A stretch of DNA of 63,049 nucleotides, the filler included, from Hyphochytrium catenoides (taxonomy: Eukaryota; Protista; Hyphochytriomycota), in NCBI GenBank assembly GCA_900088475.1. It is 3 parts of 3 records of this genome, joined end to end, with 100 filler letters (N's around TTAATTAATTAA, not from the genome) between each part and the next. Parts side by side here need not be neighbours in the genome. Positions count along the whole stretch, not along the records: positions 1 to 30,869 come from FLMG01003632.1; 2 more parts are not named here. One strand, given 5' to 3'. Of this stretch, positions 1 through 63,049 are shown one piece after another. Position numbers and translations under genes: made by a program. How positions within the stretch are numbered: the first letter of the stretch is position 1; every line of letters starts with the position of its first letter. A model generated the notes under the pieces. It was not told where the DNA came from and ran no database searches. It worked only from the letters and a program-made list of their open reading frames with translations.

Positions 1-690
1 GAAGAGGAGGATGCTGTGAAATTGAGGAGAACGCTTCTAAAGCTTTTGACTGGTAATTGCCGTGACAGCAGAAACGAAGGTGTCTTTTTCTCTAGTGGGC
101 CATTCGTTCGCCAGACGGTGGCTGGGTTAGCTGCGCTGGTGGCCTTCTTCCACTTCTCTCCGTCTCGAGTTACCTCTCATGTCATCTCCTCCTCCGTCAT
201 TTCTCTGTTCCAACTGCCTGATCACTTGTCCATCCATTGAGTCTCTCATCAGCAGCGACAGACGCGCCCCAGCGCCACAGAGGACACACAGCACTGCCGC
301 TGCTCTTCTGCCTGCATACCTTAGAGAGCGGATCCGCACTTGTAGGATGCACGTGTGAGAGCGTTAGGCTAACATTCCCCTCTGTACGCACATTTTTGTC
401 ATGGTTTCTGATGATCGTTGGGTATAAACGTTGCACAAATTTTCTGCAGTTCTTGATGGGATAGGTGCGCTCGTGTTTGATATTACCTTAGGCCTTCGGG
501 TTGATAAAGCATCTCTCCTAAGAAGGAGCGCTCCTACCAGCTGCCAGCTTCAAGGATCAGAAGCTTGCGTGAAAGAGCCCAAGCAGCTGGCCCTTTGACC
601 CCCGTACCAAGAGACAACAGTACAGATGGCAGACAAGCCCGGGCTTCTGACCCTTATAGGGAGAATACATCATGGAGAAAGAAGAAGAGG

Positions 691-692
<2 letters not shown>

Positions 693-734
<42 letters not shown>

Positions 735-760
735 GAGGGGAAGAAGGAGAGAGAGAGAGA
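693..760. repeat. (GA)n microsatellite; representative of many similar tracts (e.g. 1110-1165, 15290-15500, 30820-30860, 40515-40560, 61396-61420)
   Basis: Directly visible dinucleotide repeats. Confidence 0.95.
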
Positions 761-1483
761 CAGACAGATAGAAAGGAAAGACAGTCCTGCATCGTTAGTG
801 AAAGAATTGAGTGACAAGCCATCAGGGAGAGAGGCAGATAAGAGAGAGAGAGAGAGGTAGATATGAAAGAGAGAGAGAGGAGAGAGAGAGAAAAAAAGAG
901 ACACTGTGCTATGATGGCAGGATTCTCAGAACAAGGTCTTATCTCCAGTCCTCCTAAATGCCGCCTCTTCTGCCCCCCTCTCTCTGTCTCTCTCTCTGTG
1001 TCTCCCTCTCTCTTCTTCGCTCTGCGAGATGCATCACCACCCTAATGAGGGTTCATCACAAATCTTCTGTTGAGAGGATGAGAGGAGGCAAAGTTTAGGG
1101 GAAGAGACAAAGAGAAAGAGAGAGAGAGAGAGAAGCGAGAGAGAGAGAGAGAGCGAGAGAGAGAGCGAGGACAATGCGGAGTATGGGAGACACTACTATC
1201 GCGTCGACGCTTTCCTCTCCCCACACAGGAGGGAAGTGGAAGACAAAAAGGTCGGGGCAGAGTTCCTCGCTCAGTCTCTCTCTTTCCCTGCTTCTCAACA
1301 GGCTTCACGCCGTCTCCAACGCTTTAGACTGGGCAGGGCACCGGCAGCAGGAAGAGAAAAAGAAGAGAGAAAAGAAAACGCTTCTGGCAAGAGAAGGGAA
1401 GAGAGACCCTAGCAAACCTGGAGAGAGTGAAAGAGAGAGAGAGAGAAAGAGAGAGTAGGAGAGAGAGAAAGAAAGCGAGAAAG

Positions 1484-4400
1484 ATGCACCGGATGATAGA
1501 GGACAGCACGGGCGGAGGAGGGAACATAGGCGCGAGCTCTGAGCTCATCATCAGAAGGTCTCCGTCCTCCTCTGAAGAAAGGATGGCCGCTCTGCCAGCT
1601 TTCCAGAAGGAGACTGAGAGGAGAGAGAGAGAAGAAGATGAAGACCCGGAGAGAACTTCGCTCTCTTCTCCATCTTCTGTGTCTGACCTGCTCCTCTTCC
1701 TAGAGCGGGCGAAGGTCCCAAACCCCGTCTTCGCGGCCAATAAGCTGGAGCTCCGGCACGGAGTGACGACCAAGGAGGAGCTGCTTGAGATCTTAGCGCA
1801 TCCGGAGCTCGCTCTTGAGGTTCCGACGCTGTGCGCCTGCGACTGCTGAAGTTCTTGGAAAAGGAAAGAGGAGAAGGGGAGACGACGCTGCGAAGCTTAC
1901 AGCTCTCGGCACCTGTGTCTATCATAGAGCAACAAAGCAGCGCAGCAGCCATCGAAGAGAGGAGCGTCTCTGTCTTCTCATCTTCCACCTCTTCTTTTCG
2001 AGCAGTTGAAAGGTTCTGGGGCGGGAAGGCACAGCTCTCTCTTCCATGTGCAGTCCAAAGCGAGGACACCACCTCTGCCTCAGCCCAAGTAGTAGAAGAA
2101 GAAGCAGCATTTCCTCCTTTTCTGTGCTGCAGACCGTGTGGAGATGATGGGCCGGAGCTGCAGGTCCTACAAGGAGATTTGACGGCTTGTCGCGCCGACG
2201 CCATCGTCAACCCTGCCGACTCTTGTCTCAACCACGGCGGCGGCCTTGCGGGTGCCATCGCTGCGGCTGCAGGGCCCTCCATCAAGCGGGAGAGTGACCG
2301 CTGGATCCGGACGAACGGTTCTCTCCCGGTAGGACGCGCCATGTCAACTGCGGCAGGTGACCTTCCTTGCCGCTACGTTATTCACACTGTGGGTCCGGAC
2401 CTGTCCAACCGCTTGTCCTCCCAGTCCAAACCAACCCAGAAGGACACTGAGTTACTGAGAAGTGCAGTTCGGAGCTCACTTCTCGAGGCGGAGAGGCTTC
2501 ACCTCTGTTCTATCGCCATTCCAGGCATCTCGACGGGGATCTTCAGCTATCCGAGGGCGCAAGCAGCTCGAGAGATTGTGGAGGAGTGCTGGAGGTTCTG
2601 CTATCGCGGCGATACCAGCTTGCGCAGCATTCTGCTGGTCAATATTGATCAGCAGACCTTCTCCGCCTTCCGAAGCGCAGTTTGTCGCGCAGCAGATGAG
2701 GCTGGGACCATGGTCATGCCTTGTGACGGCTTTCCTTTCGTCCTCGACTCGCCGCGGTCGCTATTGTGCAGCCAGAGAGAGGGACTCGCGACACGCATAC
2801 CCAGTGCACGTACAGAGAAAGGGGATGGGGAAGAGTCGCGCTATAAGGCCGGAGGCATCCTCTTGGTGAGGGTCAATGGGACCGACCTGGAAGTCCTCCT
2901 GGGTGTAGAGTTCCGTCCAATGGAACGAAAAGCTGAGCGGTATCTGAACCTTCTGGGAGGCAAGGCGCACTCGGGAGAAGACCCACTATTGACGGCTTGT
3001 AGGGAGTTCAGCGAGGAGGTCAAAGGGATCATCAGCTGCTCTGACATGCTGAGCCAGATGGAGGAGAAGGGCCAGAGGCTTTGGCTGAGCTTCGCAAAGT
3101 ACTTCGCCTTCCTTGCGCACTTGGATGACCCACGGATACACTCTCTCCCGGAAGAGTTTGACAGAAGAAAGAGACACAACAAAGGGAAGATGCGGAGCCT
3201 GCAAGGTGCTATCCGAAGCTTTCTCCCCTGGGACACAGAAGACGAGGCGGCCATAGGGGATGAGCAGGATCACTTGTTATGGGTCTCCTGGAGGGAGCTG
3301 TTGGCCGTGTGCAGAGACTTCAAGAAAGGGAAGGTTCACACTCCCTGGGGCAGCTTCAAGGTGTCAGAGTTCCTCAGGAAAGTGGTGAACACGTACAAGG
3401 AGAAAGCAGAAGAGATCTTCCAATTGCTTTGCCTCCGCACGGAGCTGGAGAAGGAGCTGAGGAGAGTGGACGGGCTGGAGATGCAGAGCGATGAAGAGTT
3501 GACGACCAAGCTGCTAGGTTCCTCCTGGAGACTTCAGCTGCAGGGTCCCCCTCCTCCCCCTCCTTCTCCCATCCAGACGCTCCCTCCCGAGGATGAGGAC
3601 TATAAGGAGCTGCTGAAGGCTCTGCCAAAAACCTTTGCCAGTTCTGTTGTCAGCATCCGCAAGGTCAAGACGGCAACCCGGCAGGCTAGTTTTCTGCAAG
3701 AGCTGCAGCGCATGAAGGCTGAAGCTAAAAAGACAGCGCCTGAGGTCCTCCAGCCGCTGTTCCACGGCACTCCAGAGCGCTGGCGCGCCACTGCCATTGC
3801 TATGCACGGGTTCAACCTTAGCATCAAGTTGCATGGTCGTTCTAGCGGCAATGGTGTCTACACCTCGACTGATCCACAGGTAGCTTTTCCATACACTGGA
3901 CCCAAAGGCTCGGTGCTGCTTCTCAGAGGTATCAAGGCCACAGACTGCCAGACTCAGGGTGACAACACCATTGTTAGCTCATCTGCAGTCTTTATCTTCC
4001 CTAATGCCAAAGCGCTCCTGCCTCTGCTCATTGCCGACTTTGCCGCCTCCGACGAGAGAGATGCCGTGGAGCTGGGACGAGAACAAGCCCTTGAAGAAAT
4101 ACGCAAGGAGAAAGAAAGACAGCAAGTCATGAAAGACCAGATCAAGGAGAGAGAGTCACAATGCCTGAAGGACATGGCAACGCGACTGCGGAACACCCTG
4201 CAGGTCTATTCTGGGCAGCTAAGAAAGATTGAAGAGCGTTCGAGCTTGCTACGAGCATCTTCCTCCGCTACACTCGCTGCTGCTGAAGAGGAGAGGATGC
4301 AGGAGACACGCGGTGCTCCTCTTCCCAAGAAGACTAAGGGCAAACTTGTAAGACTGGCTGGCCTATCGTCGGTGTCTCTATCTCCCTTGCGGCTTTTCTT

Positions 4401-7400
4401 GATGGAGAAGTCTCACTTCTCAATGGGACTGCCCTTGTACGAGTTCAAACCTCGAATTGTCGAGCTCATTCGGAGCAAGGAAGTACTGGTCCTGATGGCA
4501 GAAACAGGGTCAGGAAAGAGCACCCAGCTGCCGCAGATCATCCTTGACGAAGTGTTGCCTTCAACAGACAAGAGGCGCATTGCTGTCCTAGAGCCACGAA
4601 GAGTGAACGCCATCTCCCTCTGCCGACGCGTGGCGCAGGAGCGAAAAACGGAGCCCGGAGAGGAAGTGGGCTATACCATCGGCCGGGGAGAGTCTAACGT
4701 CACAGCCACAACACGGATTGAGTTCATGACACACGGGCTTTTCGTCCAGCTGGCGAAAGATTCAGAGTTGCTTCTCAAGTGCTACTCTGCCGTCATTGTC
4801 GATGAGGCGCACGAGCGGTCCGTGGACGTGGACTTGTCTCTTGCACTGCTAAAGAGAGCTTTGAAGCACTTGCAGAGCACCAAGAAAGAAGACGACGACG
4901 GAGGGGGAGGGAAGAGGATATTGGATGCAGCCCAAGAGGAAAGCTTCTTCCGCGTCGTGGTCACTAGCGCGACCATTGAGGCGGAAGCCGAGCGGTTCAG
5001 GGACTATCTGAGTCCTGCTCAGGAGAAGTCTGCGCTTCTTTCTCTTCCTGGAAGGGCATTCCCGGTGCTTGTAGAGCATCGAGAGGACGCAGAAGTAGAC
5101 GCCGCCGTCATAGGGACAGCAGGGGTGGGCAAAGTCCTTTCTTCTTACGCCACTCAGACGGCGGTGGACCTCTTAAGAAGCACCAAAACAGGAAACATTC
5201 TCATTTTCTTACCTGGAGAGGGAACCATCAACGAGGCCGTGCAAGTGGCAAAAGCGCAGATGCTTGGCCCTGGCCCAGACGACATTGAAAGGGAGGAAGA
5301 GAGCGAAGAGGATCTTTATCGTGCTGGGACCTACAACTCTTTCTTCTTCCGCATGGAGCTGGGGTCCAAGGAAAACGAAGGACAAGAAGAAGGACATTCA
5401 ACTATCTTGGCAGAGAGTTCTGGCCGAGACACAGAGGAAAGCCAGTCTAAAACAGGGCAGAGGAAGACAGAAGAGGAGAAGGGAGAGCACACGAGGAGAG
5501 AGATTGCAGTCTGCGTCATCGGCTTCCATGGGAAGATCTCCCGTTCAGAGCGTGACCTCGTCCTCAACCCGCCACCAGACGTGAGGATGGTCATCTTCAC
5601 GACAAACCTCGCCGAAACAGGGGTCACGATCCCAGAGGTGAGGTATGTCATAGATACGGGTCTGGAGCGGCGCGTGCGATGGAATAACGTGCTGGACATT
5701 AATGAGATGGTAACAGATAGAGTGTCGGCTTCTTCAATGAGGCAGAGAACTGGGAGAGCCGGAAGAACCGCGAGCGGGATCTGTATCAGACTCTTTCCTG
5801 CGTCAGAAGTAGAGCAACTCCGTTCCTTGCCGCCTCCAGGAGTCCAGAGCTCGATGATCTACAAGGTCGTTCTGCTGATGAAGCTCCTTCAGAGCAAAGA
5901 ATCGAAGGAGAAAGAAGAGGAGCTGGAGCTGTTGGACCCCATTCCTCCTGTCCTGCTAGAAAAGGCCACGGAGAACCTTCTGGGTCTAGGAGCTCTGCAA
6001 GAGGACGGCAGCCTGACTCGGGAAGGGAACGCGCTCCTTACTCTGGGGGTCGATCTGCGCCTGGGACGCTTCCTCCTTGCTTGCGGGCACTTCGGCTGCC
6101 TCGTCAGTGGGCTGAAGATTGCCTCGGTGCTGGTGGCTGCTGATGCGCCAGAGAAGCTCCTTCCCCAGCGTGGTTGGTCTCTTCGTCGACCCTATATCCA
6201 GCGTCCTCTTTGATTGACCCGAGCGGAGATCATCTGACCCTGCTTAACATTGTTAATGCCTTCGAAGGCGCCAAGAGGAAAGGACGTGAGCTCAATTGGT
6301 GTCAGGTTCACTCGCTGGAGATGGATGTGCTCCTAGATGCAGAAACCGCCCGGAATCATCTTATGAAGGTGCTGAACGACTTGGGATTCTCGCTCGTTGA
6401 CGAAGAGGATAAGTGGAAGGAGAATGGAGGGCTCCGCCGAGCGCTTCTGAGGGCTCTATGTGCCGCCTACTGCGACCAGTTGGCCATAGAAGGAGTCCAG
6501 GCCATCCTAAGGCTGGCTACACCCGCCTCTTGGACGAAGAGAGGAAGGCAGGCGCCCTTAAGGTCGTGGCCCAATTCGCGGAGGAAACACAGCCGGAGAA
6601 CCCCTACGGCTCATCCCCATCTGTCCAGGGAGGTCGGCAGAAGAAGGGAGGATTTGCGGATAGCCAAGAAGAGGAGAAGAAGAGCGAGAAACAGTACTTA
6701 AGACAACAACTATTGCCTTCTACGTCCCCTTCTTTTGTGGCGTCATCTCCCTCCTCCGCCTCCCTTCCAGCGGCACAGCACTCGCAGGTGCCAGTTGCGC
6801 AGCAGCAGGAGCCCGTGGTGAAGCTTGGAAGCTGTTCCACTCTTTGGCACCTGGACGGCACACCCACATCACCAGAAGGAGGCGTCAAGGCCGATGCTGC
6901 TGGTGCCCAGGATAAAGGCAGAGGAGGGTTCCGGCTGGTAGTGTTCAGCTCAATCATGCTGACCGATGGCGGTCGTCGCCCGGAGCCGACCGTGCAACTC
7001 CTCAGCGTCGTCAATCCCGAAGATGTTACGGCTGGCGCCCCAGAATGGTGCCGCCTTGCTGAGTTTGATGCGCTACTGGACCAGTCGAGGCCTCAGACCC
7101 TCACTTACCACCTGACGCCGGGGATGCGCCGCACGATACTTATGGACCGCGGTAGGTGGCTGGGGAAGCTTCATCGCAAGTTCCCGTCAATCGCTGCTGC
7201 TGTAGAGGGAGACAAGCTCATTGTCTCTTGTCCCTTGCGGTCCTTCGCTCTCATCGAGTTCCATATCCACCGCCTGCTCGGCGGGATGGCTGCCGAGACT
7301 GTCGTTCTGGACCTGCCCAGGAAGGCAAACATGGGACTTATAATAGGGAAGCAGGCCCAGAATGTCAAGAGCTTGCGGGACAGCATCAACACCCTCTTGG

Positions 7401-8329
7401 CCACAGAAAGTAAGGGCGCGGGAAGGCGCCACGTGAGCCCTTCAGCAGTCATTGTAGACGCAGCGAACAGGACAATCAAACTCACGCTGGAAGGGGCCTC
7501 GAAGTCTCTGATGAGCGCGATTGTGGGCCGTATACAGTCTCACATTATGCGTGCACAAGGGGCGGACGTGGTGCCTAGAGTGGCCATTGCCTCCGGTCCC
7601 AGAGGCCAAGAAATGCTCCAAAATCCTCGGCTCCGGATGCTGACCTCCTCTGAGCCGCCATCTTCTTGGTCCAGCAGAGACGACGTTATGCTGCAGCTAG
7701 CACATGCGCTCGTGTGGAAGGGAAATGTGAGCATCTACGGCGGATTCCTGCGCGATTGGGTTATCAGGGGGGAATCTGCTAGCGACATTGACGCCGAGAT
7801 CTCTCCTCCGGCCACCACCGTTTCTTCTGTCTTGCGGATGCTTCGAGTGCTACTGGCTCAGCCGCAGCCCTCAGCAAGGCGACTGACAGTTAGCACTAAA
7901 GGTCCCAAGGGCGCTGCCATCGCTCTCATGGTTAGCGGTCCAGAGATCCGGCCAATCGACATTGATCTGGTGGATCCCTCTGCTGTCACCCCGCAAGTGG
8001 CACCCGGAGTAGACAGTGACGCGGGGAACTTGCTGTTGAACAAACAAGAAGCGCTGAGGAAGAAGATTCCAGGGACAGGCGACGCCCTTCGGTCCAGCCT
8101 CGAGCACGTGAGAAAGAAAGAGTTTATTCTCTTCTACGATCTCTTGGGCCAGCACCATGACAGAGCGCTTGTACGCCTAAGGAAGTATCTCCAACGAGGG
8201 TGGACATGCCTTTCCCCTGTACCTCCACAGGTGCTCCAGACCCTGCCGGAGGCTGAGCAACAGCTTGTCAGGCCTAAGCCTAAACATGACAGAAAGTGGT
8301 GGATGGAAGGAGAAGCTGCCAAAGCCTGA
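1484..8329 (+). CDS. Multidomain SAM-like/Macro/NUDIX/PARP-type ART/DEAH-box RNA helicase/KH/nucleotidyltransferase protein (~2,280 aa), split by three apparent single-base frameshifts
   Basis: ORFs 1427-1849, 1831-6213, 6174-6701 and 6413-8329 overlap in successive -1 frames. Macro: GDLT..IVNPAD..HGGGLAGAI..HTVGP..PGISTGIF (~2155-2685). NUDIX box: GGKAHSGEDPLLTACREFSEEVKG (~2955-3027). ART: LFHGT..GNGVYTS..LLPLLIADF (~3570-4042). Helicase: AETGSGKSTQLPQ, EPRR, DEAHER, SAT, FLPG, TNLAETGVTIP, QRTGRAGR (~4425-5770) and SGDHLTLLN (~6222). KH-like: MGLIIGKQAQNVKSL (~7330). NTase: IYGGFLRDWVIRGESASDID (~7733-7792). Confidence 0.88.
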
Positions 8330-9202
8330 ACCCTGTCGTGCTAGACGACTACGCAAGTTAAGGAGACGGGACGACGAGCTAGTTTGCGCGCAGATGAGCA
8401 TGGAAAGCCTAAAGGATGGAGAACAGCAAAGAGACGGGGAATCAAAGGAGAGAAAAGATAGATAGAGAGAGAGAATACATGGGGAGGACGAGAGATGTAG
8501 GGGGAGCAGCAAACATCGCCAAGGGAAGCGACCGGCGGGCTGCTTATATGTGATTAGCTGCTAATGTTGAGCTGACTTAAGAATAAGAAGTTGTTCTTTT
8601 GGCTGGCACCACTGGATCCGTTACCACTGCTCATTGCAGCTAGCAGGTCTTCAGGTCTACCCCGGACAACTAGTGCAGCCAGCTCCCGCCCCTGGCTCTC
8701 ATACACTCAGAACAACTTGCAGCGCAAAGGCTATAGGCTTCTCTTAGTAGTCCGCTCGACAAAAGATGTTCGGGAACACATACAGTGCGAAGTAATTGGC
8801 TCTGACCCCAGTGCCGTCTAAGGGTCTAGCCCAAAGAGGGAGAGTGGCTCCGTTCGAAGTAAGACACTCATCTCTTCCCTCTACAGCTAACCGTGAACCC
8901 AGACTTAATAAGGAAGAGTTGCACTGCATCCTCACCAAAGTATTGTGTATCCAGACTGAGTGAAGGGCGTGCCTTCCCCGAAGCACCTAGCCGTGCGGCG
9001 CTACCTGGAGCTCTACCCGTCGCTCACTATTGCTAGCTGCAGAGCCCTTGTGTAAGGTATCGCCACCGCACCAGGCTGATTGATGGTGAAGCAGGATTGA
9101 TAGTTGGCACTGAAGGCCTCATGAGCATTTCTCCTGAGAAGTAGTGAAGCGCCGCCCTCAGGCCCGAATCCAGGTCCTGCTTTTCCAGGCTGCGCCAGCT
9201 TA

Positions 9203-10929
9203 TCATGAGAAGTTGACTCTAGCGATGTCCCACGGCCCAGTGATCTCGCTGAAGGTAAGAGCCAAGGAGTCAGTAACAGAAGACACACGGCGTGAGCCTA
9301 GAGAGAGATGGTGGGGACTTACTACTTATAGATCTGCAGGTACAGCAGCCAGAGCGGAGCGAGAAAGGAGAAGAAGCAAAGAGATAGAAACACGACGACG
9401 GCTGCCTTGACCGAGACGGCGGCGACCATTATCAGCGTCAGGACAGACTGGAGCACAGTCAACAGAATGTGCATTCTCTTAGAGTAGGACTGGAGCCATC
9501 GGCAAACGACGGTACATATATATATAGAGAGAGAGAGGGAGAGTCAGAGAGAGAGACACACAGAGAGAGGAGAAGGTCAATGAAGGTTAATCACTGCTCG
9601 ACAGGCAGAAGATAAACCATATGCGCGGTAAGAACTGGTCAAAGGAAAAGGCCAAGTACAGAGAGTTAAGTGCAATCGAAGCAAACTTGGAAGAGAGAAG
9701 GACTAACATGAGCGAGTGCGAGAGACAGAGAAAGCTAGAGGATGAGGGGCAGACGATACTTAGGCATCTGACAGCGTCGGGGGTTACCTTCACGTGGTGC
9801 CAAACAAGCGGCAGGAGACCAAAGAGCTCAAAGGCAAAGAGTTCGAAGCCGAAGACATGCTCATTAGAAGGCATTCGAGATGACATTAGGACCGAGGTGA
9901 AGCCAATAGCATTAAGCGAGATCGCGCCTGTGTATCTGTGGACATACAGACAAACACGCGATACTGAGGACTACTTTGGGCTGTTTGGGACGGGCTAGAG
10001 GTAGGAGAAGGGCTCTCACCTTGACCGAGTAGCGAAGAGGTAGATGTAGTCGTAGGTCAACAGATGAATGAAAGAGAGAAGGATCGTTAACGCCCAGATG
10101 GTATCCTCTGAGTAGCTCTCTGTCAGCGTCTTCAGCACTGGAGACAGAATGGAGAGAAGGCTGGGGAAGAGAAGAAAGCTCTTGATGGCAGACTTGAGAT
10201 CTGTACCAGGTTTGAGGATTCAGGGTTCGGGGAGAGAGACAAAATAGAAAAGAGAGAGAGAGAGAGGAAAGAGAGTGAGAGAGAGTGAGAACCATGAGGG
10301 AGAGAACGAAGGAAGAGAAGGAGTTGGTGACCGGACAAGCCTCTGAGGTAGCGACAGCAGAACAGAGACGTACCGTGGGTCTTATCAAACGCGCTAAGGG
10401 CTTTGTATCCGACTACTATGATCGCCAGGTCGACGGCTAGAAGGCTATTAAGTGAGAAAGTAGACTCTGACATGCAGATGAAAACCACCTACAATCCAAG
10501 ATATCGTTAGGCTATTGAGGTGACAGAAGCAGACCAGTGGATAGGCAAGACTTACGAAGAGAATGATGACAGAGAGAACCTGCTGCGTGACCACCAAGCT
10601 GCCAATGACAAGGTCCAACAGGTTGTATGATCGTACATTAGCTGCATCAAAAGCTGTGAGGGAGAAGGCTGCACCTCGGAGCTGGGTAAGGCCGGCCTAC
10701 CGTTAGTTACGAGCTCGTTGAGAAAGCTCGGGCTGACCAAATAGTCCGGTGACTCTCCGACCTCATAGAGCCGCTTATGATAGCTCTCCTACAAGGGAAG
10801 ACGCCTCAGAAGGAGTCCTTAACCTCTTAAAGCCTCAGTTAAAGAAAGAACGAACCGTGCCATGCCCAGCTCGGCTCCCCATGCCAGTCGGATCCATCCC
10901 TCGCCGACAGGGTAACTGAAGCACACCAT
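9203..10929 (-). CDS. PIGC: Phosphatidylinositol N-acetylglucosaminyltransferase subunit C (GPI2/PIG-C), multi-exon; start at 10929 or 10863
   Basis: Spliced minus-strand exons read HKRLYEVGESPDYLVSPSFLNELVTN, YNLLDLVIGSLVVTQQVLSVIILF, VLKTLTESYSEDTIWAL..HLLTYDY, SLNAIGFTSVLMSSRMP..FELFGLLP and a terminal ITGPWDIARVNFS* (stop 9203-9205). These match PIG-C family motifs in order. Confidence 0.85.
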
Positions 10930-11423
10930 CCACAGTCCAGACGGCAAGAAATCGGCACTGTCAACTGAAGACAGCAGCCAGCCGCCTCATCTTATCTTGC
11001 CCAGACCCTGAGAGATCCCAGATTGAGATTTATTTGAAGCTTTTTATCGCCAATCTATTGCAGAGATGACCGTTAGCGGTCAAAGAATTTGAGCGCTGCC
11101 TTTTGCCGCGAACTTTTTGGTTTTTTGGCGCGGGAACTTGGCTCTCAGTCTGCAGGAAGTTGCAGTGCAGGAAGCAAGCCTTTGAAAACGCCTCAGAGAT
11201 CAAGAATCTTCATCTGCGAACTCTTGCTTGCGCTGTAGTGAAGCCTACAAGGCCATTTTCTATGTCTTGCCTGACGTGAACTGGCTTTCATGGAACTCAA
11301 GAAAGTGTGAAGTGCATAGAGTGTTGAGAACCTTGAACAGAAGCTACTGGGCCAGCTCCACTCCCTTTCATAGAGGCAACTGCGTTTATTGACAGTATTT
11401 AGGCTTGATTACGTCAGAGAAAG

Positions 11424-13897
11424 ATGCTGTGGGTGATCAGTATCGGCCGAACTCCTTGGAGAAGCTTGACTACCATCCTGAGGTGACCGAACGGCTAAAG
11501 AACCTGGTAAGTTGACGCGGCTCAGTCCAAGCGTAAAGCCTCTCCTCTTACCGCGTAAACGGCGGTCTAGGCAAACAATGGAGAGATTCCCCACCTTCTG
11601 TTCTATGGCCCGCCAGGAGCAGGCAAGAAGACTCGCATCATGGCCTTTCTGAAGGCAGTCTTTGGCCCAGGCGTGGAGAAGGTAAGTCGCAAGTGAAGCA
11701 ATCCAAAGCCGCTTGCCTGCAGACTAACCTAACTGCTCCGCTCCAGCTCCGCCTCGAACATAAGACTTTCCAGGTAAATGGCATGGACAGCCTTGAAGCT
11801 CTATCTATTTGGTACCTAACTCCTCTCCCTCCAACCTTCCAGGTGCCGAACGCTAGCAAGACAAAGGTTGACATCACAACGATCGCAAGCAACTATCACA
11901 TAGAGATAAACCCAGCGGACGCTGGGAGTCGAGATAGGTTCGTGGTACAAGAAGTGATCAAAGAGATCGCGCAGTACCAGCCACTCGACACTAGCCCCAC
12001 AGCCAAGTCTTTCAAAGGTATTTAGCAGTCCTCTAGCCGCTCACCAGCCCACAAGGTCTGCCTATACTCTGCGCTTCGTGCTCCTAACCCTTATCTCCGA
12101 CTTCAATCTATGCCATCGCGCACATTTCTCTTCCAATCTAGTCGTCCTGCTGATGGAGGTAGACCGGCTATCAAAACAAGCCCAGCACGCGCTAAGAAGG
12201 ACCATGGAAAAGTACGTTCTGAGTGCTTGACGAAGAGTTAGTAGTCCTCCCACCGCTGCGAACAGGGCGCGGCCCGCCTTACAAGGGCTTCCGCTCCTCT
12301 CTCGTCTCTGTAAAAGGGCTTCTAACTTACTTCTCCTTCATCTTTTGTAGATACTCCTCATCGTGCCGGCTTATCCTTTGCTGCAACAACGCTGCTAAGG
12401 TCATTGAGCCAGTGCGAAGTCGATGTCTTGGCGTCAGAATTGCAGCCCCGTCGCACGATGAGGTATGTGAGAGAGCAGGAGGAAGAGGACAACAGTTAGA
12501 GTAGAGCCAAAGATACAGGGACGATAGCTGAGAATTAAAAGCCACAACTCTGCCCCTAACTGCGTCCTGTATAGATTGCAAACGTGCTTAAGGCTGTCAG
12601 CAAGAAAGAAAGCTTGCAACTGCCTCCCAAGTTTGCCGCTCGCGTTGCTGAGGCGTCATCGCGAAATCTGAGGCGCGCTCTGCTTATTCTTGAAGCTTGC
12701 CGAGTGCAGAAGTATGGCCAGCATCTTGGGCTTTTGAGGAGCTCACATCTTGCCATCCTCTGCCTGCTCTTTATGTGCTTGTCTCTCCGCCCCAATGTGT
12801 GACTCTATTTGTAGATCAATGGAGGCCATCCTTTGTCTGGGCCCCTTGACTTCAAGCGTCCTCCTGACCTTGCCTTATGCTCTCTCTCTCTCTCTCTTTA
12901 GAGTGTCATTCGTTCTTCTTTCTCTCTCTTCAGCTGTCCCGTAATTCTCTGATGTTCGTCGCTCTGTCTGGCTCTCTCTTGCTTTTGCTGCCCCTCGCGC
13001 CTCTTGCTTTTCTCAGCAGTAAGGATCTCTCTTCTCTCTCTTATGCGACAGATACCCCTTTTCTGATGATCAGGATATTCAACTGCCGGACTGGGAGCTA
13101 TTTATCGGCAAAGTGGCCACCAAGATCCTGATGGACCAGTCACCCGGCGGGTAAGCATAAAAAGTTCCCAAAGCTCGACTGTGTAGCCGTCTAAAGGAGA
13201 CCATGAAGAGAAAAAAACGACGGTGGAGAGCAGAGATTCAAATTCGTTAAGTAGGTAGAGCTTGGCAGAGAAGAAGAGATGAACGCTTTAGAAAACATGC
13301 TGGCAAGGGACATCAGCAGCGGACGTAGTCACAGACGACGAGGCTGTCCTTCATGACTGCCCTCCCACCACAGGCTTCTGGATGTCCGAGGCAAGCTTTA
13401 TGAACTGCTGTCCAACTGCATTCCCGCTGATACAATTATCAAGGTACGCTGGAAGTACAGAGTCTTAAGTGTTTTGCTCCTGGTCCTTGTTGGGCCTTTG
13501 CCATTTCGGCTACTCTCCTACCCTTCTCCAGCCATTCGTTGTCTTCTCACTAGTCCCATCCCTTTTCCTTAACTCCCTAGGCACTTGTCCGAGAGTTGCT
13601 TCCCAAGTTAGATCAAGAGCTGCAGTTCAAATTGCTCCATTGGGCAGCTTTCTATGTGAGTCTCCTCATCTCTCGTTCACTCTCTCTTGACTGCGTTTGC
13701 CCCCTTCCCCAACCATTCCTTGCCCCTATTGTTTCTCTGTTCGCCTCCCCGAACCTCTCAGTGTTGCCTCTAAAGCAATGCGCTCCTGGCAGGAACATCG
13801 GGTGCGGACTGGAAGCAAAGAAATATTCCATCTCGAGGCCTTTGTGGCGCGCATCATGAGCGAGTACAAGCGCTTCGTCATTGAGTGCTACATGTGA
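11424..13897 (+). CDS. RFC3: Replication factor C subunit 3 (human RFC3/yeast Rfc5 type), multi-exon
   Basis: MLWV(D)QYRPNSLEKLDYH (needs one extra G at ~11435), PHLLFYGPPGAGKKTRIM, SNYHIEINPADAGSRDRFVVQEVIKEIAQ, EVDRLSKQAQHALRRTMEK, VIEPVRSRCL, RNLRRALLILE and GSKEIFHLEAFVA. GT-AG introns include ones flanking a 27-nt exon at 11747-11773. Confidence 0.93.
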
Positions 13898-14886
13898 CCT
13901 CGCTGCTCTGTCTTACTCTTTGTTATTTGCTATGCGCCATAGTCCAGTACCATTCTATCTCTTCGGTGGTCGCACTCCATAGATCCTGCCTCTGCCCACA
14001 ACCTGTTGCTATGGCTACATATCTCGCAGCGTTATCACGCCAGAGCCATCCCTCCATTTTGGGTCAGCTCTTGTTGGCCCAGCTGGCAGCAGCTAGGATA
14101 AGGCTTATCAGGCACCGATAGAGGATGACTGGCGGACGCTAGCCGGATGTGAGAGAACAGACAAGGATTGCATTTCCACGAAGATTAACTTAGCTAGAGA
14201 GGCTGCAGCTGCATAGATCTAGTCACAAGTTCAGACTATTAACATTTCCAACCAACAAGCTAACTCCGTGTAAACCATCGAAGCTTGACCGATGAACTAC
14301 GATGAACTCCAATTGTTCCTCCTCCAAGCGCTACTTCATTTGCTTTTCGGGTGCGCTAAGATGGGGCCTTTCTACTCCTATCCGAGGCTTCCTCTTTATA
14401 AGTATTGTGCCTGACAGGAGAAACACTCCGTTCCATGACGATCAGCACCTTTCTTTAAACAACCCTCAGAGATCCACCCTTTTCCTTCTTCTGTCTTTTG
14501 CGTGCTGCCTTGCCTCCTGCCTCATTCAATCCGTCGAGACTCAAGACCCGTCCTCCGTTGATCTTCGATCTTCGTCATCGCAGCTTCAGAATTCATGACT
14601 CTTCATTAAGAGAGCGGTTAGCAGCTCGATTTGGAAGTTAGTCCTGGGGGACGTTGGGAGGATTCTGTTCTGGAAGCGGAGCTTTCTCAAATCTTCATTT
14701 TAGGAGTTTATTGCGCAGATTTCCGCGCCTTTTGCGGCGCTCTCGTTGGACTCTAAGTTGCTGTTGGCCCCAATGTGTGGAGGGCGAAAAAGACGAAGAA
14801 AGGATGACATGAGAGAGTTTATCAAGGAAGTTGCGTGACATCTTGTGTTACCTGTCTCTCTATCTGGCTACGGGCTGGCGAAGACG

Positions 14887-17175
14887 ATGATTGCTTTGAT
14901 TCCTCCCTTCCGCTTCAGCGTAGTAGAGCACAATGTTTATCGAGGCGCTTACCCCACGCTCAAGAACTTTGCGTTCCTCAGGAGGTATCTCCCTGGGCTC
15001 TCTCTTTAGTCTCAGTCTCTTTGTCCTGCGTCCTATTCTCCTGCGAACCATACAGTCCTCCTTCCTCTAGACCTGGAACTCATGCTTTCTCTCTCTTTAG
15101 ACTATCCCTTAGGTCCATTATCTCGGTCACTCCTGAAACTCCTACCACGGATCTGCTGGAGTTCTGCCATCACGAGGGCATTGCTTCTTACTATCTTCAG
15201 TGCGATAAGGTGACTGATCATGTCACTCTTGATCCTACCATCGTCTCACAAGTGCTCAGTGTAAGTGCCTGCTAATTAGTCACAGAGAGAGACACAGAGA
15301 GAGAGAGAGAGAGAGAGAGACGGACAGACAGATCTCAGACGAAAGTTGAGAGCGGGAGAGACGAAAGAGAGATGTAAGTAGAGATTGAATGAGAGACGAG
15401 GAAGCCCAAGAGAGATAGAGACAGAGATAGAGACAGAGGGAGAGAGAGACAAAATTAGAGAGAGGGAGAGAGAGAGAAGAGAGAGAGAGAGACAGAGAGG
15501 AGAGAAACAGAGTATAGTCAACGGTCAAGATAGCCCGGTCTCAAACTACTTTTCAATCTCTCTTTCTGTCTGAGGTCTCCTAGAAGGACTCTCCTTCTTC
15601 TCACTTGACACACAACGACACAAGTCTTCCCTTCCTTTGCCCGACATTCTGTCTCTGTCAGTACCTTTCATCATCGCTCTTTCGCTCTACGTTTGCGTCT
15701 CTCAGTCTTTCTCACCGTCTTCGCTTCCATGTTCTCTCTCTCGCCTTTCGCTCGTTTTCCGTCGATTAGATACTTGTAAACATTGAGAATGAGCCTGTGT
15801 ACATCCACTGCCTGGACGGCGCGAACGTCACGGGATTGATCATTATGGTCCTGAGACGTCTTCAAAATTGGAACCTATCGGCTATCACGGCTGAGTTCTG
15901 CCGGTAGGGACCTTCCTCTCTCTGCTCTCTCTCTGTTCTCTCTCTCTGTTCTCTCTCTCTCTCGCTTTCCATCCCTTTCTGTATCTCTCTTCTTCCCTCT
16001 CACTCTGTCTCTCTCTCTCTCTTAGCGATTGTCTCTCCCATTCCGTGGATCTGTCTCTCTTTCTCGGCAATGTGTGCCTGCCCATCGCTTCTCCTGAAGC
16101 GGCTTGCCTCCAACTGCCGTAAACCTCCCATACATTTTACTTCATCTTCCCTTCTACTCCCTGCTATCTCCTATGTCTCTCTCGTTGCCACTGAGTTGCC
16201 TCTTCGCTCCGCATGACAGGTTCACTCATGACCACACGATTGAGAAGGAAGAGTCGCAGTTCGTGACTAACTACACAGAAGACATTATCATGCCCCCTAA
16301 GGTGCCGCGCTGGCTTTGGCAGGGCGTGAGGATTGTCAAGCATCCGACGCTGAGGCTAAGGCACGACCCGCCGCTCAACGCTGAGAACGATGGAGTTTCG
16401 AATGCCTCCATCAGCACCGGCGGCATGTTCGGCAGGTAAGAGGGGGTCCTCTTCTCTGGTTCGTCTCTCCCTTTCTCCTTCCTCTTCCTTCTCTATCTCT
16501 ACTTCCCCTCTCTCGCTCTGTGCCCTTCACTTTCTCCCGCCACCGTGCGCTCATCCTCTGCGCTCTGGCGCCATTTGATTTCTTTCTGCAAACCTTTCTC
16601 CTCGACTATCTTTCGGTGTCTTGCCCCCCCACACTATCTATTTCTTTGTCTTTCTCCTCCCCGCTTCTATGTCTTTGTCTGTCTTTTCCCCACATACTTT
16701 TCTCTGTCTCTCTCTCTGTCCGCCCTCTCTCCTTCTTGAAGTTATGTCTTTTTCTGTCTAGTCGGGTCGGCTGTACGCTGGCCTAAAAATCGTCTGATTC
16801 ATCCGGTTTCCACGAGTTGCATCGCCACCTGCTTTGTTTAGTATAAGCTATCATCGCTCTGCGCCATTCAACCTCTTTCACCTTCATGTTTTCTTCTGAG
16901 CTTTCCCTCTCTCCCGTGTGGGCATGTCTCTCTCCCTCTCTCATCCACATTCACCGACACAAAGTCTCAAGCATCATTGTCTCCTAATCTACAGTGAGCA
17001 TCCCGGAGAGACTGGCAAAATCAGAAGCTTTGTACAGCGCGTAGAGTTGGACGTCAGGAGCGAGGAGAGGTTTGAAGGGGTAGAAGGAGAGGAGGTTGCC
17101 GAGACAGGAGTCTCTCGGATGATTAGCGCCTTAGACTTGCACGGGATAGACAGTCTTAAGACGGTATGGAGCTAG
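14887..17175 (+). CDS. PFA-DSP/Siw14-family tyrosine-phosphatase-like protein, OCA6-like (probably inactive); multi-exon, 3' end uncertain
   Basis: Exons read LIPPFRFSVVEHNVYRGAYPTLKNFAFLRR, LRSIISVTPE, PVYIHCLDGANVTGLIIMVLRRLQNWNLSAITAEFCR, KVPRWLWQG and SRMISALDLHG. Confidence 0.78.
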
Positions 17176-17537
17176 TACGCTTACCCTAGTCAGCGTTTCC
17201 ATGAGTCTCTTCCTTCTAGTCTCTCTCTCTCTCTACCGCTTTCTACCAACCCCCTTCTCTCATGACTTATCAGCTGCTGCTTTGGCTAGTGTAGGACTGC
17301 ACGACACTTTTCTGTCTTTCTCCATTAGTATCAATATAGGCTTCTCACTGTCGCTGTGCTGCCTGCTTCGCGGACGCAGGTGAAGCAGACCACTCTCCTC
17401 CTAGGTGACCGCCTTACATGAAGCCTGGGACTACGTTTTAACGATATGGTACATTGTATCTTCTCTCTCCCTCCCTCTCTTTTCTCTCTCTCTAGATCTC
17501 TCCTCTTCTGTTTCTCTCTTCAAAGTATTATTAAATC

Positions 17538-20500
17538 TCAGAGCTTTCTCCGCTTCCCTCTCTGTTGATTTCTTGCTGAAGCTTCTTCCTTTTGCAGCTT
17601 TGTGAGCTTGATGGGCTCAATGATGGCGCCACGGCGAGTGATGACCTCGGGCCTTGTGAGCTTGTGTGTGGCAGTTGCCGTGTTCCAATCCCGCCCCAGA
17701 GGGTTCCTCAGAGACCTTTCGTACTGCTCTCTTGACGTGAAGGGGTACGGAACCTGAGTGGCCGTGTACTTGGCCAGCTATAGGGAAAGAGAGTCAGAGT
17801 CTCACCTTAGCTTACAACTCGTTGTCCTGGCCGCAGCCCTTCCTTCTACCTCCTCCATTTGTTTTACCATCTTTCCTGCTTCTTCTCTCTCTCTTTTTGT
17901 CTCTCTCTCTCTCTGCTCTCGTTCTCTTTCTTCACTTGCGATGACGTATTTATGAGGTGGCTTAGTCCCTTACCTTTTTGTCCCTCTTCTCATTAATAAT
18001 CACATGTCGAAGCTTGGCATCGGTTCTGCCTTCCAGAGCCTTGGCCTTAGCCTCCTCCACTTTCTCCTTGTAAGCTCTCTCTTTCTCCTTCTGACGCCTT
18101 GAGGGCTGTACGCCGATTCCAGCCCAGCTTCCCCACCCAGCGACGCCCACAGCAGCCTAGAAGTTAAAAAAGCGGACAAGGGCATAAGCAACCAACTATA
18201 GACAGAGCGAGAGCAAAAGGAGTACCTTGGGATCGAGCTTGGAAGTGACGGCGATGTCTGCCTCTTCCTCCTTCTCTCTAATGAGCTCTTCCTCTAAGTC
18301 ATCATCTAGAGCAAACGCTTGGCGCACCAATTCTTCCGTACCATCCTTCTCTCTGTTCCTCTTTTTGCCCTTAGCACCCTCAGTTATTGTGTTAGCCTGC
18401 TTCTGCTCTTTCTCTTTGATCTTCACGTCCATTTTCAGAGGCTTAGCAGCTTCATTCAGAGCTGCAGCAGCCAAGCGCTTGTTCTTCTTTCCGTGCACGC
18501 CTCTCAGATCCTTTTTCTCTGTCTGCTGCGTACTGGAGGCAAGGAGCCAAGGGTTCTCGCCTTTCTCCTACGGAGTGGGGAGGTAGTAAAGAAAGTCAGA
18601 CACAATCGCCACTCAGAGAGCATAGAGCGACAGAAGAGAAAGCCTGAGGGAACACTGCATGGTCTACCTGAGGTCGCTCGGCTTCCTTTGTCTTTTGGCT
18701 AGCTTTCGGTCCTTTAGCTGGGGTTATGACCTCCACCTCCGTCCTCATCACCTTCACCTCTGATTCTGATGCGTGGTCATCCTCTTGGTCCTCGCCGCTC
18801 TCGCGCTGCTTTGGAAGAGAAACGGAGATGGGGCCGTCCACCTTTGAGGAGAATCTACCGTCCATCTGGACGAAGGTTGCCTGCATGCTACCTCCTGAAA
18901 GAACGGCTTTCACAGCCTTTACGTCTGCCTCCGTGATCTGCTGCCTCTTCCGGTCCTTTCTAGCTGTTGAAGCCGCCGGATCAGGCCTCCTTTCGTCGCT
19001 ACTCGACCATTCTTCTTCTTCCTTAGCTTGTCGAAGCTCGTGGAGGAGGCTTTCGGCCTCTTCTCGGGCAGCTTCCCGCTGTCTTTCCATTGCTTTTTGC
19101 ATGAACTTCATTGACATAAGACCTTTCTTAGGCGCCTCCCCGTCATCCTTGGTGGCCAAAGTAGCCTGTACTGCTTCTATTGTGGCCTCGGTGTCGCTGA
19201 TCTCCGAATCCGACTCTCCTACTCTCTCTATCTTCCTCTTCAGCTCTTGTGCTTGATGAAGCTGCTCAGCCACCGCCTTACGAGTATCCACATCCGCACT
19301 TTGCCCTTTTTTCAAGGCAGAACGAACCCAATCGGACGTATTCTGATGCCTAAGGCTCATCCTCTCGGCGGCGCGTCGCTCGGCGGCCTCCTCCTCCATC
19401 GCAGCTGCTGCCTCTGGGTTTGTCTCTCTTAGAAGCTCCAACTCTTCCTCTTTTGTCAGGCCCTTCTTCTGCTTCTTCCTTATTTTATGATAGAGCTTGC
19501 TCTTGATCTTCGAGATCCTCTTGCGCTTCTGTTCTTCATAGAAGATCAAGGACCGTAGCTTTGCCATCTCTGTGCCAATGACGGCACTTAGACATCGGTC
19601 CCCAGTGTTTGTAAGGTAAACAGAGCGCTCTCACCTGCATACTTTGCTTTAGCAGCCTCAGGGTCTAAAGACTTGTCTGCCAGCTCTCTGAGCTCTCCCT
19701 CTGCAATCTTCTTCTCACTTTCCATCCCTGCAGATTGCAAGAGGTTCTGCACCGTCTTCTCCAACTCTGTGCTGGGCTCAAACTTGCTGGCCAGGGCAGC
19801 GTTAGAGAGGTTGGTCCGTGGAGGGACTTGCTGTGCCTTTAGATTCAATGTCTCCGCTTCCCTGTTCGCCTTTACCACTGCCTGGTACTTCGAGACATTC
19901 TCCTAGAGGGCATAAAAGAGAGACAGAGAGAGGTCAGCGAGGCCGATAACGTGAGAAGAGATGGGAAAAGGTAAAATAACTAACCGCAGCTTTGCCATAG
20001 GCGACTTTTCTCTCTGCACGCTCCTCTACAATGGCAGCTCTTGGAGCAGGAAGTGGCCCATCTTTGCTACTTTTCTTGTTAGTGGAGAGCTGCTTCTTCA
20101 GCGTGCTCACTGCTGTTGAAGACTCTGTCAGTGAGCCCATGAGAGTCTCCAGCGTCAGCTCTTCAGTTGGCGCTGCTCCGAACTCAGACTCAGGTGCTGC
20201 CTCAGTAACAGCTCTCTTCTTTCTAGATCGCTGTTTGCCGTCCACTTGGACTCCAACGAGACTGAGAAGATTTCGATGCTTTTCTTCATCTGTCTCGCTT
20301 TCTTCGTCCGTGGATTGAAGGTCTTCTTCATCATCAGCTGTGGGCTTTAACCCGTCATCGACCGTGGAGAGTCTTTTCTGCGGCTCGTCTCCTAGCAGGC
20401 TTGAGAGCATAATCTCTCCATCGTGCAAAGGGCCCTCATCGTCATCTTCCTCCTCGTCCTCCTCATCATCATCGACGTCTGAGGTTTCGTCTGCCTCTGC

Positions 20501-20788
20501 GTCCGCCTTACGCTTCTTACTATTCTTGTTGATGGTTTCGAGAACGGCTCCATATATTTGTTCATCTTCAGAGTTGAAGGCATCATCCTCGCTAATCTCT
20601 TCATCTTCAAAGTCTGAAGGAAGCTCCGCCTCCGCAATGGTATCAACGTCATACTTCCCAGCTAGTTCTCTCTTGTCAACTACTTCTTCGTCCTCATACA
20701 CATCATGCCCCGATTTCCCTTGAGAGCTGGTCGGACCCTTCTTCTTGGTCTTTGCCCCTTTCGAGCCGCGTCCTTTGCCCTTGGCCAT
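17538..20788 (-). CDS. UTP14: U3 snoRNA-associated protein 14 (SSU processome), multi-exon
   Basis: Acidic N-terminus (DEEISEDDAF), MAKLRSLIFYEEQKRKRISKIKSKLYHKI, RAAERMSLRHQNTSDW, GLMSMKFMQKA, GWGSWAG, HVIINEK and VPYPFTSREQYERSLRNPLGRDWNT..GAIIEPI. Confidence 0.93.
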
Positions 20789-21601
20789 CCTCCCACAATC
20801 ACCCTTGGCAGAGCTTCGAGTCGTTTTTTATACAAGACCAGTGGCCATAACGAGAGTTAGCGAAGAATGGCGCTCCAAGAGGACCAGAGATTAACCGACC
20901 AGAGATTAAAAGTCTCAGAGCAAACCACCGGCGCCAAAGAATGAAGCAGCAGCGGGCGTCCACAGTGCCAATAAACTTCGTCTATCTTGCTCTGTCTGTT
21001 TGCCAGTCTGCAGGACAGCTCAGCCATCGGCATCTGGAAGCTCCAGAGCTCTCTGTTTCATTCCCTGTGATTCTTTTCTCTTTGAGATCAGAAACGGCGC
21101 GGTTGGTTGGTCCATCAAAGGCGCCCCAAATGGTAAACTGACGAAATCACCGTTGACAAAATTCTCTTTGAAGGTAAAAATACGATTCTGGGGATGGTAG
21201 GCGTTAGCCGCCTTCAAAACTTCGTTTACTTCAATTGCAATGCCCTTCAGTCGTAAAAGATTCATATATCCTAACATCCTGCCTTTTGCTATAAGAAAGA
21301 TTCAAGTTTTATGAAGTGATGAAGGTTTCAGCAGCTGGTAGCTTAGCTGAAGCTGGGGACTGACTGGCTACATATACTCCGCTATAAAATGGCGCTAAGA
21401 GAGCTATAATGGCTAAATAGCGGCAGCCCCTAAATGTCAATTTGCGGAGTTATTACGGTGGTGCCGGCTCCGTTGTCTGCGAACAGAGAAAAGGCGATGC
21501 CAGAGCTTCATTGAATCTCCATCTGCACAGCTTCATTCCAGAGCTCCAGGACCACACATCAAGAGCGGTTGAAGCCCGGTTATCGCGTTTCTTTAGGAAA
21601 G

Positions 21602-21919
21602 ATGAGCTTTGTCAACTCTCTTAGAAGTCGTGTTCCAAGACTCCTGTCTGCAGGTACGGTCGTTTTTTGTGCGACCAATTTCGCGGCCTTGTACTCTATC
21701 CTAACTCATCGACTTGTAGCTCCCAGAGCTCCCGTTTTCCGTCCCCCCGTCATGAGATACATGGCAACAAAGCCAGACACGGATATTGTGACTATTGAAG
21801 ACATGGACTTGGAGTACAGCGTCGAATGGCTACTGTCATCCCCTCCTCCTCTCCATCAGTTTGAGGAAAGCCCTATCATCGTTGAGCTACCTGCAGAAGA
21901 AGATCCTCACCACCATTGA
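21602..21919 (+). CDS. Nucleus-encoded C-terminal fragment of cytochrome c oxidase subunit 1 (Cox1-c) with a mitochondrial presequence; one 66-nt intron (21654-21719)
   Basis: Arg-rich, acid-free N-terminus (MSFVNSLRSRVPRLLSA..RAPVFRPPVMRYMA) followed by SVEWLLSSPPPLHQFEESP, matching the Cox1 C-terminal EWxxxSPPxxH motif. Confidence 0.8.
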   Translation: MSFVNSLRSRVPRLLSAGTVVFCATNFAALYSILTHRLVAPRAPVFRPPVMRYMATKPDTDIVTIEDMDLEYSVEWLLSSPPPLHQFEESPIIVELPAEEDPHHH

Positions 21920-23628
21920 GATGCTAGAACTGTGACAACATATAAAATCTTTGAGGCCTGGGGACTGCGCAACGGACATTAGCTATTGACGGGTGACATT
22001 TATGGATCGGGAGAACTTCAGCTTAACTTTTGCAGGACAAGGGCAGTGGCAGAGATCCCGCTAACACCTATTTAATCACCGGTCTCAAAGGTATTGACTT
22101 AGGCAAACAAATCTGCACCCTATTGAACGCGTGTTGTTATGTGGTACGGAGAGTTTTCGTTGCTGATGATAGCGAGAACGACTATCTATGTGTGGCCGCA
22201 CTTCGGGTAGCTTGGCTCTGGGTCAACTGAACGTACTCTGTGCCTGTTACTGAGGAGCCGACCAACAGAAAGTTGTTTAGACCCATGGGTCCAGCAGTGT
22301 TATATTTGTCTTGCATAGGCTGCCTTGGATCATCTGAGAGCACACAAATGCCAACGTCATTAGGAGCTGTCAGCCGTCATCGTTGGTTCACCTTATCATC
22401 ATAGTATGAGAAGAGGCTACACGCACTGGTGTCGAGCGCCACTCTGGCCGCCTGGTAGTCTTCGGCGGGAAGAGGTGTCAGACAGCTTTACCCTCGTCAT
22501 GTTTGCTCAGACAGCCTTGTCCAATGGCCACGATAGAAAGCGTAATGGTGCAAGGTCGTTAACTCTTTTTTGACGTGACAGGACATAGATAGCCGACCTT
22601 GGATAGGGCTCGTTTTTGGTTAAAAGCTTTAAGTCGTGCGCCTGTCGTGCGCTATCTGTCCCTTCTTAGGTGCATACTTCATCACAGCTTTATTATCTCT
22701 TTGCGTCACATTCTTCTGCCTCTACGGATAGCAGTGGAGAGGTTTCCAAGAGACTGTGGCGTTCCCACCAAGGTCAAACAAATCAAGAAGCAACTTGACT
22801 GATCTTGTGCAGACTGTCACTTATCGACAACCTGATGTGTGCCACTGGTAGGTAGCTACTTCCTGTCTTTGGATTCGCTTGGTGTACTACAATACTAGTA
22901 GCGAAGTCTGGGAAACGACATTCCCCATCGCAGCTCAACTATTGAACTAGAGTAGTATGGAGGACTGACAGTAGTGGCAGTTGTTTGTCCAAAGTCAGTC
23001 AGTATTCAGGAGCCAGCAGATCTGCACTGCAGCTTCAAAGACCTCTGACAAGTAGGATTCTTCCTACGAGTTATATCCTTCAGAAGCTTCAATGCTCCGT
23101 TTGCTACCGCATACGATCCCACAGTTATCCTTCAGTGTATCTTCAGTGTGATGAGCCTCGAAGCCCTTCACTGATGGGACTGAACCTTTTTTGACTCCTC
23201 AACGTTGACATGGATGCAGAGAAATGACAAAATGACGGGATATCCAGCTAATTTGACACAACTGACCTTCACCAAAGTACATTATTATCACAGTAGAAGA
23301 GTAAGTTCACAATTGGAAAGCGCGGATTGATAATTGACATCTTTATTCACACATATTTGAGAAGGCAGACTCACAAGTTGAAGCTGCGCGATGCGATCCT
23401 TGAGATGGGAACCCTGGAGATCTCAGCCGACTGAAAGGCACAGCGTCTGAGCTTTGAATGAAGCTGTTTGAACCTTGACTCCGTCGCCGAGCCTTCTACA
23501 CAGGGTTGCAAGCTTCAGGCCTCATCGGCCTCTAGTCTCCACTTGCGTTGAGTCCTAATACTGCAGCGTGAGGCGGAGGCCAAGGGCATGCAGTCATTTA
23601 GAAACCCTCGACCACGCAACGTCCACAG

Positions 23629-25853
23629 ATGAGCAGGATGGACCTCCCCCATCAGGCGAGGCGCGTACAACTCAGGCCGGTGATCCTAATCTGTCTCAGC
23701 ATCTGCTGTTTGCCGGCATCTGCCCTCTCTGAGTATCAGTCAACGCTGCTACCTAAGCCCTATGAAGAGAGCTATGGGACCGACGTCGTCACTCTGGCGC
23801 CTGTAAACTTTAAGTTTGACGTGGTAGGAAAGTCATCCAAAGTTTTGGAAGAAGCTATTAAGCGGTATAGGGGTTGGACATTCTGGAAGACGGGCGGACA
23901 CATGGCAAGCTCAGAGCCCTCCTTGGAGTCTTTGAATTTTCTAGGCTCACTGATCTCCAGCCTGTCAATCAATGTGACATCGAGCTCAGAAGAGCTGAAT
24001 CGTGATACCGACTACGCCTACGAGTTAAGAGTTACATCCCAGGGCGCATACCTTGAGAGCCCAACCGCTTATGGCAGTCTTTATGGCCTGGAGACCTTTT
24101 CCCAGCTCATGGAATATATCGGAGAGAACGCAGGTGAGACAGAGCTCGGTGACTGAAAGGGGCGAGCAGGATAATTCTGATCCAGGCCTTGTAAAAACAC
24201 AGTTGCAGGGCACGGATATCGGATCAGCGGTATCCCTGTGACGATAAAGGACAAGCCGCGCTTCTCTTACCGCGGCCTACTGGTAGACACCTCAAGGCAC
24301 TACCTTCATCTGAGCACCATCATCAGGAATCTGGACGTAATGGCTTGGCACAAGTTGAATGTCATGCACTGGTAAGGGGTAGCTCACCAAGCTTCGGCCC
24401 ATTGCGCACTTATTATCCCTTTAATCTCTGGCAGCGTCTGCTTGTTTGTCCTGATATTCTCTTTCTAAGGCTCTCGAGGCCCCCTATCTCTTTGATTTGA
24501 TGCCTTTCTTCTGGTGCCAAGTGACGACAGTCCTCTGCTGCTCCTATCTTAAACCTTTCACTCAGTCCGCACCTGATCGGTCTTGCTGCTGTTGGACCGT
24601 CTCACCGGCGCGTCTTTGCTTGATAGGCACATCGTTGACGAGCAAGCCTTTCCTTACGTTTCCAAGACCTTCCCTCGTCTGTCTGGCAAAGGTGCATATA
24701 ATGCTCAGCACACGTACACCATGGACGATGTGCGCCTTGTGATAGAGGAAGCCAAGTTGCGGGGCATTCGTGTGGTGGCAGAGTTCGACACGCCGGTATA
24801 AGACTCGGTTGCTCTCTCTCGTCCCATCTTGTTCGGTTGTGGTGTCTCTCTCTTGCTCGACCTGCAAGAAAGCTTGGCCACTATTTCCTTGGTTTCTTGC
24901 ATCTAGCTGACTCGTATCCCCACCATAACGCAGGGTCACACTGAGAGCTGGGGCAGAGGTCACCCAGAAATTATGTCGCATTGTCCTGGCCCTTCCCAAC
25001 CTCTGGATCCCAGCAATGAGAAGACGTACGACTTCCTTGAAAAGCTATATGAAGAGCTTGCTGGCCTCTTTCCTGAGGAGTATATGCACCTCGGTGGGGA
25101 TGAAGTTTCTTTCGACTGCTGGAGCAAGGATCCAACTATCACCGAATGGATGAAGAAAGAGAATATCACAACGTATGCCAAGGCAGAAGAATATTTCGCC
25201 TCTCGCTTGCTCTCAATCGTTACGAAGCTGGGAAAGAAGGCAATTGTATGGCAAGAAATGTTCAACAATGGGCTGAAGCTTGCCGCGGACACTGTTATCG
25301 ACGTTTGGATGGGTGGATATGACAGCAAAACGATCACGGAAGCTACAAAGGCAGGTTATCACGTGGTCTTGTCTGGGTGCTGGTACCTGGACAACACTGG
25401 CGCTTCATGGCAGGACTATTATCGCTGCGAGGTAAGGTAGCCATAAGGTTGGACCGTGAAGGCGGTTAAGGACAGGCTAACAAGATGCTTCTGCTAACGT
25501 ATTTGCAGCCTCAAGCGTTCAATGGAACTCCTGAGGAGATGAGCAGAGTGATGGGAGGACACGCCTCTATGTGGGGTGAGAGAGTGGACCTCTCGAACTT
25601 CTTTGGGCGCATTTGGCCACGTACTTCAGCCATTGCTGAGCGGCTATGGAGCAAAAGAGAGGTGAGGGATGAAGGAGATGCTGGCCGGCGACTATCTGCA
25701 CAGCGCTGTCGCATCATACGCCGAGGCGTTCCCGCTGAGCCTTGGGAACCTGGGTATTGCGACGAGGAGCTCGAAGATGCCTGGGGATTGAGTAAAAGCG
25801 CAGTGACGGTACTTCCTGGAGGCGTCGAGGACGCACGCATGTCTATCGACTAG
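23629..25853 (+). CDS. Beta-hexosaminidase, glycoside hydrolase family 20, multi-exon
   Basis: Signal-peptide-like N-terminus, [57 protein letters not shown], catalytic [20 protein letters not shown] and [13 protein letters not shown]. Confidence 0.93.
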
Positions 25854-27064
25854 ATGTGTGTGCCGTTGCAAACGTGCCGCCCCTCCTGACAATCATTGCG
25901 CACTCACATTGATGAGTGCAGGATTGGCACATTGGGTGATGCCTGATTCATGCTAGAACTTTTGAATGGACAGGAGAAATGAGCCTCAGAACAAGGATGG
26001 GATACTAGGGAGAGGAAGAGACACAATGTACCACCTCCGAGCGCGATGCAATAGGCTAGCAAGTGTAAAGCGAAGGCGAAGGCCAAGTAATCATAACCTA
26101 AGAGGATAGGGAGAGCTGAGACAGGAAGGTCATGGATGATCATCATTATCTCCATAAAGATTGCCTCCTCCGTTAAGTGACAGCCCAGGCTGCTCCCTGA
26201 TGTCCAGATAGCGGGTCCGCAGCAACTTGTGGCTAACTATCCCGCGATGATCATACTCATCAGCAGCGGCCACAAGAGCCCACTTCATCATCTGGTGATG
26301 ATCACCGCTGTTATGCCACTACTGCTTGAAGGCATCGCGAGTGGCATTCCCAGATCTTCTGTCCCCATTGGACTGCCGATAGGTAAACTTTCAAATCATC
26401 TCTGGCTGGCCCCCAGATCATCTGACCGGCCACCTTTCTCTAATAACGAGAGAATCAAAGAGTCACAAAGCTCCATCTCTAGTGCAAGAAGGACGTGCCT
26501 CCGCCCGTGCCTCTTTATTCTTAATATCAATCATCGCCTCGCTTCGTCGCCACGCTTGGCTGCCGCTTGCCTCCCTCACTTCGCCTCTCCTCTTCTTGCT
26601 CCTGGCCCGGCATCCTGACCGTCCTGATCGTTCTGACCGTCCTCTGCCGAGCTGCGCGAGATGAAGTTGGGTCACCCAGACCCTAATAAAAAGAAATAAA
26701 ATAGGGTAAAGAAGATTAAAAGAAAAATAAAACAGTCATAAAGAAAGCCCTATGATTGGCGTTCAGTACTTTAAACTTTCAAGTTTTTGACCGGTCTTTC
26801 TAGGAGTTACATAGATCTTATAAAACCGGTCAAAAAAGCTGGGTGAGGGGAATGGAAAGGTTGGGTCTTCAACTTCAGAAAGAAGCCCCAGGCTGGAAGA
26901 GAAGCTTCGAAGCTCTGATGAAGCTTTTTCATTGCCCTTTTGGCGCCGCCCCGCCTGCCTCCATTAACATCTGCGTCCTAGGAGGAACTTCGAAAGTTGG
27001 CTCTGCTAGCTGCTGACAACTTTGTCGTCTCTTCGGTCCAGAGGGGAGCGATACGCCATACAAA

Positions 27065-28447
27065 ATGAAGCGCGTTATCAGATCTAAGGTGCAATCAAGG
27101 AGTTTCTTCAGAGGCTGGGAAATGCTGCTGGTTAGCTTCTTTCTTAGCTGTTTGTTGGCGGCGTTTGGAAGCGCTACCAATCCAGAGAAAGTGGTTGAAC
27201 TAACCGATGATACTTTTCCAGAGATGACAGCCACTGGCAACTGGTTTGTCAAGGTATGAGATCCTTTCCAAGTCCTGAGAAGAGGCCCACCCCTGAGCTT
27301 CATAGCACTAACATTGAAATCCCTCGTCTGCCTATGGATAGTTCTACGCCCCCTGGTGCGGCCATTGCCAAGCGTGAGTCCTCCAATACTGCTTACCCGT
27401 CCGATGCCCCTAGTGTTTACTGGTTCTCTCTCACTTTGATTGTCTCTCATGCACAACGGAGCTTGCAACTATATGCTCTCTCTGCTCTCATTCCTTTTTC
27501 CTTCATTCTCTCTGTGCGTGCCTCTCTCTGTTGCTCTCTCTCTCTCTTTCTTTCCTTCTCTCTCTCTCTTCCTTCCTCTCTTTCTGCCTCTAGCTCTCGT
27601 CTGCCTGTATCAGAATCTCTGTCCAGGAACTCATGCCTCTTAACCTCGCACTTGTTTCTGCACGCCGGGACTTACTCCTTTCGTAGCCTACGTCCAGAGT
27701 GGGAGCTCCTCAGCCAGCAAGAACTGCCAGCCGACACACACGTTGCGAAAGTGAACTGTGACCGGCAGTTCAAGACCTGTGGGGAGCATGCACCCTACGG
27801 CTTCCCCACCTTGAAGCTATTCATAGGAGGAACAAGAGGGGACAAGAGCGGAGCCAAGATGCTGGAATACGAGGGAGAGAGAACCATGCCGACCCTGCTG
27901 GCTTACCTTAGGGAACACCTAGGAAGTCCGTCACAGGCCTTGCTTACTCCTACACTCGCAAATGCCGATGTCGTGGACTTAGGTACAACGCCAGAGCTGA
28001 CGGAACAGAGCTTTCCGGATGCCATTATGGCCGGAAGAACGCTTGTTCTCTTCTACGCGCCCTGGTGCGGGCATTGCAAAGGTCAGACGTTTCTCTTTCG
28101 AATAGCCATTGCTCTTTGGTTCTCTGTCGCAAGACCTGTACCACTTTCCCCTTTCCACTGTCATGGTAAAGTCATCCTTCTACGACTGTTGAGTGACCAT
28201 TGTCTGACCTGTTCTAGCTTTAAAGCCTACATGGGAGAGTCTGCGACAGGAGCTGGCCCAAGAGAGCTTCCAATCAGGTCGCCTAGCGCAGGTGGACTGT
28301 ACGAAGAACCGTCCTCTGTGCAAGCAGCACGGCATCAGGGGCTACCCTACCATCAAGCTTTTTGATGAGGGAGAACTGGTGGACAATTACACTGACAGGC
28401 GAGAGGTGTCAGCTCTCAAAAGGTTTCTGATGAACAAACAGCGATGA
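27065..28447 (+). CDS. Protein disulfide-isomerase family protein with two thioredoxin domains; multi-exon, start at 27065 or 27122
   Basis: Signal peptide (LLVSFFLSCLLAAFGSA), VVELTDDTF..WFVK|FYAPWCGHCQ, AKVNCD..GFPTLKLF, a second FYAPWCGHCK, and AQVDCT..GIRGYPTIKLF. Confidence 0.9.
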
Positions 28448-29088
28448 ATAAGACGCTGCACAGCCACAGCCCGCTCTGACCCGAGCTAGTCTTTGCTATT
28501 AACACGACAGAATTTGGGCCCCGCTCTGCCTGTGCCCTTGTCCAAGGCTTGCCACGAGTAAGCTGCACTGCTAGTGTTCTACAAAGAGCTCAATAAGTGA
28601 CGGCACCTAGCTGTCTACTTCTGTCCAAGCTGCAAAAAACAATGATGAGGTACGTGGGCAGTGATGCTACGGATAAGGACATGCGGCCAACTGTCCACTG
28701 GTGACCTCACGCAAGACGGATAACGCTAAGTCTCTCTACAGTGCTATAAGGCAGCACATATATCTCTTAAGGACAATATACGCGGGCTGTGCCACTTGAA
28801 ACAGCAGCTAAACCTCCTAAGAACATCACCTCTTGCCATTCCTACATAAAGGAGGCTAGAGACAGGCTTCTGGATGCATATGCTATCTCAGATTAGGGCT
28901 AAGCCCGATGTAGATAATGAATCATACGATGCGAGATAGGACGATGACAGTGAAATGTAAGGAATAGACGCTCACAAGTGAACGAGGCGAGTGCCCTGCA
29001 TAAATAATGGCGACAGGGCACAACCGATGAACAAAATTTCGTGCCAAGCCCTCTAAGACCTTCCAAAACTAGTGCCCGAGGGCCACCG

Positions 29089-30480
29089 CTAACAGCAGTC
29101 TGCGCATCTCTGCCTCTTCTTGCCGTTGATCTCTTCTTCTGTCCTATGCTTGCAGGGTTCTTGATTGCATTTAGCACCATCGCTGCTCTCCTTGGTTGGC
29201 GTGGGCTCCCTTCCTTCTTCGAGTTTGCTCAGGTTATCGTTCCCCGTACTTATCCCCTTCTGCTTAGAGGTTCCGTTCTGACCTTTCAAGAGTTGAATGG
29301 AAGGGGATATCTCCCGCACCAGGTTATTCATCGTGCTTTTTAGCTGGGCGAGCACACGGCAGACCTAAAGGCAACACAACGGACAATAATGAGAAACGCA
29401 TCGGCAGCTATATAAAGGCCGTGGCACCGCACCTGCTTGCGCTGCATCTCTGTCTGCGGAGATCCGACTTCCACTGGACGCTTCCGCATATCGTGCAGGA
29501 CCTGGCACCTTTGCATTGCTTCCTCTGCCCCCATGCCATAGAGCATACCAAGAAGTATGCTAGTCACAGTTCCTGTCCGCCCATGCCCGCCCCTGTGTCG
29601 GGACCAATGAGAGATGAGAGACATGAAAGAGAGAGCACCTTGTGATGGGGAGAGGCTTACCAGCAATGCACATAGAGCACTTCACCCTGTCGCAGTCGGT
29701 TAGCAAGGTCTTGACAAAGGTCAAGAAGAGGGTTATCATCGGCCGTTGAGCAGTCCACGATAGGGAAATGAAGAAAGTCAAGCTCGGGAGATGGCCGACG
29801 AAGAGAGCAGCTCCCATGCCTCTTCTTTGGCGGTGGCTCTTCGCTTCGGAGTGTCTGAGAGATCTCTAGGGCATCCCAATAGTACGGTCTAAAGAAGCAA
29901 AGAGTTCTCTCTTAGTTCCCTCATTCTTCCCGCTGTGGTGGCTGTCATAGTCAACTTACCTCAGAGCTAAGCCTCTGCGCCAATCTTCTACCATCACTTT
30001 GGTATGGCTGTACTCTTCTTGGAGACAGACGAAGGTTGTTACGCCTTCCGCTAGCAATCCCCTGATGTTGGCAAGATGCTGCTGGTCGTTCAGGGATGAA
30101 GGATAGGCTCCCACAAGGAGATGACCAGGAATAACCCAGTTGGACTCATCGGTCGGGCCTTGATAGTAATCGTGACGCAGGGCAGAGTGGTGCTCAAAAT
30201 GATCGAGGAGGTTGCAGACTTTCAATGAATCTTTGATCTGTTCTGGGCCATTGCAGACAACCTTTAGAGACTCACGCTTGATCGTGACGGCGCTGAGAGA
30301 CTTATTGCCGCCCCTCAATGTGGACTTCAGAGCCAGGCAGTCCTTGCTTTCAAAGAGATACTTCATCGCTCTTGCACTAGGAAAGCCAATGCCTCCTTTC
30401 TTAAGTGCAAAGCTCACCCTTGCCGGTACTTTTTATCCAGGAGGAGATGGTATGCTCTTGGCTCGCTTTACCCTCGGATG
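29089..30480 (-). CDS. Cys-based (CX5R) protein/dual-specificity phosphatase, multi-exon; 5' end uncertain (candidate ATG at 30366)
   Basis: GPTDESNWVIPGHLLVGAYP, GVTTFVCLQEE, FLHFPIVDCS, spliced P-loop LYVHCW|GGHGRTG, and SPQTEMQRKQV. Confidence 0.85.
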
Positions 30481-30819
30481 CTTGCTAATCACTCTTCATC
30501 TTTCCTCGCAGAAACACGCGCTATCCGCTTGATCAAGTCCTCTCGGTGAAGCAAAAGTGATTTTGGAAAAGAGGAAAGAGAGAGAGAGGAGTGGGCGTGG
30601 GAGAGACAGGAGGAGCGCCGCTTCGAACGTTCAGAACTCTCTGGGAACTTGTGGCTCTGACTCTCTCTGTTGGCTCTGTTACCCAGCGGCTCTGACGCAG
30701 GAAGGTTTGAAGGTTTGGTCGCCTTCCTTGCTCGATAAGAGCAGCGGCCCAATGGGCCGAACAAGAGAACAAGGCGCACTAACAAAGCCAACAGAAGGCA
30801 AGAGGAGATGAACACAGGC

Positions 30820-30856
<37 letters not shown>

Positions 30857-30869
30857 AAATAGGGGGGAG

Positions 30870-30969
30870 NNNNNNNNNNNNNNNNNNNNNNNNNNNNNNN
30901 NNNNNNNNNNNNNTTAATTAATTAANNNNNNNNNNNNNNNNNNNNNNNNNNNNNNNNNNNNNNNNNNNN
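30870..30969. other. Assembly gap with artificial six-frame-stop spacer TTAATTAATTAA (30914-30925)
   Basis: Run of N with a central palindromic TTAATTAATTAA; the same construct occurs at 61297-61395. Confidence 0.95.
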
Positions 30970-31320
30970 GTTAGAAACCCCTTGATGAGGGAAATAGTAG
31001 GAGGAGAAAGATAGGTCATTCGCTCTAGATAATACCAGAGTACAGGGGCTAGTTAGAGAGTGACTGTCAGGAATGTTCGTCAGTTATGCTAGATAGAAGA
31101 AAAGAGGAATGAAGAGGAGCTTCTTCCTATAGCTCTAACATCATCGATAGTCAAGTTTTCGCTTCACATCACAGAAGAGCAAGCCTGTTAAAAAGGCTGC
31201 TCTTCTCTCTTCTTCCGCGCTTTTTCGCTCTTCGGTAGTACTTTATAGACTTCATTGTGTTCCCTTTGCTACCTCAATCTATAAACTAGTAGACGAGCGT
31301 CTGTGCTTTGTGGCATCTCC

Positions 31321-31615
31321 TCAGGTACAGAGCCTTAGTTCCGTGCTGCTAATCAATCCAGGGCAAAGGCCTAGGCTGACGGCTCGTTGATGCTCGCTTC
31401 ACTCTTTGCCCAAGTCAGGAAAGGGCGATCAAGATGATGGTGTTGTTATGCTGTTTTCTATCTCCTTCTTCAGGTACAGAGCCTTCGTTCCGTGTGTGTG
31501 TGCCGGCTAATCGATCCAGGCAAAGGCCTAGTCTTACTGCTCGTTGATGCTCGCTTCACTCTTTGCTCGAAGTTAGGAAAGAGCAATCAAGAGATGGTGT
31601 TGAAGAGCTGTTTCT
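31321..31615. repeat. Diverged tandem duplication of a ~150-bp unit
   Basis: TCAGGTACAGAGCCTT..CAAAGGCCTAG..GCTCGTTGATGCTCGCTTCACTCTTTGC..GATGGTGTTG occurs at ~31321 and again at ~31470. Confidence 0.85.
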
Positions 31616-31681
31616 TATTTCATTCTTCTCTTCTCCTGCTGAACATTAAAGTAAATTAGTCATCTTTGCAGAAGCGCTGAA

Positions 31682-31812
31682 AGAAGGTGAGCGAGCTTAG
31701 AGAGAACAGAGACGATTAAGGAGAGAGAGAAAAAAAAAGGAAGAGAAGAGAAGGTGAGCGAGCTTAGAGAGAACAGAGACGATTAAGGAGAGAGAGAAAA
31801 AAAAGGAAGAGA
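31682..31812. repeat. Near-perfect tandem duplication of a ~66-bp purine-rich unit
   Basis: AGAAGGTGAGCGAGCTTAGAGAGAACAGAGACGATTAAGGAGAGAGAG(A)nGGAAGAGA appears twice in tandem. Confidence 0.9.
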
Positions 31813-34800
31813 AGAAAACGAGGAGGAGAGAGAGAGAAAATAAGGAGAAGAAAGAGCGTCTGTATTTCTGTTCTCGCTCACCTCACCAGACTTTAGGGGT
31901 ACCGATAGATCTGGGAAAGTTGGTATCAGAGCGATGGTTTCTCCTCCCTGTCGCTCTCATTATCTCTCACATGTTACTTATACAAAGGACGTATCGTTAT
32001 CATCTTCTTTTCCTTAATAGTTGACAACGGGGGAAAGCGACGGTACGGTGGGAGGGAGAGTGAAGAAAAATGGAAGAAAAAGTGGAAAGGTGAGTTAGCA
32101 TCTCCACTTCCTGTGCTATGGCCTCCCTCTTCTAGTACATGAGGATGTGGCAGCAAGTTCTAATCTCTCTCAGAATACCGTTAGTGAAAGGGAAGAAAGG
32201 TGCTATATATGCCTATCTTGCTGGGCGCTCGACTATAATATTCTGAGTTACGAGGAGCTGGCACATTTATCTCTTGGAGCACGCCCTACTACGAGTAGCT
32301 GAAGAGGCGAAGAAGGAGGAGCCAGCAAAAAGGCATCGTAGCTCTGTCTCCTTCGCTTTCCCTTTTCCTCGATATAGTTACATCTTTCTTCTCCCCTTTC
32401 TTCATAGATTCCGTTTAACGGATGGCGGTCTGTTCAGTAGAGATGACTTGGCGATAAGTTTCGTTGTACAAGAAAGTCCTAATATGTCACCTCCACATAT
32501 TTTCAACTGCAAAGCTTTGTCGGGGATAGGGGAGCCGGCACATTGAAGCGACGACTTAGATAGCCCTGCTAATCTCTTCTTACATGTGATATGGTCGTTT
32601 GCTTTCCTCAATTATCTGTTTTTATTCTCAAAAGTTCTGCATTAGTATCTGTGGCTACCTCCTCCTCTCTAAGGTACAAACTTTCATTGTCTCCCGTCTA
32701 TCGACCTCCATGTTCCCGTATGTTCTCACTATGTCTATCCCTTCACCTCCTTCATCTTCCTCTCTTCCTCATCTCTCTCCTCCTGCTTGTCGGCCTCTTC
32801 TCCTCCATCATTCCTCAATTCTTTCACTCTGCCAGGGAGAGAAAAGAGAGTGACTGGCGAGGAAAAACAGCGGAGGCTGACGCATGAAGCATGTATGCGC
32901 TTTGTTTGGGTAACAACGGAGACACAGGGCCTTTGTCTTGTCTGTTGTCGTTGCTATCCCTCTCTTGTTTCGACTTCTTTCTCGGTCCCTGCAGCAAACG
33001 AATATCACCGCTCCGTCATTGCCTGTCACTGTCTTATAGGGGACAAGCAGCTAAAGATCCTCTTTTTGCTCAAGATATCATAAGGGGAAAAGGATTTCCT
33101 TCTACTGATTGATAAAAAAGAACAGAAACTGTTTGTCACCTCATAATCAGTGTTGTTCAAACTCTTCATTCGCTCCATTTCTCAAAGCCTTCTTCTACAG
33201 ATGGATAAGAGTCGTCCTCTTCTGAACTCCCCGAGGGGCATCCTTGGATTGTTTTCGTCGACAACGCTGCTAATAGGAGGAGGAGTTACTCTCCCAAGGA
33301 CAGATCTTGTACGATCTGCAGTCTCTCTTCTTCCACCTCTCCTTTATCTCTGCTGTCTCTCTCCGTATCCCCTCATCTTGCTCTCCTTCTCTTTCTGTCT
33401 CCAACCCTCTCTTCCGATAACAGCACAACAAATAAACGCCAAGCGGCTTCTTGACGCAGGAAAAGGGTAGGAAAGGAACCGCCTGAGTACAACTAGTCGT
33501 TTTACACTTCTATCCTTCACTTCTGTCACTCAAATGAAATGGCTATTCAGGGTGATTATTAGAGGTCTACTACTGCTACTTTTAGTGTGAGACAATGAAG
33601 AAAAGATAACGATGCACTTGAACCCCAACCTAATGCAAAGCTTCCGGAAGAGCAAGAGGAGAGAGAGGAGAAATGGGAAGGAAGAGAGACGGAGAGATGA
33701 GAGAGCCAGAGAGAGAAAGAGAGAGACAGAGAGAGCCCATCGTCACGTTCGCTCTCTGGCTGGGTTGTTCTGTCGCTTTTCGGTTCCTGCAGCGAAGGGA
33801 AATCGTCGCTGCGGCATTGCCTGCCATATTGATATAGGGGTTTAGGGGAAGGAGAAATTAAGACACCGAGGAACAGAGCAAGGAGCGTGAACATAGAGGT
33901 ATATATAATGGTACAAAAAGTGAGAGAGAGGCAGTACTATGTCTCTTCGGTGAGATTGTCGGAAGGGCAAGAGGTGCCTCATCCCCCAGAGAAAGGGGAG
34001 AAGAAGACAAAATCTTCTCTTGTTGAGGAGAAACCGAAACACCCTCCCGGACTTTGTCTTTGTTAGAAGAGAAGAGAATCGAAGAAATTCTGACTTCTCC
34101 CTTGTTAGGGTCTCGATCTGCCCTCCCTTGGCCCGGCAACTTCATCAACAGAAAAGTCATCTTTCCACCTCCCTCTTATCAGCTTACAGCAAATCTCGGG
34201 CGCTCCTTTTCTGCCAGAACTGGCTCTGATCCTCAAATCTTTTGTCCCTCACCTTACGACCTAATGAGATCTATCTGCTCTGATTATTCTCAAGCTCCCT
34301 TAACTTCTCAGCAGCCTCTGAGGCTAGAAAGTCGGTCACATGATGTGATGGCTCTGTCCCAAACACACGAAGCTACTGACGACGGAGCATCTTCTATCGT
34401 ACGGATCGATTAGTAGTCTACCTAAATCATGAAGGTGTCAGAGACAACGCTGGCCAATTGGTGGCACGGGAGGAGGAGCAGCTATTTCGGATCTATCGGT
34501 TGATAAGATACTGGTTGTTCGTTGATCTACCAACATACATATCTGTGCTCCTTACTACTGCGCTTCATCGCCGGTACAAATTTCGCAGCACCTGTTTGTC
34601 TTTAGAGTCTCCCTCGTCTACAGCTTATTCCATTCACTTGTACTGTTCTTATCCTCATGCAAAGCCGCATAGCTCCGTTCCGTCTATTTATTTGTTCCCC
34701 CTGACGAGAATAAAGTCAAGCATAAAGAAGCTCTCCTAGAGACGGCAGCAAACGAAGCTTGTGGCCTTGTGTTGTGGCCTTGTGTTCCAAGTGTCTTCCC

Positions 34801-37800
34801 ATGCCCCTCTGCCCTTCTGCGAAGTGCTCCTACACGTAGTGGCAGCATTTCGTCCCATTGCTGGATCTGTTCTTTTCTCTCTAACTCTCCAGTTGCACAG
34901 AGTTCTGCCCGGCACCTCATCTAAACCATCATCAGAATATCGCTAACTATCCGAAGAACATGACTGTCAACAATTGAGGTTGAACGAAGGGACAAAGGGA
35001 GAAACACCAATTAGCAGAATAAAGAGACTAAGAAAGATTACTTAGTTATAGAAGCGTGTACACGAGACATGAGAGAGAAAGAGTGCTATAGAAGAGGAAG
35101 CCGATAGAACAAAGCTAAGCAACGAGGTGATATAATAGAAGCGCTAGATTTAGGTAAACGTTGACGATCAGGCCAAAAGAGAGAGGAAATCTGCTACTCA
35201 GGATTCGGTCAACAGGAGCTTGATGGCAAAGTAGAGCGGGAGTACAGGCAGTGGGAGGCCGAAGCCCTGGCGTTGGAAGGTATACTAAGAAGATAATAGA
35301 GAACTTTTAGGAGGACGGGAATTGACAGAGAGATAATGAGGGACTTCGAAGATAGAAAGGGAGAGGTGGGAAAGGGTTAGGGCAGATGTGAGAAAATGAA
35401 CAGCCCCGAGTGTCGCCAGAGAGAGAAGAGTAAGACAAAAGACAGAGAGTGTTGAGACTGATGGAGAAAAGAGGCCGAATAAAGCAGAAGCTACTGGGAG
35501 CGGCGGTCGCAAAACATAGGTATCAATGAACCTTTATAGAACGGCGGCCATCGCAAGATAGAAGGAAAGAAGGATGGGGGGTGCTGAGAACCCTGTCAGG
35601 AAAATGGGAGGGAAAGAGATATCCTAGCCCCTAAGGCAACAGAAACACGCGAAAAAGAGGGCAAGAAAAGGAAAATGCAGACGTGGAGACAATCTAAGAG
35701 ATGGTTAGAGGAAGAGCTAATTAGAGGAAGAGTTGAAAAGTATTGAAACAGCAGTGTGGGGGCGTCCCAAGAAAGAGCGAACAAAAAAGAGCCTTTAAAG
35801 CGCTAACTCAGAAAAGGAGCAAGAGGGTCAGCGTTCGAACTTGGCTAGGAGATAGGAACAACAGTGGTCAAGAAGGAGAAAGGCAGATGCCAGATGAAAT
35901 GAGAGCTCGAAGCGGGAGCTTCTGAAAACTAAGCAGAGACTGAGATACTGGGAAGCCGTCAAGGAGGAAGGCTAGGCAACATCGTTGACCGTTTGTTCAG
36001 TCCAATAATATACTGAGAGGAGAGTATTGCAGGGAAAGCAGGGAACTTGAGGTATAGAGGACGGCCCAGACGGCGTACTAATGAGCTCTATATACATAAA
36101 AATGTATGACACAAATGGCAGAGAGACTAAGAGGACAGAGGATGGCCTGACAGGAAGAGAGGGGGAGCAAGCAGCGGAGACAGCCAGGAGGACGGGAACA
36201 GGAGGACGGGAGAACAGAAATTTAAAGGACTAGAAATATATATAACTATAGAGAGAGAGAAAGAGAGTTACTTGCAGAAAATTGAAGACAGGCAGAAACA
36301 AGAGAAAGAGGGAGAGCAAGACTGAAACAAGAGATGTAGATGAGATGCTGTACGGAGCGAAATACGGCAGAGTGAGGAAGGAATAAAAAAGACGACAGAG
36401 GTTGGGCAAGCAATTAAGACAGCCGTCCTCGACAGCTTACCGTTAGGAAAGAGACGGTCGGCCAAGACTCTATTGACGCCTTCCTCCCGGCAATTATTCC
36501 CTCTAGAGTCTGCTGCTCTTTAAAGTGTCGACGGCAGCAGGCAGGACGACACGCGGCAGGTGAAAAGTAAACATAGAGAACAGAGCGAATGTACATTCAG
36601 AGAAGATGTTATTCGGAGCGCAAGCTAGAAGTGGAGAGGGCAATCAACAAGAACGCGGGTGGAAGGCAACCTGTGACAGCTTTCGTGAGGCTGCTTCGTA
36701 GAATTAGAATAAATGACTATTGGAAGAGGGAGAATAACGCAAAAGACGCAATGGGCTGCAGAGCTGATTGCAGCGGTGCTTCGGAAAGGGATTAACTGAG
36801 CGAGTTTGATGAACACTCTAGAGGCTGCACGAAGAAGAGGAGTTGTAGTGGCAACTATTGATAAGCTACGCTTTTTGGTGTGTGTGGTGTACAATAGCTC
36901 CATCTCCTTGAGAAGCAGAGTAGCAGGAGACCCATACAATGGAGTACGCAGAGGAGAGCTTAGAGAGCAAGCAACAAGAAGCCAAGGAAGAAGAGGAGGT
37001 GGGACCCGCCTCAATAGCAACCAATACGTACGAGCAGTAGGGAGAAAGGTGTTCCTCTTCTTAGTAGTACTGATGGTCTCCCGTCCCTTTTCCTTTCGTC
37101 TTCTCTTTCCCACTCCGATGCACACTCACTGACTGATTCCTTTTGTCCTTCATCTCTCGCCTTCTCCTCCTCGCAGTGTCTCTCTATCTCCCACGCGCGC
37201 GCATTTTCTTGCCCTGTCGCCCTTCTGGTTAGCGTTCTCTATCTTTCCCGTCTCTCACTACCTATTTCCTCGCCCTCTACCATCCTTTCTTCCGTCAAGA
37301 AGTATTGCTCTGATATATGCGGTTGGTCCTTGTCAAAGAGAGAAAGCTTTAGGTTGCGAATGTTGTTTTTGCTTCTCTCACTTTCTCAATCTCTCCCTCA
37401 CACAAACACCTCCTCGCTCTTTTCCTTTTTTCTGTCTGTGTATATACGTGTCGTTGTCTTAACGTTCATGGTGCTTTTGTCATAGAATTAGGAAAAGAGC
37501 GGGCAAGGCGAGTTAAATGAGTTCCTCAATGACTTGAGGGATCTTCTCTCGTCTCAAAGAGAAGCATTGTCTGTGACAAAAGGGGAAAGTGAATAGGATT
37601 CAAATGAGGGAGGGAGCAAAGGGAAGGAGGAAACAAGGGAAGAGGAGAAGACAGAGAAGGAGGAGAACAAGACGAAAACAGAGCATCTTGATCCCTTTGC
37701 TGCTGCTCTCTCCAGAACGATAGCAAAAGTATTTTGAGGTAGTCAGCAAGGGGCTGGCATTTTCTCTATCTCTCTTCTTGGTAACAATAAACGATATTCT

Positions 37801-38970
37801 TAGCTCGCTTCACCTCCTCCTCTAGACAAAAGACCAGATAAGAAAGAGGGACGTACGAACTGGCGAGAGACAGAGTGGCAGAAGTTAGAAGAAAGGAAGA
37901 GAGACGAGAGAAGTGAGAGGGCACAATCAATCCCCTTCTTTCTGCGTTAGTATTCCCCTACTCCTTTTTGTCTCCTCCAAACCATCTAAATATGTCTCCA
38001 TATTGATCTTCCTCTTGCTCTCTCCACTGCCTTTCTCTTCTCACATTCTCTATCCATTTCCTCCCCCTATACCTCTTCCCCTCTCGTTCGCTCTTCTTTC
38101 TCTTCTCCCCCTCCTCTCCTTTTCCATTCTTCCATTATTTCACTCTCTCTATCTCTCTACTAGCAGGTCTGAAATACCTTCATTGGACATGAAGCGGTAG
38201 GGGATGCACGGAGCATGTTATGTCCCTTGTTTTGGAGGACAAAAGGACAAGCCTCCATCTTTCTTTATGTGCTCTCCGTCCTTTGACTCTTATACACGCT
38301 TTCCCCTTCGTCTTTCTTTTCCGGCCTCTTCAGGTGGCGAGAAAGACAAGTGTAGCAGAGATGACGAGAACAGAAACAAGAGAAGGCAAATAGATGGAAC
38401 CCAGTCTTCTTTAAAGACTTGAAAGAAAAAAGTTAAAGGAAAGACAGAGAGCAAAGAAGAGAGAGACCAAAGAAGAGCTAGAGCAAAGCCCCATCAGTGA
38501 TGTTCTTCCCTTCCTGTGCTCCCTTTTGAAAACCTTCTTTCACCCCATCAAGCAGAGAGAATCATATCGTGCACTTTTGCTCTGTTGCTGGAGTCCACGA
38601 TGAGGATAGGAGAGAAATGCGCCAAGAAGCGCATGGGAGAGCGAGAAAAGGTGAGAAGCAACGGAGACGAGGAAAAGAGAATGAGAAGTGAAAGAGAGAG
38701 ATCCCCTTTGTCTACTACTATTGGAATCATGAGGACCTGATCAGATTGCCTAGCAAGAGAAGGAACAAAGAGAAGACGATTCTCCGCTCTTACAGCACTT
38801 GACAACAGGGTTAAATGCGCATGGACCCTCTTTGAGAAACAAAAATACTGGTGACTAACCCTAGTTTCTCTCTCCGACTCTCTTGCTTTGCATTTGTTGT
38901 CTGTTCCGCAGTTCCCCTCTGATTTCCTTTCTCTGCGCGTTGCCTTCTTCTTCAAGCTTCTTATTGCCAT

Positions 38971-39342
38971 CTTGACCTCAACCCCGCTATTACATCGCCT
39001 TTTTTCTTCCTTGTCTCTTCATGTCTTCTCAATCTAGGCCTTTGATGTCCTCCATCGCCTCTCCTCTCTGTGCCTCGCTGCGTTTCTCTCTCTTTCCTCG
39101 TTTGTCTTCTCTTGTTTATCTTGGGCTTCTCTCTAGCATTCTTCCATCGCTTAGATGAAGTTGACGAGGGCTCCTTAATGCCTTCTTGACCTTAACCTCG
39201 CTATTAAATCTCTTTCTTTTCATGTCTTCTCACTTGATGTTCTTCGTCGCCTATCTCTGTGCCTCTCTCTGCCTCCCTCTCTTTTCTCTTCGTTCGTCTT
39301 CTAGACCTCTTGTTTATCTTTGGGCTCCTCTGTAGCATTCTT
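38971..39342. repeat. Diverged direct duplication of a ~160-170-bp unit
   Basis: CTTGACCT..CGCTATTA..TTCATGTCTTCTCA..TCTCTGTGCCTC..CTTGTTTATCTT..TAGCATTCTT at ~38971-39142 and ~39186-39342. Confidence 0.75.
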
Positions 39343-39985
39343 CTATCCCGCGCGCGAGCGAAGTGGGGTCAAGTGCAAACGCAGATGAGCTTGGCGAGGG
39401 TGTCGGGGTGGGTCTCGACGTCGGCCGCTCTTCCTGTCGTCATGGTGGAGCGCAGGCGTACCTTCTCTCCATCTAGTTGAATATTTGGCGCCTTATTCAC
39501 CATTCTATCTCTTAAGTTCTTGATCTCCCACAACATGCTTTCTCCTCCTGCCGCGTCGTAGGGTTGGCAGCAGTGAACCACGCAATACTCATAGGTGCCC
39601 GCACAAGCAGAAAAAATATCTTTCTCATTGAGGATCTTGTCAGGAACGAAGACCGCAGCTTTTTCTGCTCATGCCATGGTGGTCGGACGCGCGCAATCAA
39701 ACGTCTTTCCTCGCCTTTTATTCATTCTTTAGGAAAGGCCTCGTTATCTTCCAGGGGAGCAGGTAATAAGAGAAACAATTGGTTGGGCATTAGGAGTACT
39801 AGAGTGGAAATGCATAGAGTAAAAATAGAGGAAGTGAGAATCTATTTTAGAGGAAGCAGGAGGTGCAGCTTTGTTGTCACGCTGTGTCCAACAGCGATGC
39901 TTTTCTTCAGAGAGTCACAGGGTATTATGTGAGATGGGATAAAGGGCAACAAGGAGCACGAGACAAGTCACGTATGAATCAAGAA

Positions 39986-40035
39986 NNNNNNNNNNNNNNN
40001 NNNNNNNNNNNNNNNNNNNNNNNNNNNNNNNNNNN
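39986..40035. other. Assembly gap (N run)
   Basis: Run of about 50 N with no spacer. Confidence 0.95.
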
Positions 40036-40510
40036 CTGTCCATCTTCTGCTCGGCCACTGCTCTCTTGCTAGCAAAGATTCCTCAATGTAGCAGCTTTCT
40101 GTTAAGCGGCTCCGTTCCTTTCTCTGAATAGGTTCGTGTTTTATTTCTCAGCCTTAATCTGATGACGTAAAGTAGGTGGCCTTCGTCTTTGTCCTGGCGC
40201 CTTCGTTTTATGTGCTCGCTCCCAACAGCTAACTCCGGGAAGATGAACCTAGTAGCGCCATAGAAGAATCGGATGAAGAAAAGAAAGAATATATAAGTAA
40301 AGAGCTTGGCGTCAGTAGGGATATTCAATTTCGCGGAGATAGCTGTAGTAAGCGAGCGACAAGAGCACAGGCCAGGACAAAGCACAAGAGCATCTTGCCT
40401 CCAATCGGTCAGCAGTCGCATGACAGCGCAGGCAAACAGCCGAAGGAAAGAGAGGGCAAAGGGTAGGAGTAGGTGCAATATATATATATAGATATACTAT
40501 ACTTGGATGA

Positions 40511-40558
<48 letters not shown>

Positions 40559-43500
40559 AAGAAAGAGGAGACAGTGTGTGTGTGCCTCCCCGAGGAGGTC
40601 GAAGAGTAGTAAAGCCCGGAAGAAAATGCGGGGTTCTCGTGGATAGAACAACTCGGGCGACTCTCACGGTCCTACCGTAGCCATCATAAGCCGTGTCTTG
40701 GTTTCAGCAGTGGTCCCAAAGAAGCGCGAAGAATGGGAATAAAGTCCGCCTCGACAAAGCTCGCAAGACATCTTCTCAAATAGCATAAGTCCCTCCTGCT
40801 CGAAGCAGATGTATCACACTGCCGAGCTTTGTCAGCGATGGCTCCGTTCCTTATAATAGCCAGGACGAGAACGTCAGTCAGTCCCTTCAGGAGTTTGACC
40901 GATTGCGGCTGAGTCAGGTTGTTGTTGCACGGTTAGAAGATCCCATCATTGGAGCTCCACACCTCTATGAGAAAGGTTAGATACACTTCCACACCTACGA
41001 GACGACCACGATGGACGATATATTGATTGTCTTCAAGAGCTCAAGCACGTACACGATCAAGCATCAAACGTACGGCAATCCAGAGAGCAGCCATTAATCC
41101 AACCGCGTGACCCTTGACCGCCAACCACCACCTGCTGAATGCTCTTTTACCTAAAAAATGAACAAACAAGATAAAGCGCCCCTGCACCAATTATCGCTTG
41201 CGAAGGCTCAGAAGGCAGAGGAAGAACCTTTGTGCTGGGTGCGGGAAACGGGAATATATGGCTAACTCTGCCGATTAGTCGGAGCGTGGGAGAAGGGAGG
41301 CGAAGAAGGACCACACCAGCTACCTGGTCGAACCTCAGGGGCGCTTCGAGGCTTGGTGGCACTTGGAAGGTGGCCGGACGTCGCTTCAGGCACTGAAGCG
41401 TCGGTGGGTTGATTATCTATGGGGGATATTAGGTTCTCCTGGCGCGGTTAGAGGATGGGGCTGCCTTCGCGCCTCAGCCTCAGAATTGCTCGGTCAGCCT
41501 CATCAGCCTCTACAGCCTGCCCAGACTTAACACAGCGGCAACGGAGGATAGGGGAGGCACAGCCGGCTGCACCTATTCGACGCAGCAGGAACAATCAGCC
41601 GCCCGCCCGCCCTTTCTTCGCTGTGCCAAACCTACGTGCGAGGAGAGAGTATGTAGTTAATTTGTAGTCGTGGCTGGAAGGAGTTCTCAGCTCTTGTTAG
41701 TTAGCTTAGTCCTTGTGAGTTAGTCGTAGAATTAGGACACGACGGCCATTATTAACCAGGCCAAGAGCCTCTTCGCGCTTGACCCAGCTAGGCGGCAAGG
41801 AGAGCTCCCAGTCTAGTAATGTCAAGCGCTAGTTTGATCCTCCAGCCAGAGGCTAATATTCATCTGCATGCTCTGTCACCTCATCCGGGTGAGCAGACGT
41901 TGAAAGTGGAGTGGGTACGCAGCAGCCATATGGTTGTTTTGACCCTTCAACAAAAGAAGGTCCTACGAGGTCGAAGAGCTGTTGGACCTCCGCTTCGCTA
42001 GGACCGGAGGACTAGAGGGCTTGTTATGGACAAGGTTTGCTTCTAACTGAGGCCCCCACGATTCCTGACTACTACTAAGGAATCCGCTGATGGATGCCTT
42101 TAATGCTATCTTCTTGAAGACCATGCTGCTTCGGTAGCTGACTCTCTCACCAGTACGAAACTTTCCTTACCTTCTATATATTTATCTGTTAAGTGCTCTC
42201 GTGCGTCGAGAGTCTCACGCGCCCTCTCTCGCCGCGAAGTCCTCCCTGCGCAGTGGTTGATCTGATCTAAGGCCTGCCTGGCACAGCCAAGGTAAAGAAG
42301 AAGCATTTGTACACTCTCGCTCGTGCAATTTCAATACCTCTAACGTACTCCCTCAGTTCTGCTTGCGCTCTCAACGACCTTCTTAGCTGCCCCTCTTCCT
42401 TCCTCTCCCTAGTTTTCTCGTTGTTCCTCTTTTTTCCTTCCTGTCTTCTTCCAAATCTCTCCCTAATCCGTAGTACCACCTCTTTCTCCTCCCCCAGTGC
42501 CTATCCTTCACCTATGTGCCTTCATGGAGATAGATACTCCCCTTCCCTCGTGCAGTCGCTCATTCCTATCCCCTCACATATCATAGAATAACAATGACTT
42601 TCCGGTCTTCATCTATGCAATAGTGGATGTCTCTATGAATAGAAGCTGGGGATGCTTGACTCTGCTTCTTTTCCCTCTGGTGAACAACAGCGGAGGTCTA
42701 CTAGCTCTAGGAGCAGCAGTAACAGTCTGCTAATGCACGAGAAGACCATCACCTTCCGGGTGGTCTCTCCGTCGTCCCCCTTCTGTTTCTCTTCTTTTCC
42801 GCGCTTTCTCTCTCGGTACCTCCCTCTCTATCCTATACTCTCTCTTCCTCTCTCCTTGCCTCTCACTCCCACGAGGACGCTGACAGGAGAAGTGCTAACG
42901 GCACCAAAGGGAACCTGAAACGTCAAGGAGAGTGGGAAAGGATGGAGAAACATTGTTGGGTCAGTAGCTCAGGACCTCGAATAGAGTAGTAGAGTGGTGA
43001 GCAGATGGTGAGCACCTCCATTGCCGTCAGTTCCTCCCATGCTAGTAGCTTCATGAAAACTTTATAACCTCTCCCTCCCTCCCAATTGTCACTCCTGAAC
43101 GTCTGCAGCCTACCTTTGAGGCCAGTTCGAGATCAAACGGTTCCAAATCCAGGGCTATGGTCTCTCGGCGAGTCTCTGTCTTATATGTACCAGCTCTGAC
43201 AACCGCTAACCACGTGACTGCGCGCCGGAAGGATGAGCCGGTGTATGGGATACGACCTCTCCTCTTTGAAAGTACGCTCAGGACGGGTAGTCGTGACAAC
43301 AAGAGTCAACGAGTGGCTCTCGAGAAGGATACTCTCTTTTCATTTCCCTTCTTCTCTCTTCCTCTTTGCGGGCTCGTAAAGTAGCCTCTTAATTCAACCT
43401 CTCTTGCATGTTATCACTTTTAACTTTGTATCATGAGGCAGACTAACTCTCTCAAGGGAGACTCTCTCTTAATAAGTCAGTTAATAAACTTCTCTTCTCT

Positions 43501-44060
43501 AAAATAGAAGCTGTTGTTACTGTCCTCCTTTGGGTGGTGATTGTCTGATCTGAGGCCTGGCCAGCCAAGGTACATACAAAGCACCTTCTCACTCTCCTTC
43601 AAGACCCGTCATTTTGGTACCTGGTTTCCAGATATGGCCAGGTTATAGTAAGAAAAGGAGGTGCGACAGCGCTTTCCCCTGCCAGGAAGAACAAAAGCTT
43701 TGGAAGGAGTAGCCGGGTCAGCGAAAGAGCAACAGACTGAAGCGGCCTGGATGAGCAATACCACAAAAAATTGACCTGCAGGTGGAACGATGATGGCACA
43801 AGCAAGAGGAGAAGGAAGGGAGGAGACAACGGGAAAGAGACCAAGCAAAAGTGAAGAATCATGCATAGTGACTCCTTTTCTGGGTTAGCATATACTTTAT
43901 AAGGATTTACTCGTCGACTGATGATGATAGATGCTTTAGCGCCCACTGAGCGTCACATACAGATTGAATGATTCAAACAGCGGGAGCAACCCTAACAACC
44001 CTCACAGTACATACATACGAGTAAGTACTTGATGCCAAGTAAGAGAATGTGCGACCAGGA

Positions 44061-45284
44061 TTATGCCGAGCTAGCTGCTGGACCAACCGTCTCAACCTGC
44101 GACTGCTGCTCCTTGTGATGTGCTATGCAGTGGGGTCCGATCTTGGCGTATCGCGAGCAGTCACCCATGGCACACCTTGGGGTCTTAGCGCTTGCTCCAT
44201 GCTCCATACAGAGACCTCTACCTTTTCTAGCGTGAGCTTCACAGCCATCTATGCTACACATGTTGACTTTTGCACCGTGTGCGATACAGACGCCACCCCT
44301 GACAGATCGCTTTCTGCAGCCAAGCACATCGCACCGCTTGACGTAGGCGCCGTGGCCCACACATATACCACCCTGAACAGCCTTCTTAGTGCAGTTATCT
44401 ACGCTGCAAAGTCGCTTCTTCGCCCCATGAGTAATGCACGCACCACCCTGTTGCACGTACTTTTGACAGAGAGGAACCTTGCACTTTTGTCTCTTCTTCT
44501 TCCTCTTCTTCTTCTGCTGCTGTTGCCGAACTGGTGCTGAACCGTCCGGGAAGCCCTGCTGAAGACCTGAAACCTTATGTGAGAAATGAGGCCTATTGTA
44601 TATAACCACCGAGGTTGGTGATGGCCTTAGTATACCTCCTTTCGCATCTTGAGCATGCCAGGAAGAAGCTGGGGTCGCGGACGAAAGAGAGGAGGAAGAG
44701 GAGGATGTAATACTCGTGTAAGGATGGGTGCTTCCTCGCATAATAGGTCGTTCTTGGAGTGACATTGATGATGAAGAATGAGCAGGCTCAGAGAATGGCG
44801 AGGCAGCTGCAAGATGTGGGAATGGCTGCCCTTCTCTTCTGGAGCCTGTCAGAGACTGTGCGCCAAGGAGAACATCTCTGCTACTGCCGCCCAGACTGCG
44901 GCTGCTGGTAGATGGCTTCTCCAAGGGATAATAATCGCTGACAGATGAAGAATAATAAGAGAAGGACGAAGTAGAAGACCGCCCTACTTCCTCCTCTCTG
45001 TCTTCCCGGCTCTGGCTTCTTTCGCGAAACATCAGACCTGGTATAACAACTTTCCGCCGCTGTCTATTTACTAGAGCGGAAACTGCACCTGCCGCTGCAA
45101 TGTCCTCTCTGAGAGCCTGTGCTAAGTGCCTCCGTGCAGCAGTGATAGTAGCAGGAGAGAGGGTTCGGGGCTCTCGGCTCCGCTTCACAACAGGAGACGT
45201 CAGAGAAGAAGTAAAGACGCAGCCCTTGTTGACGTTTCCTTTACTCTGGCGAAAGTGTTGCCCCGAGGGTTGACAGCTCAGCAT
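44061..45284 (-). CDS. Zinc-finger-repeat protein (WRKY19-like CCCH repeats x5), paralog A
   Basis: 407-aa ORF with a Ser-rich N-terminus, a basic patch KKKRKKKRQK, then five C-X4-C-X9/10-C-X2-H repeats such as CSVDNCTKKAVQGGICVGHG. Confidence 0.82.
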   Translation of the reverse strand: MLSCQPSGQHFRQSKGNVNKGCVFTSSLTSPVVKRSREPRTLSPATITAARRHLAQALREDIAAAGAVSALVNRQRRKVVIPGLMFRERSQSREDREEEVGRSSTSSFSYYSSSVSDYYPLEKPSTSSRSLGGSSRDVLLGAQSLTGSRREGQPFPHLAAASPFSEPAHSSSSMSLQERPIMRGSTHPYTSITSSSSSSLSSATPASSWHAQDAKGGILRPSPTSVVIYNRPHFSHKVSGLQQGFPDGSAPVRQQQQKKKRKKKRQKCKVPLCQKYVQQGGACITHGAKKRLCSVDNCTKKAVQGGICVGHGAYVKRCDVLGCRKRSVRGGVCIAHGAKVNMCSIDGCEAHARKGRGLCMEHGASAKTPRCAMGDCSRYAKIGPHCIAHHKEQQSQVETVGPAASSA

Positions 45285-48200
45285 GATGTCATTGGCAAGT
45301 CTTTTCTACGTTGTAGGCTGAGATAGTTGACGTCGTCGCTGCTTTGGATCCGAAAGGGAAATAGGAAAATGTGTAGAGGAAGAGTTCTTGACGCGCAGCA
45401 GAGGGACAAGGGATGGGCGGTGTAATGATGGACGAGTTACTGTGACCTTAGGCGGCTCTCTCCCTGCTGCATCCCTCTGCTCACTGTTTGGCGCTTGGCG
45501 ATGACGGAGGAGAGTGTGGCAAACTGTTGATGATGGCCAGGACTGAAGAGGGTAAGAAAAGGAGGAGCAATAGTATGATGGCCCTCTGCCAGTGCTTCTA
45601 GCACTCAGAGACAAACAGGCCTCATAGGATGATGGGAAACGGTCATAGAAGAGGGAAATTATGTGATCTTTGAGGCTCCAGGTGGGGCTGGAGGGTGAAT
45701 GTACTGAGGCAAAAAAGGGGGGAAAAGTAGGTTCATAGGAAGCTACAGGTAGTGACAACCCAGCGTGCTGTTGCCATTATGGCACCATACAGTTAGTAGA
45801 AGTATAGAACCTGTACAGCCTAGGGCAGCATAGTTTTGGTGCGTTACACCTACATCACTCAAGGGAGGAGGAATAGCGACAGGAGATGGTGGGTTGAGAG
45901 CAAAGACAGAGTATAAAAGCGTGGAGACAGTATTTCATTTTACTGGTTGTAAGACAGGATCCTTGGAATGATAGATACTCAGAAAGTGAAGAGTGACAAG
46001 CGGGGGAAAAAAGGTGGAAATGGTCATTTTTTGAGTGACGTACAGCAGGAGTATCTGGGGGTATCTTTCATTGTTTACAGGGACATCGGGGATCAGGGCC
46101 GGTAGTGCTAGATTATGCCCTGTAGACCGTCTCTTTCTCCAAACCCACTGTGATCATACCCTAGTCCCAACCTGAGAGGGAGCGTGTCAAACATGGGGAG
46201 CGTGGCAGAGCACCAGGTGAGGAGGGAGATGAGAGGGGGACCAGGCCTGGCTTCTAAAGAAAAGTGGTACTTTTCTGTAACCTTTTTATATAGAAAGACA
46301 GCATCAGCTACCATCTTCTATCTCCAAAGATGGGTCCAAAGGTGTGGGTAGGTCCAGTCAAAGCGTAACTTCGTCTATCCCCTCAGATTTGGTGCAGGAG
46401 AGTTGGATGGCTGTCCATTTGTAAGCAGGGCGTGGCAGAAGCAGGCTGCATAGGTTGAGGGGTGTGACGAAAGAGGAGTGTCTGGGTGTCGGCCACTGGT
46501 CAACATTGGTAGCCAATACATTGTCCAACCCTTTCCCTTTTCTTTATTAGGCCTGCTGGAACGATCACTGTCACCCTTCCTGAAGCTTTGGGGAAACAAG
46601 GGTCAGGAAACTCACAACTTCGGAAGAGATGGAAAGAAAGCAAAAGAGAAATGCCATCTCATCGTTCTTGGTTGTCCTTTGACCAATCAGTTCTTCCTGG
46701 CGAGGAATTGTGCTTCTGCACCCATAGTTCTATAATCGCTTTAGAGTAAGGCGGCACTTTAGTAAAAGGTCTTTGTTCTTTGCTTTTGTTCGTCGGTCTT
46801 GTCGTTTTACTCACAACCCTAAGAACTCCATCTGTCTTTGAGTATAGAACAAGGCTTGCAGAGGACCATCATCGGCAGTGTAAGCTTCCGCAGGAGGTGT
46901 GAAAGCTTTCACTGACATTTTCTATAGGAAAAGCCCGCGATCCTTTGAAATTTTCATCCCTGAAGGTTTCCCGTCATTGTGCATGTCCCCACAACCTGTG
47001 GCCCCTCGTCCTGGTATTCCCTCTTACTTACCCTCCTCCCTGTACTTGCATGTACGCCATGGCAGTAGCACTGCGTGGTGTACGTACCACCTCAGTTCCC
47101 ACTCGCTGCTGCGGCCTGGGTAGAAATCTTAGAGGAGGGCTTACAAAGAAAAGCAGCGGGTGATCTGGAGTTTATATTCCCAGTTGTCTCATCCGCCATT
47201 GTCCCACTGCTGTCCCTAGCGGTTTGCTGCACTGCCACTGCGGAGTTCACGTGAAGCTCGAGATTACTCATCAGCAAGGTAGGCACAGGGGGTGCTGGAC
47301 ACGTGCCCGAGGAGTGAGTGAGGCCTTTATGCAGAGAAACGGACGAATGAAAACAGAGGCAGAAACAGAGGGAAGGAGGAGGCCTAAGCTGGATAGAAGC
47401 TGCTTGAGAACAACGATGAGGGATGAGTCCGTTCGAACACTGTGATTAGAGCACAGCTGGGCCCGTACTACTCCACGAGAGTTTACAAAAGGTCCAAGAG
47501 ATTTTTCTTGTACTGTAACAGTGCTCGAGTGCACTTTCTGCGCTTGTTCCATGATGAGAGGGAACCAGAAGAAACAGGATCTCCGTACTCGTGATGGCTG
47601 TTAGGAGGCAGCACGCAGTATTAACCATACTAGAACCACTCTATGATGGAGAGAGGAGAGGTGATGTGTTATGGCTCTGATCTGCTTATTATTCTTAGCA
47701 GGCAGCTGCTCTATTATCGTTACATGGAAACTCCTGCTCCCTTTCTCTTACGCCCGCATCTCCCTTTGCTGTCTGAAGAGAAAAAGAGGAGAAATGTTAT
47801 TGAGGCGGCTTTCCTGCTGCACGGGTCTGTCGGCAGGAGGACAACACCAGTAGGGAAGAGATAACTGTCGGAACATTTCTAAAAGTAGGACCATAACAAT
47901 GGTTTTCTGGTGACAATAAATAAGGGCTGGTTATTAGTATCATAACTCACCATCGCACGCGCCAAGGAAGAGGTCTTCAGACCCAATCAGCGTCGTCAGT
48001 CGCCAGCAGCAGCAGCAGGGGTGATCTGACAGAAGACAAGCTCCTGCAAAAGATAAATAGAGAACAAAAGTGGTAGCCAACTATATCAACCTCCTAGGCC
48101 ATCACTTCTAGCTCTTCTGCTACCATTCTTCATTCTTGCTCTATTCTTCCTTCCATCTCATGCATTAGAATAGGCAGTTTGGCAGCGCCCTAACGACTAC

Positions 48201-48501
48201 GATGGTTAGAATACAGGCGATTGCTGTATCTACCTTATCTGAACAAAGGCTTCACTCACTCTTACACACACTGCCTCCTACTCCATATGTCTATCTAATA
48301 AGCTCCACTGGCCTCCTGATGAACAGTCCCAAGCGCCGTCTCATGTCTAACTTAAAAAGCATACACTTCTTGATAGAGGAGGTACCACGTCCTCTTAGTA
48401 GCAGGTTAACAAGAACAACGACCAGAGCACTTTGGTCAATCATAAAAGGACTCGACAACTGACGCTCCACTGAACTTTGTTCCAGCAGAATGGCCTTGGA
48501 A

Positions 48502-49785
48502 TTATTCAGCTCGTCCATCCTTTGTCATCTCTTCTTGCTCTTCTCTTGCATGGAGCAAGCAAGCTCCGTCTACCTTGGCCCTCTTCTGACAGCTCTGTAT
48601 GTGACATTTCACGCACGTCCCCATCTCTGCATGTTGTGAGCACAGCCCTCGTATTTTATGCGAACGGTTAAAGCAGTTTGGCACCGGACAGAGATTCACT
48701 TTAGCCCCATGTCCGATGCAGATTCCATTGCGGACAGCTTGATTTGGGCAGCCATAGACCAAGCAAAGTTGCACAGCTGCGCCGTGTCCGACACAGATTC
48801 CAGTTCGCACGGCTCTCTTGTCACAGCCAGCTACAGCACACAGCTTCTTCTTTCTTTTCTTCTTCCGGGACAGCGGCTTTTGCTGGCGACTCTCAGCAGC
48901 TGCTATTGATAATGGTGGTTCCAATTCTCCGTGACCACCTCTAAACGCAGGCCCAGATCTATTCCAACTAGCGTCGTTCTCCGGTATATGTCCAGAGGCT
49001 ACTTCGAGAAGGCCGTTTATCATGAAAGATAATGGAGAAGGCTGTGATAGCAACTTAGAGCTTGGTTTGGAACTTTCCTGGTCAGAACGCTCTGAAGTTC
49101 TAGGAGAAGAGGAAGACGAAGACAGAGAAGCCGCCGCTGCTGCTATGTGACTGTTCGGTGGCGGTAGGTGCGCGTGTCGCCTTGACAGTGTCTCTTTCTT
49201 CCCTTCTTCAGTGAGCTCCTTCTCTAAGTGAGCTAGAGCTGCCAATTGCGCAAGCTTGGGTGCACCATCCTTTCCTTCTTGACGTTCTTCCTGCACGTTT
49301 GCATCTGACAAGGTATATGGAGCCGTCGCTTGTGGAGCACGAGCTGCAGCAGTGTCCCGTGGGTCTTGCCTCTTTTCTCTTTCCACTGTTTCCCAACGGT
49401 TATAGTTCCTATCTCTTCTCTGAGGAGAGGACGCTGAGTTGTGCAAGCGGCCTCCTACTAGATGTTGGCCCTGCACCTCCCGTCTCAAATAGTAAGAGGG
49501 TGGGGGAAGATGACGCGGGTAGTTTCCTTTTCTGTCTCTCCTGCCAGTTCTGGCTTCGACGATATTTGGTCTCTTCCTTGGATCGAGATGACCAGCATCT
49601 TCTCTCTCTCCATCTTCTTCCCTTCTTGTTCTAATGTCATCGTTTTGCTGAGAAGTACCAGTCTGGAACTGTAGATCTTTGAAGGAGTATAGCTGACGAG
49701 AAGTATCGCGCCAACCATGGGCCTCTCGGTGGGGTTGGTTCGACTGGCGGGGAAGCATGCTTCCAGTGAGAAGGACGCTTGTCAT
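48502..49785 (-). CDS. Zinc-finger-repeat protein (WRKY19-like CCCH repeats x4), paralog B
   Basis: 427-aa ORF; RKKKRKKK followed by four repeats such as CAVAGCDKRAVRTGICVGHG and CLVYGCPNQAVRNGICIGHG. Confidence 0.82.
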   Translation of the reverse strand: MTSVLLTGSMLPRQSNQPHREAHGWRDTSRQLYSFKDLQFQTGTSQQNDDIRTRREEDGEREDAGHLDPRKRPNIVEARTGRRDRKGNYPRHLPPPSYYLRREVQGQHLVGGRLHNSASSPQRRDRNYNRWETVEREKRQDPRDTAAARAPQATAPYTLSDANVQEERQEGKDGAPKLAQLAALAHLEKELTEEGKKETLSRRHAHLPPPNSHIAAAAASLSSSSSSPRTSERSDQESSKPSSKLLSQPSPLSFMINGLLEVASGHIPENDASWNRSGPAFRGGHGELEPPLSIAAAESRQQKPLSRKKKRKKKLCAVAGCDKRAVRTGICVGHGAAVQLCLVYGCPNQAVRNGICIGHGAKVNLCPVPNCFNRSHKIRGLCSQHAEMGTCVKCHIQSCQKRAKVDGACLLHAREEQEEMTKDGRAE

Positions 49786-52700
49786 CCTGATCGATTATAG
49801 CATCCTATGGCTTGTTGCTTTCTTATTCAAGAGCTCCCCTATGTCCGTAGCGCGACTCTCTTGGTCCTTTCTGTCACCACTTTTCTGTTGTGCCGTGTCT
49901 CTCCCTATCGCCAATTATTGGCACGCTCTTCCTTACCTATCCTTGGTTAGCGAAAATAGCTCTGGCTATGGAGAAGATAACCTTTTGGGCCTCGTGCGCT
50001 CAGTGTCTTCCACTGTCATCAGCTTACTCCGAAGCCCTTGCACAAAATCTTTAGCAAGAAGAGCTTCCAAGAGCGCTTTCAAACCACTTTATTCTACGGT
50101 GGACTCATACCTCCGCTTCCCTGGCAAGCATATAGGCGGCTCTGGTTGTCCGGCAGTACGTACTCTTGGTCGCTCCACTCCTCCCACTGACTCCCTATAA
50201 GCCCGAGAGCCTTCTGCCCTTAAATATAGAAAGAGGAAAGCGTGGTCATTGTCCTCTTCCTTCAAGAAAGCGTCTCTATTGCCCGAGTACCTTCTAAAAG
50301 TTAGCACACGGAAGAGGTAGAAAGGAGAGCAGAAAGGAGGCAAGCGGAAAGAAGTAAACAGGAGAGAGGGAAGGAGAGAGAAGGGACGCAGAGGCTGTAA
50401 GTTTTCCTGAGAACCTCCGGTACAAGTCGCCGGGGCTTGAGCGCGTGGTTGGCCAGAATCCGGGAGGTGGGCGGGACAGGAGGTTTAGAGCCGTACTACT
50501 CTCACTATGTGAATGGTCTACCAGCCAGATAGGCAGCACTCTTCTCGCCAGCACCAACGCCCGCTCCTCCTCTGTCTACCTCGGGCCATGGCAGAGAGCG
50601 CAACCGTGACAAGCAGCTGCCTGAGAGCGCGAGCTGAAGGAAGAAACGTGAGAACAAGAGAAGAGAGAGCTATTATAAGGTCCCACCAACCGTCGAGCCA
50701 AGGTGGGTGGTGCGGAATGAGAAAGAAACTTGTGAAGAAAAAAGGGAGCAGCATCAAGATGGAGTCAACATGGGCAGTCGGTGCAGAAGGAGGAGGGAAA
50801 AATTTCAGTCATACATTCAGCGCTTCGATGTTCTCCTCACGCGCCTGTGTTGTCTCGGCTCATCATCTTCATGGTTGAGGTTGTTTGTACCTGTGCGGCC
50901 ACCCACCACCCACTATTCCCCTTCTTCTTGTTAGGTCAGGGCAGCCGCGGTAGGGCACAGAAACGGAAGAAGAACGCACAGCGACGAAGAATCACATTCT
51001 GACAGCAGTCGGGCCGACAGAGCAGCTTTGATGTTTACTGGGTGCAAGAGACGAAGGACCAGGAAAGACAAGCCGAGGAATGAAAGGAGAGAGAAAAGAA
51101 GGAGGAGCCTCTTCTTTTCATTATCACCAGTTCCTTCTACTACAGTACCACCTGCAAGCAGGGCTTTACCTTCCTAATGCTGCCATGTAGTTGTAGCCCA
51201 AGAACTTTGAAGGTACAAACAGGAGCAGAGAGGATGAGTGAGCCCGATGCCCTGTCCCAGCAGTGTTCCCATCAGTACATTTATGACTGGATGACAGAGT
51301 AGAAGAGGCAAACAGCGACGCCCGGTTCTCCGGGGATGTTGAGCTCCTCCCTAGCTTTTGGCTTTTGGCCCTCTGAATGCCTTTGTTCCCCATGTCGAAG
51401 GATTGAATGCCTTGGCACCGTAAGTAAGGAAGTTAGAAGAACTACCACACAGAAGAGAGAAAAGACGAGGTGGAGGAAGTCACTTAGCCCCTTGGAACAC
51501 TATTCAAGGTTTCCCCTCCTGCTAGCAGCAAAGGACAGCGCAGAAACCCACCCACCCTAGGGCTGAAGGACTGCAATAGCCTCAAACTTACTCCTCTCAC
51601 GGTGGGTAAAACCTAAATATATACTCGTCCTTTTTCCTAATAATAAGCCGCTCAGCATTCGTTGGTTACTTGAGGAGGCTACGGAACAGCCTCCTACTGG
51701 CCAATGCTAGACAGGAAAGAGGGGGATAGGCGGCGCCATGGGGGTGGCGGGGCTGACCCCACCCTCCCTCACAGCACCTTAACACTGAAGAGACTTCTTG
51801 GTTCCTCTTGGGGTCCTAACCTAAGGTATTACTAGACTCTGTCTGATACGTTGGGTGCGCTCTTCTACACAAGAAAGCTCCTGTTCCCAACATTTGCTAT
51901 AAAAAGAAGTTGTTCCTTCTCCCAACCAGCCAGTCATCCATCGACTGCCATCTTCTCGGCCCTTTGGCAGATACAGCGACAAGAAGAAGAAGAAGATTTA
52001 TAGCAAAGACGCCACAAGTTGCCGCCTTCACGACGACGACGACGACGAGCTAGACTGCCGCTCCCCTTTCAGCTAAACATTGTTTGCTCCTGCTCCATAC
52101 TTCCTTCTTTCTCCACCGCCAACGCTGGGAAAAACCAGTGAAAGGAAGTAGTGGAGAAGGTGGTCGCTAGACGATGGGACATTGGACAGATCATCAGGCG
52201 CTAAATGATGTTTGCACCACTGGAAAGGTGAGACGGCAGACCATTCCAGTTTAGTGAGCCTACACAGCAGCAGTAGAAAGAGTAGAGTAGTTGTTTCAAC
52301 TAGTCACACTCTTGAAAACTTCTTTTGTTCGATATTGAAGGGCTAGCAGTAGAACATGGTCGAAGTAAGAGAAGGAAAAGAGAAGTCTTAGCCTTCTCCC
52401 ATGAGATGAATCGGGCCATGGAAATTCTTCTTCGCGAGGCGTCGATCCCAGCACCTACTGCCGGCCAACCTCATTTGGAAACAGCATTGCCTTTCTCCTC
52501 TCCGTCCTCCGTCCGTAAACGCACTGTCTCGGCGTCTGCTGCTCATGTGCGCATCATGAGAAGGATAAGAGGCGCAGCAAGCAGCAGCATGGCGAGATGG
52601 CACAGCAGAGCCAGATAGACCAAAAGCAACAATCAGGCAACGGCAGGGAGGCTACTAGAAAGAAGGAGGAGAGCACTCTTTACCCTGTTGTCCTGCTGCC

Positions 52701-55700
52701 AGCTTGGGGAAAGCTACCTGTCATGATAAATGTTTAGCTGTCGTCGTAGGCTGCACCATAGTACTGGTAGGTCTTCTTCAATTCTGCTGATGAAAAGACG
52801 GGCAATCACATAGGCACACAACAGTCGCATGGATGACGAGCGGAGGAGAAATGTGAGCGGACGAATGTGACGGCAAGCAGTACCCGCACGGAGCGCCACC
52901 TGTCACTCGTGCTTTCCTTCAAACATGCATTCGTTCGCAGACCTCTCTGTCCTCCTGCTGCTGCTGCCTCACCGCCCCGTCGTCGGACGCCTTCTGGAAA
53001 GTTGCTCTTAGTAAATTTGAAGGCCAAAAGGAAGGCGAACAAAGCCTCACGATTAAAGGAGATTTAAAAGAACTATGTCCAGGCAAAGTGTGCTCAACCG
53101 TCTTCTCACCAAGCGGCAGGATGTACTCCGGCGAGCAGAGACGTGCAGAGTTAAGATACTAGCACCTCTTCTCACTATAGAAGCAGAAGCAGAACAGTAC
53201 CGCTTGTACTGATGGCTTCCGGACTCCTTTCAAGGCAAACCACCGCAATGCGCTATACTGCCTAACAGATACGCAGTGGCGCAAGCTGTACGGATGTACC
53301 AGCGACCAGCAAACAGAAGATGTGTGCCACTGATAACAAATGCACCGAACTGAGGGGCCACGCCTCTTCTTGTCGATAAATGAAAGGCATGCCTCCCAGT
53401 CCTGCCCGCCATGCGGTTGCGGCTGATCACACCCTTGGGTAAGCTTTGTGATGGCTTTGCCTTCCTGATGTTCATCCTCCTTTGATGTTGATGATGATGA
53501 TTTGCACGGTATGCCCTACCATTCATCTTTCTTCAAGACGGTTGGTAAGTATAAGAAGTTATGCCTACTAATTGACCAACCGGTGAGCAAGGCAAGAGCT
53601 ACCTCCCATTTAATCTCCTTTGCAATGGGGCTATATTTCGTTTAAGCTTAGATCCGATCATGTGAGGATGTCGGCGTGTCTCTGGCTGTTTATAATCCAT
53701 CACATCCTGCCCAACTGGAGTTAGCCATCATCACATGGCCCTTGTCTCTCGAAGGAGCACCACCAAGGGCTGCTGCTTTCAGTCCCTTCGCTCTTCTTTT
53801 GCTCCCAGCCTCCATGAGAGCCTGTGGCAGCAAAGCTGCGGAAGGCGTACGCGAGGAGGCGAAGGCGACTAGAAGAAGGCCCTAGAGAACTGGTTACTTG
53901 CGCAGTGTGGTGTCAGACACTTGAGCCATTATCCTAGTGCAGCTCCTCCCATGATTGCTGAAGAGAAAGCATTTGATATGTCGCTGGAGAATGTGATTCG
54001 TTTCTTCATTCAGCCAAGGAACAATTCTTTGTACAGGCAGCAGTGCCAGGAAGCAGCAAGGTGAAAAGCAAGCAGCCGCAACCAGTGGTAACTTCGATCA
54101 CCACCAAGAGCATAAGAAAGGAACATACAGACTAGGAATACGTTCTGAAAAATATTCTCTCTTCTTCGTTCACTCCCGTCCATTTGATGGCCTAGTTCCT
54201 CAGGCTCTTATTAGAGCGATTCTCATACTGTCTTTCTGGTCGCCGGAGGAGGACGGTGGCAGGATAACAATCAAGAATGCTTGTTGACGAGAAGGAGTGT
54301 CAACAAAGTGTGGACATTTGAAGAGAGAGAAGAGATATGGGAACGACCAAAGAATGGAAGAATGGTAGAAGCATATAGAAGGGCACGACTGTGGCGCCAG
54401 AGGTCGGTCAGATGAACCAAAGGATTGAAGAATCAGTAGAAAGATAAAGATGTAATGAAAAGAACTGAGGGAACTGTTAGATTGACAAATCATGGACCAT
54501 GAATGTGAAGTTGGGTAAGCTCCAAGAAGCCTCAGCGGACGATGCAACAGCCTCTTTCAACGTTGATGGCAGTGTATCTGGGCTTCAGCAAGTTGGCAGC
54601 AGAAACTCCTTCCTTCTTTGAAGAAGTGTTTTCTTTCTCTATTATTTTCCCTCACACTTGAACCTGCTCTCACACTGAACACCATGCCTCAAAGATTTTA
54701 TCACACACTCTCTCACTCGCTTGCCTGCTTCTTGTAGTCTTGCTTTCGGATTTAGGAACCAGGCTTCCATCGCCTCTTACCAGATCGTCTAGCCCGCTCC
54801 GCCGCCTTCGATTTTTTGGGAAAAGCCATCATCACCCGTTCCCTTCTTGCCTTCTTTCTTTACTTTTCATCTGTCTTATCCACTTTCCGCTCTTCTTCTC
54901 TAGACAGGGACTTCCTTTCCTGCCTGTTCTTCACTTCCTACTCTGGTCTTCGTCTCTTTCTTCGCCGCTTCAGAGCTCTGCGGAGCTTCCGAACCACCAT
55001 TTCTTCTTCCAACCCTACAACTAGTCGCGGCAATAGCAAGAATAGTGGCTATGACGTTCCTTCTTCCATCATTCTTCTCCCTTGTAGGTCACGTTGGTTG
55101 CTCTTTCTTTAGCACCAAGCGGAGCTCTTTGGCTCCTTGATTGATCCTCCTCCTTCACTTCCCACCACCCTCCTCAGTCCCTCGCAAGTTCTCGTCTCTT
55201 GGCTATAGTCTTAGCTCCCCTCATGCTTCCATCGCCCACGTTTCTGCCTTTATCATCGCTCTCTTCTGTTCCCGCCATCATGCTTCTTCTTCCTCCCTTC
55301 TTATTCATATGTTAGCTGCTGACGGTCCGACTGGTCTCCTTGCCCTTCTTCCGCCTTCTTCCTTCCGCTGAAACTCATCGATGAAGCTTGTTCATGATGT
55401 CTCTCTGGCCTACTGCTTTCCTCCTCCTGTTGCTATCAGAGCTTATTTAGTGGTCCCTCCCATAGCTCTCTCGGTCCACCTTTCTACCATGATCACACCT
55501 GACCTCCAAGTAGGATCCCACCCAACCTAGCTGGGGACGACAATACTATGTATATATAGTCGGGATGGGTGGGCCGGCGGGCCTGATGAGGGTCATGAGA
55601 GACAGATTCGTCACCTTCCATGTGGACCACTCACTGTGAGAGTCTCACACTAATCACATTCTAAATGGGGCTGTCCCCAAAGAGAGGTTGATTCCTTCCC

Positions 55701-58004
55701 CCAAAAGGAGAAGGATGGATGGAGATAGAAAACTGCTGGGCCCCTGAGGTCCGCGGTTTTCTCTGTTTTTCTCTACTTACTAGGAAATAAGACAACGGCT
55801 TAACTGGACACCATAGAGATATTTAGGGCGTGTTGGCCGTCCTCATGATCGATCTGCACAAGGATGTGACGGAAGGGAAGGCAGGTGCACTGTGGAAGCT
55901 TCTTCTCTCTTCTTTGCTGCTTCTGATGGGTGAGGAGGAGGTGAGGAGGAGGACGGTTGCAACGCGGTACGAGTGCAAGGCTGAGCGGGCGGGAGGCAGG
56001 TGCAGGAGGGAAAGATCTCATCATTGTTCAAGGTCCGTTGATGGATCTTCTTCTCTTCCTAGCGATCAGGAGGTCTGTCATTGAGTCGCTCCTGCCAGTA
56101 CATGGGCCGAAGCTTTGAAGGCTAAGTAGCGAAGAGGCTTTGTGAGATGAGGGGAAGCGAGAAAGAAGGAAAGATATTGAGAAGCTGAGGGAATGCAGAG
56201 AATGGTCTTTTCCAGTTGTGGTGTCTTCTGCTGATGGGAGTGGAGCGAACAAGGAGGTCGGACGAAGGACTAAGATGGGCGAGGCGGTTAGCTGTCCTTC
56301 ACCTTCGATTCCTATGTCAGGTGAGCGCCGGATCCTTGCGGAAGGAGGAGCCTCGTCAACAAGACTTAGTATTACTGTCCTTTGGAGATGGTTCCAGAAC
56401 TGCAAGTGGGCAGCGTCTGTGACCCCGCCTTGAATCTTTGTTGACTACCGACTGCATAAGGCCAGTACCATCTGCAAGCGAGAGAAGAATGTACCGCGTC
56501 GCCTCGCATAAAGAAGAAAGTGGAATGAGGCCTCGCATCGGACTGCGAGGACGAAGGCCGAAACGTGAGGTCCCAGCTTGGACTGCATAGAGAGAGTGAT
56601 GATAGTCCAGCAGAAGAATCAGCAAGGAAAAGAAGCAATCCCGATCTGGACTTATAGCCGTTCTTCCTCCTTCTACAGGTATCAAGGAGAAATCCCACCC
56701 TTGCACCTGCTGAGTGCAGACGGACCCACATCGAAACTTCTCTCCCTGAGCGCTTAGTAGCAGATAGTCATGGAGGCTGAGCCCTCACGTCAACTCCAAG
56801 GCTCCTCAATAGGGAATGAATAACAAGAGCTGAGGTGCCGCCTGGAAACCCCGGCACCTCTCTTCGAGCATGTCTCGAAGAAAGAGACATCCTTCCATTA
56901 ATTGATAAAAAGCTCCATCAACAGAAATGAGTGCGCTGTTTCCTCTTGAAAAGACAGGTGCTTTTCTCTCATCATGGTCTACAGCAAAGACAGACAGCGA
57001 CGTCAGTCTCCGGTGCGTGCGCTTGCTCAAGCTGGACAAGTTCTCTAGGAAACCAGTGAAAGCATGCCTCGACTTCCCTTCCCCATTCGTCACCGACCTG
57101 TTTATTAGTTTCCTAGTTTCCCTCTTCAGTAGCAGCTTGTCTACTAACTTGAGCTCGTGGCACAAAGTACCAGGATGGCCGCCCTCTGCTCCTTCCGCGT
57201 TATCGGACATAGAGGGCGGTTCCCCGTGCTACAATGTGGACTGTGTGAGCAAACGAAGAGTCAAAGAGTGAGCCAATTCTGCATCTTCCTTCTCTTCTCT
57301 ACTCTAGCGAGACCTTTGAGGAGCATGGCACCTGCTAAAATATGTACGGAGAGTATAGAGAGAGATGCGAACTGTGAAGCCCACTTCTTTGTCTCCCCAT
57401 TGCTAGCCCATTGCCTTGCACAACGAGGAGATGCCATGTGTCTGCTGTATAGCAGCCGTTAGAAGAAAGACCGTGGGTCCCGTACTCAAATCTCAAAAAG
57501 GTGACAGCGACACACTCGACCGACACTAGGCTCAAAGTGATAGAAGAAGGAGTCAATAGCGAAGCCAAGTCTGATCATTTCTTCCCGTTGAGCCTACCAT
57601 TAGACGTAAAGGGAAACGGTAGGCGGGGATTGTCTTGGCTAGAAGTCAAGCGTGAAGAGACAAAAAGGAATCTTGGGACGAATGGGGAAATCGAGGGTGT
57701 TGCCGCGAGAGACATTGATACTCTAAAGTGAGGAAACCACGTGGCTTCCAGTCATTAGACCAACAATAAAAGGATTGAGGCTAAAGATCATTTCCGGCGT
57801 CTCAAGCTTGATGCCACGCCATGCAGGCAAAGAAGACAAAGCAGAGGAGAACTGAGCTACAAATAGTGATTGCAAAGCCTAACATCTGTGCTTCGCTACT
57901 AGTTCACTCCCAGAGGAACTCCCGTAAAGCCAAAGGACGGAGGAAGAAGAGACATCACAGCTCCAACATTCTTCGTTTCACGCTTACGGTCGCGAGATAT
58001 TTCT

Positions 58005-58967
58005 TTGACGATGAGACGCGGTGGTGGTGAAGCCGCGCTTGCCAAGCAACGTGAGGGCAAGGGAAGACGAGCTTCAAATTTGGCTACCTCCGGTAGTGCT
58101 TCCGCCGCGCCGGGCCCTCATTATGCTCAACCTAATGACCATCATCAAGGTCCAAGGAGGAGCGCGAGGCTGGTGGATACTATTTGCCAAGCATCACCTG
58201 TCCGTAGCTACCAAGGCAGTAGCCTCTCCATAAATACTTCTACCCCTCTAGGCGCTGATGCTTACGCTTCATTCAGTTCTTTCTTTGCATACCCAGCTGC
58301 TGGTCGAGAGTGGAGGAGGAGATATCAAGGAGATAATGCGGAAGCGCCTTCGGGGTTGATCTATAACCAGGAGGAGAGGAACAGAGAAGAAGAGAGAAGA
58401 AACGAAGATGCCAATACCATCAGCAGCGGCAGCTCTAAACGCGTTGTTGGCTCTAGTCACGCTTCTCTCTCACAAGGGGAAGCATCGATGATGTGGCAGC
58501 TAGACGAAACTGAAGATGTAATCCGCCCTTCAGCCAGTGACCAGAGTAGTAGGAACACTGCTGGAAGAGAGGCGTTCCAGGAGAAAGAAACAAAGCAAGA
58601 ATATCCTCAAAGGAAGAAAAGGCGCTGCACAGTTCCTGGCTGTGGAAAGAAGGCGGTGCGACGAAAGCTCTGTGTAAGCCACGGGGCTGAAGTTAAGCCT
58701 TGCAGCGTTCCTTTATGCTCTAATCAGGCAGTCCGAGGAGGAGTGTGCATTGCACATGGGGCAAAAGTCAACCGCTGCCCTGTGTCCGGCTGTGAAGAGA
58801 AAGCGCACAAAGCGCGAGGTCTTTGTTTAGAGCACGCAGGCGCATCAAGCCAACGAAGCATGAAATGTGGCATTCCAGGGTGCAGGAGACGGGCAAAGAC
58901 CGAAGAAGGGCTCTGCCTGAATCATGGAAGGACCATGACGAGACAACAGGAGGACTCTCCTCAGTAG
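58005..58967 (+). CDS. Zinc-finger-repeat protein (WRKY19-like CCCH repeats x4), paralog C; start uncertain (ATG at 58011)
   Basis: 320-aa ORF; RKKRR followed by four repeats such as CTVPGCGKKAVRRKLCVSHG and CSVPLCSNQAVRGGVCIAHG. Confidence 0.82.
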   Translation: MTMRRGGGEAALAKQREGKGRRASNLATSGSASAAPGPHYAQPNDHHQGPRRSARLVDTICQASPVRSYQGSSLSINTSTPLGADAYASFSSFFAYPAAGREWRRRYQGDNAEAPSGLIYNQEERNREEERRNEDANTISSGSSKRVVGSSHASLSQGEASMMWQLDETEDVIRPSASDQSSRNTAGREAFQEKETKQEYPQRKKRRCTVPGCGKKAVRRKLCVSHGAEVKPCSVPLCSNQAVRGGVCIAHGAKVNRCPVSGCEEKAHKARGLCLEHAGASSQRSMKCGIPGCRRRAKTEEGLCLNHGRTMTRQQEDSPQ

Positions 58968-61296
58968 TTGAGCCCATTTCTGTGGACAAGACGGCCTTCC
59001 CTTCTGCCCACTGATTACGTGCTGCTTTGTTGTTAGGAGATTAGTATCCTTGTTGGGGGAATGAATGTTCCTCCTTCGTCCTCCACGCAACGCGCAAAGC
59101 CTTTGAGCAAGGTACTAGGAGATGGTAAGAGGATGAGCGCGTCATAATGATAGGGGAAATAGACTGAGAATGATAGCGTCGATGACAGTGGTCACTAGAT
59201 AGGTTCCTGACATTATTATCTATCAATCAATAGAAATAGACAGCAAGCAGCCTGAGAGCGTTGGCTATGTCTTATGGTATATGCTCAATCACGAGGATCC
59301 TTTTCTCCCTTGCACTTCATGAATAAACAGTGAAGATAACCTTTTCAGTCGCTCTGAGCCATAGAAGACACAGTCAATGCTCACGAGGAGAGGAGAGAGT
59401 AGCATTATCCGTCCAACTGCAGACGTTCTTGATGCATCGGGAACAACGTGAAACCAGACCATGAGGTGAAGGCAGAGGACATTTGTTCCTACGACTTAAG
59501 GAGGTTTGAAGGACAGGAGTAAAAGAGGAGACTAGTTGGCGAGGAGGAGGGAGAAGCCGTGCACTGGCTGCCACGAACTGTCTCTTCTTAACTGCCCAAC
59601 TATAGCATATATACGATTAGAGAGCGGTGTCGGGAAGAAGATATTCTTACGTAAGCGAAAGCATAAACTAGGAACTTGCGTAGCATGACATCTTACCAGG
59701 CGATTGGTATGTGCTCTTAGAGAACAACGTAGCAGACAACCTGGCTGTGGCGCAGCACTGCATGCACTCTTCCCTGCGTGGTGATGTCCTCAACCCTTGA
59801 GAAGCGGGCTTGTGGCGCCTAGCTAGGACCATCAACGCTAACAGATTCTGCCTACTATTTATGGGAACAATATAGCGGCAGCTAAAATGGTGGCACCGAA
59901 AGGCGTTAGATGAAGAGTCAGAGCCAGCTCGAAATGGACATAATGGTTGTCAGGAGTGCTGGGACGGAGAGACAAGTCGCAGATGCGTATAATACATGCC
60001 AATTGGCCGTGTCCCCGCCGATCTATTGGGACGGCTTAACGACATAATCCCTCTTCTCGCGTTGTAGGGCATTTCCATTCGTCTCAGCTGACTGCCTCTC
60101 TACGCAGTGAGCAGATCACGCTTGTTTAGACAGCAAGGATTCGCGACGTTTGATAGGGATGCATCAGCTGAAGGAGAGAAGACGACATGTTTCCTGAACA
60201 AGATATCAACTATCGTCAGTTAGAAGACAATCATGAGTCGCACTAATGGCTCTTTCCCAGTCCGACAAAGACCCAGGCATCTGTCCGCAGTCTTAGTATC
60301 GCCATCTTAACTCTTGGGCACGACTCCAACGAGGGCTTTAATGAAGGTAATGTGTACGGCGACCGAAGTGAAGCGAGCTCACGGAGCCCTGAAGGTCGCC
60401 AGAAAAAATGGAACAGAACGTGAGAGGGTCTCCGTCTCCCTTGTCTGCACCACATGTATGCAGAGTCTTGGTCCGTATACTTTCTCCTCCCACATTCAGA
60501 GCCTCTTTGTCAGTCTGTTTCCGAGGAGGTGCACAACGTATTAAAGGTTGAAGAAGGCTTCCATTAAAATTCTAAAAGTTGAAAGGAAAGCGTCTAGAAT
60601 AGGAGGATGCACAGCCAAGTAAGACGAAGAGTGAAAGGAAAGGCCAACAACATCGTGGCTTGCCCCACTCCACTGTCCTCCACAGCTCCCTGACCGCTTT
60701 GATCATCAATAACTTCAGCCAAAAGAAAGAGCCAGGAGTCTCTATCCTCCTTATTGTTGAAATCTACCGCTTTCCTTACTGGGCAGCCCATAGCCACAGG
60801 TTCTTCTATCGCATTGCAGTCCTGAGTCCTAAGGCATGAGGGGTTAGCTCCTCGCCACATCGCCTCTAGTTGAGTGGCTAAGACGGACGGGCGGTTGGTT
60901 ACGTGGTCATGGTGGTCCAATGCTTCAGGAGCAGGAAGGAAAGGGAGAAATAGCAGCAGACACCACCTCCTTCTGGATCTTTCATCGTTTGCATCCGTCC
61001 AGCCATGAGCATGCAGAGAGAGCACATTGATCCCCGTCTTATAAAGGCTTTAGGGGTCTGTGGCGGGCTGTCCTTGCAGTTCTCAAGGTAACCAACCCAT
61101 CAGAGGCTGTACAGCTGGCAGTAGGGCAAGTGGTGGTGCAAGGGATGCCAGAACTACTATCTATGATGAGTTTTTATTGGTCTGGGTCCGCCCATGTCTA
61201 CTCTCTATAATTATTCCTATGGAGCTCGGCTTGTGAAGCCCTTGTATACCAAAACCCGTCCATTGGAATATGGCGCACTGTGAGAGAATATGCAGC

Positions 61297-61395
61297 NNNN
61301 NNNNNNNNNNNNNNNNNNNNNNNNNNNNNNNNNNNNNNNNTTAATTAATTAANNNNNNNNNNNNNNNNNNNNNNNNNNNNNNNNNNNNNNNNNNN
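61297..61395. other. Assembly gap with artificial TTAATTAATTAA spacer (61341-61352)
   Basis: Same construct as at 30870-30969. Confidence 0.95.
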
Positions 61396-61754
61396 NTCTC
61401 TCTCTCTCTCTCTCTCTCTCATCTTATTCTCTAAGTGCGTCCCTGTGTCTCTTGGGTGTGTCACCCGCTGTAGCTTCCCCCTCTCTCTCTTCCTTCCTTT
61501 TCTCTCTCTTCTTCTGTCTCACCCGCCTTCGGCCTCTCGCTCTCCCTTGCTCTATTTCCCTTATTAACTTTTTTGTGCTCCCTCTCTCTTGTGTCCCTTG
61601 TCGGCCGTTGCCTCTCATTCTCTCTCTCGGTCGTTTCTTTCTCTGCACTTAAAAAAACCTTCTCTTTATTCCCCTTCTTTCTTTTATCACTTTCTCTTTG
61701 TTAACTTTCCGTCTTCATTGTATTGACCCTTGTCCTCCTATACGTCCTGTCACG

Positions 61755-61787
<33 letters not shown>

Positions 61788-61809
61788 CTTTTCTTTTTCG
61801 TCTCCCCAG

Positions 61810-62840
61810 TGATCGTCAAGCAGATCGTCGAAGCGCTTGCCGCCCTTCACTCGCGGAACATCCTCCACCTCGACTTAAAACCTGAAAATATTCTTTTTCT
61901 CAACCGCGAGCCCGACTCCCCTATCAAAATCACGGACTTTGGCCTCAGCAGAATCGTTCAACGGTCCAAATCCGGAGTGAACTTACAAAGCATCACCGAG
62001 GAAAATGCCCGAGGTCCCGTGGGCAGCGTGGGATATCTCGCGCCTGAGGTGATTCTCAATCGTCACTACTCTTCAGCGGCCGATGTATGGGCTTGTGGGG
62101 TTATTCTGTACATTCTTCTTGTCGGGTATCCGCCCTTTGCAGGCGACTCTGTCTCGCAGGTCTTTACCAATACGATCAATGGGACCTTCGACCAGTGCAA
62201 AGGAGGCGCGTGGGAGAGTATCTCTCCTAGTGCAAAGGACTTAGTACTGAAGATGCTCACAATCAACGCGGGAGAAAGAATAACGACAGGAGAGATTCTC
62301 TCCCATCCCTGGATTCTCTCTTCTGGTGGAGGAGAGAGCTCTTCTCTCTTAGACTCTGTCAATCTTAACATCTTCAACGCGGCAAGGAAGCTCAATGAGA
62401 AACGATTGGGCCTTATAACGGCAATGAAGAATCTTCTCTTTGATGAAGATCGCTTCTGGGACAATGTAGGGAAAGACCTGGTGTCAATTCTCTATGCAGA
62501 GACAGCGCCAGCTACAGACGGACAGCTGGACGAGGAGCAGATGATCCTGGTGATGAGAGAGTTAGAGCTCTCTCCTCTTCTCTCCGCATCGGCATTCTTC
62601 TCTCTCTGTGACGAAGATAAAGACGGCCTTACGGATCACACAGATTTCTTTAGGACAGTGCGATACATTCGCAATGCAAACCCGCAGTTTCTGAAGATTG
62701 TCTTTGATGGGTTTGTCCGGGCTCCAGGCTTTTATCAGAGGTGGAAGACTAACAAAAGGTTAGACGTGGACTCTCTCTTTGATGAGCCTGTGCCTCCCAC
62801 CGCGGTGTTCAAGAAGAGTCATGTCCTCGCGGCGTGTAAG
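61810..62840 (+). CDS. Internal exon of a Ca2+/calmodulin-regulated Ser/Thr kinase (CAMK/CDPK/CCaMK-like) with an EF-hand-like region; partial
   Basis: Polypyrimidine acceptor CCCCAG at 61809 and donor GTGAGG at 62841. Motifs: HLDLKPEN, DFG, GSVGYLAPE, DVWACGVILYILLVGYPPF, SAKDLV..HPWI, FNAARKL and the loop DEDKDGLTDHTDF. Confidence 0.9.
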
Positions 62841-63049
62841 GTGAGGAAGGAAGAGACTCCAAGGCTCTCTCTTCTCTTTTCTCAACTTTTCTCTCTCGGG
62901 GCCTCTCTTGCTCAGTTGTGTTTTCTGTTCTCTCTCTCTTTCTCTCTTTCTGTCTGTTGATAGGGCTTTTGTCCTCATTCTCTCTTGTCGCTACAGAGTC
63001 TCTCTTCCGTTCCCCAGTTCTCTATTCTCTCTCTCTCTCTCTCTCTCTC

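Follow-up and report, generated by a model that had tools for sequence, protein, structure and literature searches.

A Macro, NUDIX, PARP-type ART, DEAH helicase, KH and nucleotidyltransferase fusion gene of Hyphochytrium catenoides belongs to a conserved, uncharacterised eukaryotic family

Among described proteins, several share parts of the layout analyzed here. In the animal protein PARP14 (ARTD8), a hydrolase-type macrodomain and KH-type RNA-binding domains share one polypeptide with a mono-ART of the H-Y-hydrophobic kind. Two reports describe it as writer and eraser of ADP-ribose in a single chain (PMC10499325, PMC10470015), the first of them on both protein and nucleic acid, and its age has been put at about 700 Myr (PMC13224862). 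Together with PARP12 and ZAP (PARP13), it has been described as one of the interferon-induced antiviral clade-3 PARPs (PMC13224862). PARP12 and ZAP have a CCCH-WWE-PARP organization, and ZAP recruits separate helicases and nucleases. Phosphorylated RNA ends are ADP-ribosylated by PARP10, PARP14 and PARP15. In the TRAMP complex (Trf4/5 poly(A) polymerase, Air1/2 and Mtr4), a Pol-beta template-independent nucleotidyltransferase (NTase), an RNA-binding module and a 3'-to-5' helicase share one RNA 3' end.

In the window (a 63,049-nucleotide stretch of Hyphochytrium catenoides DNA, filler included), positions 1484-8329 of the plus strand carry a single gene, whose family is conserved among eukaryotes but uncharacterised. 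The gene's read-through product of about 2,250 aa would comprise, in order, a small N-terminal domain, Macro, NUDIX, a PARP-type ART, a linker, a DEAH/RHA helicase including HA2 and a likely OB region, two KH domains and a class-II-like NTase (Table 1). The six domain types and their order in the original prediction are borne out by Pfam, by family profiles against the PDB and by AF2/Foldseek. Macro, NUDIX, ART and the helicase core do lie in one frame, the stop-free ORF 1831-6213 (+, 1,460 aa), while ORF 6413-8329 (+, 638 aa) encodes the remaining C-terminal domains. At the 5' end, 1484 and 1583 are possible start codons, and a conserved helical domain of about 55 aa begins at ~1679 (alignment A5, with oomycetes, Aphanomyces and Kipferlia); this domain has no PDB or Pfam match, and no signal-peptide-like hydrophobic stretch is visible by eye at the N-terminal end. 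Compared with PARP14, the protein has a single macrodomain, its ART lies mid-protein rather than at the C-terminus, WWE and RRM domains were not found, and a NUDIX domain, a full DEAH helicase and an NTase are added.

Table 1. Positions of the features of the gene along the window.
Feature	Position	Strand	Basis or remark
5' gene end, frame 2	1484..1831	+	tblastn: homologue residues 9-52 match 1700-1831
First frame break (2 to 1)	1829..1833	+	inside conserved family motif; no intron room
Macro domain, hydrolase type	2128..2730	+	Pfam Macro E = 1.9e-31, aa 126-247
NUDIX domain with family-specific C-terminal extension	2833..3510	+	Nudix box 2959-3027
PARP-type ART, compact, ~170 aa	3544..4065	+	family profile A1 against PDB
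Charged linker, ART to helicase	4066..4420	+	family alignment; coiled-coil-like by eye
DEAH/RHA helicase RecA1, RecA2, start of winged-helix/HA2	4423..6171	+	Pfam DEAD 1e-9, Helicase_C 6e-11
Helicase motif I	4498-4524	+	
Helicase DEAH	4801-4812	+	
Helicase SAT	4963-4974	+	
Helicase motif IV	5200-5217	+	
Helicase motif V	5602-5634	+	
Helicase motif VI	5743-5766	+	
Second frame break (1 to 3)	6172..6209	+	unique 29-nt GT...AG unit, 6173-6201
HA2 (ratchet) part of helicase, frame 3	6210..6485	+	tblastn; GDHLTLLN 6225-6248
Third frame break (3 to 2)	6486..6488	+	frames overlap by one base; no intron room
C-terminal helicase region, probable OB fold	6488..7080	+	family alignment; LVVFSSIMLTD 6935-6967
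Tandem KH-like di-domain	7085..7672	+	Pfam KH_2 0.02 in window
Pol-beta-fold NTase, related to class-II head domains	7664..8326	+	invariant columns, AF2, Foldseek
Stop codon TGA	8327..8329	+	

The Macro domain carries the glycine loop HGGGLAGAI (2233-2259) and ISTGIF (2527-2544), and its best PDB matches are PARP14 macrodomain 1 (1.1e-27; MD1-2, 1.8e-43), the most similar solved structure, followed by YmdB, PARP9 MD1 and MacroD. Because PARP14 MD1, YmdB and MacroD are of the hydrolase type, the domain is more likely to erase ADP-ribose than to read it, the role first assigned to it. The NUDIX domain scores 18.9 bits in the window, below the Pfam cut-off of 21.1, whereas homologues reach 30-40 bits. 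Its box (G-x5-E-x7-REFSEE) is intact, REF.EE with the Nudix-box glutamates being invariant across the family, and the family profile A3 finds MutT and CoA pyrophosphatase in the PDB at 1.2e-5. The top matches mix MutT, CoA-ase, ADPR-ase and DIPP enzymes and point to no single substrate. The ART has an H-Y-V triad formed by His645 (3763-3765), Tyr677 (3859-3861) and Val720 (3988-3990), with residue 688 as a second invariant Tyr. The invariant residues of the family are H, G, T, Y and Y, and the 15 homologues aligned at the third triad position have V, I, F, S or W, never Glu. Pfam has no match in the window sequence itself; profile A1 matches PARP12 (5.5e-8, nearly the full catalytic domain), TNKS1 (2e-7) and PARP14 (3.5e-6), then PARP10, PARP15 and ZAP. 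The triad is of the same type as the H-Y-I of PARP12, but the ART is about 30 residues shorter, with the deletion preceding the last strands. Unlike PARP12 and ZAP, the protein has neither CCCH nor WWE domains, and unlike ZAP it holds helicase and NTase in cis. In the linker that follows, the Pfam search gave no domain match.

All helicase motifs I-VI are intact in the alignment, motifs IV and V being separated by an acidic low-complexity insert. The best PDB matches are Prp2-, Prp43-, DHX8- and DHX15-type helicases (1e-56 to 1e-50) and HrpA (1e-47), NCBIfam matches HrpA/HrpB, and the next best database matches outside the family are bacterial HrpA. Pfam HA2_N and HA2_C match the homologues. 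The region after HA2 is probably an OB fold, judged by a motif pattern known from DEAH helicases, and is interrupted by about 75 aa of lineage-specific low-complexity sequence; Pfam has no OB match there, and the AF2 model is poor. Prp2, Prp43/DHX15, DHX8, HrpA and HrpB share motifs I-VI, HA2 and the probable OB with this helicase, which differs from them in its large N- and C-terminal enzymatic extensions, its acidic insert and a context without G-patch partner. The KH assignment is weak but consistent in sequence comparison and modelling: KH_1 reaches 22.0 bits in a Pythium homologue (cut-off 21.5), profile A4 matches the uS3 and IGF2BP KH domains at 9e-4, and the AF2 model (pLDDT 78) resembles in Foldseek the tandem KH of IMP1 KH1-2, KHNYN, FMRP and Nova.

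The NTase shows YGGFLRD (7736-7756), DID (7784-7792) and a third carboxylate, Asp518 (7964-7966); this triad (GG..RD, then DxD, then Asp) is invariant in the family, as is the family-specific motif PGVDxDxxN (8003-8029). Pfam (including PolyA_pol, in homologues as well), NCBIfam and PADLOC give no match, and the profile finds only class-II CCA and poly(A) NTases in the PDB, at E 0.13-0.47. The AF2 model is confident (pLDDT 92, pTM 0.86), and its Foldseek matches in the PDB are TENT5 and class-II CCA-adding enzymes (2e-4 to 1e-3). On this model, the fold comes closest to NTases acting on RNA 3' ends (TENT5, CCA-adding enzymes and bacterial poly(A) polymerase, PAP, TMq 0.45-0.47), not to OAS1. 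In BFVD, it matches NTases from giant viruses of protists (2e-8, TMq up to 0.62), which are multi-copy and uncharacterised. Class-II NTases, TENT5/FAM46 and the giant-virus "poly A polymerase head" share with it the Pol-beta fold and GG(F/W)VRD-x9-DxD plus the third carboxylate, TM-scores to solved structures being about 0.45, but the present domain has only about 210 aa and is devoid of neck, body and tail; in class-II CCA enzymes, nucleotide choice lies with the neck and body. The ART, NUDIX and NTase folds originally read from the motifs hold up in these profile and structure comparisons.

The architecture is common to about 30 clusters (50% identity) of homologues of roughly 1,500-2,200 aa, labelled "hypothetical protein" in the databases. 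The members with a named source comprise oomycetes as well as one chrysophyte, one choanoflagellate and one metamonad. Unlike PARP14, the family is spread over protists of several supergroups, with catalytic residues and architecture kept from choanoflagellates to metamonads. The original prediction of an undescribed system stands insofar as no paper describing the family was found, and no characterised protein with this combination is mentioned in two surveys of the PARP family, in a paper on oomycete PARPs or in a PARP14 review of 2026; the architecture is not a one-off, the clusters being already in public databases. Each of two oomycete orthologues consists of one uninterrupted ORF (5,994 and 5,883 nt), and the same architecture is present in an entry from Choanoeca perplexa that is labelled a complete ORF of 2,053 residues and lies on one assembled sequence. 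Between the two oomycete orthologues, dN/dS is 0.19 overall and 0.11-0.25 across all seven modules, a sign of purifying selection on every module, with the limit that a value from one pair can miss positive selection at individual sites. In the sister lineage P0006, three domains (ART, KH and NTase) have been lost. A second, independently arranged architecture combines CCCH fingers, DEAH, PARP, two WWE and NTase, with KH profile matches in some members, and occurs in Paulinella, Chilomastix, Pedospumella, Aphanomyces, Lagenidium and Carpediemonas; this renewed co-occurrence of helicase, PARP, KH and NTase argues that the modules work together. Of this paralogous family, P0177, P0259 and P0178 have two WWE, and P0177 also CCCH fingers. 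The window gene, conserved among protists yet unstudied, unites in one polypeptide an ADP-ribose writer, a probable eraser and a NUDIX hydrolase with an RNA helicase, with KH domains and with an NTase of the RNA type.

In the explanation that we consider best, and to which we give an even chance, an RNA-bound mono-ADP-ribosylation module is fused to a TRAMP-like tailing and unwinding module. The C-terminal half would handle RNA as TRAMP does, but in a single chain: the RNA would be held by the KH domains together with the probable OB region, the template-independent NTase would extend its 3' end, and the DEAH helicase would load on the resulting tail, move 3' to 5' and remodel the RNA or RNP. 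The likeness to TRAMP is one of presumed working only, as TRAMP consists of three proteins, and the present helicase is of the DEAH/RHA and not the Ski2-like type, with an NTase resembling a class-II head rather than Trf4/Cid1; we know of no exosome link of the family. The N-terminal half would be an ADP-ribose unit delivered to the same RNA, in which the H-Y-V ART may mono-ADP-ribosylate itself, RNP proteins or phosphorylated RNA ends, the PARP14-MD1-like macrodomain would remove the mark, and the NUDIX domain would cut pyrophosphate-linked species such as free ADP-ribose, an ADPr- or NAD-capped RNA end or the m7G cap. The net role would be surveillance or turnover of foreign (viruses, transposons) or cellular RNA under reversible mono-ADP-ribosylation control. 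Points against this explanation are the mixed NUDIX matches, an NTase that lacks neck and body and reaches TM-scores of only about 0.45 to solved structures, and, in the Hyphochytrium copy, the three motif departures and three frame breaks described below.

Whether the Hyphochytrium copy itself is active is a separate matter, independent of the functional readings. A single chain requires three frame changes (~1829-1833, 6172-6209 and 6486-6488), all shifting the frame in the same direction. At the first, the window is one base shorter than the homologues; at the second, the protein becomes exactly collinear with all homologues once the 29-nt unit is removed, an intron of this size being unusual since verified introns of the neighboring genes measure 63-96 nt. 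The three frame losses cannot be normal introns, and expression of the copy as one protein in H. catenoides may be doubtful. That it is a recently inactivated pseudogene has, in our estimate, slightly less than an even chance. Three frame losses occur within 6.8 kb, two of them without intron room, and all eight homopolymer runs of at least 5 bases are in frame, the breaks lying outside them, unlike the usual homopolymer sequencing error; the checked exons of the neighboring GH20 and Utp14 genes read cleanly, and the domain losses of P0006 fit the same picture. However, the four pieces (88-aa N-terminal, 1,460, 175 and 638 aa) contain no in-frame stop, 221 of 228 near-invariant family positions are kept (97%, more than in several intact homologues), and the terminal branch is short (0.48), so that any inactivation would be very recent, or the breaks would be assembly errors. 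While catalytic signatures are kept throughout the family, this copy deviates at three functional motifs: Macro NPAD (2203-2220) versus NAAN or NPAN in most homologues, a Lys replacing the penultimate Gly of the Nudix box, and GKQA in the second KH GXXG loop (7340-7363) versus GKGG in most homologues.

Turning to function, a dedicated innate-immune machine, with helicase and KH as sensors of viral or aberrant RNA and with antiviral effectors in its ART, NUDIX and NTase, seems unlikely. Immunity is pointed to, as a possibility, only by the kinship of Macro and ART to PARP14, PARP12 and ZAP, their nearest relatives, and by the modelled resemblance of the NTase to giant-virus proteins, a host-virus sharing as in conflict systems. 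The CCCH fingers and WWE of the paralogous architecture, as in PARP12 and ZAP, and the domain losses of P0006 would also fit. Against it, PADLOC matches nothing in the pieces of the window and gives no more than marginal matches of NUDIX and helicase type in the homologue P0003, IMG/VR yields no relatives by sequence, and dN/dS is at most 0.25 in any catalytic domain. The wide conservation of catalytic residues and architecture would suit a conserved function in the cell better than a gene in an arms race.

RNA repair or end-healing with clean-up of NAD-derived by-products, following the logic of tRNA splicing, appears rather improbable. The ART fold would transfer to or from an RNA phosphate, Macro would act on ADP-ribose-1''-phosphate, NUDIX would degrade ADP-ribose and a CCA-type NTase would rebuild 3' ends, in line with the strong conservation of the family, with the YmdB- and MacroD-type processing enzymes among the Macro relatives and with CCA-adding enzymes/tRNA nucleotidyltransferases as the only sequence-level PDB matches of the NTase. 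Yet the ART is clearly of the PARP clade and not Tpt1/KptA-like, Pfam finds no ligase, kinase or phosphoesterase domain in the window or homologues, and the tRNA-binding body and tail of CCA enzymes are missing.

Pol-beta NTases of several families produce nucleotide messengers, and OAS1 is among the Foldseek matches (1.4e-3). An NTase making an OAS/cGAS-type signal when RNA is bound by helicase and KH, with NUDIX and Macro degrading that signal, is nevertheless very unlikely: TM-scores to OAS1 are 0.28-0.30 against 0.40-0.47 for CCA, PAP and TENT5 enzymes, GGFxRD-x9-DxD is the signature of class-II RNA-end NTases, and PADLOC has no CD-NTase family match. Finally, although the three frame changes could in principle be gene borders, a misreading of neighboring genes or a chimaeric assembly as one fusion is hardly credible and was rejected, as stops, start contexts and intergenic spacers are absent from the breaks, collinear homologues of about 2,000 aa span each of them with only short unaligned stretches, the two orthologues are single ORFs on independent contigs, and the transcriptome-derived Choanoeca ORF has the same order, all in favor of the one polypeptide proposed at the outset.

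On the plus strand, positions 1484-8329 read as four consecutive open pieces, and homologues at full length, about 2,000 aa, are collinear with all of them, so that the stretch corresponds to one gene whose reading frame has been lost three times. The original prediction had given this extent, with an uninterrupted frame of 1,460 aa inside it, and both prove correct. Its central observation, a single chain joining a macrodomain, a NUDIX hydrolase, a PARP-type ADP-ribosyltransferase (ART), a DEAH/RHA helicase, KH domains and a nucleotidyltransferase (NTase), is confirmed by the collinear homologues and by two oomycete orthologues, each of which is a single ORF without interruption; the same evidence rejects a mis-joining of separate genes.

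Open reading frames, homologue alignment segments and neighbouring genes (positions in the window)
Feature	Position	Strand	Description
Open piece 1	up to 1849	+	open frame, frame 2
Open piece 2	1831-6213	+	ORF, 1,460 aa
Open piece 3	6174-6701	+	ORF, 175 aa
Open piece 4	6413-8329	+	ORF, 638 aa
Homologue alignment segment	1700-1831	+	frame 2, full-length homologues
Homologue alignment segment	2041-6171	+	frame 1, full-length homologues
Homologue alignment segment	6210-6485	+	frame 3, full-length homologues
Homologue alignment segment	6479-8275	+	frame 2, full-length homologues
Utp14	17541-20788	-	neighbouring gene
GH20 beta-hexosaminidase	23629-25853	+	neighbouring gene
Thioredoxin/PDI-like gene	27256-28400	+	neighbouring gene
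Dual-specificity-phosphatase-like ORF	29343-30432	-	neighbouring gene

The frame shifts in the same direction at all three breaks (1829-1833, 6172-6209 and 6486-6488). At the first and the third, the upstream and downstream frames share a single base and the window is one base short relative to the homologues; the first falls within a motif whose conservation extends from oomycetes to Kipferlia. The second contains a unique 29-nt GT...AG unit (6173-6201), without which the protein is exactly collinear with every homologue, and the loop at this place has a constant length among the homologues shown in the alignment. A very recent inactivation, in which the breaks are real lesions, and an assembly error are about equally probable as the cause. 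Real lesions are favored by the homopolymer runs of at least five bases in the gene, all eight of which are in frame with the breaks located elsewhere, and by the clean reading frames of the neighboring-gene exons examined. The distance of the breaks from these runs also argues, although not decisively, against homopolymer sequencing error as their source. A 29-nt intron would be unusual for this locus and is unlikely, since the verified introns of the neighboring GH20 and Utp14 genes measure 63-96 nt and have canonical signals. Long decay does not fit the window copy, which retains 221 of the 228 positions that are near-invariant in the family (several intact homologues retain fewer), has no in-frame stop within its open pieces and lies on a short terminal branch of the family tree; a long-standing pseudogene is rejected on the retained positions and the short branch. 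Introns at the first and third breaks are rejected as well, because the single-base overlap of the frames leaves no space for them.

The N-terminal domain of the protein has no Pfam or PDB match. The macrodomain that follows is recognized by Pfam in the window with 108.9 bits (cut-off 22, E = 1.9e-31), and its best solved relatives are macrodomain 1 (MD1) of PARP14 (1.1e-27), E. coli YmdB, PARP9 MD1 and MacroD-type enzymes. The glycine-rich phosphate loop (HGGGLAGAI) and the second loop (ISTGIF) are both present, and the sequence predicts a hydrolase-type macrodomain similar to PARP14 MD1, YmdB and MacroD. In Mac1 and MacroD enzymes, hydrolysis requires the final Asn of the NAAN motif. The window reads NPAD, without this Asn; NAAN, NPAN or SPAN is found in 10 of the 12 homologues having a recognizable macrodomain. 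In a metagenomic subgroup of homologues (P0008, P0009 and P0010), an additional N-terminal KH domain is observed, and the macrodomain no longer has the GGG loop and contains a large insert, for which reason it is probably inactive or restricted to binding.

The Nudix box (G-x5-E-x7-R-E-U-x-E-E-x-G-U) can be traced as G377...E383...R391-E-F-S-E-E396; its penultimate Gly is replaced by Lys in the window, while REF.EE is invariant across the family. The window scores 18.9 in Pfam against a gathering cut-off of 21.1, whereas homologues lie above it (30.1, 39.9 and 22.6), and the family profile matches solved NUDIX enzymes in the PDB with an E-value of 1.2e-5. These matches are a mixture of MutT, CoA-ase, ADPR-ase and DIPP enzymes, so that the substrate cannot be named.

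The ART domain is not detected by Pfam in the window, and homologues reach PARP scores of 19-23 bits, below the cut-off of 26.7. A family profile built from 15 sequences nevertheless matches PARP12 in the PDB over nearly the whole domain (5.5e-8), then tankyrase, PARP14, PARP10, PARP15 and ZAP; PARP-family chains account for 49 of 53 among the profile matches listed. Together with the NAD+-site residues His645, Tyr677 and Tyr688, invariant in the 15 sequences, this bears out the predicted PARP-type assignment. At the third position of the triad, the window has Val and the 15 aligned homologues have V, I, F, S or W; none carries the catalytic Glu of the poly-ADP-ribose-forming PARPs (PARP1, PARP2, tankyrase), and mono-ADP-ribosyl transfer is therefore the expected activity. 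Macro, KH and ART domains are common to this protein and the PARP14-type macroPARPs, but its ART is internal, in contrast to their C-terminal WWE-ART pair, and Pfam finds no WWE or RRM domain in the window protein or its homologues. By sequence, it appears to be a relative of the PARP14-type macroPARPs in parts and not an orthologue.

All DEAH/RHA helicase motifs (I, Ia, II as DEAH, III as SAT, IV, V and VI) are intact in the window, and matches to solved DEAH proteins range from 1e-56 to 1e-47. An HA2 part is predicted from Pfam matches to HA2_N and HA2_C in the homologues and from the GDHLTLLN motif, and the subsequent OB fold is suggested by its motif pattern, without a Pfam OB match. Pfam, a profile search of the PDB and the comparison of folds each give weak support for the tandem KH unit: Foldseek matches of the region are mostly tandem-KH proteins, with E-values of 1e-3 to 5e-2. 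Its GXXG loop reads G-K-Q-A in the window versus G-K-G-G in most homologues and departs from the type I pattern; the order of secondary-structure elements in the AF2 model is compatible with the type I beta-alpha-alpha-beta-beta-alpha fold.

The NTase, a domain of about 210 aa at the C-terminal end of the protein, is not recognized by the curated libraries (Pfam including PolyA_pol, NCBIfam, PADLOC). Its family-invariant pattern runs from GG..RD through DxD to a third Asp, and the window carries the class-II head motif A (GG-x-VRD-x(9-10)-DxD plus a third carboxylate) as Y-G-G-F-L-R-D at 442-448, D458-I-D460 and D518. In the PDB, the profile has three matches, all of them class-II CCA/poly(A) enzymes, with E-values of 0.13-0.47 that are not statistically significant. 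The AF2 model has a pLDDT of 92 and matches solved structures in Foldseek with probability 1.0 and E-values of 2e-4 to 1e-3, with TMq values of 0.39-0.47 to TENT5, class-II CCA- and A-adding enzymes and bacterial PAP, and of only about 0.3 to OAS1. Taken together, the motif, the PDB matches and the AF2/Foldseek comparison assign the domain, as modeled, to the Pol-beta fold, with RNA 3'-end transferases as its neighbors. The original assignment to the class-II NTases thus stands with regard to the head motif and the Pol-beta fold, but it has no significant sequence match behind it, and the neck, body and tail domains and the nucleotide-selecting motif D are absent.

Structure matches of the NTase to giant viruses are stronger than those to any solved structure. 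Compared with BFVD, the model (mfd6d7d705c74, window 7664-8326) reaches an E-value of 2e-8 and TMq values of up to 0.62. It matches uncharacterized NTases that are present in several copies in mimiviruses, klosneuviruses and pithoviruses (among them Tupanvirus, Moumouvirus, Megavirus, Klosneuvirus, Mimivirus with L685, and Pithovirus), as well as phage 'poly A polymerase head' proteins. Some of the matched giant-virus proteins carry fused RING fingers. No relatives of the NTase came up when IMG/VR was scanned by sequence, and a profile of the domain retrieves 445 representative clusters at E <= 1e-3. One protein (P0251, 1,053 aa) combines an N-terminal NTase of the same family with a C-terminal Ulp1 (SUMO protease) domain.

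Using a word-indexed search, we found 17 full- or near-full-length relatives of the window protein, and the order (Macro)-NUDIX-ART-helicase-KH-NTase occurs in about 30 clusters among the NTase-profile matches listed. Named members come from oomycetes (Phytophthora nicotianae, P. boehmeriae, Pythium oligandrum, Aphanomyces stellatus), a chrysophyte (Pedospumella encystans), a choanoflagellate (Choanoeca perplexa) and a metamonad (Kipferlia bialata). In the protein collection, the best match to the 1,460-aa product has 53% identity. The closest relative, P0006 (L001:243-4394, Logan SRR15309490; 53% identity, contig of 59% G+C), pairs with the window protein in the maximum-likelihood tree with a support of 98, and the pair is sister to the Phytophthora/Pythium clade with a support of 100. 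This relative has no ART and terminates after the OB region, and its lineage has lost the ART, KH and NTase domains; its gene is followed by one for coatomer-epsilon. The Pythium oligandrum model has a C-terminal inosine-uridine nucleoside hydrolase domain (P0005:1883-2026, Pfam 4.7e-30) after a truncated NTase, which could be a true extra fusion or a merged adjacent gene.

Between the two oomycete orthologues, dN/dS is 0.19 overall and low in all domains (Macro 0.23, NUDIX 0.24, ART 0.25, helicase 0.13, HA2-OB 0.12, KH 0.11, NTase 0.20), indicating that every module is kept by selection. In this one orthologue pair, the rate of evolution of the ADP-ribose half is about double that of the RNA half.

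The same NTase family also occurs in a second, independently arranged architecture of 2,000-2,800 aa, in which a DEAH helicase comes first, then PARP, a pair of WWE domains and finally the NTase. Its members, which include P0177, P0259, P0178, P0158, P0166 and P0226, come from Paulinella, Chilomastix, Pedospumella, Aphanomyces, Lagenidium and Carpediemonas. N-terminal CCCH fingers are additionally found in P0177, a weak match to IBR in P0259, and matches to the family KH profile in P0177, P0158 and P0166. The CCCH, WWE and PARP parts of this architecture are similar to those of PARP12 and ZAP. Helicase, PARP and NTase, joined by KH in some members, recur together in this other arrangement, and no internal argument for a cooperation of the modules is stronger. 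Both architectures are present in Pedospumella encystans as gene8903 (P0013) and gene8904 (P0178), whose consecutive numbers in the gene set suggest a tandem arrangement and, with it, duplication or functional linkage.

In this gene family the domains are fused, the catalytic signatures are conserved and every module is under selection, and a working scheme can be drawn onto this architecture by analogy. The C-terminal half might follow the logic of TRAMP in a single chain: an RNA binder would act together with a template-independent NTase, which would add a 3' tail, and with a 3'-to-5' helicase, which would load onto this tail. The N-terminal half would bring a reversible cycle of mono-ADP-ribosylation to the same RNA or RNP, with the H-Y-V ART as putative writer, the MD1-like Macro as putative eraser and the NUDIX domain possibly cleaving pyrophosphate-linked species. 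RNA ends are ADP-ribosylated by PARP10 and PARP15. PARP14 is documented to write as well as to erase ADP-ribosylation, with both protein and nucleic acid as targets (PMC10499325). Extended to the second, CCCH/WWE architecture as a paralogue, the family might tentatively represent an ancient pan-eukaryotic RNA surveillance system in a single polypeptide, in which 3'-tailing and unwinding are combined with a reversible mono-ADP-ribosyl mark on RNA or RNPs. The antiviral PARP12, ZAP and PARP14 systems of animals would then have an early relative in it, and its NTase would belong to a new family also found in giant viruses of protists. We consider this broad reading possible rather than probable. 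The immune machine initially inferred for the window gene is unlikely: kinship to PARP12, ZAP and PARP14 and the resemblance of the NTase to giant-virus proteins speak for it, while the broad conservation of the family and the purifying selection speak against it. The models of prokaryotic anti-phage defence systems in PADLOC have no match in the window pieces; the matches in the homologue P0003, of NUDIX and helicase type, are only marginal.

The fusion had been proposed as undescribed, and we found no paper on it, but its members, in a family of about 30 clusters, are already filed in public databases as hypothetical proteins, with UniRef names including 'Poly [ADP-ribose] polymerase' and 'Nudix hydrolase domain-containing protein'. 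A full-text literature search for the domain combination returned nothing relevant, although reviews of ART natural history may hold an earlier in-silico mention. A PARP fused to a helicase, NUDIX or NTase is not mentioned in family-wide PARP surveys (PMC2964712, PMC4245714), in work from 2025 on the PARPs of Phytophthora infestans (PMC11766942) or in a 2026 review of PARP14 (PMC13224862). By sequence, the members would be macrodomain-bearing, RNA-associated mono-ARTs of the clade-3 type, combined with an uncatalogued NTase family. ADP-ribosylation of RNA and RNPs is mostly known from in-vitro work on animal PARPs. If the scheme is true, one and the same chain holds the writer, the eraser and a NUDIX hydrolase of ADP-ribose together with an RNA helicase and an RNA-end NTase, providing a natural all-in-one system to study this modification. 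The combination of Macro, KH and clade-3-type ART would also be far older than animals; in the current view, PARP14 is dated to about 700 Myr (PMC13224862). The NTase clusters with their giant-virus structural relatives would define an uncatalogued family. The window copy itself is of lesser value, being frame-broken, and intact orthologues elsewhere are better study objects.

The source is an intron-bearing eukaryote. The neighbors are housekeeping genes with no evident functional link to the fusion gene, which has no operon-like context, and no rRNA, tRNA or Rfam match was found in the window. Antisense ORFs across the gene are probably spurious, since they have no Pfam matches. The approximately 8 kb downstream (8330-16000) contain no ORF with a recognizable domain on either strand and could consist of UTRs, lineage-specific genes or non-coding sequence. 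The spacers are GA/CT-rich and of low complexity, with long GA- or CT-rich tracts (including 500-1480, 15280-15540 and 16400-16800) that translate to (SL)n or (ER)n. A marked purine skew changes sign near 11-12 kb and appears to track the direction of transcription.
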